Part shown: positions 1 through 64,000 of the stretch, in pieces
How the letters are laid out: each line of letters begins with the position of its first letter
Position numbering within the stretch: the first letter of the stretch is position 1
Source: Escherichia phage vB_EcoP-ZQ2
DNA: 64,000 nucleotides
Reading direction: 5' to 3' (one strand)
Sequence record: NC_070874.1
Program-made: the position numbers and the translations under genes
The notes under the pieces: generated by a model
Databases searched by the model: none
The model's input: the letters and a program-made list of their open reading frames with translations, nothing else
Told to the model about the DNA's origin: nothing

Positions 1-156
1 GGAATAGGGTCATCGGAACATTACATACTATTTAGTATCATGAACTTTTTCTATATCATGACTAAAGTGTAACTGTATGGTATCGTTTCTTCAAGGGGTA
101 TCTCACCCCAAGAAAAGAATCTTCTTTAATAGACATAACTTTGTAGCGAGATAAGT

Positions 157-846
157 ATGAGTGAACTAACTAAGCAGCAGATTATTAATGCCTTACCTGC
201 TAACTTCAAAAACAGTGTGACCCAGGAGTTGGTAGACACAATTAACAACATAACCCAAGACCAACTAGTTGCTGAGTCCTTTCGTGAAAACTTTATCTCC
301 TACTCTGGTGTAATGAAGGAAGGTAAGTTTAAGACACAGGACTACATGAATGCAGTTCAGTATGTAACTTATAAACATATGGGCTACTCAAATAAGGAAG
401 CCTACTTCAAAACATTCCCCAACCGACAAGCAGAACTTGTTGCACGAGGAACCAGTGAGAAAGATATTAGTGCTTATGTATCTGCTTACCACAGGGGTAA
501 GTTAGTTAACCTCATCATGGAACAAAGTTTGGTTCCAGTGTGGATTGTGAACCAAGACAATTATCAGAAGGCAATCAACGTTCAGGTTGAACTGATGACT
601 TCAGCAGCAAGTGAGAAAGTAAGATGTGATGCAGCTAACTCTATCCTTACTCACTTAGCTAAGCCAAAGGACCAGGTAACGAATATCAATCTGGACTTAA
701 GAGAGAACTCCGGATTAACTGACCTCAAGGCAACACTTGCTGCATTAGCTGAACAGCAGATTAATGCAATCAATAGTGGTGTACCTACTAAAGAGGTTGC
801 TGGTTCTAAACTAGTACGAGCAGATGAGGACATTACAGATGTCTGA
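157..846 (+). CDS. hypothetical protein immediately upstream of terminase large subunit (N4 gp69-like position; possible terminase small subunit)
   Basis: 229-aa ORF overlapping the terminase ORF by 23 nt; function assigned by gene order only. Confidence 0.45.
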   Translation: MSELTKQQIINALPANFKNSVTQELVDTINNITQDQLVAESFRENFISYSGVMKEGKFKTQDYMNAVQYVTYKHMGYSNKEAYFKTFPNRQAELVARGTSEKDISAYVSAYHRGKLVNLIMEQSLVPVWIVNQDNYQKAINVQVELMTSAASEKVRCDAANSILTHLAKPKDQVTNINLDLRENSGLTDLKATLAALAEQQINAINSGVPTKEVAGSKLVRADEDITDV

Positions 847-2428
847 GTTAATTAAACAGGAACTAGATGAATGGCTAGACCAGGTGGATTACTCCCACCT
901 AAACTCTTCCAACTATGTTCCCAGTCAGTTTGCTCTTACCTTTGCTAACTTTATTAAGTTGGTTAATGGCAAAGAGGGTGAGTCCAACAAAACACCTCCG
1001 GTTCACTTAAAGATGCTGGATAAAATGATTAGTCCGAACCAGTACGTAGTTAACCTATGCTTCCGTGGTGCAGGTAAGACTGCTGTATTCATGGAATACT
1101 TTACATTGTTTCTGGCAGTGTTCGGTCACTTACCTAGCTTGGGTAAAGTAGAAGGAATGATTTACGTATCTGACTCAATGGATAACGGTGCTAAGTCTGC
1201 ACGTAAGAACATTGAGTTCCGTTACAAGAATAGTGAGTTCCTTCAGCAATGGATACCTGAAGCTACCTTTACGGATAACCTATTAGAGTTTCGTAATGTA
1301 GAAGGGCATCGACTCGGAGTTAAGCTGTTTGGTGCTAAGACAGGTCTTCGTGGTACGAAGATATATGGTAAACGCCCAACACTTTGTGTACTGGATGACT
1401 TGATTAGTGATGGTGATGCTAACTCCAAGACGAGTATGGAAGCTATTAAAGATACTGTCTATAAAGGTGTGAACCATGCTCTTGACCCTACCCGTCGTAA
1501 AGTAATCTTCAACGGTACTCCCTTTAATAAGGAAGATATTATCATTGAAGCAGTTGAGTCTGGTGCATGGGATGTAAACGTATGGCCCGTTTGTGAGAAA
1601 TTCCCGTGTAGTAGAGAAGAATTTCAGGGTGCATGGGATGACCGTTTCTCTTACGACTACATCAAAGCCCAATATGACATGGCAGTTAAGACCGGTAAGC
1701 TGGCAGGTTTCTATCAGGAACTTATGCTCCGTATTAGCTCTGAAGATGAGAGACTGGTTCAGGATAGTGAAATAAGATGGTATAGCAGACAGCAACTATT
1801 AAAGATGAAGTCCTGCTATAACTATTACATTACAACTGACTTTGCTACATCGGAGAAACAGACCAGTGACTATAGTGTCATATCAGTTTGGGCTTATAGT
1901 TCTAATGGAGATTGGTTCTGGGTTGATGGTGTGGCTAATCGTCAGCTTATGGATAAAAACTTTGATGACCTGTTCCGTCTGGTTCAGGAATACCAACCAC
2001 AAAACGTTGGGGTTGAAATCACAGGACAACAAGGTGGATTCATCTCACTTCTTCAGAAGGAAATGATTAACCGTAATGTCTTCTTTAACTTTGCATCCTC
2101 TGTGGGTGGTAAGCCAGGCATCCGTCCTGTAACCTCTAAGCTGTCACGTTTTAACCTAGTAGTTCCATGGTTCAAAGCTGGTAAGATGTACTTCCCGGAA
2201 GAGTTGAGAGATTCAACTATTATGGGTCTGTTCATGGGCCAGATTAAACTAGCTACCATTAACGGAATAAAGGGTAAGGATGACTGTATTGATACTATCT
2301 CCATGCTGGGTTATCTCAATCCTTGGAAACCACAAGCAGGTATGACTATGGTGGATAACAAAGGTGACCCAATGTGGGATGATGAAGAAGAAGATAGTGT
2401 TAACCCACTACGTTCATACATTGTGTGA
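824..2428 (+). CDS. terminase large subunit
   Basis: 534 aa; Walker A-like GAGKT and Walker B-like VLDDLISDGD; size and position typical of podophage TerL. Confidence 0.8.
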   Translation: MRTLQMSELIKQELDEWLDQVDYSHLNSSNYVPSQFALTFANFIKLVNGKEGESNKTPPVHLKMLDKMISPNQYVVNLCFRGAGKTAVFMEYFTLFLAVFGHLPSLGKVEGMIYVSDSMDNGAKSARKNIEFRYKNSEFLQQWIPEATFTDNLLEFRNVEGHRLGVKLFGAKTGLRGTKIYGKRPTLCVLDDLISDGDANSKTSMEAIKDTVYKGVNHALDPTRRKVIFNGTPFNKEDIIIEAVESGAWDVNVWPVCEKFPCSREEFQGAWDDRFSYDYIKAQYDMAVKTGKLAGFYQELMLRISSEDERLVQDSEIRWYSRQQLLKMKSCYNYYITTDFATSEKQTSDYSVISVWAYSSNGDWFWVDGVANRQLMDKNFDDLFRLVQEYQPQNVGVEITGQQGGFISLLQKEMINRNVFFNFASSVGGKPGIRPVTSKLSRFNLVVPWFKAGKMYFPEELRDSTIMGLFMGQIKLATINGIKGKDDCIDTISMLGYLNPWKPQAGMTMVDNKGDPMWDDEEEDSVNPLRSYIV

Positions 2429-2434
2429 GGAACC

Positions 2435-3145
2435 ATGCAGAAATTATCGGAAGTATATCGTGGCTTAGCACTAAGTACCTTGAAGGGTACTGGTGCAGTC
2501 ACGGATGACAGATTAGGCATTGAGCCAGACAGTAAGCCAGAAATATTGGCTGCTATTAATGAAGGGTTGGTACGATTGCATAGTCGTTTCCCTCTCCGAA
2601 CTAATAGCTGCATTGTGGAGATGAAAGAAGGTCGTACTGACTACCCTCTTCAATCTCGGTATGCTTACTCCCGGTTTACTAAACCTACTCTTGAGATTCA
2701 ATATCCATATATCATGGATGGGTTCATGAAACCTTTCCAGGATGACGTTATTAAAATCTTAAATGTGTTTGATAACTCTGGGAATCGACGTAGACTGAAC
2801 GACGACTCAGACCCTAATGCAATCTTCACCCCAAGACCTGATACTATTCAATGTATGCGACCTCGACACTTCGAGGCACTTAACGTAACTTATCAAGCTA
2901 AGCACCCAGTACTTACGGGTGATGAAGAACAGGAAGTTGACTTAGCAGACACGCTAATGACAGCACTTCATAACTGGGTGGGTTATCGTTACCACACTGG
3001 TTTGAATACTCCGGAAGCTAATGCTAAGGCAGTAGAGTATCTGCAAACGTATGAAAGCATCTGTGGTGAGGTTGTTGATTACGACCTGGCTAATGGAAGT
3101 ATTTCAATTACCGAAACTAAATTTGAACAACGAGGATGGCGATGA
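2435..3145 (+). CDS. hypothetical virion-associated protein (N4 gp67-like position)
   Basis: 236-aa ORF tightly packed between terminase and tail fiber gene. Confidence 0.45.
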   Translation: MQKLSEVYRGLALSTLKGTGAVTDDRLGIEPDSKPEILAAINEGLVRLHSRFPLRTNSCIVEMKEGRTDYPLQSRYAYSRFTKPTLEIQYPYIMDGFMKPFQDDVIKILNVFDNSGNRRRLNDDSDPNAIFTPRPDTIQCMRPRHFEALNVTYQAKHPVLTGDEEQEVDLADTLMTALHNWVGYRYHTGLNTPEANAKAVEYLQTYESICGEVVDYDLANGSISITETKFEQRGWR

Positions 3146-6100
3146 ACGCACATACCCCCTTTGATGCAAATCAGGATTGGTCTAATCCTTACTGTCAGAA
3201 CAGTTCCAATGATCCTATGGTAGATGCACTACTTGGTAATGCTTACCATGTGGTTCGAACTGTTTACTGTAACTTGGGTAACCTGAAACTTATCTATGAC
3301 TTCCTTAACCAGTATGGAATGGTACTTGGTGTACAGTCTGAAGCAGAACTTAAAGCACTAACAACCAAAGCTAAGTATGCACGTATCTATGGATTCTCTC
3401 GTGCAGGTGACCGTCAGGTAACTGACTACCTGTATGTGGAAGGTGATCGTACGGGTATTATTCCAGACGATCCAAAGGCAACCGGTTCGTGGATTACTGT
3501 TGCTACTTCTGGTTCTAATAGTGGTGGTACTTCCTCTGGGGAAGGTGCTTATATTCCTTGGGTATACGACAATGGTTCTGCTGCTGGTGGGGAAACCACA
3601 ATCAACGTACCAGATGGTACGGTAGGTGTACCTTTTATCATTATTAATGGGGATATGCAGTATGTAGGACGTGGCTTTGAATTTAATGCAGATAGCCTGT
3701 CGGTAACTCTGGCTCAACCTCTGGAAGAAGGTGATGAGGTAGTATTCCTTCTGACTGGAGTTCCTGCTGTACCAGATAATCCTAACGTTAATGACTGGGT
3801 TCAGATTAACTGGTTATATAACAATGGTGCTGCTATAGGTGGTGAGCAGGTTATTGCTATCCCTTATACCTTCCAGTCTGTTCCTGCTGTGTATAAGAAT
3901 GGGCTTCGTTTGTATAAAGGATTAGCTACTGAGTCATATACTGCTGACCCGGATAACCAACGTATACTTCTTACAGAACCACTGGCAACCAATGACCGGC
4001 TAATTGTGCAGATTGGTGGTGAAGCACAGGTACTGGAAACAGCAGACCATACCCTTCAGGAAGTTGCTCGTGCTACTAACGTTAAGGATAGTGAGGTAAT
4101 TCTTAGTACAGATACTACCCAGTTCCTGAATAATAAGAAGGTTATTTATTCTGTTAGTGAGCAGAAAGCATATGGATTACCTGTACTACCAACTAACGTA
4201 TTCATTCAGTCTGTAAGCAATGGCAAGTTAATTTACTCACCTGGATCCATTGAAGTAGACCTAATCCCCGTACCCAATTCTGCAGAGAGTTTGGAACAGG
4301 CACTGTCAGCTGAAAATGGTGCATCGTTGATTGTAGATAAACTCCCGTATGCTGGAGCAGTACCAAGAACCCAGCACGATATAAATTCACAATTTAGTAA
4401 TATTCTTGACTTTCTAGGCGATGGGTATGATGGCACTACGGATGCTGCAGGAGCCTTTATCTCTGCCAACACACTCGTTCCGAAAAGTAGAGAGATTGTT
4501 GTTCCAAGTGGGGTGTATCTTCTCAATAGTGACGTGGATTGTTCCGGTCGCCGTTTTACATTTGAGGAGCCTGTGACATTTACTGGTATTGGTAAGTTCT
4601 ACCGGGCTATTGTCAATAGAATTATGCCGGATGGAACAACTCGGGTTTCTCAGTGGGCCAAACCAGGAACTACCGAATATATGACGGCATCTGCTGTTTT
4701 CGGTGACAATGGGGCTACAGCAACTGGCATTCAGATTGGTGGAGCTGTGCCATACAATGGCACAGATGGTGTCATGATGTTTACCGATGGTAGCTCTGGG
4801 TGGTTAGGTGTTCGTGCATCTAAGTGGCCCCACCCTACGGAAATGGCGATATATCCAAGCTCTAAAGCTGGGTCATGTCAGACAATCTCAGGCAGTAATG
4901 CTGTAAAAAGACTGTCGGGTGCTAGCATTACGGCTGAAGCGATTGGGAAACCAATTTCCATCTATGATTCCCTATATACCATATCGACCATAACAGCAGA
5001 TGGTTTTACTGTTAAGAATATTAATGGAACACCCGTTACTTGGGGGTCAACGGCAACTCACTCATTCATTTTATGCTATTACAATGGTAGTGGTTTGTGC
5101 AGCGTATCTGGTACTACTGTGACACGTATTAGTGGCGACCCATTTGTAATTCCTGACCCGACAGTACCACAAACAATGACTATAAACGGTATTGACTACC
5201 GTGTAGTGTCTTTTACAGACCCTCAACATGTTACCCTTAATTCTGCTCCAGGGGATTCAGCGTTAACGGAATATAAATTCTGGGGCACAGTCAATAGCCT
5301 TAACTCTGCTCTTAGGATTCATCGACTCAATGCTGCTGGGTTTGAGGAAAATATTAGTCTCATTGCTAATAATGCTGGCTATTTTGCATTACACGCCGCA
5401 GCTGGTAACCCAGCCAATGAGCAGTATCCAATCTATATTGGGTCAGGTTGGGAAGATAACGGACAGATGCGTAAGAGTATTATCTCTGCAGGTAATGGAG
5501 ATGTAACTCTTGGTGGGGGTTATGGAAATGGGCCGTTATACGTGCCATATAATCAAACATCTGGCCGCCCGCAAGTCATGGTGGATAACAGTACGGGTAC
5601 AGCCACCATTTCGTCTACTGGCGGACCTACTCCGGATGCATCGTTAGCTATTAAAGCTAAGGGTACAGGTAGGGTTGTGTTTCACTCCGAGGTCGGGGTT
5701 AACGCTGCGATATACCCCTACATAGATAACGTTTATTCATGCGGTCAATCCGGGAATAGGTGGTCACAGATATGGGCATCGAACGCCACCATCCAGACTT
5801 CTGATGGGACGACAAAAACTGCAGTTCAAGCATCCGACTTATCTACAGACTTTATTCTTGGTCTAAACCCTGTTTCTTATAAGAACATTGTCGGGGGAAA
5901 TGTTGTAGAAGAGGTTGAAGATGGCGTAGAAGAAATTGAACGACAAGTGGTAGAAAAAGTTACTTCTTCTGAAGAAGTCCATGAACGCGTTGTTGATGGT
6001 GATGAAGTCTACTACGTTCGCAAGTTTGTTAACAAGGAAGTAGAACGACCAGTATTTCATGATGTTGAGCTGCGTGACGAGCTTGGCAATGTCATTGGTA

Positions 6101-6363
6101 CAATCAAAACACCATTGATGGAAAAAGTGGTTGTTCCAAAAACTCGTCAAGTTATTACGCCAGTACCAGGGAAACGGACGCACTATGGATTTATTGCACA
6201 GGAGGTTAAAGACCTCGTAGACGAATTAGGAATTTCCGATTTCGGTGGGTACGTTGAAGGTGAAGATGGTAAACTTGGTCTTCGCTACGGTGAGTTCATC
6301 TCTCCGATAGTGTCTTGCTTGCAGGATATTATCAAGCGACTGGAACTGCTAGAGAAAAAGTAA
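3136..6363 (+). CDS. tail fiber/tailspike protein with C-terminal intramolecular chaperone (peptidase S74-like) domain
   Basis: 1075 aa; C-terminal ...GFIAQEVKDLVDELG...LRYGEFISPIV... resembles the auto-processing chaperone domain of tail fibers and endosialidases; Gly/Ser/Thr-rich repeats. Confidence 0.6.
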   Translation: MAMNAHTPFDANQDWSNPYCQNSSNDPMVDALLGNAYHVVRTVYCNLGNLKLIYDFLNQYGMVLGVQSEAELKALTTKAKYARIYGFSRAGDRQVTDYLYVEGDRTGIIPDDPKATGSWITVATSGSNSGGTSSGEGAYIPWVYDNGSAAGGETTINVPDGTVGVPFIIINGDMQYVGRGFEFNADSLSVTLAQPLEEGDEVVFLLTGVPAVPDNPNVNDWVQINWLYNNGAAIGGEQVIAIPYTFQSVPAVYKNGLRLYKGLATESYTADPDNQRILLTEPLATNDRLIVQIGGEAQVLETADHTLQEVARATNVKDSEVILSTDTTQFLNNKKVIYSVSEQKAYGLPVLPTNVFIQSVSNGKLIYSPGSIEVDLIPVPNSAESLEQALSAENGASLIVDKLPYAGAVPRTQHDINSQFSNILDFLGDGYDGTTDAAGAFISANTLVPKSREIVVPSGVYLLNSDVDCSGRRFTFEEPVTFTGIGKFYRAIVNRIMPDGTTRVSQWAKPGTTEYMTASAVFGDNGATATGIQIGGAVPYNGTDGVMMFTDGSSGWLGVRASKWPHPTEMAIYPSSKAGSCQTISGSNAVKRLSGASITAEAIGKPISIYDSLYTISTITADGFTVKNINGTPVTWGSTATHSFILCYYNGSGLCSVSGTTVTRISGDPFVIPDPTVPQTMTINGIDYRVVSFTDPQHVTLNSAPGDSALTEYKFWGTVNSLNSALRIHRLNAAGFEENISLIANNAGYFALHAAAGNPANEQYPIYIGSGWEDNGQMRKSIISAGNGDVTLGGGYGNGPLYVPYNQTSGRPQVMVDNSTGTATISSTGGPTPDASLAIKAKGTGRVVFHSEVGVNAAIYPYIDNVYSCGQSGNRWSQIWASNATIQTSDGTTKTAVQASDLSTDFILGLNPVSYKNIVGGNVVEEVEDGVEEIERQVVEKVTSSEEVHERVVDGDEVYYVRKFVNKEVERPVFHDVELRDELGNVIGTIKTPLMEKVVVPKTRQVITPVPGKRTHYGFIAQEVKDLVDELGISDFGGYVEGEDGKLGLRYGEFISPIVSCLQDIIKRLELLEKK

Positions 6364-6440
6364 ATAGTTCTAACGCGTCGTTGTGTATGGTTTTATGAAC
6401 CTACTAGACCCAAAGTCTTAATAGCACACAAACCCCTCTT

Positions 6441-6461
6441 CGGAGGGGTTTCCTAGAAAAA
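6441..6461 (+). terminator. hairpin AACCCCTC-TTCG-GAGGGGTT between the two tail fiber genes (weak U-tract; terminator/attenuator or stabilising hairpin)
   Basis: perfect 8-bp stem with UUCG loop, read directly. Confidence 0.4.
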
Positions 6462-6474
6462 CAAAGAGGTTGTT

Positions 6475-8826
6475 ATGAACGAAATGTTCTCACAAGGTGG
6501 TAAAGGCTCCACTGGTATACTTACCAATAAGCAAGCCATTGCCCGTAAGTTTGGTGTTAAGCAGAATGAAGTAGTCTACTTTGCTGTAGGTGTAGACTTA
6601 GGTGGTTACAAAGTAATCTATGATAAGACTACCCAGCGTGCTTACTCATTGCCCGTACTTCCTTCAGGAACCACTGCTGTAAGTCTTAGCAACCAGGCAG
6701 TCCTGGTTCATTCAGCAGGTACAGTTGATTTAGGGGAACTGGCTGCTACATGCAGGGAGTTCGTGAACTTGTCTGACACGTTTGCTACTGGTTTGGTGGT
6801 AAATACTAGAAATGAATTACTATTTCATAATGGTATAGGTTATTCATATTTAGGTTCTCTACCTGTAACTATTACCGCAGGAACTAACCCTGTTGGCAAT
6901 GCAGACTGGAAGCCACAAACTGATCCTAATTTGAGAGAAGATTTATCTTCACCTGACCTAAATAAGGGAGCTTCTCTTGTTACTTTCCACTACTTAGGCG
7001 ATACGGTGGAAAGCACATTAGGTAACATTCAATCAGTACCTTTTGAGCATTTCGGCGGCGGAACCTCAAAAACTGGGGAAGAAAACACCGCTGCTTTGAA
7101 AGCGGCTATCTCTTCACAGTTTAAGCACATTTGGTTTAATAACGGTCCCTATACTTTCTCTGGGGATACTAATTTTACTGGAATCAATGGTAAAATTTTT
7201 GAGTCTAATACAAACGCTGCTTTTGTTTTCTCAGGTTTATTTTTTAACTTCAAATCTCCAGTGGACACCGAGTTCAGGGGGATCACGTTCAGTGCTCCTC
7301 CTACCAATACGGTGTTAAACTCCGTGACTCTTAGTAACTTCACTAATATTAAATTTACTAAGTGTAAGTTTCTTGGTTTTGGGGGAGACACTACAAATAC
7401 CGCAGGTAGTGCAGCACTCATACTTTATGCTGGTGATTCCGAGACGGCCCAGTATGCTGCTGGTAGTTCTACTGGTGCTGTTCTTGATGGGTGCTATTTT
7501 GACGGCCTTCGCGACCGTTTGTGTAACTTCGCGGTTAGGGTCTACACAGAATTTACTGTGCCGACTGCATCTATTGCAACTAATTCCAATAATAAAATCA
7601 TTAACTGTGATTTTGTCGGGCATAACTGGAACGCAGTTGAAATAGCCGGGCCTAGTACCCACAGCAACATTGTTAGTAACTGTTCAGCTACTAACCCAGG
7701 ACTGTGCCCATTTGACCTGGATAAAGGGACGCACGATAACATCGTAGAAAATATTACGATACGTAATTTGAAAGGAGACCTTGGCGTAAGTGGGTTCACC
7801 CGCGCGTCGGCTGTCAACATTCAGGGTGCCACTGCTGACACCTACTTTGCATACAATAACACCGTTAGAAATGTAACATGTGTCACAACTAAGGATAATA
7901 TCGACGCGTATAACGCCACCGGTTTTGGTTCCGGGTTCGCTGCTGTTAGTCTGGCATACTGCTACAACAACTTTGTAGATAATGTCACTATGACATGTAA
8001 CGGTGGTGTTCCGACCAAACCATCAAATGGCACAATGGCATTCTGTCATCTCACGTTTGAATCTATATCCGGGTGTACCGTTAATCGGGTGTCTACGGTT
8101 AACGCGTCTCATGGCATATTAATGACTTCATTCAAAAGTCAATCTATGTCGGCACTTAACGAGCCAAATCATTTTTCCACGTTCCGTAACTCTGGGGCCA
8201 ACCTAGAAGGTGAAATATTTTACGGGTATGCTACCGCAGCGGGTAGTCCATTGAAGATTATCCTCAATGACATAGACCTAACTACATCTGGTGCTCAAAG
8301 TAACCTTACGTACAACGGACACAAATATGCAATTGTGTACCGCACAGCTGGAAGCTCTGTTAACTATTTAAGGATTGAGGAAAGCCGCATCGGATTAGCT
8401 ACTGATTCTAATCTCTGGTTTGCTATGTGCACAGGGCCGCAAATTGGTTTGCGAGAGGTGCAAATCCACGATGGCAACGGTACAGCGAATGTTAATAGTC
8501 GTTTTATGGAATCCAATGGTTTGTCATTAATAACAAATATTGCTATCGATAACGTATATGGGGATCTAGAGAGAAAACCTATCCAGATACAGACGGCGTT
8601 AGCCGGGCTGACGGGTGGTACGTTTAAACTTGTTGGTGGGATTTCGGATAGTGGGTTACCACAATCTAGACCTGTTACGTTATTCGCCAATTCAGCAACC
8701 ACATTCCCATCAGCTGCTCAGTTTGATACGAATATAATCTTACGTCGTACATCGGCTACTACGGGCCAAGCGTGGGGATGGATTAGCACAGGAACAGCGT
8801 GGGCAGCGTTAGGCTCACTGACGTAG
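6475..8826 (+). CDS. tailspike / receptor-binding protein, probable right-handed beta-helix
   Basis: 783 aa; repetitive N/T/G/V-rich beta-solenoid-like sequence (NIVSNC, NIVENITIRN); position after first fiber gene. Confidence 0.5.
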   Translation: MNEMFSQGGKGSTGILTNKQAIARKFGVKQNEVVYFAVGVDLGGYKVIYDKTTQRAYSLPVLPSGTTAVSLSNQAVLVHSAGTVDLGELAATCREFVNLSDTFATGLVVNTRNELLFHNGIGYSYLGSLPVTITAGTNPVGNADWKPQTDPNLREDLSSPDLNKGASLVTFHYLGDTVESTLGNIQSVPFEHFGGGTSKTGEENTAALKAAISSQFKHIWFNNGPYTFSGDTNFTGINGKIFESNTNAAFVFSGLFFNFKSPVDTEFRGITFSAPPTNTVLNSVTLSNFTNIKFTKCKFLGFGGDTTNTAGSAALILYAGDSETAQYAAGSSTGAVLDGCYFDGLRDRLCNFAVRVYTEFTVPTASIATNSNNKIINCDFVGHNWNAVEIAGPSTHSNIVSNCSATNPGLCPFDLDKGTHDNIVENITIRNLKGDLGVSGFTRASAVNIQGATADTYFAYNNTVRNVTCVTTKDNIDAYNATGFGSGFAAVSLAYCYNNFVDNVTMTCNGGVPTKPSNGTMAFCHLTFESISGCTVNRVSTVNASHGILMTSFKSQSMSALNEPNHFSTFRNSGANLEGEIFYGYATAAGSPLKIILNDIDLTTSGAQSNLTYNGHKYAIVYRTAGSSVNYLRIEESRIGLATDSNLWFAMCTGPQIGLREVQIHDGNGTANVNSRFMESNGLSLITNIAIDNVYGDLERKPIQIQTALAGLTGGTFKLVGGISDSGLPQSRPVTLFANSATTFPSAAQFDTNIILRRTSATTGQAWGWISTGTAWAALGSLT

Positions 8827-8834
8827 TAAAATAA

Positions 8835-8858
8835 AAGGCCCATTTGGGCCTTTTCTTA
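8835..8858 (+). terminator. rho-independent terminator
   Basis: AAAGGCCC-ATTT-GGGCCTTT hairpin followed by T-run, 9 nt after tailspike stop. Confidence 0.65.
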
Positions 8859-9071
8859 TATAGAGTTTACTGTTTGCATTACCCTAACTGATACTGCTGT
8901 TAGGGTAATTACTTGCCCAAAGATATTAAGCATACCTAGCTGAATACCATCCCCCATGTATTGATGCCAGACACTATGTCTGGATGTACCCCAACATACT
9001 AAGTATTATCTAAGAGTCATCTTATGATATGGCCCTATTGGGAATTCTAACTACACAACTACGGTAATATT

Positions 9072-9401
9072 ATGAATGAATCAGGTGAACTGCTTCTAGT
9101 CAGACTGGAGGAACGATTGAAGACTCTGTTTGATAACCAGGCAAGAGACAGACAGGACCGTGAGAAACTAGAGGAAACTCTGGTGGAACTACGGGATTCA
9201 ATCAATGACATAGGTAATAGACTAAAGAATGTGGAGGATAGCTTAGCTAAGAATGAACCTACTATTGAAGAGTTCATCACCATTAAGCATAAAGTTGTTG
9301 GTGCTGGAATTTTTGGTAAGTGGGTATGGGCTGGGGCAGGTGCAATTATTGGTGTATTGGCTGCTGCAAGACGGGAGATATTCGCATGGTTCGCAGGCTA
9401 A
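9072..9401 (+). CDS. lysis-cassette membrane protein (holin/antiholin candidate)
   Basis: 109 aa; N-terminal coiled coil plus C-terminal hydrophobic segment GAGIFGKWVWAGAGAIIGVLAAA; stop overlaps next start. Confidence 0.4.
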   Translation: MNESGELLLVRLEERLKTLFDNQARDRQDREKLEETLVELRDSINDIGNRLKNVEDSLAKNEPTIEEFITIKHKVVGAGIFGKWVWAGAGAIIGVLAAARREIFAWFAG

Positions 9402-9646
9402 AAAGAAAAGTAGAGTTAGTACCTAACTGGAAAAGATGCTGGAAATGGGCATCCATTCAGATTAGTACACTCGGGTTAATTATGTTTTCTGCCATAGATA
9501 TCATTCAACCAATGCTGACAGGATTACCTCGTCACATCCTAGAAGATATTCCCCATGGTTCCAATATTGCAATCGCACTGTTTGCCTTAAGCATCGTAGG
9601 CAGATTAATACGATTCCGTCCGAAGGAAGATTCACATGAAAGCTAA
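9386..9646 (+). CDS. putative holin (two TMD, pinholin-like)
   Basis: 86 aa from internal ATG of ORF 9320..9646; two hydrophobic helices; directly upstream of and overlapping the endolysin start. Confidence 0.45.
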   Translation: MVRRLKRKVELVPNWKRCWKWASIQISTLGLIMFSAIDIIQPMLTGLPRHILEDIPHGSNIAIALFALSIVGRLIRFRPKEDSHES

Positions 9647-10271
9647 ACAGAAACTTGCTGCGAAAGGTGGTGCAGTGGGAGGGGTTGTCGCTGCTATCCT
9701 GGGGGCAGTGTTCTATATGGAAGGGGGATATGTAAACAATCCTCGTGACCCAGGTGGTGAAACCAATCATGGCATTACCCAGGCAGTAGCTAAATCTCAC
9801 AAAGAAGTTCTGGCTACTGAATACGGCTGGGATGGTTCTATGAAAGGTTTATCTAAAGAGATGGCTGCTGAGATATACATTGATGACTACGTACTTAAGC
9901 CTAACTTCGTAGCTTTCGCTGATATATCTCCTGCTGTAACTCATAAGCTGATAGATGCTGGTGTTAACACTGGTGTAACTCGTCCAGCTAAGTGGTTGCA
10001 GTTATCTCTTAATGAAATGTCCCGTGATGGCAAAGACTACCCTAAAATACAGGTTGATGGTAAAGTCGGTACAAGCACTGTTAATGCATATAAAGCATTA
10101 CAGAAAAAACGAGGCAAAGTTGCAGCATGTCAGGTAATGATTAAATTACTAGATGCTAAACAACTAAACCACTACACCTCATTAAACATGCCAGACTTTA
10201 CATATGGTTGGGTAGCTAACCGAATAGGCAATGTGCCACTGGAGGCGTGTAATGAAGATGCTAATCTCTAA
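9636..10271 (+). CDS. endolysin, GH108-type N-acetylmuramidase with N-terminal signal-anchor (SAR-like) region
   Basis: EGGYVNNPRDPGGETNHGIT motif typical of GH108; Gly/Ala-rich weakly hydrophobic N-terminus. Confidence 0.7.
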   Translation: MKAKQKLAAKGGAVGGVVAAILGAVFYMEGGYVNNPRDPGGETNHGITQAVAKSHKEVLATEYGWDGSMKGLSKEMAAEIYIDDYVLKPNFVAFADISPAVTHKLIDAGVNTGVTRPAKWLQLSLNEMSRDGKDYPKIQVDGKVGTSTVNAYKALQKKRGKVAACQVMIKLLDAKQLNHYTSLNMPDFTYGWVANRIGNVPLEACNEDANL

Positions 10272-10758
10272 AGGTTGGCCTTATCTTCTGGTGGTGGTCC
10301 TGGGGGCCACCATTTACTTTTGGGGTAATTCCAATGGACAGTCTACTGTTCAAAAGAAGTGGGATGCCCAAAAGGTTGAAGACCAAAAGGCAACACAAAA
10401 ATTACAGGACAAATACAATGCTCTCCAAAGAAACCATAGTTATGAAGTCGGGTTACTCACTTCCCGGTTGCAGACGGCTGAGAGTAATTACGCAAGCGAG
10501 CTTGCTCGCGTTAGCAGTGATTATGACAGCCGGATGCAACAGTCTGAAAGACGAGCATCGGTATATAAACGTCAAGCCGAAGCCGGAACCTTTGAGTGCA
10601 GAAGTCTTGCAAGCCATGCAGCCAGACTCGACAACAGTCTTGAAGAAGGCAGACGTTTGGTTGAAGAACTCAGGGCAACTGTTAGACTCCGTGACAGCCA
10701 ACTAATTGAGTTGGGTAAACAGATTCAGGCTGACCGTAAACTTTTTGAACAGGAATAA
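10231..10758 (+). CDS. i-spanin (Rz-like)
   Basis: 175 aa; N-terminal TMD then charged coiled-coil region; overlaps endolysin end. Confidence 0.6.
10418..10705 (+). CDS. o-spanin (Rz1-like lipoprotein) embedded in +1 frame within Rz
   Basis: signal peptide ...[12 protein letters not shown] with lipobox-like Cys, proline-rich mature part; fully embedded in 10231..10758; start codon uncertain (10418 or 10442). Confidence 0.5.
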   Translation: MLSKETIVMKSGYSLPGCRRLRVITQASLLALAVIMTAGCNSLKDEHRYINVKPKPEPLSAEVLQAMQPDSTTVLKKADVWLKNSGQLLDSVTAN

Positions 10759-10760
10759 CT

Positions 10761-13031
10761 ATGGAACACCAAGACACTTTTAAGCCTTTACCAGACCCGG
10801 CTCAATCAGAGAAGTTAACGGACTGGAAAAAGGAACCAAGTATCCAATTACTGAAAGGTGATTTGGAATCAGCCAAACCTGCTCACGATGCAATCATGGC
10901 TCAGATTCGTGAGTGGAATGACTTAATGGAAGTCAAAGGCAAGGCTAAACCCCCAAAGGTTAAAGGACGTTCACAAGTCCAACCTAGACTGGTTCGCCGT
11001 CAGGCAGAATGGCGTTATGCACCATTATCCGAACCATTCCTCTCATCCAATAAACTCTTTAAAGTAACCCCTGTTACTTTTGAAGATGAGTTAGCTGCAC
11101 GTCAGAATGAACTAGTTCTTAACTACCAATTCCGTACTCAGCTTAATAAAGTAAAACTAGTAGACGATTACGTTCACAGTGTCGTAGATGATGGTACTGG
11201 TATTGCTCGCATTGGTTGGGAACGTAAGACTGTTAAGATTAAAACAGAAACACCAGTCTTCCAGTTGTATCCAATTGAGAACCAGGAACAAGCAGATATT
11301 CTTCAACGGGCTTTGCAGCTTCAGGCAGAGAATCCTCGTGAGTATGATGAAACAATGCCTGAAGATATTAAGGAAGCTGTTAACTACTTCAATGAAACTG
11401 GAGAAGCTACCTATGCAATCCAGACTGGAGTTACTGAAGTAGAGGTAGAGAAAGCACTGGTTAACAGACCTACTGTTGAAATGCTTAATCCCAATAACGT
11501 AGTTATTGACCCAAGCTGTAATGGAGACTTGGACAAGGCTCTGTATGCAGTTATCTCATTTGAGACTTGCAAAGCAGACCTAATGAAGAACAAGGACCGT
11601 TACCACAACCTGGATAAGATTGACTGGGAAAGTTCTAGTCCTATGACTGACCCAGACCATGAAAGTAAAACTCCTGGTGATTTCCAGTTTAAGGATGCAC
11701 TTCGTAAGAAAGTAGTTGCTTATGAATACTGGGGATTTTATGACATTAACGATGATGGTTCACTGGAACCAATTGTTGCTACCTGGATTGGTTCTACTCT
11801 TATCCGTATGGAGAAGAACCCATTCCCGGATGGTAAGTTACCTCTGGTAGTTGTTCCTTACATGCCACGTAAACGTGAACTCTTTGGTGAGGCTGATGCC
11901 GAACTGTTAGGAGATAACCAAGCAATTCTTGGTGCAACTATGCGTGGGATGATTGACCTGTTGGGTCGAAGTGCAAATGGTCAACGAGGGTATCCTAAAG
12001 GGATGTTAGATACTCTGAACCGACGTCGATATGATGATGGACAAGACTATGAATACAACCCAATGCAAGGCAATCCTAGTCAGGCCATTATGGAACATAA
12101 GTTCCCTGAGTTACCTCAGTCGGCAATAATAATGACTCAGATGCAAAACCAGGAAGCAGAAGCACTAACTGGTGTTAAAGCATTTTCTGGTGGTGTAACT
12201 GGTGCAGCTTACGGAGATGTGGCTGCTGGTATTCGTGGTGCACTTGATGCAGCATCCAAACGTGAGATGGCAATCCTTCGTCGATTAGCTAAGGGTATGG
12301 CAGACATTGGTACTAAGATTTGTGCAATGAATGCTGTGTTCTTATCAGAAAAGGAAGTAGTACGTATTACTAATGAGCAGTATGTAGAAATTAACCGTGA
12401 AGACCTTAAAGGTAATTTCGACATTGAGGTTGATATTAACACTGCTGAAATTGATAACCAGAAGTCCCAAGACTTGAGCTTCATGGTTCAAACATTAGGT
12501 AATACAGTTGACCAGACTATTACGTTATCTCTTGTAGCTAAGATTGCAGAACTTAAACGTATGCCTGACCTTGCTCATGAATTACGTACCTGGAAACCAC
12601 AGCCAGACCCTATGGAAGAACAGCTTAAGCAATTAGCAATTCAGAAAGCACAGCTTGAGAATGAAGAGTTGAAAAGTAAAATTGCACTCAATAATGCTAA
12701 GGCTAAAGAAGCTATTTCTAGTGGTGACCTTAAAGACCTGGATTATCTGGAACAGGAATCTGGTACTAAACATGCTCGTGATATGGAAAAACAAAAAGCA
12801 CAATCTCAAGGAAACCAGAACCTTCAAATAACTAAGGCGTTGACAACACCTACTAAAGAAGGTGAAACTACCCCCAACATATCTGCTGCTGTCGGATATA
12901 ACGCTTTGACTAACGGGAACTCTTTACAGGAACGTGACTTAGCTGCACAGCAAGACCCGACTTATTCACTTAGTTCCCAGTATTATGACCCTAGCCAAGA
13001 CCCAGCATCGGCTCTTGGTATGAACTTATAA
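10761..13031 (+). CDS. portal protein (N4 gp59-like)
   Basis: 756 aa, position between lysis cassette and scaffold/capsid genes. Confidence 0.65.
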
Positions 13032-13044
13032 GGCAGACCTTCAC

Positions 13045-13389
13045 ATGAGTAAAGAATCAACAATCGCAGGACTGGAACATCGACTTGAAGCTGCTAAAGG
13101 TGCAGTTGCACACGCAGAAGATGTACGTAAACTTCTGGAGAATCCACTGTTCCGTAAAGTAATCCTTCGCCAGTTCTGTGTAGAAGATTGTGCACGTTAC
13201 GTGCAGGAGTCTGGTGACCCACTGCTTGAACCGAATAACCGTGCAGATGCACTGAACATGGCACAAGCTGCTGGTCACTTACGTCGTTGGCTCGACCTCG
13301 CCATTCGTATGGGTGAGAATGAAGCTGACGTTATTCTTCAGGTAGAAGAAGAACTCGATGCAGTTCGTGCTGAGCCTGAAGACGAATAA
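13045..13389 (+). CDS. hypothetical protein
   Basis: 114-aa ORF in head-morphogenesis block. Confidence 0.45.
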   Translation: MSKESTIAGLEHRLEAAKGAVAHAEDVRKLLENPLFRKVILRQFCVEDCARYVQESGDPLLEPNNRADALNMAQAAGHLRRWLDLAIRMGENEADVILQVEEELDAVRAEPEDE

Positions 13390-13408
13390 TTAACCGGAGA
13401 TATTTCCT

Positions 13409-14629
13409 ATGACTACGGAAGCTGCAACCACAGCTTCCGACATTCTCGCAATGTCGGATGATGAGATTCTGAATATGGAAGCCCCAGCAATTATTGCTGA
13501 GGAAGATACTTCCACTCAGAACAACCCAGAAACCAACGGCGTACAGACTCCTGATGAAGAAGTTGACACCTCTGCTGTTGAAGACCTACCAACCGAAGAA
13601 ACCTTCCCTGAAACTGAGCCAGTTGAAGATGATTCAGCAAATTCTTTAACTTCTGATAAAGTTGATGATAAAGTTGTTGACACAGAAGTTGATAGTAACG
13701 GTAAGCCGATTACTGAAGCTGAACCTTCTACTGCTGAACCAGGCCAGGAACAGAAAGAAGAAGGCAAACAGTCTGAAGGTCTGCCTGCTGACTTCAACTA
13801 TAAGGAAGGTTATGAGAAGTTGATGGCTCCTTTTAAAGCTAACGGCAAAATGATTACTCCCCGTTCACCGGAGGAGGCCATTAGCCTGATGCAGATGGGT
13901 GCTAACTATACTCGTAAGATGCAAGAACTACAGCCGTACCGTAAGGTAATGCTGATGCTACAGAACAACGGTTTAATGGATGAGGAAAAACTTTCTTTCC
14001 TGATTGACCTGGATAAGAAGAATCCTGAAGCCATTAAAAAGTTGTTGAAAGACTCTGGTACAGATCCTCTGGACTTTAATCCTGATGAGGAAATTAACTA
14101 CCAGGGTGGCAAACACCGTGTTACAGACACCGAAGCAGATTTTGCAACCGAAATTGACGACTTAAAGTCTACTCAAGAAGGACAAGCTACATTAGGTGTT
14201 ATTAGCTCGACATGGGATGCTGCCAGTAAAGATGCTCTTTATCAGAATCGTGGCTTACTCCACACCATTCACGAACAACGTGAGAATGGTATTTATGACA
14301 CCATTGCTAATGAAGTGAATCGTCTTCAGGTGTTAGGTCAGATTCCGGTAGGTACTCCGTTTATTCAGGCTTATAACTACGTTGGTAACCTCCTTGCACA
14401 ACAGGGAGCATTTAACCAAGTGGCTAAGCCTGAACCAGTACAAGCAGTTAAACCAGCTGTTCAGCCGGTAGTGCGTGTAGCACGGCCTAAGCAGACTCTG
14501 GCTAACAGTGAGCAAGCTAAAGCAGCTTCCCTTAATCGGGCTGCTACACGTAAAGCTACACCTATTGTAAACCCACTCGCTATGAGTGACGAAGATTTCG
14601 CTAAACTCCCAGTACCGGGTAGTCTTTAA
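13409..14629 (+). CDS. putative scaffolding protein
   Basis: 406 aa, highly acidic low-complexity N-terminus, immediately upstream of major capsid gene. Confidence 0.45.
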   Translation: MTTEAATTASDILAMSDDEILNMEAPAIIAEEDTSTQNNPETNGVQTPDEEVDTSAVEDLPTEETFPETEPVEDDSANSLTSDKVDDKVVDTEVDSNGKPITEAEPSTAEPGQEQKEEGKQSEGLPADFNYKEGYEKLMAPFKANGKMITPRSPEEAISLMQMGANYTRKMQELQPYRKVMLMLQNNGLMDEEKLSFLIDLDKKNPEAIKKLLKDSGTDPLDFNPDEEINYQGGKHRVTDTEADFATEIDDLKSTQEGQATLGVISSTWDAASKDALYQNRGLLHTIHEQRENGIYDTIANEVNRLQVLGQIPVGTPFIQAYNYVGNLLAQQGAFNQVAKPEPVQAVKPAVQPVVRVARPKQTLANSEQAKAASLNRAATRKATPIVNPLAMSDEDFAKLPVPGSL

Positions 14630-14645
14630 ACAGGAATGAGATGAT

Positions 14646-15848
14646 ATGTTAAACTATAACGCTCCAATTGACGGTCAGAAATCTAGCATTGATGGTGCTG
14701 GTTCCGACCAGATGAATACCTATTACTGGCTGAAGAAGGCTATTATTCAGTCCCGTAAAGACCAGTATTTCATGCCTCTGGCTAACACTGTTAACATGCC
14801 GAAGAACTACGGTAAGACTGTTAAGGTGTATGAGTACGTTCCTCTGCTCGACGATAAGAACATTAATGACCAGGGTATTGATGCTAATGGTGCTACCATC
14901 GTTAACGGTAACCTGTATGGTTCTTCCAAAGACGTTGGTAACATTACTTCTAAACTGCCTCTGCTGTCAGAGAACGGTGGTCGTGTTAACCGTGTAGGCT
15001 TTACTCGTCTGGCTCGTGAAGGTTCTATTCATAAGTTCGGTTTCTTCTACGAATTTACCCAAGAGTCTCTGGACTTTGATTCTGATGACCAACTGAAAGA
15101 ACACCTGTCTCGTGAACTGATGAACGGTGCTGTACAGTTGACTGAAGCTGTTCTCCAGAAAGACCTGCTGGCTGCTGCTGGTACTGTACTGTATGCAGGT
15201 GCTGCTGTCTCTGATGCTACCATTACTGGTGAAGGTTCTACCCCGTCTGTAGTTTCTTATAAGAACCTGATGCGTCTTGACCAGATTCTTACTGAGAACC
15301 GTACCCCGACCCAGACTACTATCATCACTGGTTCTAAACTGACAGATACCAAAGTACTTGGTGGTACTCGTGTAATGTACGTTGGTTCTGAACTGGTTCC
15401 AGAACTGAAAGCGATGAAAGACCTGTTCGGTAACAAAGCATTCATCGAAGTTCAGCACTATGCTGATGCTGGTACTCTGATGAATGGTGAAATTGGTTGT
15501 ATTGATAAGTTCCGTATTATCCAGGTTCCAGAGATGCTGCATTGGGCAGGTGCTGGTGCTCAGGTTGGCACTAACCCAGGCTATCGTTCTTCTATGGTTG
15601 GTGGTCAGGAACACTACGACGTATTCCCGATGCTGGTAGTTGGTGATGATTCCTTCTCTACCATTGGTTTCCAGACTGATGGTAAGTCTGTTAAGTTCAC
15701 CATCATGACTAAGATGCCGGGTAAAGAAACTGCTGACCGTAATGACCCGTATGGTGAAACTGGTTTCAGTTCTATCAAGTGGTACTATGGTATTCTGGTT
15801 AAACGCCCAGAACGTCTGGCTCTGATTAAGACTGTTGCTCCTCTGTAA
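14646..15848 (+). CDS. major capsid protein (N4 gp56-like)
   Basis: 400 aa; strong codon bias typical of a highly expressed gene; followed by hairpin; position after portal/scaffold. Confidence 0.7.
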
Positions 15849-15865
15849 TAGTCCGAAATAAAACA

Positions 15866-15888
15866 AGGGGGACATAAGTCCCCCTCTT
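15866..15888 (+). terminator. hairpin terminator after capsid gene
   Basis: AGGGGGAC-ATAA-GTCCCCCT, weak U-tract. Confidence 0.45.
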
Positions 15889-15915
15889 AATAAAACTAAA
15901 TGAACCACAGGAAAT

Positions 15916-16554
15916 ATGAACATGAGCATTAACGATAAACCGACCACTGACGTAGAAGTGAACGTACAGGGCAACGAAGATACCGTTAACGATATTGCAA
16001 TGCCTAGCGAACTTGAAGTTCTTAAGCAACGTGCAACGTTGATGAATATCAAGTTCTCTAACAACATTTCCGTTGAGAAGCTTCGTGAGAAGATTGAAGC
16101 TGCACAAGTAAAAGATGAACCAGTAGTAGAAGCTGCTGTTAACCCACTGGGTGCTAATCAGGAAGCAGGTGTTAAGAAGATGACCCTGGGTCAGAAGATT
16201 CGTGCAGAACAGACTCGACTGATTCGTGTACGTATCCAGAACCTTGACCCTAAGAAGAAAGATCTGCCGGGTGAGATTATCACCGTAGCTAACGAATATA
16301 TGGGTACTGTACGTAAGTTTGTCCCGTTCGGTGAAGTAACCGACAATGGCTATCATATTCCGTACTGTATCTACGAGTTCCTTAAAGAGCGTAAGTTCAT
16401 CAACATTACGACTCGTAAAGGTAAGAATGGCTTACCGGACATCCGTGCAACAGAAGCACGTGAGTTCTCCATTGAAGTACTGCCTCCGTTGACTGAAGCT
16501 GAATTAGCTCAACTGGCTCAAGCACAGATTGCTGCTGGTAGCCTTAACGATTAA
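15916..16554 (+). CDS. virion structural protein (N4 gp55-like position)
   Basis: 212-aa ORF. Confidence 0.45.
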   Translation: MNMSINDKPTTDVEVNVQGNEDTVNDIAMPSELEVLKQRATLMNIKFSNNISVEKLREKIEAAQVKDEPVVEAAVNPLGANQEAGVKKMTLGQKIRAEQTRLIRVRIQNLDPKKKDLPGEIITVANEYMGTVRKFVPFGEVTDNGYHIPYCIYEFLKERKFINITTRKGKNGLPDIRATEAREFSIEVLPPLTEAELAQLAQAQIAAGSLND

Positions 16555-16624
16555 CGTATAAGCTACAGTTCAACACGGCTCACTGGGGTAACTCCGTGGG
16601 CCGTTTCTTTTTGAACCGAGAGGA

Positions 16625-17467
16625 ATGATTATGTCTTGTTCTGCTGAGGTAGAAGCTAACCGACTCCTAGAAGAGTTAACTAAGGGTGATGACTTTACCC
16701 TTCCTGATATTGATATGTCCGGCCCTGAATGGGATATCCCAGGTGGAGATGGTTCCCCAATCTTTGGTGCTATTACTAAGATAACCAATGAATCTCTTAC
16801 TACCCGTGAAGTAGGTGGTAGTGGTACGTTTGATGCATTAATGGAATCTGCACATAATCACCTTAAAGCTGAGTTTAAGGCTAACCGTATTACAGGTGGT
16901 GAATATACCAAAGCGTATATTGCTATGATGGAATCATGCATGAGTAATGCTGTTCAGTTCTTACTTGGTCGTGACCAGGCATACTGGGCTGCTGCACTGG
17001 CACAGATTCAAGCAGTTACTGCTCGTGTTCAATTGGCAACTACTAAAGCTCAGTTTGTACTGGCTAAGATTCAGGCACTGTCTGCTAAGAGTGAATACGC
17101 TCTTACTAAGATGAAGATTGCTACTGAATCTGAGACATATTGTGCTGCATTGTTTAACGTTAATCAGATGTTACCTCAACAGCTTAAGCTGATTACTGAG
17201 CAAACCGAATCACAACGTGCACAGACACTGGATACTCGTACTGATGGTGCAGTAGTTAAGGGTTCTGTTGGTAAACAGAAAGAACTGTACTCTCAACAGA
17301 TTACTTCTTATCAACGTGATGCAGAAGTTAAAGCATCTAAGCTGTTTACTGATGCATGGATTACTCAGAAAACTATTGATGAAGGCTTGAATCCACCAAA
17401 TGGTTTCACTAACGCAAGTATTGATACCATTCTGTCCAAGCTGAAGTCTAACAACGGGCTGAACTAA
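16625..17467 (+). CDS. virion structural protein (N4 gp54-like position)
   Basis: 280-aa ORF, alpha-helical/coiled-coil rich. Confidence 0.45.
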
Positions 17468-17468
17468 T

Positions 17469-20123
17469 ATGGGTTTATTCAGTGGGAAGACTAAAGTATA
17501 CGTAGCATCCTCTGTCTATAACATGGCAGGGGATATACATAAACGTCCTAACTATATGAAGACTGTAGTCATTGGCAATATTATTTCCAATACAGGATTC
17601 ACTATGGCAGACACTATCTCTGATAGTTATCTGAATGGGCCTGGTATTCGTATGCGATTGTTCTCCAGCTGGAGCAAGAACCACTATGATTCAGAAGTTG
17701 GTATGGCAGGCTCTTCATTAGGTGTACTGGCTAAGATTGACCCTACTGTTATAGAAGGTCAAATTACACCCCCTGCTGGAGAGTCTGTTTATGTTCAGGC
17801 AGCAGAGATTGGTTTTGCTGACTTTGAGCAATGGTGTGACCAGTATCTTTATGAGAATGCTCCAAGTCGAATCATGGAACGATTCGACATAGACATTAAT
17901 GAAGATACTAATGAAATTACGATGACCTCTTTAGATGGAGGTTCCACTATTACATTCACACCTACTAACTTTGAACCAGGTGCTTTATATCTCTATGCTG
18001 ATTACTCTTTCTATAAGTCTCCCTCTACCAATCCACCGGTAGTAGGACCAACTACTGTCTATGATAGTGAGGGTGACTTACCCTCAACTTTGTTATGGAC
18101 TACTGTCTCAAGTGATACGACAGCTAATACAGCCAATCTTACTAAGACTATACATACTCATTCCGTCTACTCTGATGGTAGACCAGATGAAGACAGTACT
18201 GTCACCGAACCAAGTGTAGATAACTGGAACTCTTACGTTAAGGTTTACCGTAGAGGGTTTACAGAGAAACCTAATGATGTAACTGTAGTTGTATCTGACA
18301 GAGTAATGACACATAAAAAGTTTGGTGAGATACAATCCAGTACTTCTGTAACTACCAATGTAGTTGATATAGGTGGAGGAGTTACTCGTACTGATACAAT
18401 TACTACAACCACAGAGACACTGGTTCGTAAGTACTCATCCCAGACTACTCGCACTGATACTGAGATGACTGCTGTTGGTACACCTAAGCTGCTTATCTAT
18501 AAGCAGAACTCTGGTAACGTTGCACTGGATTCACTGTTTAATACTGAGGCTACTGATAACCGATTCTATCCATTCATTCCAATCAGGAATGATAAGCAAT
18601 GGGTAGAGAACGACCCAATCTACCCACACTGTAAGAAAGCTCTTTATAAAGCTACTGGTGGTAAGCTCAATAATGTAATGACGGAGCTTAAGAAGAATAA
18701 AGACATAGGTGATATTCAGTACATTTATGGCACATTCGGTGTATCTCTTAATTCTCCTGAAGATACTGCTAAGGAATACATTTACCGTTTCTTTCAGATG
18801 GCTACTGAAGCATTTCCACCTGACCCAACCTACCCGACTTTGGAAGCAGTAATTGCAGGTTATCAGGCAGCTAATGATGCAGTTGATGCATACGTAGAAT
18901 GGTGGAACAGGACTGAAGGGCATACTATTGGAACTCCTCCACCACTGCCAGAATACCCTGTAATACCTAAACGAGAGTTTAGAGTGCATAGTAATAAGCA
19001 TTATAAATATGACATGACCATTGGTTGGAACTATGTGTCTGAAACTACACATTCAGGGCAAGCATGGGCTGGGGCTAAGCAGGGACAACTACGAGCCAGG
19101 TATGCAGGTGATATTACACTTACCCGTAAGAACATAAGGACAGCTTCTAACTCCGGTTCTGCTAAGAAACTCGAGGTAACATATACATTCTATTCAATGC
19201 AGGAGTATGAGTTACTTTGGCAGGACGGTAATAACACTTACCGTAAACTCAGAGTACTGGGCCTAAATCACTATAACAGGGTGTATAAGAATAAGTCAGT
19301 GCACATTGATGTTGCTGGGGCAATGGGTGATGCAGAAGAGAGTGGGTTCATTATCCCACTACACACTAACATTTATCGTTCCATGTCACTGGTTCGAAGT
19401 ACTCAGCTATCCACTGCCTGTTCCTACTTAGTGATGAACTCATATAAGAAGGTTAAGAAGAAATGGTATCAGACTGGGGCTTTTAAGATTGTTGTTGTAG
19501 TGGTCGCTGTGGTTATCTCTGTATTTACAGCTGGTGCAGGTGGTGCAGGTATACTTGGTGCATATGGTGCAGTTGGTGCATCTCTGGGTTTTGTTGGATT
19601 AGCTGCTGTGATAGTTGGTGCTGTAGCAAATGCTATTGCTGGAATGATTCTGGTATCCATTATCACTAAAGTATCCACTTCACTGTTCGGGGACAAGCTG
19701 GGCTTTATCATTGCTGCTATTGCTTCAATGGTAGCTATGAATGTTGGTACTGCTTTGTCTACTGGTACATCCCTATCTACCCTGGCAAGTGAAATGATGA
19801 ATGCCCAAAACATCATGCAGCTTACCAGTTCAGTAGGTAATGGTATTAGCCAGTATATTAATGCATCTACGGCTGCTACTATTCAGAAAGCAGAGAAAGT
19901 AATGCAGCAGTACAATACTGATATGATGGCAATCAATAAGCAGTATGAAGAGATGTTTGGTACTGCTGGGCAGGGTGTAATTGACCCAATGCAATTCGTG
20001 TCAATGGAGTCACTGGATTCATTCTTATCACGTACTCTTATGACTGGTTCAGATATAGCTGACCTGTCCTTAGATATGATAGGTAACTTCTCTGACATGA
20101 CTCTTAATACTGACTTAGTTTAA
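17469..20123 (+). CDS. internal virion / ejection protein with C-terminal multi-TM Gly/Ala-rich region
   Basis: 884 aa; C-terminal ...[45 protein letters not shown]... strongly hydrophobic. Confidence 0.5.
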
Positions 20124-20136
20124 CAGGAGAATCCCC

Positions 20137-20580
20137 ATGGATTTATCATTTTTAACAGGCAACCAAACTCCACAGCCAGCTGCTATGTCTTGGATGTCTA
20201 ATAACAATCAGAACTTTAATACCCCGGCTATGAACTATAACCCTGGTGCAGCTATTGGTATGGGTACGAATTTGGGTACATCTGCCCCTACTTCTTTCAT
20301 GTCTGGTTCAGCTAATCAGTTGGGTCTGAACGTACCAACCTTCCAATTAGGACTGGGTGCACTTGGTTCATTAGCTAATATCTATAGTGGTTTCCAGGCT
20401 AATAAGTTAGCCAAAGACCAGTTGAACTTTACTAAGAGTGTTACTAACACTAACCTGAATAATCAGATTAAGTCTTATAACACTGCACTAGAAGACCGTG
20501 CTCGTAGCCGTGCTGTTGCAGAAAACCGTGACCAGTCTTCAGCTGATGCTTACATTGCAGCTAACAAATTAACCCGTTAA
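20137..20580 (+). CDS. hypothetical virion protein
   Basis: 147-aa ORF. Confidence 0.45.
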   Translation: MDLSFLTGNQTPQPAAMSWMSNNNQNFNTPAMNYNPGAAIGMGTNLGTSAPTSFMSGSANQLGLNVPTFQLGLGALGSLANIYSGFQANKLAKDQLNFTKSVTNTNLNNQIKSYNTALEDRARSRAVAENRDQSSADAYIAANKLTR

Positions 20581-20592
20581 TAGGAAACCATC

Positions 20593-22539
20593 ATGGCTCA
20601 GATTACATGGCGTAATGTTGATGCACCTAACTTTTCTGGAGTTGGTGACAGCATTCGCACATTTGGAAGCATGATTGGTAACGCCACCTCCGGCTTAAGT
20701 GATGCACTGGGTAACTTCCAGAACGCTGCCAAGCAGGAGGCTGGCAATGCCGTCATGATGAATGCTCTGCGGTATCAAGACCCTACTGAGTATCGTAATG
20801 CTTTGGCATCCGGTGCATTGTTTCAGGGGGTTGACCCTACACTGGTAAACCAACATACCCTCCAGAATCTGGATGAGCGAGCAGGTACTCTTCTGACTCA
20901 ACAAGGTCAGCAAGGAACCAATGACTACAACGCTTATAACTTTGGTCGCTTAAAGGATGTTAACTCTGCATTAGATAACGCATCCCCAGCTATTCGTTTA
21001 CTGTCTGAGGCTTATCAGTCTGGTGACCAGAATCGTATTAATGCTGCATTGAGTCAGACTCGTGATGCACTGTCTGCACTTCCTGCTGACCAACAACTGG
21101 ATATGTTGGGTCGTCTACAAGGGCAAGGTGGTCAGGCTATTAACCAAGCACAGAACCGCTTTGATTTGGGCGTGGCTCAGCGTAATGATGCTGATTCACA
21201 AGCTGCATCCGGTATACTGACGGACATCTTCCGTAGTGCTTCCACTCCTATGGATGCACTTACACAGGCAGAGTCTGCTATGCAAAATGCTTCCCCTGGC
21301 GTACGTGCTGCAATTATGCGAGGTGTGAACGAGAGATTCCCAGGTACTTATGCCACGTCTGCTTCTGGCTCTGCTCCAGGAACTGCTGGTACTCGTTCTG
21401 GTTCTCCTTATGATGCAACCTATACCTTTGCTGCTACTGATAAGCCTATTACTGAAATGACACTGGGTGAGGTTACTAATCATCAACAGAGTATGATTAA
21501 TAATCCATCACAAGGTCATTCCCCTGTAGGTGCGTTCCAGATTAATAAAGCTACTCTGGAAGACTATGCACCTAAAGTACTTGGTTCAGACTGGCGTAAT
21601 CAGCAAATGACTCCGGAAGTACAGGACAAAATCGCTGAAGCAATCTTCAATGACCGTAAGGGTGGTAACCTTTCTAAGACTTGGGCTGCATTGCCTGACC
21701 TGGGTGTAGGTGGTTATAAGGATATGCCTTGGAGTGAGGCACGTCAGTTAATTGCACAAGCGGAGGTAGGAGCACCTCTTGATCAGCAACAGACCCAACA
21801 AGTAGTTTCAAAAATGGCAGGCAATACAGTTGCTGCACGTCAGTCTGAAGATAATACTGGAACCATTACTGCTAACTATGCTCGTGCATTACGCGACAAT
21901 TCTACTATTGGTGAAGTAGCAGATCGTCTTCTTAAGGATGCTTTTAAAGGTTCTGAGAAAGGATGGGTGATTGCTCGACTGAATGATGTTATGCAGGAAT
22001 CCGGGCAGTCTCCTGCCGTAGCTGCTGAGATTCTTAAGCAGTCTACTACTAACGTACCTGAAGGTATGATTAGTCGAGCACTTGATGCACTTAACCCATT
22101 CATCTCTAATGAGGGTGGTGGTGGTATTCGTATTGATGATACCGTTGCCAGAGAACTAGCACGTTCAGTTCGTCGTGGGGAAGGTATTGAAGCTACTGCT
22201 CGTGATAATGTTCTTACACAGGTACAAGGTAATATTGAAAATGCTCAGAATCAGGTAAACCAGGCAGAAGCCTTGCTTATTGATACTCGCCGTCGTGTGG
22301 CTGCTGGGCAAAGAGGACTTGCTGCTACTATTCCTGCCCGTGAGGCTGAGTTAGTAAGAGCACGGGCTGCACTGGATGCTGCTGTTAATACTGTGGTAGC
22401 TAACCAGGGAAACCTGGTTCCACAGAACTTCCGTTCTAATGCTTCAGTAGAACGTGAGCGTAGTCGTGAAGACGAAGAACGGGCTAAACGTTATCGAAAA
22501 TTAGCAGAGGGTTTACCTCCCTATATGCAACCTCGATAA
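20593..22539 (+). CDS. internal virion protein (N4 gp51-like position); possible lytic transglycosylase-like segment
   Basis: 648 aa; segment ...GHSPVGAFQINKATLEDY...AIFNDRKGG... weakly resembles a GH23 motif. Confidence 0.45.
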   Translation: MAQITWRNVDAPNFSGVGDSIRTFGSMIGNATSGLSDALGNFQNAAKQEAGNAVMMNALRYQDPTEYRNALASGALFQGVDPTLVNQHTLQNLDERAGTLLTQQGQQGTNDYNAYNFGRLKDVNSALDNASPAIRLLSEAYQSGDQNRINAALSQTRDALSALPADQQLDMLGRLQGQGGQAINQAQNRFDLGVAQRNDADSQAASGILTDIFRSASTPMDALTQAESAMQNASPGVRAAIMRGVNERFPGTYATSASGSAPGTAGTRSGSPYDATYTFAATDKPITEMTLGEVTNHQQSMINNPSQGHSPVGAFQINKATLEDYAPKVLGSDWRNQQMTPEVQDKIAEAIFNDRKGGNLSKTWAALPDLGVGGYKDMPWSEARQLIAQAEVGAPLDQQQTQQVVSKMAGNTVAARQSEDNTGTITANYARALRDNSTIGEVADRLLKDAFKGSEKGWVIARLNDVMQESGQSPAVAAEILKQSTTNVPEGMISRALDALNPFISNEGGGGIRIDDTVARELARSVRRGEGIEATARDNVLTQVQGNIENAQNQVNQAEALLIDTRRRVAAGQRGLAATIPAREAELVRARAALDAAVNTVVANQGNLVPQNFRSNASVERERSREDEERAKRYRKLAEGLPPYMQPR

Positions 22540-22556
22540 AATCTTACATACTAATA

Positions 22557-22580
22557 AAGCCCCATCCGGGGCTTTTCTCT
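22557..22580 (+). terminator. rho-independent terminator
   Basis: AAAGCCCC-ATCC-GGGGCTTT plus T-run. Confidence 0.6.
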
Positions 22581-22624
22581 TACATTCACTTACTGTACAG
22601 TGAATCTTCTTATACGATATAAGT

Positions 22625-25600
22625 TTGAACAGGAATCATGCTATGTCAACATTTGACCGTCTGGCAGGTTTCGCAGACAGCATCACTACTGCTAAGCAAG
22701 TCGATGTCTCTACTGCAACCTCTCGGAAACAAGCTGAACAAGGGCAAAACCCTTTCCAATTAACCCCACAGAACGCCTACCAGTTACAGGCAGGTCGTGC
22801 CGGTGATTTAGGTGCTGGTGCATTTGACCCAGGTTCTATTCAGGCAGATTTTACTAATGCCTCTCCTCTTGAAATCATAAACAAGTATGGCAATGAGCAA
22901 GGAATGGACATTCTTAATGCTCGTGTCAATGCAGCTAATGCTGTTCGTCGTGATTTAACTAAGAGTCGTACATATGGTGAAGCACTTGGTGATACCCTTT
23001 CTGGTGTTGGTCTTGGTGTTGCTAATACCCTTGGGGGCATTGCTGCTCTTGGCACAGGCTTGGTCAATGATAATGCCGGGGCATCCATTGCTTCCGGTCT
23101 TGACTGGTTGAACAAAGGTGTACACAACCTACAGTCTGATGCACTGAATGCTCGTCGTAATGTAGTACAGAACCAGAACGTAATATCTGCACAGGAAAAC
23201 GAAAAACAATATAAGCAGGATATTGATAAAGGAGAAAGTGAACTCGTTGCTTCCTTGTCTCGTATTGGTCGGGATGCTTACGATTCAGTTGCTAATACTT
23301 TGTCCAATGGCATGGCTGCTACAGATGGTATTGCTGAAGGTGTTGGTTCACTGTTTACTGGTGGTCCACTTATCCGTGGTGTATCTGCACTTGGTAAAGT
23401 AATGGTAGGTGGGGATAAAGCTGTTAAGGGTATTACCTTAGCTGCTGAATTAGGTTATCGTCCTGCACGTATTGCACAGACTGCTGGTCGTGTTGCTGCA
23501 CCTGCTATAGCAATTGGTGGTATGGAAGCTGGTGGTGCATACCAACAGACTGCTAATGAAATTATGGAAATGCCATTCAGTGAACTGGCTGCTAAATCTC
23601 CTGTATACCAACAACATATTAAAGATGGTTTAACTCCTGAAGAAGCACGACGTCAGACTGCATCTGAAACAGGTATCACTGCTGCTGGCTTAACCGCCCC
23701 AGTTGCTGCTCTCACTGGTCCACTGGTATCCAAGTTTGAACTTAACCCACTTAAGGTAGGTTCACTGGCTGGTGCTGGTTCTAACATGCTACGTGAGACT
23801 GTGGAGGAAGGTATTCAATCCGGTTTCGGTCAATTCGCACAGAACAAAGCAATTCAGGGTAACGTGGATGCTAATCGTGATTTGCTTAAAGGTGTAGGTG
23901 AACAAACTGGTCTAGGTGCATTGTATGGCTTTGGTTCTGCTGGGGTTGCTCAAGCTCCTGGTGTAACTGCTAAGACTGCCGTTGCTGCCGTTGGTCCTGC
24001 TGTACGTACTACCCTGGCTGGTGCTTCTCTGGCTGGTAAGGCACTAGCAAAAGTAGCTTCTCCTATTACTAACATTCTGGTTCAGCGTGGAGAAGAAGTT
24101 GCTAAGCGAAATGAGCAAGCATCTCCTGTATCAGACGTTACGGTTAATGCTGCTGCACAAGAAGCTACTGCTCAGGCAGAACAGGCTCAAGCAACTGTTC
24201 AGGAAGCAGTAGATGCAATGGACATTTCTCCAGAAGAGAAAGCTGCTGCTACTCAGTATGCTGCTGACTTAACTCAGGCAATGAAGTTTGACCCAGTAGA
24301 ACTGGAACAAGCTAGTCCAGCAATCCGTGAAGCTGTTTCTGGTTCCACTAACCGTGTTGAAGCTATTCAGAAGATGGCTGACCTGGTTAATACTGCCGAA
24401 GATCCTAACGTTCAAATGGAAGCTGCAATCCAGATGTATGACAACATCATGTCTATGGATAGCTTCATTAACCGTGACCCAGGTGCATTAGCTAATCTGG
24501 AACAGGGTTCTCCTGCTGCTAATATTGTTGACCAGTTCTCCGGTCTGATGGCTAACGTTCAGAATACACCGAAGGTACTTCGTGCATTCCGTGCCATCCA
24601 TTCCATGATTCAGGAACAGGCAGAAGCAGGTAAACTGAAGGCTACTGAAGAAGCTAACCAAGCCCAAGCAAACAACATTGCTATGGCTGCTGATATGTCT
24701 CCAGAAGTACTGGATGCTGATTCAGTGAACATGGTTCTGAAACACGCAAGTGAAGGTAAGATTACGCTGGGGAATCGTCAGCGTGCTGCCCTGCAATCTG
24801 CTGCTGCTCTATTGCAAGGAGCACGAGAATTTGATGCTAAAGCAGAAGAGCTAGGCTTACGTCCTCAAGACATTGTTAGTAAACAAATTAAAACCGACGA
24901 ATCTCGTTCTAATGAAGGCCAGTACTCTGCGTTGCAACATGCTAAACGCATTCGTTCTGCGTATAACTCTGGTAACTTCGATTTGGCTTCCGCTTATCTC
25001 GATGACTTTATGAAGTTCGCCCAGCACATGCAGAATAAGGTCGGAGCGTTGAATGAGCATTTGATTTCTGGGAATGCGGATAAGAATAAGTCTGTCCATT
25101 ATCAGGCTCTTACTCCCTCCCGTGAATGGGTACGTAGTCGTACTGGCCTCGGTGTTAATCCGTATGATACCAAGTCTGTTAAGTTTGCCCAGCAAGTAGG
25201 ACTGGAAGCCAAGACCGTAGCTGATATTGCTAACGCACTTGCTACGGCTTACCCGGAGCTTAATGTTTCTCATGTGAAAGTTACCTCATTGGATTCACGT
25301 CTGGACAAGCCTGCTGCCCAGGTAGTTAAAGAGTTCCGTCAGGGCAATCTTGACGCTGCTCAATCCCAACAGACTAATGAACCAGTGAATCAGGTTGATG
25401 AAACTCCTGTTACAAAACAGGAACCAGTTACCCCTACTGTACAGACTAAACCCTCTGTTAGTGAAGCTGTTAAAACAGAACCCACTATTAAAGAGTCTAA
25501 ACCACAGTCTGTAAAAGAACCTGAGAACCAGTCTGAAAAACAGGATACCGTTGATCAGTCTACTGAATCTGAAAGGGATGCTTATGTAAAAGAGAATACT

Positions 25601-28600
25601 ATTTCTCAAGATACTCTTAATAAGTATGGCGACCGTAAAGAGAGTCCATGGCTCTTTGCTGATGGTACTGTTGTTGGTTCTAATGGTGACCACATTAGCT
25701 TGTCCGATGTATTTGGACATGATGGTTATCGTGATATGTCACTAGATACAGGTGCTATTCGCTCTACCTTCTACAAAGGAAGCGAGCAACCATTTGTATC
25801 ATTGCAACTGTTTGATAATCAGAAACTGACTACTGAACAGTTCAATACTGTTCAATCATTCGTAGAAGCAAACAATGCACTGATTCAGATTGGTGTAGAT
25901 ACATCTGGGCTTAATACCAATAACGTTGAGAAAGAAGAAGTATCACTGGCTCAATTGAAAGCAGACTATACCGTTGGTGGTAAACCTCTATCTCAAATGG
26001 AAACAGTGTTCCCTGTCTATAACAATGAAAAGACACCGAACCAGTTCCTTAAAGCATTCTCTCTACCGGAAGAACCTAAGTCCCGTACCATTGGTTCTGA
26101 ATCTCCTTTGACTGATGTTAAGAAAGCACTGTCTTCTGTTGCTCGCTTTGAATCATTCACTCAAAAAGAAAATAACGCTCTCACAAGTGATGTGATTAAG
26201 CGTTACCAGGACTTATTTGATTTTGGTGAAACTCTGAAGACTACTCTGTCTGACCGTCTGGCTAAGTTCCTTGCTAACAAGAATGTTGGTAAACGTTTTG
26301 CAGAAGGTACTGAGGCTAACCGTTGGGTAGGTGGTAAATTACTTAACATCGTAGAGAAAGACGGAGATACCTTTAAGTTCAATGACCAGTTGTTAGAGAC
26401 TGCTGTACTTGCTGGTCTGCAATGGCGACTGACTGCTACACAGAATGCTGCCATTAAAGACATGCAGGATGTGGCTGCAATTACTGGTGTAAATGCTTCC
26501 TTGTTACCAGAAGGTATCCTTGCAGAGTTTGAGAATGCTCAAACCTTAGTAGAAGCTACTAACTCACTGGCTCAAAAGATTGAATCTTATTGGGGTCTTA
26601 ACCGCAATGCTGATGCACCTCTGGGCTATACCAAAGGTATCCCGATGGCAATGGCTACAGAGATTCTGTCTTCCCTTATTGAGATGGGTGAAGTTAAAGA
26701 GTCCATGTTGGATGTGTCTGAAATTGACTCAGAATCTAATAAGACCATTGGCCTGTATACCATTGAGAAGCTGGATGATACCGACGCCATTAACAAATTC
26801 CCTACTGCTATTGAGGAAGCTGTCCTCATAGAACCAGAAGAGAAACTGTACCTGGGTGATGACATTCCTTCCGTGGCTCCTACTCAGTTACGTAACCCAG
26901 CTGTTCGTAATACCCCAGAACAGAAAGCTGCTCTTAAAGCAGAACAGGCTACAGAGTTCTTTGTACATACCCCAATGGTTCAGTTCTATGAGGCGTTAGG
27001 TAAAGACCGTATCCTCGAACTGATGGGTGCTGGTACTCTGAATAAAGAATTACTTAACGAGAACCACGCTAAATCGCTGGAAGGTAAGAACCGTTCAGTA
27101 GAAGACTCTTATAACCAATTGTTCTCTGTTATTGAACAGGTAAGAGCACAGAGTGAAGACATCTCTTCTGTGCCTATTCATTATGCATACAATATGACCC
27201 GTGTCGGTCGTATGCAGATGTTAGGTAAATATACCCCCCAATCAGCTAAGCTGGTTCGTGAGGCTATCTTACCTACCAAAGCTACCCTGGATTTATCGAA
27301 CCAGAACAACGAGGACTTCTCGGGCTTCCAGCTTGGACTGGCTCAGGCATTGGGTATCAAAGTTCATAAAATGACTCGTGAAACTATGTCAGAAGAACTT
27401 ACCAAAGCTCTGGAAGGTAAGCTGAAACCTGCTGTAGATATGATGGTTGAGTTTGATAAGTCTGGATACTTACCTACTGATGCAGTGGATATCTTGAGAA
27501 CATCTCTGGGTAATGATAAGTCCTTTGTAGCTCTCATGGCTCTTATGGAGTATGCCCGTTACCTTAACAGTGATGACCGTGCCAACTTTAATACTCCTCT
27601 GTACGTTGAAGCTGATGGTGTAACCAACGGACCAATCAACGCAATGGTATTAATGACAGGTGGTAAGTTCACTCCAAACTGGATTAAGAATACTGCCAAA
27701 GGTGGTTTGTTCTTCGGTAAAGCCGGTAAGACTATGAATGAGCATCATACTCAGGATGATAGTGTTGACCTGTATGAAGCATCTACCAATAGTCTGCAAT
27801 TCCATCTGAATGAATTACGTAATACTTATAGTAAGAATATTCCTGTTATAAACCAGATGGACCATCTCCAGAAGTTAATGGACCTGTTCATCAAAGACTT
27901 CAATCTTAATGAAGATGGTACTCTGGACCTGAAACGTGGTATCGCTAAAAACCCACTAACCATTACTATCTATGGTTCTGGTGCTCGTGGTATTGCAGGC
28001 AAAATGGTAAGTGCAATTACTGATACCATCTACGAGCGTCTAAGCGACGTTCTGAAAGCCCGTGCTGCTGACCCTAACATTTCCCCAGCTATGGCGATGT
28101 TTGGTAAGGAGGCTGCGTCTGAAGCCGATGCTCAGGCTAAGCTGGATACTTTCCTTACTTCTATGAAAGAACTGACTGGCAAGATTCCAGCCAAACGTAA
28201 AGGTAGGTTATTTATTAAGGAAGTAGAAGGTGCTCTGACTGGCAAGTTAAATCCTCAGAAGTTTACCGTATCAGGGGATGCTCTGAAGAACTTACAAGAG
28301 AATATGCTGCACTTCTTTGTTGAGCCAATGAGACAAGGTATTCGGTTTACTGTTGGTGAAGGATTAATGCACTCTACTGAGAACTTGCAGAAGGCTACCC
28401 AGATTCAATCTCTGGTATTGCAGGATATGTTCCAGCAAGCAGTACAGGCTAAGCTGGCAGAAAAAGAAAAAGACCCAACATGGAAGAAAGGTGATTTCTT
28501 AACACAGAAAGAACTGAATGAAATTCAGAATAGCTTAGCTCCTCTGGCTCCAATGATTAAAACTGGTTCGCAGACTTTCTACATTGCTGGTAGTGAGAAT

Positions 28601-31600
28601 ACTGATGTTGCTAACCAAGTATTGGCTACTAACTTAGATGACCGTATGCGTGTACCAATGAGCATCTATGCTCCTTCGCAAGCAGGTGTTGCAGGTATTC
28701 CATTTATGACCATCGGTACTGGTGATGGCATGATGATGCAGACTCTTTCTACTATGAAAGGTGCTCCGAAGAATACCCTGAAAATCTTTGATGGTATGAA
28801 CATTGGTATTAATGACATTACTGATGCAAGCCGTAAAGCTAATGAGGCTGTATATACTTCCTGGCAGGGTAACCCTATCAAGAATGTATATGAGTCTTTC
28901 TCTAAGTTTGTTAAGAATGTTGATTTAAATAAGCTGTCCGATTCAGCAATAGATGCTATTGCAAAGTCTGCTTTAGACTTTGAGCAGCGTGCTCATATTG
29001 CCAGGGTAGATGGTGATAGAGATTATAAAATTTCTATGATTAGAGATTCTGGTATTGCATTAATTGAGCGTAACCTACGTAACATTGCTTTGGGTGTAGA
29101 TATTCGTCACAAGGTAATGGACCAGGTACAAGTCACTGTTGACCAGATGGCTGCTGTAGGTGCTCCTTATGTGAACAACGGTAAAATCTCTCTGGAAGGT
29201 CTGACTATAGACCAGCAAGTAGCCAAGCTGAACGAACTGTTTGATGCTGAATTAAACAAGCGTCGTGATGCAGTACGTGCTGCTAAAGCGGAACCAACGA
29301 AGGCAGAACCAGTGAAGGAAGTGCCGGTGAAAGTTGTACCAGCTATGGAGAAGGTAGGTCGTGTACTGAAGTCTGGTGTACGTCTGCTGTCTAATACTGC
29401 TATCACTAAGCTGGCTAAAGAAATGACCCCTGATCAGCAAGCAGTATTGAAAGAAATACAGAAATCCCTTGCTGCTAAAGACTATAAGGTTGTTTACGGT
29501 ACACCTTCTCAACTGGATGCTTATGCCATTGAGAAGAATATTACTCGCCCAGCACCGGAAGATATTGAAGCTGCTGAAGCTGGTAATGCATACGGCTGGA
29601 CTAACTTTGAAGATAAGACCATCTACTTAGTTACCCCTTCCTTAGAGACTCTGGTTCATGAATTAGTACATGCCTCTACTTTTGAATCTGTGCTGGCTCA
29701 CTACGAGGGTACTCCTAATGAAGCAGTCCAGAATATTGAAGACTTGATGAACCAGTTCCTTACTCTGGATGTTAAGGATGAATCTCCGGCAGTACGTGAA
29801 GCGTATGCCGATGCACTGAATACCATTAATGGTCACCTGTCTAATGGCTTCATTGAACCAGCAATGGCTAAAGCTGCTGCTCTGAATGAGTACATGGCTT
29901 GGGGTTTAACCAACCGTGAACTTATTAGTAAGCAGAAGAAAACCACTGCACTTAAAACTATGGTTCAGGCTGTATATGAAGCAATCAAACGTCTGGTATT
30001 TGGGCGTAAGAAAGCTCCAGCTAATGCAGATGATATGTTCTCAGGCTTACTGTTTAACTCTGCTGTAGTAATGCGTGGGCAGGCTCCTACTGCTGCTGTA
30101 GCTAAAGACACTACTCTGTTCCATAACAAAGCATACGGTAACAATACTCGTCTGGAAGAGTTAGGTAAGACCTTCGATAAACTAATTACTGACTACATTG
30201 GTTCAGAACCAGTACAGCAAGTAATTCGTAAAGGTAAGTTCTCTGATGCAGTAGTGAATGCAACTAAAGTAACTCGTGATGTTCAGGCTCATGGCTTCAC
30301 CATGAATATGCAGGAACAGCGTCTATTTACTAACATTGTTGCTGCACTTGCTACTGAGGCTGCTATTAACCCAGCAGCCATGGCTCGTGCACAGGAATAC
30401 TACACGCATGTTACTAAGAACTTGACCGTTGAAGCGTTCATGGCTGACCCAGATAGTACTAACCCTGCTGACCGTTACTATGCACAACAGAAGTTCGACA
30501 CCATCATGGGTGCTAACAACATTGAGTTTGATGCACAAGGTCGTTCTTCCTTACTGCCTACCTTTGTTGGTCTGGCAATGGTAAGTGAAGAGGTACGTAA
30601 GGTACTGGCTGATATTCCTGTTATGAAAGCAGATAAGAAATCAGGTAATACTGTTGACGCAATGCTGACTAACATCGGTACTGCTGCAATGGTTAGTCTG
30701 AATGCTCGTGTAGCAGGTGATACTAAAGCCACTAACGTGCGGGAAGGTATGGATGCACTGGCTCAGACAATTATGGAGACTAGCCTTAATGCACAATCTT
30801 TCTATGATTCCGTTGCTACCCCTACTGGTAATGCTATCGACCGTGCTAACCAATATCTGGTGGATTCTATTGATGTACTGTCTACTCGTACTTTGGAAGG
30901 TGCTCGTGAAGTTGCAGCTAATACCAAGAACCCACTAGTTAAAGGTGCTGCTCATGCTGCACAATTGGTAGCTGCTATTGCTACAGAGAAAAATGGTGCA
31001 ATTGTAGCTGAGGGTGTTATGGCTGCAATGAACCAGGGTAAAGTATGGCAACCGTTCCATGACCTGGTTAATGACATAATCGGTCGTACTAAGAGCAATG
31101 CTTCTGTATACGATTTGATTAAAGCAGTACGTGCACAGGTGCAAGCTGACCGTCAACAGTTCCGTGAGCATTTGCCTACCACTATCGCATCTAAGTTCAG
31201 CCGTAAGCTGACTAATGATGAGTGGAAAGCAATGCATACCGGTATGGGTAAAACTGACTTAGCTGTTCTTCGTGACACTATGTCTCTGGCTGAAATCCGT
31301 GACCTGTTGACTGACCAGAAGATTGTTGACCGTGAGGTTAATAAACTGGAAGCAGATTTGCAGAAGCAAGCCGGACGTAACTGGCCTCTGATTAGTCGTA
31401 AGTCTAAGCAACTGGCTCAGTACATGATTAATGGTACAGTCGGTAATAACCTGCTGCGTAATGCTACTGCAATTTCTCGTTTACTGGGTGAACGTAAGAC
31501 TACACGTTCTGTTGTAGATGTAGCACAACTGGATAAATTGATTACCCTGTATGCACTGGAAGCAATGAATAAGACTGACCGTGAGATGTTATCTTCACTG

Positions 31601-33460
31601 GCTCAGACAGAAATTGAAGGCATGGACTTTGCTATTTCTTACCTGGTTGGTCAGCGTAAAGATGAAATGGCTAAAGCTAAATCTGATAGCCGTGCAACCT
31701 TGAACCAGTACAAAGGGTATATTCCCGGTGAGACTAAACAGGGTGTTAATCTGATTGTTGCTGAAGATAATCAGTTTGCTGATTTGATTGAGAAATCCTA
31801 TGTACGTCTGGGTACTTATCAGGGTAGCTCTGCTAACCGTGGTCCAGCACGTAGCTACTACTTTGCACCAGTACAGGCACAGGCTCCATTCTCACAGGGT
31901 ATTCTACAGAACGTTCGTAATACTGCTGGTGGTGTAGACCTTGGTACAGGCTTTACGATGGGGACCATGGTAGCTGGTCGTATCACTGACAAACCTTCCG
32001 TAGACCGTATCACTAAAGCACTGGCTCGTGGTGAACGTGGTAATGAACCACTGCTGCCTGTATATGATACCAATGGTAATGTGGTTGCTTATGAGCAATC
32101 CATTGACCCAAGCATGCTGAAGCACATCGAGGGTGAGAACCATCTTGCTCGTGCAATCGGTGTATGGCGAGGTCGTCAGGTAGAAGAGGCTAAGGCTCAG
32201 CGTTTCAACGATATGCTGATTGAGAACCTGCATAGCATGTATGAGAACGACATTAAAATGTCTGCTTCTAATAAGTCCCAGTACGTTAACCTTCTTGGTT
32301 CTAAACTGGACCCAGTAACTGCTGATGCACTTAAGCTGATGAACAGTGAAACTCGTCAGAAAGCAGAAAGTCTGTTTGGCCCGGGTGAGCTATGGGTACG
32401 TCGTGACATGCTGAATGATGCACTAGGTTATCGTGCAGCTTCTGTTGGTGATGCCTGGTCTGGTAATTCTCGTTGGTCCCCAGAAACACTGGATACCTTC
32501 AAGAAAGCTATGCTGGGTGTCTTCGGTAACCGAGCCTATAAATATGTAATGGGTGGTGAGAACCTGGTTCAAAACTTAGTTAAAGAAGCTAAGACTCTAA
32601 TTGTAGTTAAGTCAGTAGTTGTACCTGCTGTTAACTTCCTGGCTAACCTTTACCAGATGGTTGCTCGTGGTGTACCTGTTAAGAACATTGCTAAGAGCAT
32701 TCCACAGAAGACTGCTGAGATTAATCAGTACCTGAAATCTCGCCTGCGTCAGGTAGATGCAGAAGCAGAATTACGTGCAGCTACTAACCCGAACCAGATT
32801 CGTAAACTTAAGGCTGAGATTCAATCAATCACTGATAGCCATAAACGTTTGAGTATCTGGCCTCTGTTAGAAGCTGGTGAGTTCTCTTCAATTGCAGATG
32901 CTGGTATTGGACGTGATGACATCCTGATTACTGAAGGTAAGATTCACGAATACATGGATAAGCTGGCTGATAAGCTGCCTAAGTCTGTACGTAACGCAGG
33001 TCGTTATGCACTTATCACTAAGGATACTGCTCTGTTCCAGGGTATCCAGAAGACGGTTGAGTACTCTGACTTTATCGCTAAAGCAATCATCTATGATGAA
33101 CTGACTCAGCGTAAAGGTAAGACTCGCGAAGAAGCACTGGGACGTGTAACAGAAGAGTTCATTAACTATGACCGTCTGCCAGGTCGCTTCCGTGGGTATA
33201 TGGAAAGTGTTGGTCTTATGTGGTTCTATAACTTTAAGATTCGTTCTGCAAAAGTTGCAGTATCCATGATTCGTAACAACCCAGTACATGCTGCTATGGC
33301 TATGTTGGCCCCAACCCCTACCATGTTTGGTAATGTTGGTCTGCCTATTAAGGACAACATCTTTAGTATTGCTGCACAGGGCAACCTCGGTTACTCCTTC
33401 GGATTCGGTATGGGCTTACGTGCCCATACCCTGAACCCGTGGCTCAACCTTACTAACTAA
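22625..33460 (+). CDS. virion-encapsidated giant RNA polymerase (N4 vRNAP-like)
   Basis: single 3611-aa ORF; central region with T7-like RNAP-type motifs (IYGSGARGI, FDGMNIG); position next to internal virion protein genes. Confidence 0.8.
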   Translation: MNRNHAMSTFDRLAGFADSITTAKQVDVSTATSRKQAEQGQNPFQLTPQNAYQLQAGRAGDLGAGAFDPGSIQADFTNASPLEIINKYGNEQGMDILNARVNAANAVRRDLTKSRTYGEALGDTLSGVGLGVANTLGGIAALGTGLVNDNAGASIASGLDWLNKGVHNLQSDALNARRNVVQNQNVISAQENEKQYKQDIDKGESELVASLSRIGRDAYDSVANTLSNGMAATDGIAEGVGSLFTGGPLIRGVSALGKVMVGGDKAVKGITLAAELGYRPARIAQTAGRVAAPAIAIGGMEAGGAYQQTANEIMEMPFSELAAKSPVYQQHIKDGLTPEEARRQTASETGITAAGLTAPVAALTGPLVSKFELNPLKVGSLAGAGSNMLRETVEEGIQSGFGQFAQNKAIQGNVDANRDLLKGVGEQTGLGALYGFGSAGVAQAPGVTAKTAVAAVGPAVRTTLAGASLAGKALAKVASPITNILVQRGEEVAKRNEQASPVSDVTVNAAAQEATAQAEQAQATVQEAVDAMDISPEEKAAATQYAADLTQAMKFDPVELEQASPAIREAVSGSTNRVEAIQKMADLVNTAEDPNVQMEAAIQMYDNIMSMDSFINRDPGALANLEQGSPAANIVDQFSGLMANVQNTPKVLRAFRAIHSMIQEQAEAGKLKATEEANQAQANNIAMAADMSPEVLDADSVNMVLKHASEGKITLGNRQRAALQSAAALLQGAREFDAKAEELGLRPQDIVSKQIKTDESRSNEGQYSALQHAKRIRSAYNSGNFDLASAYLDDFMKFAQHMQNKVGALNEHLISGNADKNKSVHYQALTPSREWVRSRTGLGVNPYDTKSVKFAQQVGLEAKTVADIANALATAYPELNVSHVKVTSLDSRLDKPAAQVVKEFRQGNLDAAQSQQTNEPVNQVDETPVTKQEPVTPTVQTKPSVSEAVKTEPTIKESKPQSVKEPENQSEKQDTVDQSTESERDAYVKENTISQDTLNKYGDRKESPWLFADGTVVGSNGDHISLSDVFGHDGYRDMSLDTGAIRSTFYKGSEQPFVSLQLFDNQKLTTEQFNTVQSFVEANNALIQIGVDTSGLNTNNVEKEEVSLAQLKADYTVGGKPLSQMETVFPVYNNEKTPNQFLKAFSLPEEPKSRTIGSESPLTDVKKALSSVARFESFTQKENNALTSDVIKRYQDLFDFGETLKTTLSDRLAKFLANKNVGKRFAEGTEANRWVGGKLLNIVEKDGDTFKFNDQLLETAVLAGLQWRLTATQNAAIKDMQDVAAITGVNASLLPEGILAEFENAQTLVEATNSLAQKIESYWGLNRNADAPLGYTKGIPMAMATEILSSLIEMGEVKESMLDVSEIDSESNKTIGLYTIEKLDDTDAINKFPTAIEEAVLIEPEEKLYLGDDIPSVAPTQLRNPAVRNTPEQKAALKAEQATEFFVHTPMVQFYEALGKDRILELMGAGTLNKELLNENHAKSLEGKNRSVEDSYNQLFSVIEQVRAQSEDISSVPIHYAYNMTRVGRMQMLGKYTPQSAKLVREAILPTKATLDLSNQNNEDFSGFQLGLAQALGIKVHKMTRETMSEELTKALEGKLKPAVDMMVEFDKSGYLPTDAVDILRTSLGNDKSFVALMALMEYARYLNSDDRANFNTPLYVEADGVTNGPINAMVLMTGGKFTPNWIKNTAKGGLFFGKAGKTMNEHHTQDDSVDLYEASTNSLQFHLNELRNTYSKNIPVINQMDHLQKLMDLFIKDFNLNEDGTLDLKRGIAKNPLTITIYGSGARGIAGKMVSAITDTIYERLSDVLKARAADPNISPAMAMFGKEAASEADAQAKLDTFLTSMKELTGKIPAKRKGRLFIKEVEGALTGKLNPQKFTVSGDALKNLQENMLHFFVEPMRQGIRFTVGEGLMHSTENLQKATQIQSLVLQDMFQQAVQAKLAEKEKDPTWKKGDFLTQKELNEIQNSLAPLAPMIKTGSQTFYIAGSENTDVANQVLATNLDDRMRVPMSIYAPSQAGVAGIPFMTIGTGDGMMMQTLSTMKGAPKNTLKIFDGMNIGINDITDASRKANEAVYTSWQGNPIKNVYESFSKFVKNVDLNKLSDSAIDAIAKSALDFEQRAHIARVDGDRDYKISMIRDSGIALIERNLRNIALGVDIRHKVMDQVQVTVDQMAAVGAPYVNNGKISLEGLTIDQQVAKLNELFDAELNKRRDAVRAAKAEPTKAEPVKEVPVKVVPAMEKVGRVLKSGVRLLSNTAITKLAKEMTPDQQAVLKEIQKSLAAKDYKVVYGTPSQLDAYAIEKNITRPAPEDIEAAEAGNAYGWTNFEDKTIYLVTPSLETLVHELVHASTFESVLAHYEGTPNEAVQNIEDLMNQFLTLDVKDESPAVREAYADALNTINGHLSNGFIEPAMAKAAALNEYMAWGLTNRELISKQKKTTALKTMVQAVYEAIKRLVFGRKKAPANADDMFSGLLFNSAVVMRGQAPTAAVAKDTTLFHNKAYGNNTRLEELGKTFDKLITDYIGSEPVQQVIRKGKFSDAVVNATKVTRDVQAHGFTMNMQEQRLFTNIVAALATEAAINPAAMARAQEYYTHVTKNLTVEAFMADPDSTNPADRYYAQQKFDTIMGANNIEFDAQGRSSLLPTFVGLAMVSEEVRKVLADIPVMKADKKSGNTVDAMLTNIGTAAMVSLNARVAGDTKATNVREGMDALAQTIMETSLNAQSFYDSVATPTGNAIDRANQYLVDSIDVLSTRTLEGAREVAANTKNPLVKGAAHAAQLVAAIATEKNGAIVAEGVMAAMNQGKVWQPFHDLVNDIIGRTKSNASVYDLIKAVRAQVQADRQQFREHLPTTIASKFSRKLTNDEWKAMHTGMGKTDLAVLRDTMSLAEIRDLLTDQKIVDREVNKLEADLQKQAGRNWPLISRKSKQLAQYMINGTVGNNLLRNATAISRLLGERKTTRSVVDVAQLDKLITLYALEAMNKTDREMLSSLAQTEIEGMDFAISYLVGQRKDEMAKAKSDSRATLNQYKGYIPGETKQGVNLIVAEDNQFADLIEKSYVRLGTYQGSSANRGPARSYYFAPVQAQAPFSQGILQNVRNTAGGVDLGTGFTMGTMVAGRITDKPSVDRITKALARGERGNEPLLPVYDTNGNVVAYEQSIDPSMLKHIEGENHLARAIGVWRGRQVEEAKAQRFNDMLIENLHSMYENDIKMSASNKSQYVNLLGSKLDPVTADALKLMNSETRQKAESLFGPGELWVRRDMLNDALGYRAASVGDAWSGNSRWSPETLDTFKKAMLGVFGNRAYKYVMGGENLVQNLVKEAKTLIVVKSVVVPAVNFLANLYQMVARGVPVKNIAKSIPQKTAEINQYLKSRLRQVDAEAELRAATNPNQIRKLKAEIQSITDSHKRLSIWPLLEAGEFSSIADAGIGRDDILITEGKIHEYMDKLADKLPKSVRNAGRYALITKDTALFQGIQKTVEYSDFIAKAIIYDELTQRKGKTREEALGRVTEEFINYDRLPGRFRGYMESVGLMWFYNFKIRSAKVAVSMIRNNPVHAAMAMLAPTPTMFGNVGLPIKDNIFSIAAQGNLGYSFGFGMGLRAHTLNPWLNLTN

Positions 33461-33461
33461 A

Positions 33462-33495
33462 TAAAAAAGCCCCTCTAATGAGGGGCTTCTATTTT
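33462..33495. terminator. bidirectional rho-independent terminator at the convergence of late (+) and early/middle (-) transcription
   Basis: AAGCCCCTC-TAAT-GAGGGGCTT 9-bp stem flanked by A-run upstream and T-run downstream. Confidence 0.7.
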
Positions 33496-33856
33496 ACTTC
33501 TTAACTACAAGAGCTTTTCGGTCAGTTTTGATTACATAATCAATCTTGTTGGCATTAAAGTGAATATCTACAAAATTGGCGTCTACCTTTTGGTAAGTAC
33601 CGTTGTTTCTGCGAATACCTAACTTCTTACAGTGAACCATTGCGATTCCTGTATCCGGTATAGCAATCCAGTTGTTATCATCAATTTGTACATCACAACC
33701 AAAGGTTAAACGATGTCTTGCTTTACGATGGACATGTAAACCACCAATACGCTTTGGTATAATCTGACCCTTCCTAAAGAGTTCCAATGTTTGAACTTGA
33801 TGCGCTGCAAATGATTTAGTCATGCGTTCTCCACATCTTGGGCTTACGCCCTTCAC
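33494..33856 (-). CDS. hypothetical protein, possible degenerate HNH-like nuclease
   Basis: 120 aa; His/Asn spacing GGLHVHRKARHRL...DDNNW...VHCKK loosely HNH-like; overlaps upstream ORF by 41 nt. Confidence 0.3.
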   Translation of the reverse strand: MKGVSPRCGERMTKSFAAHQVQTLELFRKGQIIPKRIGGLHVHRKARHRLTFGCDVQIDDNNWIAIPDTGIAMVHCKKLGIRRNNGTYQKVDANFVDIHFNANKIDYVIKTDRKALVVKK

Positions 33857-34049
33857 TTGGAAATTTACCAGTCTCTTTAATCTTCCGTAATGTTTCCTCT
33901 GATGGGAACCACAGGAATGTGAAGTAAAGTTTCTTGGCTACGTAACGAGTTACTCCAAGTTTCTCTACGATTTCATCGAAAGAATATGTACGAACAGTAT
34001 TGTTGAGAATGGCCTCACGAACAACAGAGGTAATAGATACTTGTGTCAT
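33816..34049 (-). CDS. hypothetical protein (may be N-terminal part of a frameshifted gene with 33494..33856)
   Basis: 77-aa ORF. Confidence 0.3.
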   Translation of the reverse strand: MTQVSITSVVREAILNNTVRTYSFDEIVEKLGVTRYVAKKLYFTFLWFPSEETLRKIKETGKFPSEGRKPKMWRTHD

Positions 34050-34070
34050 GCTATTTTCCTATAAATGAGA

Positions 34071-34101
34071 AAGCCCTCACTAGGAGGGCTTGTTTTGTTT
34101 T
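34071..34101. terminator. hairpin terminator (plus-strand orientation: AAGCCCTC-ACTAG-GAGGGCTT plus GTTTTGTTTT)
   Basis: 8-bp stem and T-rich tract on + strand; second terminator about 600 nt downstream of vRNAP. Confidence 0.5.
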
Positions 34102-34175
34102 ACTGGCTTCTAGAGCCTTACTACTTTGTCGGGTAGTTCAGTACCTTTCGGTAAAAACTACCTTACACTTTTGAA

Positions 34176-34556
34176 TCAGATTGTACAACCACCACCATCA
34201 CATGTATTGTTTTCTGCAAATGAAGCCAGAGCCTTAGCAGTCTCTTCTTTCTCATGCAGTGCCTGACGTAGCAGGTAACCCTCTAATTCCCAAATCTTAT
34301 TGAATGCATTTTCATATGCATACTGACGACCCTTCTGCTCATCATAGATAGCCGGGTCTACGCAGGCAGATACACCCTCAACTTTAAAGTTGTTTTCCAG
34401 AATGATTACACAATAGGTTACCAGACCCAGGTTAGCCAAATCATCTGCTGGAAGTGCAGAGGGGTCAACGAATGCAGACTTCACTGCGTCAGCACCATTA
34501 AAATAGTAGACGCTCTTAATCTTAGCTTCAATTGCTTCTTTACTTACTGTTGCCAT
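34176..34556 (-). CDS. hypothetical protein
   Basis: ORF 34176..34568; start moved to second ATG (MATVSK) which has a GAGG Shine-Dalgarno 7 nt upstream. Confidence 0.5.
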   Translation of the reverse strand: MATVSKEAIEAKIKSVYYFNGADAVKSAFVDPSALPADDLANLGLVTYCVIILENNFKVEGVSACVDPAIYDEQKGRQYAYENAFNKIWELEGYLLRQALHEKEETAKALASFAENNTCDGGGCTI

Positions 34557-34611
34557 TATTAACCTCATAGAGTGGTTTGAATTTGTACTTAAACATGATT
34601 GTGCTTATTAG

Positions 34612-34645
34612 TACTCAAATAAAAAAGTCCCTCCGAAGAGGGACT
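34612..34645 (-). terminator. rho-independent terminator (minus strand) closing the tRNA/non-coding region
   Basis: minus strand AGTCCCTC-TTCG-GAGGGACT followed by TTTTTTATTT. Confidence 0.7.
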
Positions 34646-34872
34646 TAGTAGCTTTAACGCAGCTAACGAGGCTAGGCCAGTTAACTATTACCACCGGTGC
34701 TTGTACCAGCAAACAGGATTGATAGTCCGATAATAGATAACTGTATTTGAGCATTATAGTCTACTCATACTCACACCGATAGGTATGTTTTCAATAGCTA
34801 GAGTGCCGGACTGTCTCACCGGCATTGTCTTTAGAGTGCAATGCAATCAGGACTATGTTCTCTATTAATGAG

Positions 34873-34946
34873 TACCCACTACTGGATTTGAACCAGTGAC
34901 TTTCCAATTATTAGTTGGTTGCTTTCCCCGTCTAAGCTAAGTGGGC
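34873..34946 (-). tRNA. tRNA, 74 nt, anticodon read as AAU (Ile-type, atypical A34)
   Basis: hand-folded cloverleaf: acceptor GCCCACT/AGTGGGT (one G-U), D-stem GCTT/AAGC, anticodon stem CCAA/TTGG with loop CTAATAA, T-stem ACTGG/CCAGT with loop TTCAAAT, discriminator A. Confidence 0.6.
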
Positions 34947-36031
34947 ATAATGGGTGAGTCATGCCAGACTTTAACTGGCTCCTTCTTCGCAATCCTTACA
35001 TACCCCTACATAATTATTGCGTTAAGCTTTTTTGTTTAAGTTTAAGTGAAGGCGTTCTTGCTGACTCATAATAGGGTGGGCGTTTGACGAATGACTAGTT
35101 CGTTACTACCCATTTGCCATAAGTACCTGGCGACTTCGGATAACGGGGGATGGAATCGAACCACCAGTATTAAGTCTTATTCGTGCACCAAGCACGCTAG
35201 TAGATTACTCTACCGGAGGGAATCGAACCCCATCTACTTCACCAGACCCGTCATAATTCTTACAATTCAAAGTAGCACTGCTCCATGTTTGGCCTTTGAA
35301 CTCCGGGATGGATTAGTACAATGCTACTTTGAATTAATTGCCAGGGATTCCACCTGGCTCCATCTGTTTTTATAGTCACTCAGATATCGTCTGGACTTTG
35401 ATAGCACAACCTATCAAAGAGTACACTAAGCACAGGTAGCTATCCTGCCGTCTTCTCCACCTACACCGGCTACAGTGTAGACCTCCGCACGTTAGCTTAA
35501 TGTACTCATTGATAGGATGTCATAATAGGGGAGGGAGGACGAGTCCCTCTTTACCCTATGATTTAGTTTACATGTAAGACCTAACATTTCAATGCTGGAT
35601 GAATAGCGTAATGAACTATCCGACATTAATGATTAATGTTGTGCTCAGCATGAGCGTTAGTTTGATAAGGGATCTGAAGCCTTACCCCAAAGATACTAAC
35701 CTTTGGGGTATAGCCTAAGATTCAGAAATGGCCCCCCATATAGAGAGAGGCCATTGATTAACCCGAATGTTGCTTTACATTTTCTGTGATAACCCATTCT
35801 TAAAATAGTCTGACTGACGGATGGGGGGCCACCCCTAGCGTCAGTGCCATACGGCAAAGATTAAGTTAAGAAAGGTTATGATAGGAGTTCCTATCTCAAA
35901 GGATTCTAACAGAACCCTTCACGATATTAACTACTCACTGTGAAATTCTTTGTTTCCTTCAACAGGTTCTACACCCAAGAAAAAGCTAACTTTTCACTTA
36001 GTTTAGATTGAACCAACGGACTGGGGAGAGT

Positions 36032-36529
36032 TTATCTCCCATGGCGTAAGGTGTAGTTGTGATTCTTTACCAGGTCTGCTTCTATAGTAGCCCGGTATGC
36101 TATAGCAGCATCTTTGGCTTCGCTATCCCCAAGAACACCAATGTTGAAGCTTTTAGTTCGTAGCTTACCTGTATGCGGATCATTCCAAGCAGCAGTCCAA
36201 TATTCGTTGGTCTTCTTCCATTGTCTATACACACCGGTAGTGCCTGATGTATTGTCACTTCTTTTGCGACGATTGCGACAGTTAATCATATGGGACACTA
36301 GTCTCATATTAATAAGTCGACAATCGGTTGGGATTCCATTGATGTGGTCAACTTCATACCCATCCGGGATTGGTCCATTATAGTATTCCCAAATCCAGTT
36401 GTGCAGAAATACCCTCACCCCATGACGTTTAATACGGATGTACCCATCCTTTGCATTGGCATCATCGGGAGAATGTACTACAGCGAGTTCATGGGCAGGT
36501 TTATTCCAGTATCCTAATGGCTTGCTCAT
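36032..36529 (-). CDS. HNH homing endonuclease (HNH plus AP2-like DNA-binding region)
   Basis: ...YEVDHINGIPTDCRLINMRLVSHMIN...TSGTTGVYRQ... typical free-standing phage HNH. Confidence 0.75.
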   Translation of the reverse strand: MSKPLGYWNKPAHELAVVHSPDDANAKDGYIRIKRHGVRVFLHNWIWEYYNGPIPDGYEVDHINGIPTDCRLINMRLVSHMINCRNRRKRSDNTSGTTGVYRQWKKTNEYWTAAWNDPHTGKLRTKSFNIGVLGDSEAKDAAIAYRATIEADLVKNHNYTLRHGR

Positions 36530-36760
36530 AAATACCTCAGATGAACCAGAGAGCTTCGGAGAGTATTAAAACTCTCTGGTTCGGTTGTTGTTACTCTGGC
36601 GGCTTGTCACCACCGTTTTTATCACTGAGTTTCCAAAGTATAAGCACAGTGATGATAAATGCTATGTATGGAGCCGACACGTCCAGAATCCTGATAAGCA
36701 ATAGCATCAGAATTACGAACACTACCACAAATAGCAGCAGCTTCTGAGCCACCTACCAGA

Positions 36761-37207
36761 TTAACTACGTTTAAGGCCAGCGAACAGTGAAGGCTTAGTA
36801 GCAGGTTTCTCTGCCGGTTCTTCAGCCTTAACCTCTTCCTGCACAGCTTCTTCTTGTGCTTCTGGTTCAGTTACTGCTTCTTCTTCAGGTTCCGGCGTAG
36901 AACTCTCGTTCGGACCACCAGTAGAGGTCTGGGTTTCTTCTACCTTTACATCTTCAACAGCTTCTTCCGGCTCTGGTTCTACCGGGCGGTGTTTAGCTTC
37001 TTGTGGGTTCTTACGAGAACGGCGAGTTTTCTTCTCTACTCCCACGGGTGGAGTATCATCGTTATGACTTACCTCTTCATTGATACCAATAGAGGCTGTG
37101 CCATCTGCATTTACAACAATGCTGGCCTCCCCTGGATAATTAACTTGTTCATCTACATACGCCTGGATAGCTGCTTCTACTTCAGCTTGGTTCAAAGTGA
37201 TTTGCAT
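36761..37207 (-). CDS. acidic low-complexity protein (E/P/A-rich C-terminal half)
   Basis: 148 aa; ...PEPEEEAVTEPEAQEEAVQEEVKAEEPAEKPATK... Confidence 0.5.
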   Translation of the reverse strand: MQITLNQAEVEAAIQAYVDEQVNYPGEASIVVNADGTASIGINEEVSHNDDTPPVGVEKKTRRSRKNPQEAKHRPVEPEPEEAVEDVKVEETQTSTGGPNESSTPEPEEEAVTEPEAQEEAVQEEVKAEEPAEKPATKPSLFAGLKRS

Positions 37208-37208
37208 A

Positions 37209-37763
37209 TTACGCCTTTAATAACTTAATAAGGTTCTGGAAAGCTGGGAGATTTACACCAGCATGGATTGCACCGATTGCATCAGCTAAGTGCTCATTCT
37301 TATTCAAAAGTTTACCCTTCTTATCTGTGAGCCAGTTGGCTTCAGGATAGATGGCATGAGCAGCACGAATCATCGTGTCCTTAGATGCAGTTTTATCACC
37401 GACCAGTGCAAGTTTGTTTTCAATTGGGGATACTTCAAAGATTGGACAACCCAATGCTCGAAATGCACCGATTAATCCTACGCATACACCATAGGATTTC
37501 ATACCGTTAGCAGACTGAGAGCCTACTGGTACTTCTACGAATACTGCTTTAGCAGACCGTAACCATTCCTCACAACCAAGAAACAAATCGTGAGCGGCTT
37601 GTATATCTTTGGAGTTGGTTCGAACTTGTTTGTTGTGGTCAACTTCAGTTTGAACCAGTTTAAGTTCGACCTGCTCGAAGACGCCGGACTCAATGTCCAG
37701 CATCCCACGAGCTAAACCCCAATTGCGGAGACTAATGTCTGCACCAACAATTGGGATTTTCAT
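37209..37763 (-). CDS. RuvC-like (RNase H fold) nuclease / putative Holliday junction resolvase
   Basis: IVGADIS N-terminal motif, VFVEVP, C-terminal EHLADAIGAIHAG resembling the RuvC catalytic Asp motif. Confidence 0.5.
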   Translation of the reverse strand: MKIPIVGADISLRNWGLARGMLDIESGVFEQVELKLVQTEVDHNKQVRTNSKDIQAAHDLFLGCEEWLRSAKAVFVEVPVGSQSANGMKSYGVCVGLIGAFRALGCPIFEVSPIENKLALVGDKTASKDTMIRAAHAIYPEANWLTDKKGKLLNKNEHLADAIGAIHAGVNLPAFQNLIKLLKA

Positions 37764-38557
37764 TAACGTTTGCCGAACAGTGATTTACCACCAGCAGGAG
37801 TAGTACCAGTACCTGCACCAGGTTTAGGAGGCAAGCCGCCTTTACCATTACCACCAGCAGAACTCTTAGTCTTGTCACGAGTTTTGCCTTTGTTCTTCTC
37901 CAGCCATGCTGCATAGAATACAGCCAGTTCTGGGGTCAGTTCTTTCTCAGCCTTCTCTGCTTCCTGAGCCTCGACGACTGTGACCAGCAGTTCCGGGTGA
38001 AACACTTTCTGAATCTCGTTTACTTCACGAGTTTCACCGGAGTCAACATAACCGTTGTCGCCTTTAACCTGCTTGGATTCCAGAACTTTTTCCAGAGCGA
38101 AGGTAACAGTCTGACCAACCAGTTCAACTGGAACCATGACGGATTTATTAACTTCTGCTTTAGCGTCGTAGTCGTAGACTTTAACAATCTTCTCTTCGAA
38201 GTCTGCTTCAGGCAGTTCAGTACCAGTAGCCATCAGCATCATGTCATTAATGACGGTATAACCAGGCAGGAAGTATTCTTTACCATTCTTCTCGTAAGTC
38301 GGCTTGTTGCCTTTAGCATTACCAGAAGTGAAGTACACCTGAGCACGAAACTCACCAGCAGGTACGCCATCAGAGTTCTTCAGGTCTTCAATAATTAACT
38401 GCATCCAGTCTGCACCAGAGTCAGCTTTGCCTACGTAAGCTACTTTTACAGTACCGGTGTAGATATCGGATTCTTTCACACCGAAGCCACCACCCAGGGA
38501 GTCTTTAGCAGCTTCAACGTTTTTGGTTTTTTCTTTCAGATTACTGAACAATGACAT
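37763..38557 (-). CDS. single-stranded DNA-binding protein-like (N4 gp45-like position), Gly-rich C-terminal tail
   Basis: 264 aa; position in replication module; C-terminal GGNGKGGLPPKPGAGTGTTPAGG tail; codon usage of an abundant protein. Confidence 0.45.
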   Translation of the reverse strand: MSLFSNLKEKTKNVEAAKDSLGGGFGVKESDIYTGTVKVAYVGKADSGADWMQLIIEDLKNSDGVPAGEFRAQVYFTSGNAKGNKPTYEKNGKEYFLPGYTVINDMMLMATGTELPEADFEEKIVKVYDYDAKAEVNKSVMVPVELVGQTVTFALEKVLESKQVKGDNGYVDSGETREVNEIQKVFHPELLVTVVEAQEAEKAEKELTPELAVFYAAWLEKNKGKTRDKTKSSAGGNGKGGLPPKPGAGTGTTPAGGKSLFGKR

Positions 38558-38596
38558 ATGATTTTCCTAATAAGTGATTAACAACCAGGCAAACGC

Positions 38597-39349
38597 TTAA
38601 GCGTAGTATTCAGCCAGATGGTCTAAGAGTTTCTGGGCATCGTTATCAATGTAAGTCTCGGACTTATCAAACATACCCATTGGGGAACGAAGTCGTTTAC
38701 CAACCGACTTCTTAGTTGGACGGGTTTGGAATACGTGCTTATATCCTAAGTCACGTTCTTCTTCCGTAATTTCAAGCATCTTGTTTCCATACTTCTCCAG
38801 TTCTTTAATGTCTACACGCTCTGCATAAACCACTGTAGAGAAGTAGGCTTCAAGCCCGTTATTTTTAAGAGAACCTTTTACTGGGATGAATGTTTTCATC
38901 ACACCGGCAGCTTCATCAAGTTCGTCTTTAGCATGAGCAGTAATGATTACTGGCTTACCAAACTTAACGACTTTCTGTTGCAGCAGTATCTTAAAGAACT
39001 GTGCAAAATCCCCCCATGCTTTCTGCGTGTTTGCAGAAGGCAATACGTACTGGGATTCCAGCATATCCATCATGAAGGTTGCTGAGTCAATGATGATACC
39101 ATCAACATCATCTGCCATTTCTCCACCAGGAGATGCAACATCAAATGCTTCCCAGATTTGATACGGGTCTTCAATGTTGTAGGTATTGAACTTGTTACGG
39201 AAAGGCAGACGCTTACCTGCTTCAGTATTCAGATAGAGCCAGCGTTCCTGGTTCCTGATGTTACGCAGTGATGCTGATTTACCACTCGCTGAGAATCCTG
39301 CAATCAGGATTAGCTGAGTGTTAATATCATTGGGAATTACTTCGGACAT
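38597..39349 (-). CDS. P-loop ATPase (RecA/Sak4-like family candidate)
   Basis: Walker A GFSASGKSAS near N-terminus; 250 aa. Confidence 0.5.
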   Translation of the reverse strand: MSEVIPNDINTQLILIAGFSASGKSASLRNIRNQERWLYLNTEAGKRLPFRNKFNTYNIEDPYQIWEAFDVASPGGEMADDVDGIIIDSATFMMDMLESQYVLPSANTQKAWGDFAQFFKILLQQKVVKFGKPVIITAHAKDELDEAAGVMKTFIPVKGSLKNNGLEAYFSTVVYAERVDIKELEKYGNKMLEITEEERDLGYKHVFQTRPTKKSVGKRLRSPMGMFDKSETYIDNDAQKLLDHLAEYYA

Positions 39350-39405
39350 TATTTTTCCTCATTTAATTTAGGAGTCCTTCAAACCAAAGAAAGACTCCTG
39401 TTTGC

Positions 39406-41559
39406 TTACTTGCCAGCGAAGCGTTTAGCCACGGTGACCATTACGGTTGCATTCAATTCATCATCTGGTAATGGATTAGCCAGTTTCTTATTGAATGAGT
39501 GGACGGCTTGCTGTACTTGGGCAAAGTCCCAACCACTGTCAACCAATGCCAGTGCGTACTTAATCATTTGATTATTACGATTACCGGTAGCAATACGACT
39601 AGCGAACCAACGCTCCAGATTATCCAACGACTGTACTTCCTTCATCTGGTTCCGGAACTGCTCGTTCTTACTAGTACGAGGAATAAAGTCACGCACGTCC
39701 AACAGATTTGCTTCAAGATTGTAATGATAGGAACCAGTCTCACAGGACATCCATTTCTTGGCTCGTTGGTTAGCAGATTCATCCGTTTCGAACGGTAGCC
39801 AAGACATAACGTTATTCATGAACTCTTTGTATTCCTCGGTGTCGAGGTGTAACTCATAGTTCATTGGAATAATCAGTCGGAATCGGTTCTCTTCATCAGA
39901 ATGACGCTTAGTGGTATAGGTCATGAACTTATATTCCTTCATCAGTTCATGGCACGTATGCAGTGGTACTCCACCATCACAGTCAATAACAATCATGTTA
40001 AATCCTGGAATAACGTTCTCTTCGGAACGATGGCCATTTTTCATGTGATGGTTTACCCAGTGCATACCGGGAGCTTGGGTTAATACATGCAACTGGTCGA
40101 ACGGTACACGTTCACCAATGTAGTCATAAGCAAAGCTATCACTATATGCCACTATCATCTCATTGATGTCAGTCTCTTTCAGAGTTTCCCCACGGAAGAA
40201 CTCAATACCTTCATTGAAGGTTTTCTTAATGATGATGTGCTGTTTGTAACCCCATGCTGTAGCAAGGGTCATCATCTCATTACGGGCTGCATTACCACTC
40301 TTATAGAACGGCAATGACTCCAACAAATCAGCATGAGTCACTTCTTTACCTACAGAGGCAATGTACTTAGCCAGCTTCACATAGGCTTTCTCACGATTGA
40401 GAATACCCTGGAATGCTGCCCCGGATTCCTCTACAAGCAGGATTGCTTGTTTAAGGTGAGACATCTCAATGAATGAACTCTGGTCAACAAATGCCAGTGC
40501 CCCAGCCAGTTTAAGTGCTTTGAAGTAACGGTGTTTTATTTCATTTTTACGGATTTCTTCATGGTCTGACATAGCTGCTGCTTGTTTATCACAGTCAACT
40601 TTATAGGCCATTGCTGCAATGCCTACATCGTCTTCTACAACCATCCTATAACCGAATAAGTTTGGGTCAGCTAAATCATGAAATTTATTTGCCCATTTAC
40701 TAACAGTAATATTGTTATCCGTTTTAATGAGATTTCTGTAAATTTCTTCTGGAGTCATACTCACAAAAGCTTGTTGGTCTACTTGACCAATTGCAAATAA
40801 GCAACGGCGAGCATAACCAGTATCCAGAAAATCATAGAATTGGTCTTCGATTTGACCACCATCTAACAGCTTACTTGGTGTACCAAAAAGTAGCAGATTA
40901 GTAGGAGTCTTACCGTCCAGTTCTTCCCCTCGCTGGCTCTCGGCAGTGTTCTTGGTCAGCTTCTGTTTAACCTTACCCTGGTCATATAATTCCAGGAACA
41001 GAGTTAATACGTCTGTGTTGGCCAACAGGTTTGAACCAATTTCATCAATCTGAAGGTTGATTGAACCACACCCAGCCATTAACAACTTGTGACGTAATTG
41101 TTTAACTGCTGGTGGAGTACCAGAGTCAAACGTAAACGGATATGCCCCAGCACGTTTATATTCTGCTTCAACTTTATCAAACTCATCATTCTGGTCTGTA
41201 CCCTGACGAGCAGCACGTTCGTTGGCAATCTTCCATAGGCGGTCATTTGCAATGACGGGCATGGTGTCTTCCATAAAACGTTTACGGAATCCAGACATAA
41301 ACCCGTCTTCAATGATATTTACTGAGTGACCTTTACCGAAACCAGATGTAGCCAACGCAATAGCGTAGATGTTTACCGGCAGGTCACCACGGTCTTTAGT
41401 TACAATGGTTGCACCCATGCAGGATGCCATTTTAGCCAAGAAGTAGGCTACTTCGACACGGAAAAATCCCCGGTCATTATTCTGGGTTTTATTGCAGAGC
41501 ACATCTACGATTTCTTCAATCGCCGGATGGTGACTGATGCCAGTAAGGTCGATACTCAT
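39406..41559 (-). CDS. putative DNA primase (N4 gp43-like position)
   Basis: 717 aa in replication module between SSB/ATPase and DNA polymerase; functional call by synteny and size. Confidence 0.45.
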   Translation of the reverse strand: MSIDLTGISHHPAIEEIVDVLCNKTQNNDRGFFRVEVAYFLAKMASCMGATIVTKDRGDLPVNIYAIALATSGFGKGHSVNIIEDGFMSGFRKRFMEDTMPVIANDRLWKIANERAARQGTDQNDEFDKVEAEYKRAGAYPFTFDSGTPPAVKQLRHKLLMAGCGSINLQIDEIGSNLLANTDVLTLFLELYDQGKVKQKLTKNTAESQRGEELDGKTPTNLLLFGTPSKLLDGGQIEDQFYDFLDTGYARRCLFAIGQVDQQAFVSMTPEEIYRNLIKTDNNITVSKWANKFHDLADPNLFGYRMVVEDDVGIAAMAYKVDCDKQAAAMSDHEEIRKNEIKHRYFKALKLAGALAFVDQSSFIEMSHLKQAILLVEESGAAFQGILNREKAYVKLAKYIASVGKEVTHADLLESLPFYKSGNAARNEMMTLATAWGYKQHIIIKKTFNEGIEFFRGETLKETDINEMIVAYSDSFAYDYIGERVPFDQLHVLTQAPGMHWVNHHMKNGHRSEENVIPGFNMIVIDCDGGVPLHTCHELMKEYKFMTYTTKRHSDEENRFRLIIPMNYELHLDTEEYKEFMNNVMSWLPFETDESANQRAKKWMSCETGSYHYNLEANLLDVRDFIPRTSKNEQFRNQMKEVQSLDNLERWFASRIATGNRNNQMIKYALALVDSGWDFAQVQQAVHSFNKKLANPLPDDELNATVMVTVAKRFAGK

Positions 41560-42071
41560 TTGATTAATCCTACGCTCTTATTAGTGACGGCATATTCTCC
41601 GAAGTATTTTACGGCAGCTAAGTCATACGCTTTGGCTGCTTCAATTGCTTCCAGGAATACACCTAAATGAATTGATTTACGGTTTACTTTGATTTTGGCT
41701 AAGTAGTTACCCCTGAACTTAGTAACACCCATAAAACCACTGGTATTGTTTTTATTCAGTCCACGGTTAGCACCATTGGTGCTTTTATCCGCTTCTCTTA
41801 GATTGTCTATCCAGTTGTGGTGACGTATGGTGTCTTTATGGTCTATTAAACCAGTAGGCCACATACCGTACACGTACAACCAAGCTAACCTATGAGCAGC
41901 TTCCCGTTTGGAATCAACTGTTATGTAGAGATAACCGTCACTGTTATTGAGCGACCCAGCAACACTACCGACAGGTGTTCGGTTACTGAGGGAGATGCGG
42001 CGAGTAAATATCCCAGTAAGTGGGTCATAATGCAGCAACTCTTTTAGCCGTTGCTGAGTCAGCTTAATCAT
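41556..42071 (-). CDS. HNH homing endonuclease (free-standing)
   Basis: ...HRLAWLYVYGMWPTGLIDHKDTIRHHNWIDNLRE...TSGFMGVTKF...; start set to the ATG forming an ATGA overlap with the upstream stop; stop also forms ATGA overlap with primase start. Confidence 0.7.
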   Translation of the reverse strand: MIKLTQQRLKELLHYDPLTGIFTRRISLSNRTPVGSVAGSLNNSDGYLYITVDSKREAAHRLAWLYVYGMWPTGLIDHKDTIRHHNWIDNLREADKSTNGANRGLNKNNTSGFMGVTKFRGNYLAKIKVNRKSIHLGVFLEAIEAAKAYDLAAVKYFGEYAVTNKSVGLIK

Positions 42072-43048
42072 GATGGAAAATATCTCTCTCTTTGTTTGCA
42101 AATGGACGCGACAGGGCAGTATAGACAACGCTTAACCTGCCCCTCCACGACCTTGATAGCACCCTTGCCACCTTTTTCAGCCATGAAGATACGAGCAGAT
42201 GCCATATCGTCAAAGTTTTTAGTACTTCTGGCTCCAGGTACATCTACCTTAGAAGCATCAGAGAAGTATTTGAACTGTGGTTCTGTTCGCCACAACTCCT
42301 CGTCAGTACATTCAGGAATTTCCTCTTCAGGTGCATTCCAATACTTCTCAATGAGGTGAATCTTCTCTTCTACCCAACGTTCAGTCTTATCGACAGACAG
42401 CAACGGAATATCCTTATGCATAATACGATTAGCAGGATAGTTCGGATTGCTATTAGCCATATGCTTCATGAAGTCAGTGAAGATGTAGTTAATACGGATT
42501 ACATCCTCGGTAATGATGTCGTTGTGAATCCAACGGTACAAGCTGCCTTGCATCTTGTGTTCATCATCACGGGAACCAGCAACCCAGGAATAGGTTGAGG
42601 TGGACTTAAAGTCTTGCAACAGACCCTCTGTTACGATGTCGAACTTACCACCGATAGTCCAACCCTTAACTACCCTGGTTCCACGCTGTTCAATGTAGAT
42701 TGGGATAAGGTCAGGGTTAGCATCAAAGTCTGCTTTGGTTGGGTTAATGACTACTGCATCAATTACTCGCTGGGAATAACCTAGCTTCTTCAATGCAGTC
42801 TTATGACCCAGCTTCCAGGCTTTCTCGATAGAATCATGTAAACCAGTACCCATTGATGTGGAGACAAAATCCATAACATCAATTGACTGGTCACTGAGGT
42901 CTACACGATGTTTCATGACGATTTGCTTAATAGGCTTAAGCAATGTGGTAACAGACAGGTACTTAGGATTGTCTACGTAATCATACTCATCATGTAGTAG
43001 CCATACAGCCAGAGCCAGTGAGACATCATGATTGTTGGTTATCTTCAT
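42068..43048 (-). CDS. PD-(D/E)xK-family nuclease with C-terminal Cys cluster (Cas4/RecB-like exonuclease)
   Basis: 326 aa; C-terminal ...RCLYCPVASICKQR... cysteine cluster; position next to DNA polymerase. Confidence 0.5.
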   Translation of the reverse strand: MKITNNHDVSLALAVWLLHDEYDYVDNPKYLSVTTLLKPIKQIVMKHRVDLSDQSIDVMDFVSTSMGTGLHDSIEKAWKLGHKTALKKLGYSQRVIDAVVINPTKADFDANPDLIPIYIEQRGTRVVKGWTIGGKFDIVTEGLLQDFKSTSTYSWVAGSRDDEHKMQGSLYRWIHNDIITEDVIRINYIFTDFMKHMANSNPNYPANRIMHKDIPLLSVDKTERWVEEKIHLIEKYWNAPEEEIPECTDEELWRTEPQFKYFSDASKVDVPGARSTKNFDDMASARIFMAEKGGKGAIKVVEGQVKRCLYCPVASICKQRERYFPS

Positions 43049-43310
43049 TGTAAGCCTTTTTCAATATGCGATTGGCATAGTGCACAATCTTCTCTGAGTC
43101 GTACACCGAAGAGTTTCCAGGTTTACCATTACCCATACGGGCAGCAGCATTTCGCCATAGAGCTTTAAAGGCACAACCTTCATCGAAGGTCATGCCCAGT
43201 GCTTGGATAATATCCTCACACTCTGCTTGATATGGCTCTTGCTCTTTCCGCTGGGGATTCTTAATTAGAACTACATAGTAGTTGTTAAGACCACCGGAGA
43301 GCTTAGTCAT
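43026..43310 (-). CDS. hypothetical protein
   Basis: 94-aa ORF, stop/start coupled with neighbours. Confidence 0.4.
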   Translation of the reverse strand: MTKLSGGLNNYYVVLIKNPQRKEQEPYQAECEDIIQALGMTFDEGCAFKALWRNAAARMGNGKPGNSSVYDSEKIVHYANRILKKAYNEDNQQS

Positions 43311-43615
43311 TACTTATCCTTTGGAATCATGTTTGCCTGGAACTCTGGTTCAGACATCAGACCCAGATTGCTAAGAGACAGATAAACAATGTCTTTCAGG
43401 TCAACTGAGGTGTCGAAACGTTGATCCAGACTAATCTTCAGTGAGTGATTGGCACGAGCCAAATCTTTATAAGTCACATAAGGTTCATCAGTGAGCAACA
43501 TTGTGTTCATGGTAAGCAGGGAACCATCATCAACTTTAGGAAGTTGGAAGACTACCTGTGCTGCTACCATCCAATGATATTTTCTGACTACAGTTTCTTT
43601 AGTACTTTTGGTCAT
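43310..43615 (-). CDS. hypothetical protein
   Basis: 101-aa ORF. Confidence 0.4.
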   Translation of the reverse strand: MTKSTKETVVRKYHWMVAAQVVFQLPKVDDGSLLTMNTMLLTDEPYVTYKDLARANHSLKISLDQRFDTSVDLKDIVYLSLSNLGLMSEPEFQANMIPKDK

Positions 43616-46191
43616 GCGAATGCCTTTTGAATTATTTGATGAACTTCTTCTGGGGTAGCGTGATTTGGAATTTCAATCTCGTTAGCCCACGTTGGGTAAA
43701 ACAAGGATAGTTCCCCACCCAAACCAACTTCTGGATGAGCAATATCAGGATGGTCTTGCCAGTTAACGGCCTCAACCAAGTGCTTGTTCGTGAATTGCAA
43801 AGTATCCATGTTGTCACGAATCATGAAGTACTGAGCATCGTGAATGTGAATACTAGGACGAATATCTAACCTGAACTCACTGGCTCTGACTTTACGCATA
43901 AATTCTGAACCAGCACGGTTATTCAGTAGACACCAGCTTTGCCCTAAAGCATTACCAGCAGTTCTGCCTTCTGCTTCTGCTTCATACGGAGTCTTACATG
44001 TCCCACGTAATACTTGAGCCAGTAAAGGAGTACGCACTCTCAAACCGAATGCGGCAGTAACATAACCAGTTTTGGCAGCTTCGTCTAGCTTAGCCTGAAC
44101 CCATCTGTCACTAACTACATAGAGATCGTGATAACGTTTCTCTGTAGTTTTAGCCTTCTCTTCAGAGAAGCCACAGTTTTTCATTAAGCCCATATAAGTA
44201 CCACCATAGGTAAGCAGGAAGGTTGGAGCCTTCGAGTCACTACGCAATGATTTGTACTTATGCTGGATGGAGTTAATGGATTCTACCGTATCTTCAATGT
44301 CTGGCATCTGCTCACCAAAGTAAGCATACGCACGAAGACTGTGACCATCATAACCATCGGTATACACCTTAAGCTTCTGTGGGTCTTTGGTAGTTAAAGC
44401 TGAGATACGGTCTTCAAGGCTCGCAAAGTCCAGTCCACAAAATATCCAACCCGGTGGTGCTTCGAAGCATTTCTTAATCTTCTTGGCGTATTTGGAGCCA
44501 GATGGAATGGTTTGCAGGTTTGGTTCAGAGGCAGATAATCTACCAGAAACCGTTCCCCCCAAATTGAGGTTGCCGAATAGGTAGTGCCATCCATCCGGCC
44601 CAGGTTGGGCATTTCTAAAGGCCGGTATGAAGCTAGTGATAATCTTATCCACGAGCTTATAGTCGATAAGTGCATTGAGCAGTTCCTTAACATCGTCACT
44701 CTGCGTATGCGTACGCAGTGCTTTAATAGTGTCACCGTCAGTAGCAGGTTGCTTGCTCTTAGTGAGTCCAAGAACCGGTAAGCCAATATAATCAAATAAT
44801 AATTTCTGTAACTGTGGACCGGAGTTAGGATTAAACTCGATGTCACAGTCAGCAAGTGTTACTTGTTTCTTCTTGAGCTTAGCATTCTTATCATCTACCC
44901 ATTCCTGACGAAGCATCAGGGTGAAGTTCTTCATGAGCTTGGACTCACGAATAGTTTTCAGAGCCTGGTTCCTGTCAGTTTCCATCTCCTTAGCTACTTG
45001 GTTAACGGTATCCATATTCATGGGCATACCGGTTAACTGCATCTGAATGATGTCTTCACAGGCTGGCTTAAAGATGTTGTTGTAAACATCCAGTTGGTCA
45101 TCAGCAATGAGGGTATCCCAGTGCTTCTCGTAGGTATACCACGTACATAAACCGTCAATAAGGTTGTAGCGTAACAATTGCTCATTAGGAATAAGACGAA
45201 TGTCTTTAATATCATCCTGAGCATAGTTACCAGCATACTCCTGAGCCTGGTCTTTCAGACTAAGGTGATTACCGGCACAGCTGTTAGTAGCTAAGTAGGT
45301 GATTAGCTTAGTGCAATCCCAGTTACGTAGCATGATATCCATGCCATGCAATAAGCCTTCTGTATCAATCAGGTTATCCATGAATAACTGATAGATAAGC
45401 ACGTACACGTCATAGCTAATGTTGTGATACATCTGTCGTTGTGTGTACTTAATGAAGAACTCACGGAGAAGATTTCGAACAATATCATTTCTGTTTATAC
45501 GCCCGTATGGTGCTTCAGTAGCCCCAGGAATTGGCTCGTAGTCCACATTAAAGGCTATGCCTTGTGTCTTACTCCAACAGAATGTAATTGTCCCTATACC
45601 GGCGTTATAATGCTTTAAACCGAATGCTTCGATGTCTATAGCCAAAGGCTTATTCATCTCAAGCAACTGGTCTAGCCAGGCTTTAATCTTCTCTGGAGTA
45701 TCCGGGTAGGCTTCAAACTCAATGATTCCTTGACCTGGTTCAGCATACTGACCACGTATGTGGTTAAGTAATGCATCCATACCCTGAGCAATCTTGGCTT
45801 TTACTACAGGTGGGTCATAGAAGACCTGCCTGTAGCTGGGTGTATAGATAACCTTCTGTTTACCCCATACTGAGTCACAAACATAGCCGAGGTTAGCCTC
45901 TGCTTTAGCTTCTTTAGTCAGTATTTTGAAGTAATCAGAATCGGTACAGATAATGTACTGAGTTTCTGCATCATCCAGTACTTGTTGCAGTTCCTGCTGT
46001 ATGAACTCTTTAATTTCCCTTGCAGGAGTCTTCTTCTTGCCTGGGGCAGAATGAAGTTCAATGAAGATGAAATCTTCCATGCTTAGGTCATTAGGCAGCA
46101 GGTAGGTTTTAATCATCTCCTCCCTTCGGATTTGATGACCGAGGATAGCAATAGGATACTTACCCGTATCCTGAGAGGTGATGTAACGCAT
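43612..46191 (-). CDS. DNA polymerase, family A, with 3'-5' exonuclease domain
   Basis: 859 aa; exo motif LAIDIEAFGL; Pol A motif A GLDFASLEDRI, motif B K...TFLLTYGG, motif C IHIHDAQ. Confidence 0.85.
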   Translation of the reverse strand: MRYITSQDTGKYPIAILGHQIRREEMIKTYLLPNDLSMEDFIFIELHSAPGKKKTPAREIKEFIQQELQQVLDDAETQYIICTDSDYFKILTKEAKAEANLGYVCDSVWGKQKVIYTPSYRQVFYDPPVVKAKIAQGMDALLNHIRGQYAEPGQGIIEFEAYPDTPEKIKAWLDQLLEMNKPLAIDIEAFGLKHYNAGIGTITFCWSKTQGIAFNVDYEPIPGATEAPYGRINRNDIVRNLLREFFIKYTQRQMYHNISYDVYVLIYQLFMDNLIDTEGLLHGMDIMLRNWDCTKLITYLATNSCAGNHLSLKDQAQEYAGNYAQDDIKDIRLIPNEQLLRYNLIDGLCTWYTYEKHWDTLIADDQLDVYNNIFKPACEDIIQMQLTGMPMNMDTVNQVAKEMETDRNQALKTIRESKLMKNFTLMLRQEWVDDKNAKLKKKQVTLADCDIEFNPNSGPQLQKLLFDYIGLPVLGLTKSKQPATDGDTIKALRTHTQSDDVKELLNALIDYKLVDKIITSFIPAFRNAQPGPDGWHYLFGNLNLGGTVSGRLSASEPNLQTIPSGSKYAKKIKKCFEAPPGWIFCGLDFASLEDRISALTTKDPQKLKVYTDGYDGHSLRAYAYFGEQMPDIEDTVESINSIQHKYKSLRSDSKAPTFLLTYGGTYMGLMKNCGFSEEKAKTTEKRYHDLYVVSDRWVQAKLDEAAKTGYVTAAFGLRVRTPLLAQVLRGTCKTPYEAEAEGRTAGNALGQSWCLLNNRAGSEFMRKVRASEFRLDIRPSIHIHDAQYFMIRDNMDTLQFTNKHLVEAVNWQDHPDIAHPEVGLGGELSLFYPTWANEIEIPNHATPEEVHQIIQKAFA

Positions 46192-46200
46192 AGCCTTACC

Positions 46201-46731
46201 TTAGAAAATCAGATGGGAAGCTGCATAGTACTCAATAGAGGGAAGAATCTTCTCATACTGTTTTATTGCCATAGGATCACCAGCAAGTGTCCAGGCTGCT
46301 TCACGAGTACGTGGCAGTTCCTTGTACTTACCAGTCTGGTCTTGGGCCACCAGACACTCAGGCAGAGCATCACGTACATCCTGATAGGACATACAACCGC
46401 GAACCAGGCGATATACAGTCTGGTTCACAAGGTGTACTTCCATAATCAGACGACTGGAGGCTTTCAGATACTTGTCCATTGCAGGCCAAAGTTCTGGATT
46501 AAGTGTTAATCGTTCACCGTAGGTTGGAGGTCTGGAAGCATTAGAACGCTGATAGAACTCACCTTGATAAAGGAATCCAGCCGATACATCAATACCATTG
46601 ATACGGTCGTTCTTATCAATGATGCCGTTTAACACACTATCAAGACGAACCAGTTCTGCTAAGAACAGGTGTTTGACTATCTCACTGCTATTGGCAACTT
46701 GACCAATAGTTGCTGAACCAATCTGAGGCAT
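46201..46731 (-). CDS. hypothetical protein
   Basis: 176-aa ORF between helicase and DNA polymerase. Confidence 0.45.
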   Translation of the reverse strand: MPQIGSATIGQVANSSEIVKHLFLAELVRLDSVLNGIIDKNDRINGIDVSAGFLYQGEFYQRSNASRPPTYGERLTLNPELWPAMDKYLKASSRLIMEVHLVNQTVYRLVRGCMSYQDVRDALPECLVAQDQTGKYKELPRTREAAWTLAGDPMAIKQYEKILPSIEYYAASHLIF

Positions 46732-46741
46732 ATATCCTCCC

Positions 46742-48052
46742 TTAGAAAGTTAGACCACCATACTTACTGGCAAGATTGCCATAGAACACTACTCGCTTAC
46801 GGGCACGAGACACAGCGACGTAAAGCAAACGGGCAACCATATCAGGTTGGCGACAGCTTGAGAGGTCATTTGCATCAATGAAGATTGTGTCGTAAGTAGA
46901 GCCTTGTGATTTATGGACAGTACATGCGTGAGTAGCACGTAGGTCTGGAATGGTTTCTTTAAGACGGAAGTAAGGTTCCCAGTTCTTCTCCTTACCCAAC
47001 CACTTAACCAAACGGTTGAAGTATTCTGGGTCGGTAGGAACTGGAACTTCACTTACAATACCACCATAACCAAGGTCCAGAGTACTATCACGAACTTCCA
47101 GTTCCAGGTCGCCTGTAACTGGAATCATGCGAGTACTGCTATCCTGGTCAATGAGTTTTACGTCTTGCTCGATAGACAGACGGTCTTCCACCCCTAAGCG
47201 AACAGCAGAGTTAGAAACTAACTGTTCACCGATGGAGTACTCACCTACATAGCCATTAGCTTCACGAATGTAGTTATTGTAATTAATAACCTGGTCATTC
47301 GTATAAGCAACAATACGGCTATTGGTAGGTTGAGTGAAGTGACTGAGAACCAGTTTCTCCATCTCTTCTCCCTGTACCCAATCAATGATGCCTGGAATAC
47401 ACTTAATAGGCAGGAAGCCTGTCTTACCTTCCACGGTATCACGCAATTGCTGGTGCAATGCTTTGAGTTCCGGTGCATCGGTACGCATCTGTTCAGTCAG
47501 ATAGTGTGTTGGGATATTACCTGCATACACTGGAGACTTATTCTCTTTAACAGGCAGAAGCTGAGAAGCATCTCCTACGAATACCAGTTTGCACTGGTGA
47601 GTACCTTCACGAGCATACTTAAGCAACTGACGGTCAATCATGGATGCTTCATCTACGAAGATGATTTTGTTCTTCTTAATATTGAATGATTTAGACGGCA
47701 CTACGTTAGCTTCACCAGTCTTAAAGTCATTCTTAACAATCAGTCCCTGAAAGGAATGATAGGTAGATGTAGGACGTCCAGTAGCCTGAGCCAGAACTTC
47801 AGCAGCTTTGTTCGTGGTCGCAGTCATAACGACTTCGTTATACAAGGGCTTGGTTCCCATAAGGGAGCAAGTTTCCATATATGCAGGCATAGTGTCATCA
47901 ATGAGGTGCGACATTAGGAATGTCTTGCCAGTTCCCCCTGGGCCACTAATATTGAATTCGGTAGCATTAGGGTCGAGCAGGAAGTCGAAGAACTCCTTCG
48001 CAACCGCTTCTTGCCCCTTGTTCAGTGGGGCTTTGGTAGGTTTGGAAAACAT
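46742..48052 (-). CDS. SF1B DNA helicase (Dda/RecD-like)
   Basis: Walker A GPGGTGKTF, Walker B FVDEASM, TVHKSQGSTYDTIFID and AVSRARKRV motifs. Confidence 0.8.
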   Translation of the reverse strand: MFSKPTKAPLNKGQEAVAKEFFDFLLDPNATEFNISGPGGTGKTFLMSHLIDDTMPAYMETCSLMGTKPLYNEVVMTATTNKAAEVLAQATGRPTSTYHSFQGLIVKNDFKTGEANVVPSKSFNIKKNKIIFVDEASMIDRQLLKYAREGTHQCKLVFVGDASQLLPVKENKSPVYAGNIPTHYLTEQMRTDAPELKALHQQLRDTVEGKTGFLPIKCIPGIIDWVQGEEMEKLVLSHFTQPTNSRIVAYTNDQVINYNNYIREANGYVGEYSIGEQLVSNSAVRLGVEDRLSIEQDVKLIDQDSSTRMIPVTGDLELEVRDSTLDLGYGGIVSEVPVPTDPEYFNRLVKWLGKEKNWEPYFRLKETIPDLRATHACTVHKSQGSTYDTIFIDANDLSSCRQPDMVARLLYVAVSRARKRVVFYGNLASKYGGLTF

Positions 48053-48063
48053 TAAAATCTCCA

Positions 48064-48087
48064 GTAAAAAACCCTCCGTAGAGGGTT
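48064..48087 (-). terminator. rho-independent terminator (minus strand)
   Basis: minus strand AACCCTC-TACG-GAGGGTT followed by TTTTTTAC. Confidence 0.6.
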
Positions 48088-48544
48088 AGATGTAAGGGGT
48101 TAAATCCGGGGGAGTATAGTCTTTCCCTTTCATAACTTTCATATTCTCATTGAAGACAGGTTCTCCATCTTCAAACTTAGAATAGTTAGAGCGATTGACT
48201 TCAGCCAATGCTCCAGGGACATTCATCCCAAGGAAAGTACCGACGCCAGTTGCTGTAACAATCTGGTCTGCCAGCGAATCCAGTAGTTCTACTGAATCTT
48301 TTATAACAATACTGTTATCTTTTTTGAGCAGATTGCCCACATGGTCAATTGCTGCCCGTAATGCATCAATTTGTGAGGCACGTTCCGGGCTTTTACTGGT
48401 AATAGCGTTTAGCATTTCTGCTACTTCTTCCAGATGGCAACCAATCTGGGTACTAATGTTCTTACTCGTCGGATTCGGTACGGCTTTTAGAAACCATTGC
48501 CGTGTGTTTTCCAGCGTACAAACGGATGAACTTGTCATGCTCAC
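48086..48544 (-). CDS. hypothetical protein, possible MazG-like all-alpha NTP pyrophosphohydrolase
   Basis: 152 aa; helical EE/D-rich pattern loosely MazG-like; overlaps upstream ORF so start uncertain. Confidence 0.35.
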   Translation of the reverse strand: MSMTSSSVCTLENTRQWFLKAVPNPTSKNISTQIGCHLEEVAEMLNAITSKSPERASQIDALRAAIDHVGNLLKKDNSIVIKDSVELLDSLADQIVTATGVGTFLGMNVPGALAEVNRSNYSKFEDGEPVFNENMKVMKGKDYTPPDLTPYI

Positions 48545-48857
48545 TCTCTTGGTTAAGGTGGCGATTGTTATATGCCTCCAGAATTAAGTCTCTTACATAT
48601 GAGCGAATCTCATAAGCAGGACCAACTTGTTCTGATAGCCAATCAGCCACATGGGTTGGTAAAGGACGTAATACGTTTTCCATGAACGTCCGACGTGTGT
48701 CGGCTGGTTCAATGTTTAGAGAACGCAATCGCAAAGTAACAGTAGTTGGGTGAACCCCCAACGTCTTAGCGATAGTTGCGAGGGACAGACCAACAGCATT
48801 CATACGAATGATGTCTTCATCAGTTGCTTTGCGATTACTTCTGAATACTTTAGACAT
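48462..48857 (-). CDS. putative helix-turn-helix DNA-binding protein
   Basis: 131 aa; ...GLSLATIAKTLGVHPTTV... HTH-like. Confidence 0.4.
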   Translation of the reverse strand: MSKVFRSNRKATDEDIIRMNAVGLSLATIAKTLGVHPTTVTLRLRSLNIEPADTRRTFMENVLRPLPTHVADWLSEQVGPAYEIRSYVRDLILEAYNNRHLNQESEHDKFIRLYAGKHTAMVSKSRTESDE

Positions 48858-49083
48858 AGCTTATTTCCTCTTCAAAGATAGCCTCACTTTATTATAAGTG
48901 AGGCTATTTGAACAGGCTAGGACTGGTTCTTATACCATTCCCCGAACTCTTTCATCGCATCTTCTAGAGACAAGCCTTCAAAGAATTGACTAAAGTGTCC
49001 GTTGTACGTCACACAAATCCTTGTAACGGTTTGCTTTAAGGGTGTGATTACTTCCCGTATATCCACCTTATCAATACTAACCA

Positions 49084-51120
49084 TTACTTAGCAGCCTTAA
49101 CTAGTTTGGTAGCTAACTTAGCTTCTTCTTCGGTCAGGCTCATTGCAGTGAATGACTTCTTAGCATGGCGCTTATAGTCTTGCAGAGCATGGCCTTTCTG
49201 ATAGTCGGAATACGACGTATCATTCAGGATGCTACGCAGATTATCAGCGTGTGTTCCATTAATTGGTTTAGGGGCAGTTTTAACAGGTTTGCTTACCTTC
49301 ACCGGTTTAGCTTTTGGTGCAGGAATGCGAGTACTACGGATAGTAGCAATAGCATCTACTACATCACTACCTACGTCGAATGCACCCCAAGGCTTACGAG
49401 CTTTACCACGCAGTTCTACTAGAAGGTCAGCAGCAGCTAACTTATCTTCTGGTGTTGTTGCAGTGAGGAACTCTTTTACCAGTTCCTGAATTTGTTCTTT
49501 CACAGTAGGAGCCTTCTTAATAATAGGTTTAAGGTCAGTAGCTTTCACTGGTTCAGCAGCTACAGCTTCATTCAGCGACTCTTCCATATTCAGTGCTTCT
49601 TTACTAGCAACTGTACGGAATTGTTCTACAGAACCAGATGTGAGATTAGTGTATTTGAGATTAGTACCACGATGTCCACCAACCATAATAAGTGTGGTAG
49701 GTGAACTATGGTTCCCAACGATGGCATCATTAAGCAACTTCTTACCTACTTCTGTCTTAGACAGGTAGATACCATTGTTAACGTTATTACGTTCCTCTTC
49801 CGGTAGTTCAGCAATAATATGATATGCAGATACACGCATCTTATTGGTGCTGTACTGAGGAACAGCAAACACATCTTCTGGTGCTACTTTACCAAGGATA
49901 GTTACGTCACCACCGAAGCTACGGATATAGCTCATGGATGCTACGTGTAGTCCATTAGAGCAGTCCTGGCGACGGTCAGGGTCTACCAGGTCTTCACGTA
50001 CCTGCACTTTACAACCTACCCATTGACGAATGTTACCCGAGTGACAGTCAACGAATATACGTTTACCATTCTCTGCGTCTTTATACTTCAGACGTTTCAG
50101 GAACAGGATTGAACCATCATCAGCAATAGGTAGTTCAGCAGTTTCCATGAACTTCATCAGGTCTTCCACTGAGTGCAGACGATCTTTAATAACCGGAGCC
50201 AGACGCTCAAGGAACTTAGTAAAGCCCTTGTAGTCTTTTAGCTTGGCTGACTGACGTAAGTGACGCTGCAAGTTTTCAACTCCTGGGATAACCCCATTAT
50301 TGGTAACAGCAACAACTACCTCATCTTCCTTCACATCAGTGTGGAAGTTAGCATCATCAGTACTAATAGCTCCCAATGCAGCCAACTTTTCAGAAGCAGC
50401 AGCTAGCTTATCCTGGTTCGTAGTTTTAGTTACTTCAATGTAAGGTGGTGGGGTATGTTTACGGCTGGTGAATACAATGTGTACTCCTTTGATGTGCTTG
50501 GCTTGTTTAGCAAACTCACTCATTTCATCATCGGATACTGCACGAATTGCAATAGGCCATTCCTGTTTAAGAGTACGGTCGGTATGGGCATAACCCCAAC
50601 ACAATACATCGTTAATAAAGCGAACCAGTGCAGGATGGTTATGGTCCTTATCCCAGCCAGTAACCCACATCAAGTTGTCACGTCTGTCGTAGAAACCGTC
50701 TGCTACCGTTACTTCTGGTTCATTAGCCTGTACAGCCAGGAAAGTATCCATAGCTTTAGACACTAATGTTTTGGTTGGATTACCTAGCTTAATATCTGAG
50801 ACGATACGGTCAGGTTGAGTACCCGTACCATCTTGAAAGAACTCTTTCAGTTTAGCTTTAGCTACCTTGAAGAAACGGACGAATCCGTTAGTATTCTTCT
50901 CTGCTTCCAGATATTCAGTACGCAGGTTTACCTCTGGTGCAATGTTTACTTCTATCTGGTCTTTAGTAGTTCCCAGACCTTTGGTTTGTGCTTCAGATAC
51001 AATGCGAGCAACCCGTGGGTCGCTCTGAGGATATACAACCGTGGAGCCGTCAGGCTTCCACAATGTTAGGTTTCGACTGTCAACTGCCAGTGCGATGATA
51101 GAAATCAGTTCGATTTTCAT
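49084..51120 (-). CDS. rIIB-like protein
   Basis: 678 aa ORF immediately downstream of the rIIA-like gene; call by synteny. Confidence 0.45.
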   Translation of the reverse strand: MKIELISIIALAVDSRNLTLWKPDGSTVVYPQSDPRVARIVSEAQTKGLGTTKDQIEVNIAPEVNLRTEYLEAEKNTNGFVRFFKVAKAKLKEFFQDGTGTQPDRIVSDIKLGNPTKTLVSKAMDTFLAVQANEPEVTVADGFYDRRDNLMWVTGWDKDHNHPALVRFINDVLCWGYAHTDRTLKQEWPIAIRAVSDDEMSEFAKQAKHIKGVHIVFTSRKHTPPPYIEVTKTTNQDKLAAASEKLAALGAISTDDANFHTDVKEDEVVVAVTNNGVIPGVENLQRHLRQSAKLKDYKGFTKFLERLAPVIKDRLHSVEDLMKFMETAELPIADDGSILFLKRLKYKDAENGKRIFVDCHSGNIRQWVGCKVQVREDLVDPDRRQDCSNGLHVASMSYIRSFGGDVTILGKVAPEDVFAVPQYSTNKMRVSAYHIIAELPEEERNNVNNGIYLSKTEVGKKLLNDAIVGNHSSPTTLIMVGGHRGTNLKYTNLTSGSVEQFRTVASKEALNMEESLNEAVAAEPVKATDLKPIIKKAPTVKEQIQELVKEFLTATTPEDKLAAADLLVELRGKARKPWGAFDVGSDVVDAIATIRSTRIPAPKAKPVKVSKPVKTAPKPINGTHADNLRSILNDTSYSDYQKGHALQDYKRHAKKSFTAMSLTEEEAKLATKLVKAAK

Positions 51121-51124
51121 CAGA

Positions 51125-53692
51125 TTAGTTACCTTTCAGTTTATTTAGACGATTACGGTAGAGGGACTTAAACCCAGGAATATCCTCTGGATTCTTCTTG
51201 AGGTGTTTAACCAAACTACCTAAGTCCAGCGACTGTAGGATGTCATTTTTATTCCAGCTATAGCTGAATAATCCTTTGTAATCATTAAGTATTTGGAAAT
51301 ACTTATGATTGCGCGGATTAACCATCATTGTATATGGCTCTAAGTCATTAACTGACTTAATACAACCCATTTCAACAAGTTTTTCTTTGTTGTCATGTGG
51401 TCGATTTCGTAGAAAGTCATATGCCCATTCATACTCTGGTTTAAAAATCAGATTCTGTAATGGTTTGAAGGTTAGACCCAGTATGTCTAGAATTTCCCAA
51501 TACTCTCTGTCATCCAGTCCTACGTATTCCAGAATACCAATACGGTGTTCAGTGACATACTTCTTGAAGCCTTTACTGGTAATAACTGGCATCAGCTCCA
51601 TAAAGCGAACATCATCAATGTGGATAGCACCTCGTCGTTTGGCCTTGTTAGCCTCGATTTGATTGCGACAGACAACAGTTTCTGCTTTCATCTCATCAGA
51701 TAACTCATACCATTTCCACATGGTTCCAATCCGAGCAGTTACAGGGCTACCAGCACCAACCTGATTAGCCAGTACATAGTACTTAGGCTGTTCTACCTCA
51801 ACGAAACCATATTTCTCATGGAAGCTCGGGTCAGCAAAACCTTTGTCAATGTATGGCTTAGATACCAAATCACCATTTTTATCCCGTGCAGGAGTAGTAC
51901 CAAGAACTGCATTCAATGAAATCAGAGCATTGGTTTTACCCCCTGCTTTAGTTTTATTGGCAGCTATTGTCTTAGCTCGTTTCTCAGCAGCTAACTTAGC
52001 CTGTTCTCTACGGAAGTTAGTTGGTTTGTCCCACTCATTATATTGAGTAAGGTCAATTACCCGATAACCCATAGCAGTGAACTTAGCTACAGCCTCTTCT
52101 GCTGCACCCTTCTTAGGACCAACGACATGAACAAAAGCTGTACGCTCCAGGTCACCTCGGTTGTATTCAGGGAAATACGAGAAAGAGTCTGCACAATCAG
52201 ACAAACGCCGGGTAACTACAACATTCTTGGTAGTGAATATGCCAATACCCTGATGGGAGTTAGGGAATGCTCTAAAGTAGTCAATAAGCTTACCTTTTAC
52301 CAAGTCAACACTGTTACCTTGGTTCACTATGTAACCAGACCATTTAATACCCGTAGCTTTTAAAGCAGCAAGATGGGGTAAGTGCAGATGACGATATACT
52401 AATTTCTTGAATGGAGAGCATGTACTCTCTTCACGAGTATCCTTAAGAGCACGCATAGCTTTACCATACAGTTTCTTAAGACCTGCATATTCAGGACGAG
52501 CCAATAATGCCTTATCGGATAAGTTACGCCAGTGTTTAATGTGATGCTTACGTTGCTTAGCCCATAAACTAGAGGACATATAACGTTGAACAATAGGGTC
52601 TGTAACAGCAAGTAGGAAAGACGGATATTCCCAAAAGCGGGTAGAGGATTTAGAAGCATATTCTTCAACCTGCTTAATAGCTTCAGGAATCTTAGCCTTA
52701 ATCTCTTTCTCCATACGATCTACTAAATCTACACACAGAGTAGTAATACCATCATCAGTTAACTTCTGGTTAGATAGAGTTTCTCGGCTAGGAGCAATAG
52801 CTAGGGTATCTGGTGCAGCCTGAACTACTAGATTAGAAGCACCAATGATATTCATAAAGTTTAGGATAAGACCTACAGCCTCTTCACTAGCAGGGCTGGA
52901 TACAATTGGGTACATTACATTGCCGTAACGAACGAATATGTTACTGTTACCCATATAACCCTTATACCAGCTATCAGACATATCATATGAACCAGGTTCA
53001 AATGACATGCCCAGTGTATCCAACAGAGTGTAGTCGCCTTGCTGAATACTAATGCCTTCTTCTGTTTTAACGAGTTTAGTAGTACTAAGCTCGGCTTTAA
53101 TTTCACCGTTAAACACAATTGATTTGATGTAGTGAATAAAGGTATTTAAATCATGTTTGCCTAACTGGAATTTAACTTCCAGACCAGATTCCTCAGTAGG
53201 AATACCAGTAACAATGGGAACAATACCAGGCTTACCATCATTCTCAATCGCAGCCTTAGCCACGTTATATACCGACATTTTTCCCTGGTTCCATGAAGTA
53301 ACCTGGAAGCTATCTGTATAAGCGAATGGAGATTTACATCCCAGACCAAAGCCACCAGTAACACTACTGTTGGCCTTCTTAGTAGATGCACCATAGACAC
53401 CATAAATGGAACCAATGAGTTCATCCGGGATTCCGTTACCGTAGTCTCGGAAGGTAATAAAGTTGTCTTTATCAATAGTGATGCGAATAGGAGTATCAGT
53501 CTTACCTGCTTCAATATGAGCATCCCAACTGTTACAGATAGTCTCACGAACTACTGCCAGAGTAGGATTGTTATATAGGGAAGTACTTAATACATGGAAG
53601 AATGCCGGGTCATCAGAGATGCCAAAGGCAATTGTTTCTTTGCCACCCAATGTCGCTGAGGTAGCTACTTCATTGGTATCTGCAACTAACAT
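51125..53692 (-). CDS. rIIA-like protein with N-terminal GHKL-type ATPase domain
   Basis: N-box ETICNSWDAH, G1 DYGNGIP, G2 GGFGLG at N-terminus; 855 aa. Confidence 0.6.
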   Translation of the reverse strand: MLVADTNEVATSATLGGKETIAFGISDDPAFFHVLSTSLYNNPTLAVVRETICNSWDAHIEAGKTDTPIRITIDKDNFITFRDYGNGIPDELIGSIYGVYGASTKKANSSVTGGFGLGCKSPFAYTDSFQVTSWNQGKMSVYNVAKAAIENDGKPGIVPIVTGIPTEESGLEVKFQLGKHDLNTFIHYIKSIVFNGEIKAELSTTKLVKTEEGISIQQGDYTLLDTLGMSFEPGSYDMSDSWYKGYMGNSNIFVRYGNVMYPIVSSPASEEAVGLILNFMNIIGASNLVVQAAPDTLAIAPSRETLSNQKLTDDGITTLCVDLVDRMEKEIKAKIPEAIKQVEEYASKSSTRFWEYPSFLLAVTDPIVQRYMSSSLWAKQRKHHIKHWRNLSDKALLARPEYAGLKKLYGKAMRALKDTREESTCSPFKKLVYRHLHLPHLAALKATGIKWSGYIVNQGNSVDLVKGKLIDYFRAFPNSHQGIGIFTTKNVVVTRRLSDCADSFSYFPEYNRGDLERTAFVHVVGPKKGAAEEAVAKFTAMGYRVIDLTQYNEWDKPTNFRREQAKLAAEKRAKTIAANKTKAGGKTNALISLNAVLGTTPARDKNGDLVSKPYIDKGFADPSFHEKYGFVEVEQPKYYVLANQVGAGSPVTARIGTMWKWYELSDEMKAETVVCRNQIEANKAKRRGAIHIDDVRFMELMPVITSKGFKKYVTEHRIGILEYVGLDDREYWEILDILGLTFKPLQNLIFKPEYEWAYDFLRNRPHDNKEKLVEMGCIKSVNDLEPYTMMVNPRNHKYFQILNDYKGLFSYSWNKNDILQSLDLGSLVKHLKKNPEDIPGFKSLYRNRLNKLKGN

Positions 53693-53735
53693 TTATTTAC
53701 TCTCCAGATTAAATGTTGCTTCTCGGATGTGACTA

Positions 53736-54002
53736 TTAAGAATCTAATGCTGATTTACAGGCTTCGAAGATTACTTTACGCATTTCCCGTTCTTTTTCCG
53801 GTTCCTCATGGGGACTGTAACCAAAAGGACTGTTTTGCATAAAACTAGCCAGAATTAGTAAATCTTCTTTAGATAGTTCATCAATAGTGATGGAGTATTG
53901 GTTTTTGCTTTTCACTGTAGCGTTAGCCATTGCGTTTACCTGCCATTGCTTGAAGGACAAATACAGCCAGATCTGCTGCTTGGTCATCACTAACTGGATC
54001 AT
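53736..54002 (-). CDS. hypothetical protein
   Basis: 88-aa ORF. Confidence 0.35.
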   Translation of the reverse strand: MIQLVMTKQQIWLYLSFKQWQVNAMANATVKSKNQYSITIDELSKEDLLILASFMQNSPFGYSPHEEPEKEREMRKVIFEACKSALDS

Positions 54003-54300
54003 TACCGTGCCCTAATTGAATGTGACCTTCATCATCCCATTCATCAAGCATACGCTGTACTTCGGACAAACCGGCCTGAATCATTTCCTTGGTTGGTTCC
54101 AACCATAACTTACGTTCTTCTGCTAGTGCAGCAATGCACATGCATAGAGAGGCAATGTTTGCTGGGCAAGCAGCAATATCACCAGTTACTGCAATCTCAC
54201 TAAGTGGGACAGCCTTACCGGTTTTACTATGAATTACTTCAGGATTGATCATGAATTTGCTCCAGGTTATGGGCAGGAATAGGGAAGCATGGATAGTCAC
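53923..54300 (-). CDS. hypothetical protein
   Basis: 125-aa ORF. Confidence 0.4.
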   Translation of the reverse strand: MTIHASLFLPITWSKFMINPEVIHSKTGKAVPLSEIAVTGDIAACPANIASLCMCIAALAEERKLWLEPTKEMIQAGLSEVQRMLDEWDDEGHIQLGHGNDPVSDDQAADLAVFVLQAMAGKRNG

Positions 54301-54457
54301 CGGTGGGGTCCAGTGTTACTGACACATGCAGTATATTGGTCATTTGAGTTAGCATTTGAGCAGCATTGAAATCATCCTGAACACAAGCGTATACAATGTC
54401 ACCCTTCTCACCTTCACACATTACAGGTGTGTCTTTGATACGGTATTTAGCAGGCAT
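54239..54457 (-). CDS. hypothetical protein
   Basis: 72-aa ORF. Confidence 0.35.
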   Translation of the reverse strand: MPAKYRIKDTPVMCEGEKGDIVYACVQDDFNAAQMLTQMTNILHVSVTLDPTGDYPCFPIPAHNLEQIHDQS

Positions 54458-54466
54458 ATTGTTTCC

Positions 54467-54721
54467 TTATTTTTTACTAATAATGGGGTTTTTGTAATTC
54501 CAGGCTTTACTAAGTTTTTCCAATTTAAACCCTGAATACCCATATTCTTTAGACAGAATCTCTTCAGCAGTATCCATTGCATTAATCTTGCTTAAACGCC
54601 CATCTATACAGATGTTTTTAAAACTGCCTGTGGATTCTCTGTATATTCCATTGGAATCTTTCTCCAACATGGTTGCATACCAACTTGCCATAAGTCCTCC
54701 TGGGACAGTTATTGAAACCAA
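54467..54721 (-). CDS. hypothetical protein
   Basis: 84-aa ORF starting right after a minus-strand terminator. Confidence 0.4.
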   Translation of the reverse strand: MVSITVPGGLMASWYATMLEKDSNGIYRESTGSFKNICIDGRLSKINAMDTAEEILSKEYGYSGFKLEKLSKAWNYKNPIISKK

Positions 54722-54745
54722 AAAAAGACCTCCCGGAGGAGGTCT
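54718..54745 (-). terminator. rho-independent terminator (minus strand)
   Basis: minus strand AGACCTCC-TCCG-GGAGGTCT followed by TTTTTTT. Confidence 0.65.
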
Positions 54746-54750
54746 TAGGT

Positions 54751-54987
54751 TTACTTACTATTCTCTTCAATGAAGCGTCTCATACGTTCCTTTGCTTCAT
54801 CATGTTCCTTAATGGCTACATAGTCCCGTGCATAATAATATACACACCATAGGCCAATAGCACATGCAGAGAAGCGAGCCACTACGAAGAACATCTCTTC
54901 CAGGCTCTGAGCATTGTGTAATGAAAATACAAATTCCAGGACCAGGATTATATTTATAATCATTGCCTGGATAGCTAGTTTTTTCAT
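54751..54987 (-). CDS. small membrane protein
   Basis: 78 aa with two hydrophobic helices. Confidence 0.4.
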   Translation of the reverse strand: MKKLAIQAMIINIILVLEFVFSLHNAQSLEEMFFVVARFSACAIGLWCVYYYARDYVAIKEHDEAKERMRRFIEENSK

Positions 54988-55928
54988 TCAGTAATAGTCT
55001 CACCAGGGATTAACTTACGGAATTGGATAAAGTGAAGCAGGTTACCTGAGTACAGATTCCCTTCTTTATCCATGGATGTAACACCTTGTTCCCATGTAAC
55101 TGGGTTCATGTTATTCACGTACTTCTCACTAAGGTTCATAGGCGTAGCCTGATGTTCCGTTGGGGAAGCATGAATAGGTTGGTTTTCTACTAACTTAGCA
55201 AATAAGCCAAGGTCTTCTTCGATAGTAGATGGGAGTCCTTCAAAATTGTTATAAGAAGCACGAGCACAGCGTGCAGCACTTACTTTAAGAAGTAGGCCAT
55301 GTACTTCTGCATCACTTGGTTCATCGCGTGCAACTCGATTACGTTTGCAGAAATTGTAAGCCCCAACACGGTCAATATGAGCAATGTACGGCAGATGCCA
55401 TTGTCCATATGGTAATGCTCTTGGTGTACTTTCTTCATGTGCCTTACGCATTGCTTGAGCCAGTTCACGAATCTCTGGTTGTGCATCTTTGTGGTCACGC
55501 AGTCCATAGAAGTTAGCCCAGCTAGTTGAAGTTACCACTACACGGATATGTGTGAAGGGTTCCAGAATACGGTTAACAATCTGCTTATGTACTTGCCCAC
55601 GACGCAACATTTCTGCATATGTAGCAACACTGGATGCAGCCTGTTCCCAGATAAAAATTGCATCACTGCGTTGGTCTTCAGATAATTCTTCAAATGCCTG
55701 CATACCTTTCTGGTTCTTGCCCCAGTGACTTGGCATCACTGGTTCATTACGAACCTGTTCAATCAACTTAGATGTAGGAATAGCACGGCTACTTGAAGCA
55801 TTACGGTTGAATACACGGTGAGTCATAAACTCACTGTGAATGAATCGGGGATAAACCAATTCAAAGGTTGTGATACGGGTTCCTGTTTCTGGATGAACGG
55901 AATCCGCAATTACTGATGCCTTAATCAT
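54984..55928 (-). CDS. flavin-dependent thymidylate synthase-like protein (ThyX-like)
   Basis: ...SEFMTHRVFNRNASSSRAIP... resembles the ThyX RHR-x7-S signature with T replacing the first R. Confidence 0.5.
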   Translation of the reverse strand: MIKASVIADSVHPETGTRITTFELVYPRFIHSEFMTHRVFNRNASSSRAIPTSKLIEQVRNEPVMPSHWGKNQKGMQAFEELSEDQRSDAIFIWEQAASSVATYAEMLRRGQVHKQIVNRILEPFTHIRVVVTSTSWANFYGLRDHKDAQPEIRELAQAMRKAHEESTPRALPYGQWHLPYIAHIDRVGAYNFCKRNRVARDEPSDAEVHGLLLKVSAARCARASYNNFEGLPSTIEEDLGLFAKLVENQPIHASPTEHQATPMNLSEKYVNNMNPVTWEQGVTSMDKEGNLYSGNLLHFIQFRKLIPGETITE

Positions 55929-56371
55929 TAGAATGACCTTAGATAGTTGGTGATACCACTTCTTGTCTCTGTGATCCTCTTAACCTGAACATATACCAGC
56001 TTAAATTCACTACGAGGTAGTTCTTGTAATACTGCTACACCTTCAGTAAGAGCCACAGAACACGCTACAGCGGTTTCTTCTTTAAAGGAGTACAAGTCTT
56101 CATACATGAGGGCTTCATACTCCTTACGGAGCATACAGAGAGCATGTCTTGCCTTATCACTTACTTCTCGTGAACCAGCAGACATAGCTAAGCTGTATAT
56201 GACAAAGACTTGTTCAAAAACAAAGTCTAGTAATCTATCAGGATTGTTAGTCCCCATAAATAATTTTGATGTGTATGAACGAGCTTTACGGTTGAGTTCA
56301 TACTCATCTTCTATGCCTTTATTATAAAGAATGGGATTTCGTTCCCTTTTTCTTAGGAATGGGATACGCAT
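55928..56371 (-). CDS. hypothetical protein
   Basis: 147-aa ORF, start/stop coupled. Confidence 0.4.
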   Translation of the reverse strand: MRIPFLRKRERNPILYNKGIEDEYELNRKARSYTSKLFMGTNNPDRLLDFVFEQVFVIYSLAMSAGSREVSDKARHALCMLRKEYEALMYEDLYSFKEETAVACSVALTEGVAVLQELPRSEFKLVYVQVKRITETRSGITNYLRSF

Positions 56372-56769
56372 TAGTATTTACTACCTCTTCTATACCAGGG
56401 GTAGTGGTGAGTAGTACTCTTACCTTTGAACACATCCTTAGTATGAGGATTCTTTTGTATTTGAGTCAGATAAAGTTGCATATCATCCCCGTATGGGTTA
56501 AGCCAGAACTTATCTATGATTCGGTCTACCTTAGATTTCAAATGTGGTTCTGGAGGAATGTAGGTTTCAACGAATACCTGTCTACCTGTCCAACCATTAG
56601 CTAATGTTTGTTTCATCTTGGAGAGCATATTCTCCAGATTCTTTAATTCAACTTTAGAAACAGTAACATCTATTGAGTCATGAATGCCTGCGTGTGCAAT
56701 TAGCCTTTCTTCCAGCTTACTAAAGTCCATATCATGTAGGACTGATTTACCTCGTCTATTTTGAAACAT
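56371..56769 (-). CDS. hypothetical protein
   Basis: 132-aa ORF. Confidence 0.4.
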   Translation of the reverse strand: MFQNRRGKSVLHDMDFSKLEERLIAHAGIHDSIDVTVSKVELKNLENMLSKMKQTLANGWTGRQVFVETYIPPEPHLKSKVDRIIDKFWLNPYGDDMQLYLTQIQKNPHTKDVFKGKSTTHHYPWYRRGSKY

Positions 56770-56782
56770 AACAGTACCTGTA

Positions 56783-56811
56783 ATTAAAAAAGCCCACGGG
56801 TTAGGTGGGCT
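56783..56811 (-). terminator. rho-independent terminator (minus strand)
   Basis: minus strand GCCCAC-CTAACCC-GTGGGCT followed by TTTTTTAATT. Confidence 0.55.
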
Positions 56812-56886
56812 TGGGTTAGGAGATGGATAAGCAATGAGCTGGAAGTAACTTCCACAAGCATCACTATGTAATGATGCTTAGGTTAG

Positions 56887-57183
56887 TTACTCTGCTTTAC
56901 TGCTCGTGTGAGACACGTTGTATTGGTTACCACTGCCAACGTTAACGATTGTAGTCTGTGATTGCCCTTTATTAGACAGTGACCAAATCAGTGCTACTGC
57001 CCAAAATACTAGTGACCAGCCCAATACGATATTAAGCACACCAATACCCCATTTAGAGGCATGTCCTCGTGCAAAAGCAATGATAGTAGGGATAAGGTAT
57101 ACAGCTAATATGAATAACAGTACAAGGATTGCTGCTAAAGATTCCATGATGGTTCCTATGTGGGGTTGAGTTAGTTTCTTCAC
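56887..57183 (-). CDS. superinfection immunity protein (Imm-like membrane protein)
   Basis: 98 aa; ...YLIPTIIAFARGHASKWGIGVLNIVLGWSLVFWAVALIWSL... matches the Imm-family pattern. Confidence 0.65.
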   Translation of the reverse strand: MKKLTQPHIGTIMESLAAILVLLFILAVYLIPTIIAFARGHASKWGIGVLNIVLGWSLVFWAVALIWSLSNKGQSQTTIVNVGSGNQYNVSHTSSKAE

Positions 57184-57220
57184 AAATAGCCCAACAATGC
57201 TGGGCTATTTAGGCAGCTAC

Positions 57221-57430
57221 TTACTCAGAGTCTTTGCTTGCAGGAGCAAGAGCTTTCTTCAGGTAATTACGTACCGAACGATAGGTTTCTTTGGTTTCTA
57301 TATAGTTATTATCTACAAATATGACGCGTGCATGGTCAGACTGTGGAATCTGTTCTACTGCAATTACATTTGTAGCATTAATGGTTAAGCGTACATCTGA
57401 GGTTGCATGAGTTACTTGAAATACTGACAT
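57221..57430 (-). CDS. hypothetical protein
   Basis: 69-aa ORF. Confidence 0.35.
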   Translation of the reverse strand: MSVFQVTHATSDVRLTINATNVIAVEQIPQSDHARVIFVDNNYIETKETYRSVRNYLKKALAPASKDSE

Positions 57431-57439
57431 GAGTTTTCC

Positions 57440-57946
57440 TTATTTACTGCTTCTTGCAGCTACTGGTTTGTTTTCCTGGTTCTGATACTTGCCATTGTAA
57501 TTAGCAGGTTCTTGAACCAGATGAAATAATACTTGAGCTATCCCAGCACCAGCCGGGATATGTAATTTCTTACGACCATGATAGACCAGTTCAAGAGTCA
57601 AATACCCTTTCCATCCTGGTTCTATTACGGTATTGAATACTGATAATGCACGCCTTGCCCATGTAGACTTGTCGTGAACGATAGCTACACAGGAAGGGGA
57701 CATGTTAAACTTCTCAATTGCTGAAGCCAATGTGAACTTACCGAGATGTCGTGATACTTGATTTCCATCAACGACCTTCACCATTGGAATCAACCCAAAT
57801 AAGCGATAGAAGGTAATATCTTGTTTGATGCGAATATCATAACCAGCTTCACCCAATCCATAGCTTACACCATGCTCGGATATCTTACGGTCTGGGACAT
57901 CCAACAACTGAGATGAACGATATAGAGAATTACCATTAACAACCAT
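57440..57946 (-). CDS. dCTP deaminase (dUTPase-fold)
   Basis: GYDIR, EPGWKGYLTLEL and AGIAQVLF motifs characteristic of the dCTP deaminase/dUTPase family. Confidence 0.7.
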   Translation of the reverse strand: MVVNGNSLYRSSQLLDVPDRKISEHGVSYGLGEAGYDIRIKQDITFYRLFGLIPMVKVVDGNQVSRHLGKFTLASAIEKFNMSPSCVAIVHDKSTWARRALSVFNTVIEPGWKGYLTLELVYHGRKKLHIPAGAGIAQVLFHLVQEPANYNGKYQNQENKPVAARSSK

Positions 57947-59154
57947 TATTTCATTCCTTTAGGGATATGAACTACCTCCCCAAAAGGTACGGTAGCATTG
58001 GGATTATTCAGAACACACCAGATGATAGGGATATCAAATGGCAATTCTTCCATTGGACGAACATACATATCGGAGAATATGATTGCAGCGGTTGGCTTAT
58101 TCTTAATAATCCAATCGCGTACTGGTTCAAGGTTTGTACCACCACGACCGGTAATCTTAATCTCTTCGAATGTATCTTCTTCAGTGATGTCTATCTCTTC
58201 CTGGATAATATCGTCGAAGGTAATTAGGGACATCTTCTTAGGATTGAACTGGCTCTTAACATAGGCAACCTCTGAGTTAAAACGTAGAGAGTCAGCACTA
58301 CTAATAGAACCAGATACATCCTCAAAGTAGGCTAAGTGACGTAGACGTCCTTCATCATCTTCCAGTGAAGGTAGATAGATGTCAGTGTAACGACGGTTAG
58401 GTCTGGCCCACGTATAGTGAGTGTCATCAATGTCGGTAAAGAAGTTCATCAGAACTTCCTGCCATGGAACCACTGGTTTAAGGAATTGGGTAATAACCTC
58501 TTCCATACGACCAGCACCCTTACCAGGCATCTGTCCACCAGCCATCTTCTGGCTCTGCATTGCACGTACTACGTTGTTGACGACAGCACCCTGGGACTGC
58601 CCCGAAGTGGGGGATTTCATGTCGCCAGCAAGACCTGCTCCAGCACCCCCCGATGGCTTCTGCCTTTTCTGAGGGTTCTTCATCAGGTCATCGTAGATGT
58701 CTTCTTCGACCCATCCTTTATATTGAGGGTCTTTACAAATACCTTCATTGATACCAGTGAACTTGTAACCATCTTCCTCTAGCTGAAGGTTAATAAAGTG
58801 GTCACATGCCTGGTTCCAGACTTCCGGGTCACGGCTACCACGACGGATGTCGTGTAGATATGCCACATGCCATAGTTCGTGCATTAATACTGTTTCTCTT
58901 GCATCTGGACACATCCAGATAAAGAAGTCTGGGTTGAAGTGAAGTTCTACCCCATCAGTACATGCAGTGGGACAATCCTCACGTTTCCATGAGAATTTAA
59001 GACTACACAGTAATGAACCAAAGAACGCAGCAGACTTGCCTAGGAAAGCCTGAGCCTGAATACGGTCATACTCACGCATGAGTTGTTCATCACTAAGTGT
59101 GTGCTGAGGAAATTGGTTCATATTGTGATTATCCATGAATGTAACGAGAGACAT
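57946..59154 (-). CDS. vWA-domain protein with N-terminal HExxH metallopeptidase-like motif
   Basis: HELWH motif; MIDAS-like DVSGSIS; 402 aa; coupled to AAA ATPase gene. Confidence 0.65.
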   Translation of the reverse strand: MSLVTFMDNHNMNQFPQHTLSDEQLMREYDRIQAQAFLGKSAAFFGSLLCSLKFSWKREDCPTACTDGVELHFNPDFFIWMCPDARETVLMHELWHVAYLHDIRRGSRDPEVWNQACDHFINLQLEEDGYKFTGINEGICKDPQYKGWVEEDIYDDLMKNPQKRQKPSGGAGAGLAGDMKSPTSGQSQGAVVNNVVRAMQSQKMAGGQMPGKGAGRMEEVITQFLKPVVPWQEVLMNFFTDIDDTHYTWARPNRRYTDIYLPSLEDDEGRLRHLAYFEDVSGSISSADSLRFNSEVAYVKSQFNPKKMSLITFDDIIQEEIDITEEDTFEEIKITGRGGTNLEPVRDWIIKNKPTAAIIFSDMYVRPMEELPFDIPIIWCVLNNPNATVPFGEVVHIPKGMK

Positions 59155-60181
59155 TAGCAGCAGCCTTACGCCACTCAGGAGTAGCCTGAATTTCTGGTAA
59201 TGCTCTGCCTACTGTGCGGAAGTACAGAATCTTATGGGTGAACGTTTTAAAGCGTTCAATGTACTGAAGAACATCAACAAAGTTCTCTTCAGTAGTTTTG
59301 TTAGCCAGGTGGTTAACGGTAGCCCAGCACAGGTTGTTATCTTCCGGTAGTGCACAGCCCAGTGGGTCTTTGACTACCTTCTCAATCGTAATGATACGAT
59401 TATATACCTGGGTAAACTGAATAAATTCTGTAGCTTTACCAGCAGTAACGTGACCTGCATAGTAGATAGAATCTTCATCAGGCAGAGCACCTTCCGGCTG
59501 GTTCTTGAGGTCTTTATTAACAAAGTCCCAGGTACGAGGGCAACAGAACGTTTTGTTCTTATGAGCTGGGTCGAAGTCATGCAGATAGCCTGGATTAGCA
59601 TGTAAGAATGCAACCAGACGTTCATCCCAATGTTGAGGAATCATTACGTCTTCAACAAAGATGTCGAAGTTAAGTTCCATTTCAAAGTGAACCACACGAG
59701 ACTGCATTGCAGTACCTAATGGGTTAACAATGGCACGGTCAGTAGCTTTGTTACCAGCACAAACAATCATCACATTAGGATGAAGTTTTTTCTGTCCAGT
59801 CATACGATCCAGAATCAGTTTGTATGCAGCAGCTACTACTTCTTTCTTAGCGGAGTTGAATTCGTCAAGGAATAAAATCCACCCGTTATATCCTTCTGGT
59901 ACTTCATCTCCCTCAATAGGGAATAAGTCAGCGAATGGAATAAACTCTGCACGGTCACCATTACGAAATGGTAAGCCAGAAAGGTCTTCCGGGGCAGAAG
60001 TAGACAGACGATGGTCTATCAGCTTCATACCAAATTCTTCTGCAATAGAACGAATGATTGCAGACTTACCCATGCCAGGTGATGAAGTCAGGAACGGTAC
60101 GTTACCTGCTTTCAGGGCACGGACAATAAAGTTACGAGCTTGACGTGAATTACATACGGTCAAGGAGTCGATGCTTGCCAT
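59129..60181 (-). CDS. MoxR-type AAA+ ATPase
   Basis: Walker A SPGMGKSAI, Walker B ILFLDEFN, 350 aa. Confidence 0.7.
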   Translation of the reverse strand: MASIDSLTVCNSRQARNFIVRALKAGNVPFLTSSPGMGKSAIIRSIAEEFGMKLIDHRLSTSAPEDLSGLPFRNGDRAEFIPFADLFPIEGDEVPEGYNGWILFLDEFNSAKKEVVAAAYKLILDRMTGQKKLHPNVMIVCAGNKATDRAIVNPLGTAMQSRVVHFEMELNFDIFVEDVMIPQHWDERLVAFLHANPGYLHDFDPAHKNKTFCCPRTWDFVNKDLKNQPEGALPDEDSIYYAGHVTAGKATEFIQFTQVYNRIITIEKVVKDPLGCALPEDNNLCWATVNHLANKTTEENFVDVLQYIERFKTFTHKILYFRTVGRALPEIQATPEWRKAAANVSRYIHG

Positions 60182-60215
60182 TTACTTACTCTCCTAAAGC
60201 TAATGGAATTGCTAA

Positions 60216-60545
60216 TTAAGATTTAGTGCAGGGGTACGCCTTGTGTACTGAGTACACAACAATTTGGGATGTATTCTTCAATTTGAGGATTGCAGAATCA
60301 TAAATAACTACTTTGGCAATCTTAGGCAGAATGACTGAATATTTAATACCTTCAGGAACACAGTTATCTGTGCTCTCGATGTAAGAGATCATACTGCCCA
60401 TGAAGAATCCTTGTCCGAATGCATCACGAGTGTCATCCAGGTAAGCCTGAGCACCTTCCAGAATTGGTTCTGGTTCAATTGCTTGTGCATTTGGAACCAA
60501 AGCTATCAGTGCAGCTACTGCAATACCTTTAAGTAAAGTTTTCAT
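60216..60545 (-). CDS. secreted/periplasmic protein with signal peptide
   Basis: N-terminal MKTLLKGIAVAALIALVPNAQA. Confidence 0.45.
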   Translation of the reverse strand: MKTLLKGIAVAALIALVPNAQAIEPEPILEGAQAYLDDTRDAFGQGFFMGSMISYIESTDNCVPEGIKYSVILPKIAKVVIYDSAILKLKNTSQIVVYSVHKAYPCTKS

Positions 60546-60731
60546 TTAGTTACCTTTCATTTCATTGAGTTGAAGTACACCGATAGTGGTTAATGACCAC
60601 CCAAGACCAGCATTGAACTGTACTAAGCCCAGCTTCTTAAGAGACTGTGCGGTTTTGTTATTACGGTTGCTGGTGGCAGAGCCACCTTGAACCATACGAA
60701 GGAAGATTGCTTGGGACTGAGTTAATTTCAA
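60546..60731 (-). CDS. hypothetical protein
   Basis: 61-aa ORF. Confidence 0.3.
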   Translation of the reverse strand: MKLTQSQAIFLRMVQGGSATSNRNNKTAQSLKKLGLVQFNAGLGWSLTTIGVLQLNEMKGN

Positions 60732-60937
60732 AGGTAATATCCTTCCAGGTTTATTGGTGTTACAAATGTATTTGCTGATAGATAGAATGATTTTCCAGTC
60801 TCTACAGCAACAGCAGCAGGTTTTCCTTCAGGTAAGTGAATCTTTAAACACACTGTCTGGTTATAAATAAAACCATTAGCAGGCTCCACGTCACCGAAAG
60901 TTACCTCATTGTTTTCAGAACGATTTGTTACTTTCAT
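60728..60937 (-). CDS. hypothetical protein
   Basis: 69-aa ORF. Confidence 0.3.
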   Translation of the reverse strand: MKVTNRSENNEVTFGDVEPANGFIYNQTVCLKIHLPEGKPAAVAVETGKSFYLSANTFVTPINLEGYYL

Positions 60938-61122
60938 TTCTTCTCCGGTACGAACTGCATTACACAGTTTTGATCACGAGGGATATTCAATTCACATTCA
61001 TACTTGAGGGTTTGTGTTACAGAATTTGGAGTAGAACCAAAGTAGGTATTAGAAATAGCTACAAATCCTGCACCTATCAAACCACCTAGTAAGAATGAGA
61101 AGAATGCAATCTCTTTATACAT
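60934..61122 (-). CDS. small membrane protein
   Basis: 62 aa, hydrophobic N-terminal helix. Confidence 0.35.
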   Translation of the reverse strand: MYKEIAFFSFLLGGLIGAGFVAISNTYFGSTPNSVTQTLKYECELNIPRDQNCVMQFVPEKK

Positions 61123-61146
61123 TTCCTGGCTCCAGGATGTTTAAGT

Positions 61147-61177
61147 CAAAAAAAGACCTCCCTTCTATAGGGAGGTC
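61147..61177 (-). terminator. rho-independent terminator (minus strand) after Ig-like protein gene
   Basis: minus strand GACCTCCC-TATAGAA-GGGAGGTC followed by TTTTTTT. Confidence 0.65.
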
Positions 61178-61227
61178 AAACTTGGGAGTTTTATTTCAGG
61201 GTTTATAACCCCAAACAAAGGATACCC

Positions 61228-62060
61228 TTATTCTGCAACAGTAATGGCGATGGTTACATCGACCGTACCGTTGGTAACTACTACAGAAGTAGCATCACCA
61301 GCAGCCACTGGTTTAACCGTCAGTACGTTACCAGCAATGGTAGCTGTAGCACGGGCAGAATCTGGAGCAGTCTTGATAGACAAAGCACCAGAAGAAGAAC
61401 CAACAGGCATAGCAACAATTGTTACGTTCTTACCAGCAACAGCATCGGCAGCAACAGACAGGGCCAGTGAAGCAGGAGTAGCTACAAGTGAGCTTGCTTC
61501 ATAATAGCCTACAGCCAGCAACGACTCATCTTCTACAGTGGTTCCATTAGCATCAGTAACAATCACTTTATAAGTACCAGCAGAAGCAGCTGTTACGTCG
61601 TTAAGTGTCAGTGTTGCAGTAGCAGCGGATTCGTTCTCACCTGAATCAATATCAGCGAATACTGCACCAGCGGTATTAGCTTTGAATTGCCATTTATAAG
61701 TAAATGGTGCTTTACCACCTGCTACATCAACATGCCAGTTAATATCTTCACCTTCGATAGCAGAGACTACACGAGGCAGTTTGGTAGCAATAGTCAGTCG
61801 TGGAGTAGCTTTCATATCAATAGAGATAGACTGCATATCCACAATGTTATTAGGCCAGAAGCCTTCTTCAGAAGGGTTTTTAGCAGAACGTTTATACAGC
61901 AGATCTCGAACACCATGGAAGATAACTAAGCTATCTGGATAAGTGGCATCGGGGTGTACAAAAGTACCCACTTCTACGGAACCACCTGGGATAGAACCAC
62001 CGGCATCCAGTACAGTTGCAACATTAGTGGTTTTGTTAAAACCTACTTTCAAAGTTGGCA
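61228..62060 (-). CDS. Ig-like domain protein, candidate capsid decoration protein (N4 gp17-like position)
   Basis: Ig/Big_2-like pattern ...FTYKWQF...AGTYKVIVTDANG...; start set to MPTLKV with upstream GGGGA; flanked by strong terminators. Confidence 0.45.
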
Positions 62061-62135
62061 TATCAATTTCCCCATAAGTAAATAGCAGGATTAGTATACA
62101 TGATGAATAAAAATAAAAACCCCCCAAAAGGAGGG

Positions 62136-62318
62136 TTAGTTGTTTACACAGTAGATAGCGAAAGCTATCCATCCTGCCATTACAAAGCAGCCTAATGAAT
62201 ATGCTCCATAGTAGTAATAAGCAAACTTAGACTTGTGGGCATGAACTATTGTAGACAGAACCAGTACAGATAAAACTATCAGTATTAGCTGAAAGATTAC
62301 TTCAAAAGGGATTAGCAT
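62136..62318 (-). CDS. small membrane protein
   Basis: hydrophobic 60-aa product from the ATG that has a GGAGGT Shine-Dalgarno (ORF track start 62351 lies inside the terminator hairpin). Confidence 0.4.
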   Translation of the reverse strand: MLIPFEVIFQLILIVLSVLVLSTIVHAHKSKFAYYYYGAYSLGCFVMAGWIAFAIYCVNN

Positions 62319-62334
62319 AGTTGTTACCTCCAAG

Positions 62335-62370
62335 CAAAAAATAAGCCTCACTCCCGAAGGAATGAGGCTA
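62335..62370 (-). terminator. rho-independent terminator (minus strand) after the RNA polymerase 3' exon
   Basis: minus strand AGCCTCATTCC-TTCG-GGAGTGAGGCT followed by TATTTTTT. Confidence 0.6.
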
Positions 62371-62375
62371 GTTTA

Positions 62376-62438
62376 TTAACTCAACGCATAGTCTGTTTCA
62401 AGAATGTCCTGCCAGAGGCTGTCATCCAGCTTACCAGC
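62376..62438 (-). CDS. putative 3' exon of split T7-like RNA polymerase (N4 RNAP II large subunit-like) gene; boundary approximate
   Basis: encodes ...AGKLDDSLWQDILETDYALS-stop, matching the T7 RNAP C-terminus ...LPAKGNLNLRDILESDFAFA as recalled from memory. Confidence 0.45.
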   Translation of the reverse strand, partial: AGKLDDSLWQDILETDYALS

Positions 62439-63532
62439 AGAGAACTCTTGCCCCAGTACCTGAGACAGGATGAAGCCCAGCAAGTCACTCTTAGCAATGT
62501 CAGATAGAATCTGATTGTACTGACGACGCAGGTCATTACCGTAGTTAGGATGACATCTAAAACCATTAGTTAAACGAGTCGTTAGCTCGCCCTTACCTTC
62601 CATGATTAACATGGAAGCCATACGTAGCATCTGCTTCTTTACGAGCAAGCATTGCCTCCTCAAGTGTGTCATACGTACCCAGACCAATCTGTTTACGATT
62701 GACTGTGATGTGTGCCTGGAATCTACCAGAAGGCAATATTCTTACACCATTCACTTTGCTTGATGTATTACGTGATAAACCCATATTCATCTGGTTCTGT
62801 CTACTGGTTACATTTCTCAGATTAGACCAACGGTTGTCGTTTCTAATGTGATTGATGTGATCCACCTGGTTAGGTGTTTCCCCTGTTTCCATTATCCAGA
62901 TTATTCGATGCAGTAAGTACTCTTTACGACCCAGACTAACAGATAAATAGCCTTCTTTGTGAGGATACCCCACAATTGTTCCGGCTAATCCACTAGCAGA
63001 GTCGAAACGATGAGTTACTAGCCCACTTTCTCTGTCATACCTTAAAACCTTCTTCAAAGATTCTCGGGTAATGGTATCCAAGTCTTTTATCAGGTTCTTA
63101 CAGGTAGGGCATAGGTGGCCTATTGGACTCTTTTTAGCATCATAGAAGTTGCAAACAAACTCATTAGAGCATTGCTTACAACTACAGATAGCTGTGTACT
63201 TACCAGTTTTACGTAATATTTGGGAGTTATCTAACATATGGATTCCTTAGTAATTTTGCATACAATTTCAGATTGTATCCTAACCAAGGAAGTAAGTCTC
63301 CGGTTTTCACCGGAGTATCGGACTATATCATCACCCACTAATCAGTGGGGCAAGGCGCTTGGGTGGTCACTTGACTCACCTACTCTACTCACATACGAAA
63401 TGTTTTCGATAGTCTCTGAACCTTCCCTCATGGAGGGCTTGGCTGCTGATTGGCATATCCATAGGACTTAGCTTTCCAGCAATTCACCTTGTTTTCGACA
63501 CGGATTACTCCGTGAAGGATCATTTATGTTTA
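62439..63532 (-). mobile_element. group I intron with HNH homing endonuclease ORF, inserted in the RNA polymerase gene (boundaries approximate)
   Basis: on minus strand in order: P2-like GNRA hairpin (63499..63514), P element GAATTGCTGGAAAGC (63471..63486), Q CCAATCAGCAGCC (63441..63453), R GGTTCAGAGACTA (63407..63422), P8 hairpin (63334..63349), S GATATAGTCC (63320..63329), P9 hairpin (63298..63315), then HNH ORF. Confidence 0.7.
62593..63237 (-). CDS. intron-encoded HNH homing endonuclease with N-terminal CxxC zinc-finger-like motifs
   Basis: ...YLSVSLGRKEYLLHRIIWIMETGETPNQVDHINHIRNDNRWSNLRNVTSRQNQMN...; CSCKQC and CPTC at N-terminus. Confidence 0.75.
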   Translation of the reverse strand: MLDNSQILRKTGKYTAICSCKQCSNEFVCNFYDAKKSPIGHLCPTCKNLIKDLDTITRESLKKVLRYDRESGLVTHRFDSASGLAGTIVGYPHKEGYLSVSLGRKEYLLHRIIWIMETGETPNQVDHINHIRNDNRWSNLRNVTSRQNQMNMGLSRNTSSKVNGVRILPSGRFQAHITVNRKQIGLGTYDTLEEAMLARKEADATYGFHVNHGR

Positions 63533-64000
63533 ATCATGTACAGTCATTACAGGGAATGGTTTCTTAGGCAGAGTGTCAATCATATCTGCTACTACCTTAC
63601 GGTCTACCAATGCAATGGTATTCGGGTCAAGGTAGTCCAGAATAGACAGTGACAGGAACCCAGACTTCTCATAATGACTCCAAATTTCCATAGTCATTTC
63701 CTGGTTCCCTGCGATAGCAGGATAATTGCTTGGCCCGATATCACATAGTTCACGTACATAGGCAACCAGTTTAGGGTCGAAGTTACAACGACGCAGCATC
63801 TCACGTACCACCATCCCATCAATAGAGTGAGTGATGTTAGCAGAGAGCATACGGGTCTTTTCTTCAGTACCCTGAACCATACGAGTGATGTCAAATGGTT
63901 TACCTAAGAAGTTAACAGTCTGTACTTCAGGAACCATGACCTTAATGACAGCGTGGAAGTTGTCAGGAAGTACCCATACGTAACGGTTGGCATCCGGATT
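63530..64000 (-). CDS. T7-like single-subunit RNA polymerase (N4 RNAP II large subunit-like), 5' exon, truncated by window edge
   Basis: frame open to window end; ...YVWVLPDNFHAV... and ...ITHSIDGMVVRE... resemble T7 RNAP ...HWVTPDGFPVW... and HSQDGSHLR/HDSFG regions; in-frame stop at 63530 is at the proposed 5' splice region. Confidence 0.55.
   Translation of the reverse strand, partial: NPDANRYVWVLPDNFHAVIKVMVPEVQTVNFLGKPFDITRMVQGTEEKTRMLSANITHSIDGMVVREMLRRCNFDPKLVAYVRELCDIGPSNYPAIAGNQEMTMEIWSHYEKSGFLSLSILDYLDPNTIALVDRKVVADMIDTLPKKPFPVMTVHD

Follow-up and report, generated by a model that had tools for sequence, protein, structure and literature searches.

The locus examined here raises the question of why a small open reading frame (ORF) lies between an exonuclease gene and a primase gene in the replication operon of an N4-like phage: is it a mobile selfish gene, the remnant of one, or a gene that serves the phage? 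The window that we analysed is a stretch of 64,000 nucleotides from Escherichia phage vB_EcoP-ZQ2 (NC_070874.1), a Gamaleyavirus (Schitoviridae). We consider it very probable that the ORF, referred to below as HEG, is a free-standing HNH–AP2 homing endonuclease gene, residing at the exonuclease/primase junction of G7C/N4-like (Enquatrovirinae) phages and specific for it. The homing reading is well supported because relatives show patchy carriers, near-isogenic pairs, a substitution patch linked to the gene and alleles that are discordant with their flanks. The features discussed are collected in Table 1.

Table 1. Positions in the window of HEG, its domains, its neighbours and the sequence elements at its junctions.
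Feature	Position	Strand	Basis or remark
HEG, very probably a free-standing HNH–AP2 homing endonuclease gene	41556..42071	minus	171 codons + TGA; ORF, Pfam, PHROG
N-terminal beta-rich region, aa 1–57, before the HNH motif	41901..42071	minus	
HNH (beta-beta-alpha-metal) nuclease core, predicted, aa 58–102	41766..41900	minus	Pfam HNH_3, homologue alignment, I-HmuI profile match
C-terminal AP2-type DNA-binding domain, predicted, aa ~109–164, three-stranded sheet + helix	41580..41747	minus	
Exonuclease, N4 gp42 homologue, PD-(D/E)XK-like, 326 aa, upstream flank	42068..43048	minus	PHROG_2139, relatives' annotations
DNA primase, N4 gp43 homologue, 717 aa, downstream flank	39406..41559	minus	PHROG_2135, relatives' annotations
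ATGA, exonuclease stop/HEG start overlap	42068..42071	minus	
ATGA, HEG stop/primase start overlap	41556..41559	minus	Second copy of 4-nt boundary repeat
AGGA, Shine–Dalgarno-like element in HEG 3' end, 8 nt upstream of primase ATG	41568..41571	minus	
GAGAGAGA purine run in exonuclease 3' end, 11 nt upstream of HEG ATG	42083..42090	minus	
HEG-linked substitution patch, primase nt 9–36, codons 3–12	41524..41551	minus	Fixed differences, near-isogenic pair

HEG is read from an ATG at 42071..42069 to a TGA stop at 41558..41556 on the minus strand and encodes a product of 171 amino acids. On the available evidence it is a genuine gene and not an ORF that arose by chance, because the product matches Pfam HNH_3 and PHROG_99 ('HNH endonuclease'; E = 1.5e-65), has 695 database homologues and shows a dN/dS of 0.14 against the Moo19 orthologue, a value that indicates purifying selection. 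Delimited mechanically, the ORF reaches further upstream, to a TTG at 42128, and has 190 amino acids. This start was dropped in favour of the ATG at 42071, because the homologues align from its Met and because the 57 nt upstream of it simply belong to the conserved exonuclease 3' end and are identical in HEG-less phages. The PhAPEC5 record annotates its HEG orthologue from the 190-aa TTG start.

Pfam entry PF13392 (HNH_3) matches amino acids 58–100 of the product with 41.5 bits (E = 1.1e-10), above the gathering cut-off of 24.8 bits. The motif runs H60 ... D77-H78-K-D ... N86 ... N90-L-R92 ... N99 ... N102; across 50 homologues H60, H78, N86, R92 and N99 are invariant and D77, N90 and N102 are at least 90% conserved. 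The HEG profile aligns the DHKD..N..NLR..N motif with I-HmuI at E = 5.5e-8, and the product has the beta-beta-alpha fold of the HNH_3/I-HmuI-like class. Following the I-HmuI structure paper, we take the His of the D-H pair to be the general base and the remaining positions to comprise a structural Asn and a distal Asn/His. By analogy with I-HmuI, the region preceding the motif is likely to be a DNA-contacting sheet. An AF2 model of the product has a pLDDT of 96.6, and the AP2 domain is confidently folded in it; an N-terminal HNH and a C-terminal AP2 domain are thus joined in one polypeptide, as in the HNH–AP2 class. The product is accordingly a predicted nuclease, with an I-HmuI-like HNH core in which all motif residues are intact, plus an AP2 domain. 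The identity of the gene was already known, its orthologues being annotated as 'HNH homing endonuclease' in GenBank.

An AP2 domain could also belong to a DNA-binding regulator or anti-defence protein, which would repress a target gene as the CasPR anti-CRISPR repressors do and in which the HNH would be structural only. Phage AP2 domains can silence the transcription of host defence genes, and that of HEG is well folded in the model, but CasPRs combine CapR with AP2, have no HNH and come from Bacillota prophages (bioRxiv 10.64898/2026.02.23.707548). The invariance of the HNH motif residues across the HEG family also speaks against a regulator, as do the insertion polymorphism at one specific site and the linked conversion of the flanks described below, which would not be expected of one. 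We regard this explanation as extremely unlikely.

The neighbours of HEG are both complete genes. The upstream product matches PHROG_2139 'exonuclease' (E = 4e-151), its match to Pfam PDDEXK_1 being sub-threshold (E = 0.004), and the downstream product matches PHROG_2135 'DNA primase' (E ~ 0) and contains a PriCT_1 domain (E = 9.4e-7). The exonuclease gene ends ...TTTTCCATC-ATGA, its TGA (42070..42068) overlapping the HEG ATG, and the HEG/primase junction reads ...ATCAA-ATGA-GTATC, with the primase ATG overlapping the HEG TGA. With this second ATGA the 4-nt boundary repeat is present twice, which gives an insert of exactly 513 bp. There are five ATGA-coupled gene pairs on the minus strand of the window, and the HEG overlap is not unique. 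An intron- or intein-encoded HEG was ruled out, both flanking genes being complete and joined to HEG by 4-nt overlaps; no Rfam group I intron lies near HEG, the single match in the window being far away at 63298..63541. The initial annotation had described a free-standing HNH gene wedged, with ATGA overlaps, between a nuclease and a primase gene of an N4-like genome. Its coordinates for the two overlaps are exact, and each part of the description stands: the genome is that of a Gamaleyavirus, the HNH assignment is backed by the Pfam match and the intact motif, the neighbours are the two PHROG families named above (with PDDEXK_1 itself sub-threshold) and the gene is free-standing.

RBS-sequestering hairpins regulate some T4 HEGs; none was found at the HEG or primase start, both of which fold less stably than shuffled sequences (z of +1.3 to +1.7). 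Neither HEG junction has a terminator-like site or a sigma-70 promoter-like site, N4-type middle promoters lying outside the scan. The scans returned four sigma-70 promoter-like matches, fewer than the shuffle mean of 9.7, and seven terminator-like matches against a shuffle mean of 2.6. The AGGA in the HEG 3' end is kept in PhAPEC5, PBM-2/3, UE-M6 and Moo19 (TAGGATTAAT) and stands where HEG-less phages have a purine run ahead of the primase ATG; a Shine–Dalgarno-like function for primase is suggested by its sequence and position. The GAGAGAGA run, a putative translation signal, is identical in all relatives; in those that lack HEG it precedes the primase ATG by the same distance.

Orthologues of HEG occur in seven of 50,697 phage records, corresponding to five phages; the other matches are all below 60% identity. 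The orthologues are PhAPEC5 gp49 (YP_009055554), PBM-2 47, PBM-3 36c, UE-M6 036 and Shigella virus Moo19 gp58, always at the exonuclease/primase junction, and they share the 171-aa length and the ATGA overlaps (98% amino-acid identity for the Gamaleyavirus carriers and 81% for Moo19). The best match to the HEG region in the phage collection has 94.5% nucleotide identity. Of the 60 records that match this region 53 cover the query incompletely, and the 33 listed among them all lack the 513 bp; the listed HEG-less matches cover ~75% of the query in two pieces. HEG is therefore a precise 513-bp presence/absence polymorphism. The empty site in the listed HEG-less relatives (...CCATCATGAGTAT...; ...TTTTCCATCATGAGTATTGACCTTACCGGAGTAGTGCATCATCC... 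in UE-S5a and St11Ph5) has an intact exonuclease/primase ATGA overlap. Since the overlap is already present in the empty site, HEG insertion duplicates an existing coupling signal and creates nothing unusual. Sporadic presence at one precise site, together with an intact empty site, is the pattern of a homing endonuclease gene. The comparison of relatives at this junction thus agrees with the selfish insertion that had been proposed from the window, and what we see is neither an ORF in all relatives nor one with dead catalytic residues.

Presence and absence alone are compatible both with repeated gain and with repeated precise loss of HEG. HEG might be a decaying or immobile remnant that entered once, long ago, and lost homing, its patchiness arising through repeated precise deletions and ordinary homologous recombination. 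HEGs that are 62–69% identical occupy the same junction in distant N4-like contigs, with a divergence similar to that of the primase, a pattern that also fits long vertical residence. The direct repeat of 4–7 nt at the insert boundaries (ATGA, or ATGAGTA in Moo19) could provide a route to precise deletion by microhomology. We found no cleavage, nicking or homing experiment on the HEG protein or its orthologues in the literature, where papers on PhAPEC5, Gamaleyavirus, G7C and N4-like phages yielded only generic mentions of this HEG. A remnant sits poorly with the dN/dS of HEG and its fully intact motif, and the flanks also speak against it.

Two sets of near-isogenic phages, UE-M6/PBM-3 against UE-S5a and PhAPEC5 against PhAPEC7, differ in the presence of HEG. 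PBM-2 and PBM-3 are near-identical to UE-S5a in the HEG region, PhAPEC5 is closest there to PhAPEC7, and the differences within isogenic pairs are limited to positions -124 to +36 around the insertion. PBM-3 has 11 differences from UE-S5a at primase nt 9–36, followed by none over ~2100 nt of primase, where UE-M6 likewise has none. Over 3135 flank nucleotides there are five fixed differences between phages with and without HEG, all at primase nt 9, 18, 21, 22 and 26; four of the five are common to Moo19, and the clustering was matched in only one of 4368 label permutations. The residues concerned are G-I-S in the window versus G-V-V or G-V-T in HEG-less phages. Flank polymorphism is thus linked to HEG, as co-conversion would produce. 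Carriers always share the patch at nt 9–26, even where the rest of their primase is that of a HEG-less phage. Deletion of HEG should have left the patch behind in some HEG-less phages, but it is found at none of 53 uninterrupted junctions among the matches listed (80 records matched). We regard the patch as a candidate recognition or cleavage region and/or a minimal co-conversion tract, although it may reflect pure hitch-hiking by co-conversion instead of a recognition site. One of the substitutions, C18T, is also present in HEG-less Klebsiella phages, so the exact HEG target cannot be read from the alignment. The heptamer ACCGGAG, considered as a simple target motif common to all HEG-less Gamaleyaviruses, fails: the HEG-less Klebsiella phages KP8 and JZBo1 have ACTGGAG.

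The history of HEG is also discordant with that of the flanking genes, which indicates horizontal movement. Carriers span at least three unrelated Gamaleyavirus backgrounds, plus Moovirus; the window flanks represent a third background, distinct from those of PBM/UE-M6 and PhAPEC5, and the nearest flank relatives of carriers are HEG-less phages. Nucleotide identity among carriers is 98.2–98.4% for HEG, 94–95% for the exonuclease gene and 89–90% for the primase gene, so that HEG is 98% identical across phages whose flanking genes differ by 5–11%. Conversely, two metagenome contigs (L022 and L023) encode an exonuclease that is 99% identical in amino acids to that of the window but a HEG that is only 80% identical. 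Their nucleotide identity to the window is 100% up to the HEG start, falls at precisely that point to ~78% and rises again ~300 nt inside the primase gene. At HEG, relatedness between phages that are near-identical elsewhere breaks off sharply. Neither the discordant alleles nor a break at exactly this point is expected of an immobile remnant, an explanation that we consider unlikely.

Purifying selection on HEG, its tight fit and coupled translation signals within the replication operon and its retention at the same junction over long divergence could also be read as domestication, i.e. as an accessory HNH nuclease that is not selfish and aids the exonuclease or primase, for example by processing replication or recombination intermediates. 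However, ~90% of close relatives replicate without HEG, including the near-isogenic partners of the carriers. Genomes of this type also contain paralogues of the family, at different junctions and within a group I intron, as is typical of selfish HEGs, and an AP2 domain is a sequence-specific rather than a structure-specific DNA binder. A domesticated role is very unlikely in our estimation.

For a homing endonuclease gene at this junction, we infer cleavage, translational coupling and marker exclusion as follows. In a mixed infection, the enzyme would bind the HEG-less junction through its AP2 domain and N-terminal sheet, most likely within the first dozen primase codons, and would then nick or cut the DNA there. 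Recombinational repair off the HEG-carrying genome would copy HEG together with a short stretch of flank (about -124 to +36 nt, in some cases as much as ~300 nt of primase), so that the recipient would be converted and its local markers excluded. The altered primase 5' sequence of the carrier would probably confer immunity to cutting. With neither a promoter nor a terminator of its own, HEG would be co-transcribed with the replication operon and probably translated by termination–reinitiation at the ATGA taken over from primase. The new AGGA and ATGA that it brings would keep primase translation coupled, and the cost to the host phage would be low. Coupling and marker exclusion are consistent with the ATGA overlaps, the junctions free of promoters and terminators, and the short HEG-linked conversion tracts.

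Several known systems resemble this arrangement. The T4-type HEGs SegG, SegE, SegF and MobE are likewise intergenic selfish nuclease genes between essential genes. They spread by cutting at some distance from where they are inserted, a process accompanied by marker exclusion and by co-conversion of the flanking markers; the short, asymmetric conversion tracts seen around HEG fit this model. The Seg enzymes are GIY-YIG nucleases whereas the window HEG is HNH, and MobE is HNH but is not known to have AP2. Promoters of their own and regulated translation are usual in T4 HEGs, in contrast to the window HEG, which is ATGA-coupled on both sides. The gene for I-HmuI of Bacillus phage SPO1 (PDB code 1u3e) lies within a group I intron, and the C-terminal part of that enzyme is a helical/HTH DNA-binding region rather than AP2; HEG is free-standing and has AP2. 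Within the same genus, G7C gp41.1, ECBP1_0048 and Bp4 orf42 form a paralogous HEG of the same family and architecture (51% amino-acid identity), which shares the sporadic distribution and the ATGA coupling to the exonuclease gene, but which lies at the gp41/gp42 junction at the other end of that gene. The window lacks this paralogue, and its gp41 homologue directly overlaps the start of the exonuclease gene. HNH–AP2 HEGs have been described near replisome genes in phages (PMC10448857); the same source cites Magnani et al. (2004) for the first mention of the class. The 'IPA-HNH' HEGs gp59 and gp209 of Vibrio phage ICP1 resemble the window HEG in having an N-terminal HNH and a C-terminal AP2, in being free-standing and in lying beside replisome genes at genetic-exchange boundaries between related phages (PMC10448857); they differ in phage family and target site, the likeness described here being one of architecture and setting. 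No mapped cleavage site for any member of the HNH–AP2 class, HEG included, was found in the literature.

In itself HEG matters little, as it is one more free-standing HNH–AP2 homing endonuclease gene, annotated in five deposited relatives. Its practical value lies in a clean natural test system of near-isogenic carrier and non-carrier phages from one host, UE-M6 and UE-S5a sharing an isolation host (PMC11927229), UPEC PSU-5266. The comparison leaves about 30 nt, at the beginning of the primase gene, as the candidate target; with these pairs, cleavage specificity, nick-versus-break chemistry and marker exclusion are therefore directly measurable in a class that is largely uncharacterised. In coliphages that are candidates for therapy, such elements drive the local mosaicism of replication genes. 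More tentatively, the exonuclease/primase junction of Enquatrovirinae-type phages might be a long-lived 'homing arena' with competing HEG alleles, although we lean against this broader view. One HNH–AP2 lineage would track the same site across several genera (62–98% amino-acid identity), and at least three alleles that are ~80% identical (the window, L022/L023 and Moo19 types) would replace one another in near-identical genomes, each carrying its own immunising primase codons 3–12 and competing with the others besides the empty site. If this is so, a side effect would be the constant rewriting of an essential primase gene over its first ~300 nt.

The sequence of the protein encoded at the exonuclease/primase junction points to an HNH core followed by an AP2 domain, an architecture that it has in common with the ‘IPA-HNH’ proteins of phage ICP1 and that defines a known class of homing endonucleases from phages, cyanobacteria and protists (PMC10448857, citing the original description). 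The HNH identity proposed in the initial annotation is borne out: the protein exceeds the Pfam HNH_3 threshold (E = 1.1e-10, residues 58–100) and PHROG_99 ‘HNH endonuclease’ with E = 1.5e-65, and every residue of the HNH_3 signature D-H ... N ... N-L-R ... N is present. Alignment with 49 diverse homologues (44–80% identity) showed H60, H78, N86, R92 and N99 to be invariant and D77, N90, L91 and N102 to be at least 90% conserved. The profile of this alignment matches the sequence of the I-HmuI crystal structure (1u3e; E = 5.5e-8), with which the DHKD, NLR and distal Asn residues line up. The C-terminal 70 residues match the AP2 domains of WRI1, TEM1 and ERF096 (E = 2.8e-8 to 0.017); the Pfam AP2 model scores under its gathering threshold. 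AP2-based anti-CRISPR repressors, CasPR, have been described (bioRxiv 10.64898/2026.02.23.707548), and a regulator of this kind is the least probable reading of the gene that we considered.

The reading frame and both ATGA overlaps were placed exactly by the initial annotation. The 326-aa upstream gene ends in ...TTTTCCATC-ATGA, with its TGA overlapping the ATG of the homing endonuclease gene (HEG), and the HEG ends in ...ATCAA-ATGA-GTATC, with its TGA overlapping the ATG of the 717-aa downstream gene. Five gene pairs on the minus strand of the window overlap by ATGA, so that the overlap is common in this genome and in itself unremarkable. A 190-aa form starting from TTG 42128 is the mechanical maximum of the ORF, and the PhAPEC5 record annotates its own copy in this way; the extension is ruled out, as it is only the 3′ end of the upstream gene, conserved and read in another frame, unchanged in phages without the ORF, and as the homologues start at the ATG. 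The upstream gene was taken for a PD-(D/E)xK nuclease; the nuclease stands (PHROG_2139 ‘exonuclease’, E = 4e-151), but the PD-(D/E)XK Pfam model falls short of its threshold (E = 0.004). As annotated, the gene downstream is a primase (PHROG_2135 ‘DNA primase’; PriCT_1 domain present). The ‘N4-like’ context is also right, since in annotated relatives the flanking genes correspond to N4 gp42 and gp43; a megablast search with the region, run on 50,697 phage records, matched 60 of them, from G7C-like coliphages and their relatives (Schitoviridae, Enquatrovirinae, genus Gamaleyavirus), the closest at 94.5%. A giant virion RNA polymerase is a hallmark of N4-like phages, and the 3,611-aa ORF would fit this protein in size and position. 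The tRNA gene lies near the switch from plus-strand to minus-strand gene blocks.

Coordinates of the HEG and other features (in the window unless a genome is named)
Feature	Location	Strand	Remarks
HEG ORF	ATG 42071 to TGA 41556	-	171 aa
HNH_3+AP2 ORF	62593..63237	-	214 aa; 34% identical to HEG
HNH_3+AP2 ORF	36032..36529	-	165 aa; 30% identical to HEG; HNH_3 E=3.5e-17, AP2 E=2e-6, PHROG_99 E=3e-35
Group I intron	63298..63541	-	Rfam RF00028, 91.8 bits, E=3e-22
ORF matching phage RNA polymerase	63530..63937		PHROG_2051 positions 206-339 of 401
Paralogous HNH-AP2 HEG	G7C 3992..4489; ECBP1 857..1354; Bp4 854..1351		51% aa identity to HEG
HNH ORF splitting DNA polymerase	contig L022 (Logan SRR35014788) 620..1162		
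DNA polymerase	43612..46191		859 aa; uninterrupted
gp41 homologue	43026..43310	-	94 aa; short form
Divergent primase patch	40480..40980	-	68-85% identity to L022, 94-100% either side
gp44 homologue	38597..39349		uninterrupted
tRNA gene	34873..34946	-	Rfam RF00005, 62 bits
3,611-aa ORF	22625..33460	+	

A tblastn search of all phage records with the HEG protein found family members in 2,987 records, only seven of which, representing five phages, exceed 60% identity: PhAPEC5, PBM-2, PBM-3 and UE-M6 (98%) and Moo19 of the genus Moovirus (81%). In each of the five, the orthologue sits at the exonuclease/primase junction and overlaps both genes in the same way. The Gamaleyavirus non-carriers among the megablast matches listed align in two pieces that lack exactly the HEG block, and their junction reads ...CCATC-ATGA-GTAT..., the exonuclease stop overlapping the primase start. 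This gives an insert of exactly 513 bp (171 codons), flanked by the 4-nt repeat ATGA, which extends to 7 nt (ATGAGTA) in Moo19 and the metagenome contig L022. The HEG is therefore sporadic with intact motif residues, and not an ORF kept by all relatives with its catalytic residues dead. Distant N4-like contigs carry HEGs 62–69% identical at the same junction, with flanks only ∼50% (exonuclease) and ∼67% (primase) identical to those of the window and with 9–14-nt spacers where the window has overlaps.

An alignment spanning exonuclease to primase comprised the window and four further Gamaleyavirus carriers, Moo19 and 11 non-carriers. Of 3,135 flank positions (646 polymorphic), only five show a fixed difference between the carrier and non-carrier groups; they fall at primase nt 9, 18, 21, 22 and 26, and Moo19 shares four; among all 4,368 possible choices of five from 16 Gamaleyaviruses, such a cluster arises with the true carriers alone. 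A synthetic query, the junction without the HEG but with carrier-type flanks, matched 80 records: none of the 53 uninterrupted junctions listed exceeded 93.8%, and the listed matches of at least 97% came from carriers only, split by the insert. The carriers are not a clade, as the flanks of PBM-2, PBM-3 and UE-M6 are nearest to HEG-less UE-S5a, those of PhAPEC5 to HEG-less PhAPEC7 and those of the window to St11Ph5, ECBP1 and pSb-1. PBM-3 differs from UE-S5a at −124, −54 and −35 and at 11 primase positions within +9 to +36, with no difference in the remaining ∼2,100 nt of the primase gene. The HEG is 98.2–98.4% identical among carriers, compared with 94–95% for the exonuclease and 89–90% for the primase, the first 300 nt of which are 97–98% identical. 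The metagenome contigs L022 and L023 encode an exonuclease 99% identical to that of the window in amino acids, but for the HEG the figure is only 80%. At the nucleotide level, identity to the window is 100% over the final 100 nt of the exonuclease, falls to 70–83% from the HEG start, is 84–90% over ∼300 nt at the start of the primase and returns to 94–96% beyond. For the window–Moo19 pair the HEG has a dN/dS of 0.14, similar to the values of the essential genes on either side (0.07–0.09).

Taken together, the clustered fixed differences, synthetic-query matches, non-clade carriers, identity contrasts, break in the contigs, distant same-site HEGs and dN/dS are what is classically expected of a HEG that is, or recently was, active. 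The apparent co-conversion tracts are short and primase-biased, and the same results put the HEG at a genetic-exchange boundary of the general kind known for phage nucleases (PMC10448857). An immobile remnant, patchy through precise deletions, is unlikely and a domesticated replication accessory still more so; several of the distribution, mobility and protein results conflict with each of these two, as they do with the AP2 regulator. Separately, the second divergent primase patch, together with primase nt 341–1100, where the window is 17–19% divergent from all Gamaleyaviruses compared, indicates further mosaicism with no obvious tie to the HEG. The short gp41 form is shared with Moo19, pSb-1, Bas96, Moonfish, L022 and L023, a 155–158-aa form being found in St11Ph5, G7C, PBM-3 and PhAPEC5, so that a further module swap lies directly beside the exonuclease gene.

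The HEG is very probably a site-specific HNH-AP2 homing endonuclease with its target at the exonuclease/primase junction of HEG-less genomes, most likely inside the first dozen primase codons. The predicted enzyme would cut this junction, or nick it (I-HmuI is a nicking enzyme), and recombinational repair would then copy the HEG into it together with a short stretch of flank. The HEG-linked primase substitutions may be either immunity determinants or mere hitch-hikers; one of them, C18T, is also present in HEG-less Klebsiella phages. The only group I intron in the window lies away from the HEG, in agreement with its annotation as free-standing. Neither HEG junction has a sigma-70 promoter-like site (four in total; shuffle mean 9.7) or any of the seven terminator-like sites, and around the HEG and primase start codons there is less structure than in shuffled controls. 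A purine run, GAGAGAGA, lies 11 nt before the HEG ATG; in HEG-less phages this same run stands ahead of the primase ATG. The 3′ end of the HEG contains AGGA, 8 nt before the ATG of the primase, and this is conserved in all carriers. The HEG may have taken over the coupled start of the primase and brought a replacement signal, which would leave primase expression intact at low cost to the phage.

With the two other HNH_3+AP2 ORFs, the window holds three members of the HEG family. The ORF matching RNA polymerase is followed directly by the group I intron and then by the 214-aa ORF. This arrangement resembles the intron-interrupted RNAP2 (g16) gene reported for some G7C-like phages (bioRxiv 10.1101/542787). 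The paralogue of G7C, ECBP1, Bp4, PD38, Mimir124 and others is HNH-AP2 like the window HEG but lies at the gp41/gp42 junction, on the opposite side of the exonuclease; the window lacks it, and none of the genomes examined has HEGs on both sides of the exonuclease. The DNA polymerase is split by an HNH ORF in L022 and PhAPEC5 (there annotated as a 672-bp intron), and the gp44/Sak4-like ATPase gene is annotated as two joined pieces in PhAPEC7 and Bas96.

The HEG is a correct but ordinary observation: five deposited genomes already list it as an HNH homing endonuclease, its class is known, and earlier work on G7C-like phages remarked on the variability of ORFs related to homing endonucleases (bioRxiv 10.1101/542787); our literature search found no paper that analyses the HEG-bearing junction. 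What is added here is comparative proof of mobility, a candidate target of ∼30 nt and natural near-isogenic pairs of carrier and non-carrier phages, which would ease an experimental test.

What the first reader, a model, noticed from the sequence alone, without database searches (positions are those of the whole stretch)
54984..57946. Phage-encoded pyrimidine pathway: dCTP deaminase plus a ThyX-like protein with non-canonical signature
dCTP deaminase (57440..57946) and a ThyX-like protein (54984..55928) would together allow dCTP to dUTP to dUMP to dTMP conversion independent of host ThyA. The ThyX-like protein has THR-x7-S instead of the canonical RHR-x7-S, so it may be divergent or have a different methylene-transfer chemistry (possible base modification).
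Basis: partly seen in the sequence, partly recalled or inferred. Interest (0 to 1): 0.4.

Follow-up and report, generated by a model that had tools for sequence, protein, structure and literature searches.

The report
Rearranged phage ThyX plus dCTP deaminase
An N4-like coliphage carries the usual, already-annotated pair of genes for turning dC nucleotides into thymidylate, but its ThyX-type enzyme belongs to a large, biochemically untested subfamily whose sequence segments are in a different order from textbook ThyX and which lacks two residues considered important in it.

Summary
Both ORFs exist exactly as stated, and the THR-x7-S motif is real. The window is a Gamaleyavirus (G7C/N4-like coliphage, about 92% identical to phage HK2). 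The 314-aa protein is the N4 gp30 family, annotated "thymidylate synthase" in over 1000 phage records, so the pathway is ordinary and already annotated.

The odd motif is a family trait, not a local mutation: Thr in 129 of 132 diverse representatives. It comes with two further differences from canonical ThyX:
- The Tyr91 equivalent is Ala in at least 93% of the 132 representatives.
- The ThyX N-terminal helical segment, which carries the Ser30 and His53 equivalents, sits after the core (aa 216-265) instead of before it. hhalign gives 94-96% probability. Re-ordering the segments gives one collinear alignment to T. maritima ThyX at 98.8%.

The equivalents of Ser30, His53, His79, Ser88, Arg90, Arg147 and Arg174 are invariant or nearly so.

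Gene context argues for real dTMP synthesis rather than exotic base modification. Saccharibacteria chromosomes carry rplA–thyX-like–dcd–tmk, and PVC-group bacteria place the gene next to class II ribonucleotide reductase.

I found no biochemical data and no description of the rearrangement. The pathway is known. The enzyme is an undescribed structural variant of moderate interest.

The parts
54984..55928 (-). ThyX-like protein, 314 aa (N4 gp30 family, PHROG 85): predicted flavin-dependent thymidylate synthase with rearranged segment order
55419..55877 (-). Core segment, aa 18-170, homologous to T. maritima ThyX residues 60-200. Contains the equivalents of R147 (R120), N169 (N139) and R174 (R144).
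   Evidence: hhalign probability 94-95%, 137-138 aligned columns. Translation checked. Conservation in 132 representatives.
55785..55823 (-). Variant ThyX motif T36-H37-R38-x7-S46-S47-R48. Canonical is R78-H79-R80-x7-S88-G89-R90. The next residue, A49, replaces Y91.
   Evidence: Translation THRVFNRNASSSR. T36 in 129/132, H37 132/132, S46 131/132, R48 132/132. A49 invariant in the 20- and 37-sequence alignments and at least 93% conserved in the 132.
55134..55283 (-). Relocated segment, aa 216-265, homologous to ThyX N-terminal helices alpha1-alpha2 (T. maritima residues 21-65). Carries S225 (=S30), H253 (=H53), S255 (=T55), E258 (=E58), H259 (=H59).
   Evidence: hhalign probability 93.6-96.1%, E 3e-9. 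Score 59.0 against a maximum of 20.2 in 60 column shuffles and 15.9 reversed. HMMER finds the same pairing independently. Translation.
55014..55046 (-). Family-specific C-terminal motif GNLLHFIQFRK (aa 295-305) with near-invariant N296, Q302 127/132 and R304 132/132. No counterpart in canonical ThyX. Candidate replacement for a lost active-site residue (inference).
   Evidence: Conservation. Translation.
57440..57946 (-). dCTP deaminase-like protein, 168 aa (Dcd/dUTPase fold) with S94, R98 and E119 at the catalytic positions
   Evidence: Pfam DCD 59 bits. PHROG 1663 E 7e-59. PDB Dcd hits and alignment 'kStwaR...GylTlEl'. TIGR02274 77.7 bits, below the 92.8 cutoff.
55928..56769 (-). Two small ORFs of unknown function (147 aa and 132 aa; PHROG 9867 and 12812). 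Each overlaps its neighbour by one base, so they may be translationally coupled to the ThyX-like gene. Not conserved with the ThyX-like gene outside this phage group.
   Evidence: no Pfam or NCBIfam hit.
56790..56812 (-). Terminator-like hairpin (8-bp stem plus T run) in the 117-bp gap between the superinfection-immunity gene and the 132-aa ORF. It may separate the Dcd transcription unit from the ThyX-like unit.
   Evidence: Consensus scan only. 7 terminator-like sites against 2.2 expected in the region.
54725..54746 (-). Terminator-like hairpin (9-bp stem plus T run) just downstream of the 78-aa ORF that follows the ThyX-like gene
   Evidence: Consensus scan only.

Best explanation
The window comes from a Gamaleyavirus (N4-like coliphage). 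Its middle-gene region encodes a Dcd-type dCTP deaminase and an N4 gp30-type ThyX-fold enzyme.

Proposed pathway (inferred from family membership and gene context):
1. Dcd converts dCTP to dUTP.
2. dUTP becomes dUMP through host Dut, or through Dcd itself if it is bifunctional.
3. The ThyX-like enzyme methylates dUMP to dTMP using a reduced flavin and methylene-tetrahydrofolate.
4. Host Tmk and Ndk make dTTP.

This would shift the pyrimidine pool towards T for a 43% GC genome replicating in a host of higher GC content (E. coli is about 51% GC, from my own knowledge), without depending on ThyA or DHFR.

The enzyme is not a canonical ThyX. It belongs to a very large subfamily:
- over 1000 phage records;
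- 5261 cluster representatives (50% identity) match at E <= 1e-3, of which 2855 at E <= 1e-30; some of the weakest may be canonical ThyX;
- Saccharibacteria and PVC-group chromosomes.

In this subfamily the helical segment that supplies the Ser30 and His53 equivalents lies C-terminal to the core rather than N-terminal. Arg78 is Thr and Tyr91 is Ala. New (near-)invariant residues appear: M76, K115, H178 and R304 invariant, H114 130/132, Q302 127/132.

Shown here: the ThyX fold, the segment homology and order, the residue conservation, and the gene contexts.
Inferred: flavin use, dUMP as substrate, dTMP as product, and compensation for R78 and Y91 by the new invariant residues.
For: Identity of the phage:
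- 92.7% nucleotide identity to Escherichia phage HK2, Schitoviridae, Gamaleyavirus.

Fold:

Rearrangement:
- HMMER maps profile 205-259 to ThyX chain 22-71, then 19-48 to 73-102, then 100-169 to 140-211.
- hhalign gives aa 18-170 = T. maritima 60-200 (94-95%) and aa 216-265 = T. maritima 21-65 (94-96%).
- Shuffle control: 59.0 against a maximum of 20.2.
- An in-silico re-ordered profile aligns collinearly to T. maritima 1-202, probability 98.8%, E 9e-16, 192 columns.

Conserved chemistry in 132 representatives:
- S225 (S30), H253 (H53), E258, H259, H37 (H79), R48 (R90), R120 (R147) and R144 (R174) are each 132/132. S46 (S88) is 131/132.
- The roles of S30, H53, S88, R78 and Y91 are taken from PMC11940539.

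Functional context:
- Five Saccharibacteria/Patescibacteria loci carry rplA–thyX-like–dcd–tmk(–rplJ).
- About 19 Verrucomicrobiota, Kiritimatiellia and Lentisphaerae loci have the gene directly upstream of class II RNR.
- These cellular proteins keep THR, HKQ, WHLPY and HxSPxEHQATP.

Other support:
- Inteins interrupt family members exactly at H31 and H253. Inteins typically sit at essential conserved sites (own knowledge), so this fits those sites being functionally important.
- Dcd: Pfam, PHROG and PDB matches with Ser/Arg/Glu aligned.
- Window GC is 0.40-0.46.
Against: - No member of this subfamily has been assayed, as far as I could find.
- The protein fails the NCBIfam thyX equivalog cutoff (57.7 < 87.9).
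- It lacks R78. In T. maritima ThyX, R78 stabilises the reduced flavin N1/C2=O.
- It lacks Y91. Mutation of Y91 slows flavin oxidation about 1000-fold (PMC11940539).
- The equivalents of N163 and R165 are Thr. From memory, these are FAD contacts in T. maritima ThyX.
- The model is a monomer and I had no coordinates. I could not check that the relocated helices and the new invariant residues reach the active site. In ThyX that site is built from three subunits.
- The two genes may lie in separate transcription units.
- Whether Dcd is mono- or bifunctional was not determined.
Confidence: 0.75

Rival explanations
1. The enzyme is a ThyX-fold methylase with a shifted substrate or product. Examples: UMP/dUMP as in PolB, dCMP, a triphosphate, or a hydroxymethylated product released because the final flavin reduction step is impaired. 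It would then feed a non-canonical pyrimidine into phage DNA or into some other product.
For: - R78 is Thr and Y91 is Ala across the family. Y91 mutation strongly slows the flavin oxidation/methyl-transfer half-reaction (PMC11940539).
- New (near-)invariant residues K115, H178, R304 and Q302 have no ThyX counterpart.
- The score is below the thyX equivalog cutoff.
Against: - Cellular members lie in a conserved cluster with dCTP deaminase and thymidylate kinase between ribosomal protein genes, or next to RNR. That is housekeeping dTMP context.
- The R90, R147 and R174 equivalents are invariant. From my own knowledge of T. maritima ThyX, R90 and R147 bind the dUMP phosphate and R174 the uracil.
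- No glycosyltransferase, kinase or aminotransferase-type modification gene was flagged near the two genes or in the annotated relative.
- The family occurs in over 1000 phages of many lineages. From memory, none is known to replace thymine.
Confidence: 0.12
2. The ThyX-like protein is catalytically dead. It would be a nucleotide- or flavin-binding regulator or a structural remnant, and only Dcd acts on the nucleotide pool.
For: Loss of two residues considered important in canonical ThyX (PMC11940539), and partial Pfam coverage.
Against: - Invariance of eight mapped active-site positions over 132 representatives that are 60% identical to the query or less.
- Retention in minimal Saccharibacteria genomes next to dcd and tmk.
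- Intein insertion at two conserved motifs.
- All of these point to a selected catalytic function.
Confidence: 0.04
3. The apparent rearrangement is an alignment artefact. The C-terminal 145 residues would be an unrelated extra domain, as in the Thermus Thy1 with an extra C-terminal domain, and the protein would simply lack the ThyX N-terminal helices.
For: - The individual HMMER domain scores for the C-terminal match are weak (0.5-2.8 bits).
- No 3D superposition of the segment could be made.
Against: - Profile-profile probability 94-96% with E 3e-9, far above shuffled and reversed controls.
- The re-ordered profile gives a single collinear alignment with a higher score, 85-92 against 56.
- The matched positions are exactly the functional S30, H53, T55, E58 and H59 residues, and they are invariant or nearly so.
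- The predicted helices at 206-226 and 236-248 match the alpha1-alpha2 pattern.
Confidence: 0.08

Closest known systems
Canonical flavin-dependent thymidylate synthase ThyX/FDTS (Pfam PF02511, TIGR02170; T. maritima TM0449, M. tuberculosis, PBCV-1 A674R, H. pylori)
   Same: - The equivalents of S30, H53, E58, H79, R80, N85, S88, R90, R147, N169 and R174 are conserved.
- Same expected reaction and the same pairing with a dC-nucleotide deaminase.
   Different: - Segment order is rearranged: the alpha1-alpha2 segment lies after the core.
- R78 is Thr, Y91 is Ala, N163 and R165 are Thr, H178 is Asp.
- About 95 extra residues, with new motifs GMQA, HKQ, WHLPY and GNxxxWxQxRK.
- Below the TIGR02170 cutoff.
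- No biochemical data.
Bacteriophage N4 gp30 and its homologues ('putative thymidylate synthase', PHROG 85) in Schitoviridae, Pakpunavirus, ICP1, rV5-like, phiCbK-like and other phages
   Same: - Direct family membership: PHROG 85 E 4e-115.
- 83-98% identity to Gamaleyavirus proteins and 31-66% to members in other phage groups.
- N4 gp30 is named as the reference homologue in PMC2784036.
   Different: Nothing substantive. This is one more member. In roseophages the partner enzyme is a dCMP deaminase rather than a dCTP deaminase.
PolB (UMP/dUMP C5-methylase of polyoxin biosynthesis), a neofunctionalised ThyX paralogue
   Different: PolB did not stand out from the canonical ThyX structures in the structural searches. 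I recall it keeps the canonical segment order and differs by loop insertions, but I did not check this here. There is no natural-product gene cluster context in the window.
dCTP deaminase Dcd (TIGR02274, PF22769; E. coli 1xs1, Burkholderia 4dhk) and bifunctional dCTP deaminase-dUTPase (M. tuberculosis 2qxx)
   Same: Same fold family. Ser-x3-Arg and the catalytic Glu in the TLE motif align.
   Different: - Shorter: 168 aa against 190-193.
- 77.7 bits, below the 92.8 equivalog cutoff.
- Mono- versus bifunctionality is undetermined.

Membership tests
ThyX / FDTS (PF02511, TIGR02170) | ThyX (Thy1) three-dimensional fold | tested here: met
   [not shown]
ThyX / FDTS (PF02511, TIGR02170) | Pfam Thy1 gathering score | tested here: met
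   52 bits against 24.8, but covering only profile positions 60-190 of 191.
ThyX / FDTS (PF02511, TIGR02170) | NCBIfam thyX equivalog cutoff | tested here: not met
   57.7 bits against a cutoff of 87.9.
ThyX / FDTS (PF02511, TIGR02170) | ThyX motif RHR-x7-S | tested here: not met
   The motif is THR-x7-S. Thr in 129/132 family representatives. His, the second Arg and Ser are kept.
ThyX / FDTS (PF02511, TIGR02170) | Collinear domain order (N-terminal alpha1-alpha2 with S30/H53 before the beta3/RHR core) | tested here: not met
   aa 216-265 = ThyX 21-65 and aa 18-170 = ThyX 60-200. Controls. Re-ordered profile is collinear at 98.8%.
ThyX / FDTS (PF02511, TIGR02170) | Active-site residues S30, H53, S88, R90, R147, R174 (T. 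maritima numbering) | tested here: met
   S225, H253, R48, R120 and R144 are 132/132. S46 is 131/132.
ThyX / FDTS (PF02511, TIGR02170) | Tyr91 and Arg78 (flavin/folate gating and stabilisation of reduced flavin) | tested here: not met
   A49 and T36 occupy these positions. Roles are taken from PMC11940539.
ThyX / FDTS (PF02511, TIGR02170) | Bound flavin, NAD(P)H- and CH2H4folate-dependent dUMP to dTMP activity, homotetramer | not testable with these tools
   Needs biochemistry or a multimer model with ligands. Only indirect support from the dcd–tmk and RNR neighbourhoods.
N4 gp30-like phage 'thymidylate synthase' (PHROG 85) | Full-length sequence similarity to the family | tested here: met
   PHROG 85 E 4e-115 over aa 2-313. 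1014 phage records cover at least 80% of the query. 2855 cluster representatives at E <= 1e-30.
dCTP deaminase (PF22769 / TIGR02274) | Pfam DCD gathering score | tested here: met
   59.1 bits against 27. PHROG 1663 E 7e-59.
dCTP deaminase (PF22769 / TIGR02274) | NCBIfam dCTP_deam equivalog cutoff | tested here: not met
   77.7 bits against 92.8.
dCTP deaminase (PF22769 / TIGR02274) | Catalytic Ser, Arg and Glu (E. coli S111, R115, E138; numbering from memory) | tested here: met
   The alignment to 4dhk and 3km3 shows kStwaR paired with kStyaR and GylTlEl paired with GyvTlEf, i.e. S94, R98 and E119.
dCTP deaminase (PF22769 / TIGR02274) | dCTP to dUTP (or dUMP) activity | not testable with these tools
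   Needs an enzyme assay.

The most novel reading that the evidence does not exclude
The N4 gp30-type enzymes are not ordinary thymidylate synthases. The segment rearrangement, the loss of Arg78 and Tyr91, and the gain of K115, H178 and R304 would have changed the chemistry: a different flavin handling or carbon-transfer outcome, or a different nucleotide substrate. Under this reading, N4-like and many other phages would make a non-canonical pyrimidine nucleotide.

A milder version is much more likely, at roughly 0.5. In it, they make dTMP but form a mechanistically distinct, structurally permuted class of FDTS that is the housekeeping enzyme of Saccharibacteria and PVC bacteria.
Probability: 0.07. 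Interest if true: 0.7.

Novelty: new variant of a known kind. Interest (0 to 1): 0.35.

Why it matters
As a pathway, this is routine phage nucleotide metabolism and is already annotated.

The enzyme class deserves a note. ThyX is a studied antibacterial target with an unusual flavin-mediated methylene transfer. This subfamily is very large: over 1000 sequenced phages, thousands of metagenomic clusters, and apparently the chromosomal enzyme of Saccharibacteria and many Verrucomicrobiota and Kiritimatiellia. It has a different chain topology and lacks two residues (R78, Y91) that current mechanistic models use.

If it is an active thymidylate synthase, it shows which ThyX residues are dispensable. 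It would also be a natural example of non-collinear rearrangement inside a multi-subunit active site.

It further means that motif-based filters such as RHRx7S, and equivalog HMM cutoffs, systematically miss or under-score this class.

Tried and rejected
- Defence-system reading: no PADLOC hit for any of the seven ORFs scanned.
- Fusion partners as functional clues: the long family members turned out to be intein-containing, not domain fusions.
I replaced it with a profile-profile comparison of the re-ordered alignment.
- Key ThyX mechanistic and mutagenesis papers were not held: PMC2258874, PMC3465422, PMC4744818. Residue roles therefore come from PMC11940539 and, for N163, R165, R90, R147 and R174, from memory.
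- Literature searches found no description of a permuted ThyX, no biochemistry for N4 gp30 homologues, and nothing on ThyX in Saccharibacteria. The library covers only open-access papers, so absence there is weak evidence.
- I did not determine whether Dcd is bifunctional.
- The sigma-70 promoter scan gave fewer hits than in shuffles and is uninformative for an N4-type phage, which uses its own RNA polymerases.
Full report
**1. What is in the sequence**

They lie in a long run of minus-strand genes. In transcription order (descending coordinates):
- AAA ATPase (59129-60181);
- a DUF2201 metallopeptidase/VWA-like protein (57946-59154);
- Dcd;
- a 69-aa ORF;
- a superinfection-immunity protein;
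- two small unknown ORFs;
- the ThyX-like gene;
- a 78-aa ORF;
- further downstream, rIIA.

The 6.2-kb stretch is 92.7% identical to Escherichia phage HK2 (Schitoviridae, Enquatrovirinae, Gamaleyavirus). It is about 90-92% identical to dozens of G7C-like coliphages. In those records the two genes are already annotated "FAD-dependent thymidylate synthase" and "dCTP deaminase". N4 gp30 is the named reference homologue for this "putative thymidylate synthase" in the N4-like roseophage literature. There it is paired with a dCMP deaminase (PMC2784036; PMC11934525). The pathway idea is therefore correct but already standard annotation.

**2. The dCTP deaminase**

- Pfam DCD scores 59 bits against a cutoff of 27.
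- PHROG 1663 gives E 7e-59.
- The best solved relatives are bacterial dCTP deaminases (4dhk at 5e-11, 3km3, and E. coli 1xs1). The Ser-x3-Arg and Gly-x-x-Thr-Leu-Glu motifs align, giving S94, R98 and E119.
- It is short and scores below the NCBIfam equivalog cutoff (77.7 < 92.8).

I file it as a divergent Dcd-family deaminase. I could not decide whether it also hydrolyses dUTP. No dUTPase is annotated in the related phage genome, so the dUTP-to-dUMP step is inferred to come from host Dut or from a bifunctional Dcd.

**3. The ThyX-like protein: fold and motif**

- Pfam Thy1 matches (52 bits), but only aa 21-169 against profile positions 60-190.
- NCBIfam thyX scores 57.7 against a cutoff of 87.9.
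- Sequence search of the PDB gives only marginal ThyX hits (E about 0.01-0.02).
- An AlphaFold2 model built on 20 homologues is confident (pLDDT 85.8, pTM 0.85).

**4. The motif is a family trait, and the protein is rearranged**

In an alignment of 132 cluster representatives (60% identical to the query or less), Thr36 occurs in 129, with Lys in 2 and Arg in 1. More importantly, the missing N-terminal part of ThyX is not missing.

- HMMER with the family profile against T. maritima ThyX chains reports three pieces in non-collinear order. Profile 205-259 maps to chain 22-71, profile 19-48 to chain 73-102, and profile 100-169 to chain 140-211. A canonical-ThyX HMM gives the same result.
- Profile-profile comparison confirms it. 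aa 18-170 = T. maritima 60-200 (probability 94-95%). aa 216-265 = T. maritima 21-65 (probability 93.6-96.1%, E 3e-9).
- The C-terminal match scores 59.0. The maximum over 60 column-shuffled controls is 20.2, and the reversed profile scores 15.9.
- I re-ordered the family alignment in silico as aa 1-13 + 205-259 + 18-172. It then aligns collinearly with T. maritima ThyX residues 1-202: probability 98.8%, E 9e-16, 192 columns. The local score is 91.7, against about 56 for the native order.
- The predicted helices at 206-226 and 236-248 fit the ThyX alpha1-alpha2 pair.

So the helical segment that lies between beta2 and beta3 in canonical ThyX has been moved behind the core. A variable linker (aa about 171-215) precedes it. 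A tail follows it and ends in a conserved GNxxxWxQxRK motif. Both alignments claim T. maritima residues 60-65, which is consistent with a duplication-and-loss origin (inference). I could not superpose coordinates, so the 3D equivalence of the relocated segment is inferred from sequence and secondary structure only.

**5. Residue bookkeeping (T. maritima numbering → window)**

Conserved:

| T. maritima residue | Window residue | Count in 132 |
|---|---|---|
| S30 | S225 | 132 |
| H53 | H253 | 132 |
| T55 | S255 | 128 |
| E58 | E258 | 132 |
| H59 | H259 | 132 |
| H79 | H37 | 132 |
| R80 | R38 | 128 |
| N85 | N43 | 122 |
| S88 | S46 | 131 |
| R90 | R48 | 132 |
| R147 | R120 | 132 |
| N169 | N139 | 131 |
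| R174 | R144 | 132 |

Changed:
- R78 → T36.
- Y91 → A49, invariant in the 20- and 37-sequence alignments and at least 93% conserved in the 132.
- E86 → A44. In T. maritima ThyX, E86 contacts the flavin only through its main chain.
- N163 → T133 and R165 → T135.
- H178 → D148.

According to PMC11940539:
- R78 points at N1/C2=O of the reduced isoalloxazine.
- S88 and S30 hydrogen-bond its C4=O.
- H53 stacks on the flavin or the folate and is held by Y91 and N85.
- Y91 mutation slows flavin oxidation about 1000-fold.

The subfamily therefore keeps most of the catalytic apparatus but lacks two residues used in current mechanistic models. It has its own (near-)invariant residues with no ThyX counterpart: M76, K115, H178 and R304 invariant, H114 130/132 and Q302 127/132. 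These are candidates for compensation (inference).

**6. How widespread, and what the context says about function**

- The family has 5261 representatives (50%-identity clusters) at E <= 1e-3 and 2855 at E <= 1e-30.
- tblastn finds it in 1033 phage records: N4-likes, Pseudomonas Pakpunavirus-type phages, Vibrio ICP1, rV5-like coliphages, and Caulobacter, Campylobacter, Flavobacterium and Myxococcus phages. Where the listed records are annotated, the gene is almost always called a (putative) thymidylate synthase.
- A scan of one genome per prokaryotic species, using a single conserved peptide pattern, returned 75 loci. Many are prophages or mis-binned phage contigs, but two groups are clearly chromosomal.
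  - In Saccharibacteria/Patescibacteria the gene sits in rplA–thyX-like–dcd–tmk(–rplJ). This holds for L061, L062, L063, L064 and L067. L063 lies on a 796-kb contig. The arrangement is conserved although the Dcd proteins are only 45-54% identical and the Tmk proteins only 33-44%.
  - In about 19 Verrucomicrobiota, Kiritimatiellia and Lentisphaerae loci it lies immediately upstream of a class II ribonucleotide reductase, among ordinary cellular genes.
- These cellular proteins keep THR, HKQ, WHLPY, SxARxAxxSY and HxSPxEHQATP.

A gene clustered with dCTP deaminase and thymidylate kinase in a reduced genome is most simply the thymidylate synthase. This is the strongest argument that the phage protein makes dTMP. 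It also reproduces the same Dcd + ThyX-like pairing seen in the window.

**7. Mechanism proposed**

Shown: the fold, the homology of both segments, the conserved residues, and the contexts.

Inferred:
- A homotetrameric flavoenzyme.
- The equivalents of R90 and R147 hold the dUMP phosphate and the R174 equivalent polarises uracil (residue roles from my own knowledge of T. maritima ThyX).
- The relocated helices supply S225 and H253 to the flavin/folate site, possibly from a neighbouring subunit.
- Methylene is transferred from CH2H4folate via reduced flavin, giving dTMP and H4folate.

Together with Dcd, this would convert the dC pool into dT for a 40-46% GC genome, independently of host ThyA and DHFR. 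I put confidence in this function at about 0.75, and confidence that the rearrangement is real at about 0.9.

**8. Rivals**

It is favoured by the R78 and Y91 losses and by the PolB precedent. It is disfavoured by the tmk/dcd/RNR contexts and by the absence of any modification-type gene flagged near the two genes.
- Catalytically dead protein (about 0.04). This is contradicted by strict conservation and by retention in minimal genomes.
- Alignment artefact for the rearrangement (about 0.08). This is contradicted by the controls.

**9. Novelty and verdict**

The finding as written, phage Dcd + ThyX giving dTMP, is already known at the annotation level and is ordinary for N4-like phages. The non-canonical motif is real, but it is the signature of a whole subfamily.

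Ten full-text searches found neither a description of this subfamily's rearranged topology or its loss of R78 and Y91, nor any biochemical test of it. The library holds only open-access papers, so this is not proof of absence.

I rate it as a new (undescribed) variant of a known kind, interest 0.35. It is worth a bench test by a ThyX laboratory, but it is not a surprise about phage biology.

Noticed in passing
Family members P0173, P0242, P0135, P0154, P0178 (insertion near aa 24-32 of the window protein) and P0206, P0211 (insertion at aa 253-255): Several 480-650-aa family members are interrupted by inteins carrying HNH or LAGLIDADG homing endonucleases. One insertion point is right after 'YPRFIH' (H31), just upstream of the THR motif. 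The other is right after the His (or His-Ser) of the 'HASP' motif, i.e. the ThyX H53 equivalent. Junctions read ...RFIH|CFDEETEIL and ...PAH|CYDEQTEVL.
   Followed up: partly
L002 (JANQNF010000027.1, 69,347-bp contig labelled 'MAG: archaeon isolate PL23a_bin.95'): This contig encodes a ThyX-like protein 84% identical and a Dcd 95% identical to the window's proteins, and it has the length of a Gamaleyavirus genome. It is almost certainly a coliphage genome mis-binned into an archaeal MAG.
   Followed up: partly
window 57946-59154 (-): The 402-aa protein has Pfam DUF2201_N (putative metallopeptidase, 195 bits) plus a DUF2201 VWA-like domain, and sits next to an AAA ATPase (59129-60181). PHROG 1314 and many GenBank records nevertheless call it 'HNH endonuclease', which looks like a propagated misannotation.
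   Followed up: partly
L001 (PP514361.1 record positions 11889-22673): In the HK2 record a 10.8-kb CDS is annotated 'DNA polymerase'. Its size and position fit the giant N4-type virion RNA polymerase, so this is probably another misannotation. I did not check it.
   Followed up: no
window 54700-58100: Terminator-like hairpins are enriched (7 found against 2.2 expected). The two on the coding (minus) strand, at 56812-56790 and 54746-54725, bracket a possible transcription unit of 132-aa ORF, 147-aa ORF, ThyX-like gene and 78-aa ORF. Dcd would then lie in the preceding unit.
   Followed up: partly
window 54984-54987, 55928, 56371, 57946: Successive genes overlap by 1 or 4 bases (stop/start overlaps), suggesting translational coupling along the Dcd and ThyX-like gene strings.
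   Followed up: no
window about 32000-34000: Cumulative GC skew peaks here and the sign of the skew flips. This is consistent with the switch from plus-strand to minus-strand genes in the window.
   Followed up: no
window 56887-57183 (-): A superinfection-immunity protein (Pfam Imm_superinfect, 60 bits; PHROG 1039) lies between Dcd and the ThyX-like gene. It is a membrane moron inside the nucleotide-metabolism block.
   Followed up: no

Follow-up and report, generated by a model that had tools for sequence, protein, structure and literature searches.

The one experimentally characterised relative is Imm of phage T4 (NP_049660, 83 aa), the founder of the Pfam family PF14373 (Imm_superinfect). 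T4 Imm and a fragment of the tape measure protein gp29 co-purify, and cryo-EM has placed Imm against the hydrophobic patch of the tape measure helical bundle; the substitutions W50A and R33A weaken exclusion, and it has been proposed that Imm keeps the tape measure protein from opening a conduit in the inner membrane (bioRxiv 10.64898/2026.03.06.709160). An Imm-family protein also belongs to the core genome in AP22-like phages (PMC5795418), and, according to the 2025 preprint on N4 lysis, N4 has no characterised system of superinfection exclusion (PMC12642591). Among the N4-like phages, gp27.1 of G7C (AEL79635.1, HQ259105 13358-13618) is annotated as a 'putative membrane immunity protein', and the record refers to Imm of JS98. 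No literature on Imm experiments in Gamaleyavirus or Schitoviridae was found, the one near candidate being concerned with Kagunavirus.

The DNA analysed here, referred to as the window, is a stretch of 64,000 nt from Escherichia phage vB_EcoP-ZQ2 (NC_070874.1). It was 92-93 % identical in DNA sequence over 24 kb to Gamaleyavirus phages, e.g. HK2, pSb-1 and IME11, and 86-92 % identical to phages of this genus around the gene considered below; it also encodes a virion RNA polymerase of 3611 aa. A virion RNA polymerase is the hallmark of the N4-like Schitoviridae, which are virulent podoviruses. By both features the window is assigned to Gamaleyavirus, as an N4-like (G7C-type) virulent podovirus, in agreement with the virulent-type genome that the initial annotation had assumed. 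That annotation had also placed an Imm-like membrane protein at 56887..57183 and quoted a motif from it; the ORF listing of the window does contain a minus-strand ORF at 56887..57183 (98 aa, GTG start), and its translation includes the quoted LIPTIIAFARGHASKWGIGVLNIVLGWSLVFWAVALIWSL. The gene itself, imm, most likely starts at an internal ATG at 57147, giving a CDS of 86 aa plus stop codon at 56887..57147 (-), which was identified as an orthologue of G7C gp27.1 from Pfam, PHROG and BLASTP matches, synteny, alignment and dN/dS.

The window protein matched PF14373 over the complete profile (positions 1-42 of 42) with 60.2 bits (E=1.8e-16), compared with a gathering score of 27.9 bits and with 58.2 bits, an equal level, for T4 Imm itself. 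PHROG 1039, 'immunity to superinfection', matched with E=1e-32, and BLASTP against T4 Imm (sequence from NC_000866, 26373-26624) gave 31 % identity over 48 aa (E=2e-9). The resemblance to the Imm family pattern on which the initial annotation had relied was thus confirmed by a family-level HMM search, and the three matches place the window protein in the Imm_superinfect family. The Pfam match covers residues 16-57 of the 86 aa (28-69 of the 98-aa ORF; 56977..57102, -) and includes R27 and W44, which align with R33 and W50 of T4 Imm. Y17, P20, R27, G28, S31, I35, W49 and W55 were invariant among the N4-like orthologues and T4, and W44 nearly so. NCBIfam and PADLOC searches with the window protein returned nothing meaningful.

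On sequence and position, imm is the Gamaleyavirus orthologue of G7C gp27.1. The two proteins share a length of 86 aa and about 94 % identity, and their genes share the slot between the gp27 and gp29 homologues as well as the upstream hairpin and the downstream terminator, whereas the window differs from G7C in having an extra 132-aa ORF after the terminator. Identity across the orthologue group was 73-98 %, synteny was conserved in seven loci, and the flanking hairpins were alignable among the window, G7C, nithesis, PGN829.1, U1G, SP5M and Moo19 (the seven aligned loci). The slot is filled alike in G7C, nithesis, U1G, SP5M, PGN829.1, Moo19 (Moovirus) and a distant N4-like metagenomic contig. 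The nearest database protein was 98 % identical to the window Imm and no identical protein was found in the databases, so that the window Imm is a new allele. The identification of imm as an Imm-family gene is correct but not new, and its impact on annotation is small, since the gene is already labelled in this way in G7C and dozens of related records from sister phages.

Compared with T4 Imm, the window protein is of similar size and likewise has two hydrophobic helices and a basic loop, with the equivalents of R33 and W50 conserved, and both genes belong to virulent phages and stand among nucleotide-metabolism and replication genes; the two proteins differ in their low identity (31 %) and in their unrelated tails. 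Hydropathy analysis of the window protein gave two hydrophobic segments (about residues 3-26 and 33-57) with the basic loop RGHASK between them and a polar tail. An AlphaFold2 model built with 34 orthologues, of moderate confidence (pLDDT 66.8), comprised a helix at residues 2-26, a loop at 27-33 (RGHASKW), a helix at 34-63 and a disordered tail at 64-86. In its size and in the short basic loop between its hydrophobic helices, the protein matches the layout of the Imm family (about 80-90 aa), and by the positive-inside rule RGHASK would fit a cytoplasmic loop (cf. the inner-membrane location and periplasmic N-terminus expected for the family). Foldseek of the model against viral structures gave no match at E<=0.001, which is expected for a plain helical hairpin modelled with moderate confidence. 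The sole sequence match among solved structures, the designed repeat protein 8erw, was rejected as spurious because it consisted of weak, repeated 25-residue stretches that fail on their own.

Within the genus, core residues 1-62 are nearly fixed. The C-terminal tail (residues 63-86; window 56887..56961, -) is more variable, and at least two alleles of it exist in the genus, one with QSQTTIVNVGSGNQYNVS... and one with QNQVTNVTVVQTNGGSKAE; the QNQVTNVTVVQTNGGSKAE allele has an 18-nt deletion and contains a diverged segment. In the window protein the tail is of the long 'QSQTTIVNVGSGNQYNVS' type.

Outside the N4-like phages, the nearest phage homologues were found in myoviruses, namely Acinetobacter myophages (AP22-like/Obolenskvirus; 60-64 % identity) and T4-like Citrobacter/Klebsiella phages (47-52 %), giving 47-64 % identity over the core for the two groups together. 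Unlike the window phage, these relatives are contractile-tailed and possess a tape measure protein, and their Imm proteins have been annotated by homology only. In N4, gp28 resembles imm in its position between gp27 and gp29 and in its similar size (80 aa), but it is unrelated in sequence and gave no Pfam match. It was therefore rejected as a hidden Imm homologue, from which it follows that N4 has no homologue of Imm.

We favour the reading, with a probability of about 60 %, that the imm product is an inner-membrane superinfection-exclusion protein of the Imm_superinfect family. The blocking of DNA entry that the initial annotation had ascribed to it would be a property transferred from one characterised homologue, T4 Imm. 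By this analogy, the protein would be made before the virion genes, a timing that gene position suggests, and would insert into the inner membrane; there it may prevent a phage that arrives later from opening the channel through which its genome crosses the membrane, and incoming DNA would thereby be kept out of the cytoplasm. Candidate targets are the ejection proteins of N4-like phages, which insert into the membrane, or the tape measure proteins of long-tailed competitors. T4 Imm acts via the tape measure protein gp29, whereas the N4-like podoviruses are not known to have such a protein, so that homotypic exclusion would require some other target. imm is a well-defined candidate for the exclusion function of N4-like phages and could fill this missing role.

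With regard to the target, we tentatively propose, as a possibility that we consider rather doubtful, that Imm, fixed in a podovirus clade that lacks a tape measure protein, either has a target other than that in T4 (the N4-like ejection proteins) or acts across families on the tape measure proteins of competitors. In the first case imm would be the missing exclusion system of the group and possibly the source of a lysis-inhibition signal; in the second it would represent cross-family exclusion by a virulent podovirus. Either, if true, would show the generality of the Imm mechanism, and imm bears on whether the newly described Imm/tape-measure mechanism also reaches phages that have no such protein. 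If the protein does exclude other phages, there may also be consequences for phage cocktails, in which co-infection of one host by a G7C-like phage and T-even or other phages would possibly be reduced.

The match to PF14373 alone does not prove exclusion, given the size of the family and its cellular members. The family comprised 7176 clusters at 50 % identity (E<=1e-3), and the domain is also found fused to zinc-ribbon, DUF2510 and SHOCT domains. A scan of a genome collection with narrow, alignment-derived patterns returned 10 loci, a result that shows cellular copies and is no census of the family. In Chryseobacterium hagamense (L019 3866..4279, +) the Imm_superinfect domain is followed in the same protein by a SHOCT domain at the C-terminus, and the gene lies among housekeeping genes (peptidase M3, YchJ-like and FKBP), directly between the first two, with no phage genes found within 4 kb on either side. 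The Imm_superinfect family is thus not restricted to phage exclusion genes, and its size and partly cellular membership, as illustrated by the Chryseobacterium copy and its neighbours, would also suit a generic membrane protein of PF14373 that serves some purpose besides exclusion, such as in membrane state, in the timing or inhibition of lysis, or in protection from a pore-forming toxin. A role in lysis would be in keeping with the rIIA and rIIB homologues a few genes from imm and with the lysis inhibition linked to superinfection in N4-like phages, but N4, which lacks imm, shows lysis inhibition, and its lysis genes gp60-63 form a separate cassette (PMC12642591). As the sole experimentally characterised member of the family is an exclusion protein (bioRxiv 10.64898/2026.03.06.709160), we regard a role other than exclusion as unlikely.

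An alternative that retains exclusion is that tape measure binding of the T4 type protects the infected cell from long-tailed competitors (T-even-like and other phages) and not from N4-like phages. T4 Imm binds gp29 through a surface that includes W50, and the equivalents of both W50 and R33 are conserved in the window protein, the nearest phage homologues of which outside the N4-like phages belong, as noted, to myoviruses. The identity to T4 Imm is only 31 %, however, and the conserved R and W may be structural features of the family rather than specific to a target, since the family is very broad and these positions are conserved across it, including in cellular members. Protection confined to competing long-tailed phages thus appears quite improbable, and exclusion at the inner membrane by an Imm_superinfect protein remains the preferred reading, whichever the target.

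Whether the minus-strand frame is translated was examined by comparing codons 1-62 between all pairs of the seven aligned loci using the Nei-Gojobori method. dN/dS for this core was 0.02-0.26, with dS reaching values above 1 relative to Moo19, indicating that synonymous changes dominate in the minus-strand frame; the imm core is under purifying selection, and imm is a real, conserved coding gene. The idea that 56887..57183 (-) is a chance ORF, or the shadow of an opposite-strand ORF at 56918..57169 (+), can be dismissed: 98-aa ORFs are not rare in a six-frame scan of 64 kb and the plus-strand ORF, of 83 aa, does overlap imm, but the full-length Pfam match (E=1.8e-16), the conservation of both the ribosome-binding site and synteny, and the dN/dS values refute it, and it is the plus-strand ORF that is the shadow of imm.

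The start of imm was placed at 57147 rather than 57183 on account of a hairpin at the GTG, a conserved ribosome-binding site at the ATG, gaps in Moo19 and the annotation of the orthologues. The pairing of a 13-bp hairpin (57211..57183) ends with the G of GTG 57183, and the GTG is not preceded by a ribosome-binding site, whereas an AGGA ribosome-binding site lies at 57154-57157, 6 nt upstream of the ATG, and the ATG with its AGGA/GGAG box is kept in all seven aligned loci. In the alignment, Moo19 has two gaps of 2 nt each between GTG and ATG, by which the GTG frame is lost, and a 261-nt version of the gene is annotated in G7C, nithesis and Moo19. The GTG was accordingly ruled out as the start by the hairpin stem, the absent ribosome-binding site and the loss of frame in Moo19. 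The same loss of frame, with the conservation of the ribosome-binding site and the starts of the orthologues, makes the 12 codons upstream of the ATG (57148..57183, -) most likely a 5' untranslated leader that holds the AGGA box. In the GenBank record of PGN829.1 (MH733496; L004 886..1144), imm is represented by a pair of short CDSs, of which one is placed on the opposite strand. In the alignment the reading frame of codons 1-62 is unbroken, and the split annotation looks like an artefact.

The initial annotation had described the gene as flanked by terminators, which held for the downstream side only. Between the stop codon of the gp27 homologue and imm there is the conserved 13-bp hairpin (57183..57211, -) found by folding and alignment; its stem shows a compensatory A-T to T-A change in Moo19, and it is annotated as a stem_loop in G7C, but it has no U-run and is therefore not a canonical intrinsic terminator. 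Downstream of the imm stop codon there is a series of three conserved hairpins (56784..56890, -), of which the third alone is a canonical terminator. The first, stable hairpin starts at the stop codon itself (56845..56890, -, by folding and alignment; inner 11-bp stem 56855-56880). In PGN829.1 the equivalent segment has a different sequence with the pairing retained, a pattern that points to selection on the RNA structure, which might serve as a 3' stabiliser or for processing. A small GGAAG...CTTCC hairpin separates it from the terminator (56784..56812, -), which has an 8-bp stem with five GC pairs, a 7-nt loop and a U-run, and which ends the imm transcription unit; this element was identified by folding and alignment, and its equivalent is labelled 'terminator' in the SP5M record. 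The terminator stem (56812..56790) lies about 75 nt past the imm stop codon, behind the two other conserved hairpins, and the 116-nt spacer downstream of imm folds far better than shuffled controls (z = -4.6). Rfam searches of 56300-57700 detected no known RNA family, with only a far sub-threshold match of a miRNA model to the upstream hairpin, and no sigma-70-like promoter was found directly upstream of imm.

imm lies in a block of nucleotide-metabolism and replication genes on the strand opposite to the virion genes. The order on the minus strand is an AAA ATPase (gp24 homologue), the gp25 homologue, a dCTP deaminase, the gp27 homologue, imm, the 132-aa ORF, the gp29 homologue and ThyX, and the block also includes rIIA/B. 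The 132-aa ORF (56371..56769, -) matched PHROG 12812 and had no Pfam match; it occupies the stretch from the imm terminator to the gp29 homologue, a variable slot that is empty in G7C, holds the same ORF in U1G and PGN829.1, and holds ORFs with divergent starts in nithesis, SP5M and Moo19. G7C has an HNH homing endonuclease, gp24.1 (L001 1596..2072), between gp24 and gp25 that is absent from the window, where a 26-nt overlap (59129..59154) joins the homologues of gp24 and gp25. The gp25 homologue (57946..59154, -) is labelled 'HNH endonuclease' by PHROGs, a label that is probably misleading; its equivalent in a related contig (L008) matched Pfam DUF2201_N/DUF2201. Elsewhere in the window, ARAGORN identified a single tRNA-Ile with the anticodon AAT (34872..34946, -), an anticodon that is uncommon in bacterial systems.

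Follow-up and report, generated by a model that had tools for sequence, protein, structure and literature searches.

The window, that is, the whole 64,000-nucleotide stretch of Escherichia phage vB_EcoP-ZQ2 (NC_070874.1) that was analysed, shares approximately 94% nucleotide identity with the Gamaleyavirus genomes IME11 and PD205, and represents a G7C/N4-like coliphage. Two open reading frames lie on its minus strand, at 59129..60181 (350 aa) and at 57946..59154 (402 aa), as reported in an earlier note made from the DNA alone, and in the second of these frames the gene that begins at the conserved start occupies 57946..59121 (minus strand, 391 aa). Judged by their sequences, the two are the orthologues of N4 gp24, an AAA+ ATPase, and N4 gp25, a vWFA protein, i.e., a MoxR-like, AAA_5-related ATPase gene followed by a gene for a zincin-like peptidase and vWA domain, the product of which is 61% identical to N4 gp25 over 95% of the query. 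Next on the same strand is a dCTP deaminase gene (57440..57946; Pfam DCD, 7.2e-16), the orthologue of N4 gp26, which shares one nucleotide of its start codon with the vWA stop codon in the TAATG junction at 57946, and the order gp24-gp25-dCTP deaminase is the same in this phage, in N4, and in IME11.

The N4-like phages have 14 core genes, which include both gp24 and gp25 (PMC4193335). The block in which the pair resides was described in the earlier note as early, although the N4 gp24 and gp25 genes are middle genes, of the replication and nucleotide block (PMC4193335). In the N4-like phages, this middle block surrounds the pair with the genes of dCTP deaminase, ThyX, rIIA/B, and replication, with ThyX a few genes beyond the dCTP deaminase in IME11, and the late structural block is located elsewhere. 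The gene pair is an already known pair of the N4 family, a real but ordinary find.

The spacing of the two genes depends on the start codon of the second one. The translational coupling through a 26-nt overlap, as initially proposed, hinges on the ATG at 59154, which reads ATA in IME11 and is not conserved, and the second ATG of the vWA frame (59136) is ACG in that genome. In a contig (L002) that encodes a vWA protein 77% identical to this one, translation can begin only at the third ATG. This ATG, at 59121, is the conserved vWA start, used by the RefSeq IME11 annotation and by most gene calls, and leaves a 7-nt spacer downstream of the ATPase stop codon, whereas gp24 and gp25 are separated by 167 nt in N4, and an overlap would arise here only from the non-conserved ATG. 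The genes are tightly packed in this phage, yet, from the codons compared, an obligatory overlap coupling is not a conserved feature of the pair. The residue numbers of the vWA protein given below follow the 402-aa frame that reaches the ATG at 59154.

The AAA+ ATPase call is borne out by a Walker A motif (SSPGMGKS, residues 33-40; 60062..60085, minus strand) in which P35, G38, K39, and S40 do not vary among 25 homologues, and by a Walker B motif (LFLDEF, residues 103-108; 59858..59875, minus strand) with D106 and E107 invariant in the same set. Sensor 1 (CAGN, residues 141-144; 59750..59761, minus strand) has A142, G143, and N144 invariant in the 25 homologues, and Q160, S161, and R162 are invariant in the MQSR segment (residues 159-162; 59696..59707, minus strand), which is a putative arginine finger on account of its position relative to sensor 1. 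The AAA+ catalytic set is thus intact, with K39/S40, D106/E107, N144, and R162 all invariant. Between strand 2 and Walker B there is an insert of invariant pattern (residues 56-88, DHRLSTSAPEDLSGLP...F.PF...FP; 59918..60016, minus strand), which is the most highly conserved part of the whole ATPase among the 25 homologues, yet is predicted with a pLDDT of only about 50. This insert occupies the position of the helix-2 insert of the MoxR-class AAA+ proteins, and may be a pore or partner-docking element.

The assignment of the ATPase to the MoxR type held in part. The ATPase clears the threshold of the generic Pfam AAA model (PF00004; 29.1 bits, cut-off 21.2) but reaches 20.0 bits with AAA_5, under its gathering score of 22, and no AAA_3 or AAA_5 model passes; the NCBIfam models gave no match to the ATPase. 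As AAA_5 lies below its gathering score, the term "MoxR-type" rests on the fold neighbours, on the vWA partner, and on the names of the homologues in the databases. The nearest solved structures in the fold search are the AAA modules of dynein and midasin and the MoxR proteins CbbQ and NorQ, and a vWA gene adjoins the ATPase gene here, in N4, in the jumbo phage WPEC3, and in plasmids. With the PADLOC defence models, the ATPase gave only a 14.7-bit match to DolB, and its partner gave none.

The partner protein is composed of two Pfam domains in N-to-C order, each above its gathering score: DUF2201_N, a "putative metallopeptidase" domain (residues 28-264; 2.3e-57, 195.1 bits, cut-off 23.2), and DUF2201, a "VWA-like" domain (residues 274-397; 1.4e-33, 116.1 bits, cut-off 26.4). 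The HELWH motif that had been noticed in the N-terminal domain (residues 92-96; 58867..58881, minus strand) was confirmed and lies within a predicted helix (83-98). The two proteins contain no other HExxH, and their composition would lead one to expect 0.018. The order of the predicted secondary structure, with strands at 53-73 followed by helices at 83-98 and 110-127, fits that of a zincin. The loss of HExxH from the orthologues had been named as the observation that would speak against a peptidase, and all of the 25 homologues with 48-88% identity keep the motif, so that this test was passed for the close orthologues.

Conservation also extends to more divergent relatives, given that H92 is found in 145, E93 in 139, and H96 in 143 of 148 representatives. 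The third metal ligand has two conserved candidates, either H101 (58852..58854, minus strand), which would complete an HExxHxxxxH pattern and is H in 141 and D in 6 of 148 representatives, or D118 (58801..58803, minus strand), of an ACD motif in helix 110-127, which is retained in 147 of 149 and is replaced by N in the other two, neither of which has HExxH. Each of these elements (HExxH, H101, and D118) is present in at least 94% of 150 representatives that share less than 50% identity; the family counts roughly 21,000 representatives in all. In the profile checks suggested for the pair, DUF2201_N and DUF2201 were found in the partner, AAA_5 stayed below threshold (20.0 vs. 22) in the ATPase, and the isolated N-domain gave no secondary match to the Pfam peptidase clans. 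The PDB yielded nothing significant in either sequence or profile searches, and two fold searches with the partner had only vWA domains among the top matches listed, and none to the N-domain.

The C-terminal part of the partner adopts a Rossmann-like vWA fold and carries a complete metal ion-dependent adhesion site (MIDAS), which goes beyond the MIDAS-like DVSGS originally noticed and is essentially invariant among divergent representatives. The DxSxS element itself (DVSGS, residues 279-283; 58306..58320, minus strand) has D279, S281, and S283 in 151 of 151 sequences, the threonine T340 of a GGT loop (58135..58137, minus strand) is found in 149 of 150, and the aspartate D362 of an FSD motif (58069..58071, minus strand) in all 150. 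The linker that precedes this domain (residues 245-269, W.RPNRRY.D.YLPS; 58348..58422, minus strand) is conserved, with R254 in 91%, R255 in 95%, and P262 in 93% of 150 representatives, yet unstructured, at a pLDDT below 50. Another linker, rich in Gly, Ser, and Pro, is located near residues 160-185.

This domain content bears on two other identities that could be given to the pair. The vWA protein is labelled "HNH endonuclease" in PHROG 1314 and in many records, including that of gp25 in the RefSeq N4 genome, and this reading is ruled out by a Pfam search that yields DUF2201_N and DUF2201 only, with no HNH family even at an E of 0.01, under conditions in which a genuine HNH gene of the same window scores 1.1e-15 with HNH_3 as a positive control, so that almost no credence is left for it. 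The label has probably spread from homing endonucleases inserted beside or inside these genes in relatives. Some marine phages carry chelatase pairs for cobalt or magnesium (CobS/CobT or BchI/BchD-like), and the two genes might also be taken for such a pair. The chelatase-specific domains are absent from both proteins, with no CobS, CobT, or Mg-chelatase match in Pfam and no match in NCBIfam, the partner consists of DUF2201_N and DUF2201 with a peptidase motif, and no CobN/BchH-type partner is annotated in the part of IME11 that was inspected; this very improbable reading was dropped.

The two active sites of the partner differ in their retention. Among 150 divergent representatives, the MIDAS is present in all, and HExxH is degenerate in around nine full-length members (about 6%), which are scattered among relatives that have the motif. 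In one of these (P0316), the single such case compared, the adjoining ATPase is intact. Given that some 6% of the divergent full-length members lack HExxH and keep the MIDAS, and that the ATPase of P0316 is intact, proteolysis is an activity that the module can do without. On the pattern of motif conservation, the ATPase and the MIDAS would be the indispensable part of the cassette, the peptidase chemistry would be usually retained, as it also appears to be here, but repeatedly lost, and proteolysis cannot, by the same pattern, be the universal output of the family.

Related cassettes are widely distributed among mobile elements. The ATPase gene is adjacent to the vWA gene or a few genes away from it in the jumbo phage WPEC3, in Vequintavirus, in the Thermus phage phiFa, and in a Planktothrix phage, and likewise in the plasmids of Burkholderia, Rhodococcus, and Synechocystis that were found by a tblastn search of plasmids. 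Among phages, the two genes are distributed in parallel, with 693 records for one and 813 for the other. A contig scan for cellular homologues employed patterns that proved too phage-specific, given that nine of the ten loci fetched were at least 37% identical, and five of the ten were on contigs of approximately 69-75 kb, an N4-like genome size, which had been binned into MAGs.

In the plasmids, pairs of DUF2201_N (PF13203) and DUF2201 (PF09967) proteins with their ATPases occur in Synechocystis pSYSA, Rhodococcus pREL1, and Burkholderia pBVIE02, with both proteins homologous to those of the phage (the pSYSA proteins to both window proteins, with E of 2e-32 and 2e-20), the same gene order, often 4-nt overlaps, and HExxH, the conserved D, and the MIDAS all kept, although identity is only about 25-35% and the setting is a plasmid rather than a lytic phage. 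Pfam gives no informative domains in the genes around the cassettes of the plasmids and the Planktothrix phage. The literature searched for the pair comprises genome descriptions and one comparative-genomics proposal only, and holds no functional data.

That proposal concerns the jumbo phages of group 2.2, which have the same "chaperone-cochaperone" architecture of a MoxR AAA+ protein and a metallopeptidase-vWA protein, and for which Iyer et al. 2021 proposed a role in virion assembly, citing the MoxR-vWA pair of the Acidianus two-tailed virus (PMC7824862). The jumbo-phage proteins are detectable homologues, with 24-26% of residues identical across some 91% of the query, and come from another lineage and another gene neighbourhood. 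Transferred to the N4-like phages, the pair would fold or assemble structural proteins that the peptidase then trims, which is in keeping with the annotated virion structural genes that flank the pair in WPEC3. In that same phage, however, the pair is also within three genes of thymidylate synthase and DprA, the N4-like pair is in a middle-class block (dCTP deaminase, ThyX, rIIA/B, and replication) and not in a late structural one, a context that an assembly role fits poorly, and plasmids carry homologous cassettes but build no virions, all of which makes an assembly chaperone unlikely here.

The neighbouring genes may instead point to the maturation or activation of an enzyme that acts in nucleotide or DNA metabolism, through the insertion of a cofactor or the release of an inhibited state. 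The classical examples of MoxR-vWA maturation are NorQD, CbbQO, CoxDE, and the chelatases, and CbbQ and NorQ are among the closest solved folds of the ATPase. N4 and IME11 both preserve the ATPase-vWA-dCTP deaminase order, which in IME11 is followed a few genes later by ThyX, the vWA stop overlaps the dCTP deaminase start here, and thymidylate synthase lies three genes downstream of the pair in the unrelated jumbo phage WPEC3. In roseophages, deoxycytidylate deaminase and thymidylate synthase are encoded a few ORFs past the gp24/gp25 homologues (PMC2784036). Synteny within a compact phage genome is nonetheless weak evidence, the plasmid cassettes are without such neighbours, and a maturation role leaves the conserved peptidase domain unexplained. 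In addition, dCTP deaminase and ThyX are not known to need an inserted metal centre, and the maturation of such an enzyme appears quite improbable, more so than a role in assembly.

Characterised parallels are found in CbbQ-CbbO, NorQ-NorD, RavA-ViaA, and midasin (Rea1/Mdn1), which likewise combine a MoxR-class AAA+ ring with a MIDAS-bearing vWA partner. CbbQ, NorQ, and midasin each function through a MIDAS/vWA partner (for CbbQ-CbbO and NorQ-NorD, see also PDB 9qh8), and the MIDAS domains of NorD and midasin are among the fold matches of the vWA domain described here. The coupling of MoxR and vWA proteins is documented in midasin and in other systems (PMC7159879). These systems have no family link to the phage pair at the sequence level, in contrast with N4 gp24/gp25 (Schitoviridae), which it resembles by orthology, gene order with dCTP deaminase, and location in the middle block; their partners have no peptidase domain, and the characterised MoxR clients (Rubisco, NO reductase, and the pre-60S factors) are absent here. 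The top Foldseek match of the partner in the PDB is the vWA domain of CLCA1 (E 3e-4). The CLCA proteins are eukaryotic self-cleaving HExxH metalloproteases fused to a vWA domain, and the order of an HExxH protease and then a MIDAS-bearing vWA domain on one chain is a resemblance of architecture only, to proteins that are secreted, eukaryotic, and devoid of an AAA+ partner.

Taken together, we consider it somewhat more probable than not, at roughly 0.55, that this Gamaleyavirus pair of the gp24/gp25 type works as a machine that is powered by ATP, finds its client through the MIDAS, and both remodels and clips it. The domains and motifs are observed features, and the working steps are modelled on the characterised MoxR-vWA systems. 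The gp24-type MoxR-class ATPase would form a ring, onto which the gp25-type protein would dock as an adaptor, with the Mg2+-loaded MIDAS of its vWA domain gripping an acidic residue of the client, which would be pulled or remodelled through ATP hydrolysis, and the N-terminal zincin-like domain, with its HExxH, may then cut the client or gp25 itself. The cassette would be expressed alongside the middle-class genes of replication and nucleotide metabolism. Homologous cassettes are found in several unrelated phage lineages and in plasmids, a distribution that makes a virion part a less likely client than some protein of bacteria or of mobile elements in general. The remodelling of a host complex or the processing of a phage protein, as first suggested, is a reasonable guess, and no more specific than what was published for the same architecture (PMC7824862).

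A narrower and rather doubtful extension of this remodelling machine would make it a split "AAA+ protease with a MIDAS adaptor" common to mobile elements, which would seize one conserved bacterial protein via an acidic residue and extract or cut it. Possible targets under such a reading are a defence, nucleoid, or replication factor. If true, it would explain the core status of the pair in the N4-like phages and its recurrence in jumbo phages, rV5-like phages, and plasmids, and the lineages without HExxH would neutralise the same target through ATP-driven extraction alone.

Finally, the genome scan has re-identified an annotated and previously discussed pair, and what may be useful in the result is the corrected start codon (ATG 59121), the caution against "HNH endonuclease" as a widespread but wrong label, and the finding that the MIDAS always persists where the peptidase motif has disappeared time and again. 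The gp24 and gp25 genes are among the very few that are common to all N4-like phages, with related cassettes in other large phages and in plasmids, and the identification of their client would fill a gap in the biology of N4 and could reveal a general step of host takeover or maturation in mobile elements.

The ATPase gene (59129..60181, minus strand, 350 aa) and the gene of its vWA partner (longest ORF 57946..59154, minus strand, 402 aa) are consecutive ORFs, in a region with 92-95% DNA identity to some 54 deposited Gamaleyavirus genomes (G7C/N4-like, Schitoviridae), including IME11, PD205, St11Ph5 and Bp4. Their counterparts in phage N4 are gp24 ("ATPase") and gp25, followed by the dCTP deaminase gp26, and the order in the window is identical. 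The pair is already known, given that its products were recognised in 2009 as an AAA ATPase and a vWFA protein whose function is unknown (PMC2784036) and were included in 2014 among the N4-like phages' 14 core genes (PMC4193335). The finding is real and holds nothing surprising to specialists. A literature search for experimental work on the gp24/gp25-type family found none.

The earlier note had the two genes translationally coupled through a 26-nt overlap, which depends on the ATG at 59154, and this codon is not conserved, as it reads ATA in IME11, where the next ATG is ACG, and a contig encoding a 77% identical vWA protein has only the third ATG, 3 nt past the ATPase stop. The conserved start is ATG 59121, which yields 391 aa (the form given by RefSeq and most gene callers) and follows the ATPase stop at a distance of 7 nt; the gp24-gp25 spacer of N4 is 167 nt. 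Overlap coupling is, on these comparisons, no feature of the ATPase/vWA family. Given the 7-nt spacing, the TAATG in which the vWA stop and the dCTP deaminase start overlap, and a search for minus-strand terminator-like sites from 61155 to 56800 that found none, the genes are tightly spaced within one transcription unit, and their block, which had been taken as early, belongs to the "middle" class of N4 (PMC4193335).

At the level of domains, the reading as an AAA+ ATPase and a vWA protein with a peptidase-like motif was right. In the vWA protein (numbered in the 402-aa frame), HELWH occupies residues 92-96 (58867..58881, minus strand) and is the sole HExxH in either protein (0.018 expected from composition), and the MIDAS motif DVSGS occupies residues 279-283 (58306..58320, minus strand). 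Residues 28-264 match Pfam DUF2201_N ("putative metallopeptidase domain", 2.3e-57) and residues 274-397 match DUF2201 ("VWA-like domain", 1.4e-33), and the predicted order of elements in the N-terminal domain is zincin-like, i.e., strands (53-73), a helix bearing HELWH (83-98) and a helix bearing D118 (110-127). Among the matches listed by two fold searches, all were vWA domains and none was a solved peptidase, and the PDB, searched with this protein by sequence and by profile, returned no matches.

The ATPase, with Walker A SSPGMGKS and Walker B LFLDEF, matches the generic Pfam AAA model. The "MoxR-type" label is supported by fold neighbours, the vWA partnership and the database names of homologues, and reaches no curated family threshold, given that AAA_5 scores 20.0 bits against a threshold of 22. 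The name "HNH endonuclease" of PHROG 1314, inherited by RefSeq N4 gp25 and many pharokka-annotated genomes, is a propagating misannotation of the vWA protein (57946..59121, minus strand), since DUF2201_N and DUF2201 are its only domains.

Selfish elements do occur in the gene pair. For example, the ATPase gene, uninterrupted in the window, is split in phage U1G (2229..4163) by an HNH homing-endonuclease gene annotated as "phage intron", and interrupted copies are also found in PW8 and Vibrio phage VCO139; the N-terminal piece has 106 aa and stops at the Walker B aspartate. A second kind is the intein (Pfam PF14890) of a 700-aa metagenomic vWA homologue, and a 701-aa representative that matches in two stretches may be another case. 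The two pieces in which the vWA gene is annotated in U1G and Bp4 could reflect frameshifts or sequencing errors.

Other genes nearby also deserve mention. A free-standing homing-endonuclease gene (62593..63237, minus strand, 214 aa; HNH_3 1.1e-15, AP2 1.4e-4) is flanked by the Ig-like decoration gene and by the end of the RNAP2 gene, and looks like a strain-specific insertion, as IME11 has merely ~440 nt and two tiny ORFs there. Directly upstream of the ATPase is a 109-aa signal-peptide protein (60216..60545, minus strand; PHROG 11132, function unknown). The annotation of phage 24-32N gives it the name "tai4 protein" (T6SS amidase immunity), a label whose sole support is a sub-threshold match to Pfam Rap1a (E 0.074). 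The same transcription unit as the pair includes a 98-aa membrane protein (56887..57183, minus strand; Imm_superinfect 1.8e-16), predicted to be a T4 Imm-like superinfection immunity protein. In Planktothrix phage Pag-Yong1, a gene annotated as anti-CRISPR AcrVA2 (7034..8074), for or against which Pfam offers nothing, lies one gene downstream of the vWA homologue.

Searches by tblastn gave 693 phage records for the vWA protein and 813 for the ATPase, in coinciding groups (Schitoviridae, Rak2-like jumbo phages, PA5oct, Vequintavirinae, Thermus phage phiFa and the Planktothrix phage), and in every phage context examined an AAA+/MoxR ATPase gene lies beside the vWA homologue or a few genes away. 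The vWA protein also occurs in 107 plasmid records, and the ATPase gene is directly upstream or one gene away in a conjugative Burkholderia plasmid, where the cassette adjoins T4SS genes, in linear Rhodococcus pREL1 and in Synechocystis pSYSA, whose pair is homologous to that of the window (E 2e-32 and 2e-20) and retains the HExxH along with the conserved Asp and the MIDAS. The two genes form a mobile-element cassette that is old and inherited as a unit.

Iyer et al. (2021), who described the same pairing of MoxR with a metallopeptidase-vWA protein in jumbo phages, suggested that it acts in virion assembly as a chaperone that also processes by peptidolysis, with Acidianus two-tailed virus as precedent (PMC7824862), although the middle-gene timing and the presence of the cassette on plasmids argue against this as the sole role. 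Enzyme maturation is improbable, and is retained because in N4-likes the pair is syntenic with dCTP deaminase and ThyX, and in a jumbo phage it is syntenic with thymidylate synthase.

Midasin (PMC7159879), CbbQO, NorQD and RavA-ViaA are characterised MoxR-vWA machines. By analogy with these, remodelling would begin with an assembled ATPase ring docking the vWA partner, whose MIDAS would grip an acidic residue of a client; ATP hydrolysis by the ring would then remodel the client, and the fused peptidase domain might clip it or the vWA partner itself. Residues 245-269 of the vWA protein (RPNRRY...YLPS; 58348..58422, minus strand; R255 95%, P262 93%) and 56-88 of the ATPase (DHRLSTSAPEDLSGLP...; 59918..60016, minus strand) rank among the most conserved stretches, yet are modelled with low confidence (pLDDT <50 and ~50, respectively), and they may take on order only once the complex has formed.

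The conservation of the HExxH in orthologues holds for vB_EcoP-ZQ2 and its relatives, given that in 25 homologues per protein (48-88% identical) H92, E93, H96, D118 and D279/S281/S283/T340/D362 of the vWA protein are all invariant, as are K39/S40, D106/E107, N144 and R162 of the ATPase. Among 1.84 billion cluster representatives, 21,204 belong to the vWA-protein family (E<=1e-3), and in an alignment of the best 150 of these, mutually <50% identical, the MIDAS is more strictly conserved (D279, S281 and S283 in 151/151, T340 in 149/150, D362 in 150/150) than the residues of the peptidase-like domain (H92, H96, H101 and D118 in >=95%, E93 in 94%).

About nine full-length members of this alignment have a degenerate HExxH (HQVWH, EELWH, KVLWH, HILWH, HGLWR, HLLWH, KALWS, HQLTT and HSLYQ), and the losses look recurrent, since these members are scattered with no common cluster and their closest relatives mostly bear the motif. 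Beside one of them, P0316, lies an ATPase 47% identical to that of the window, with its motifs intact. Evidently, to judge from these sequences, the module can work without peptidase chemistry, and the MIDAS is never dispensed with.
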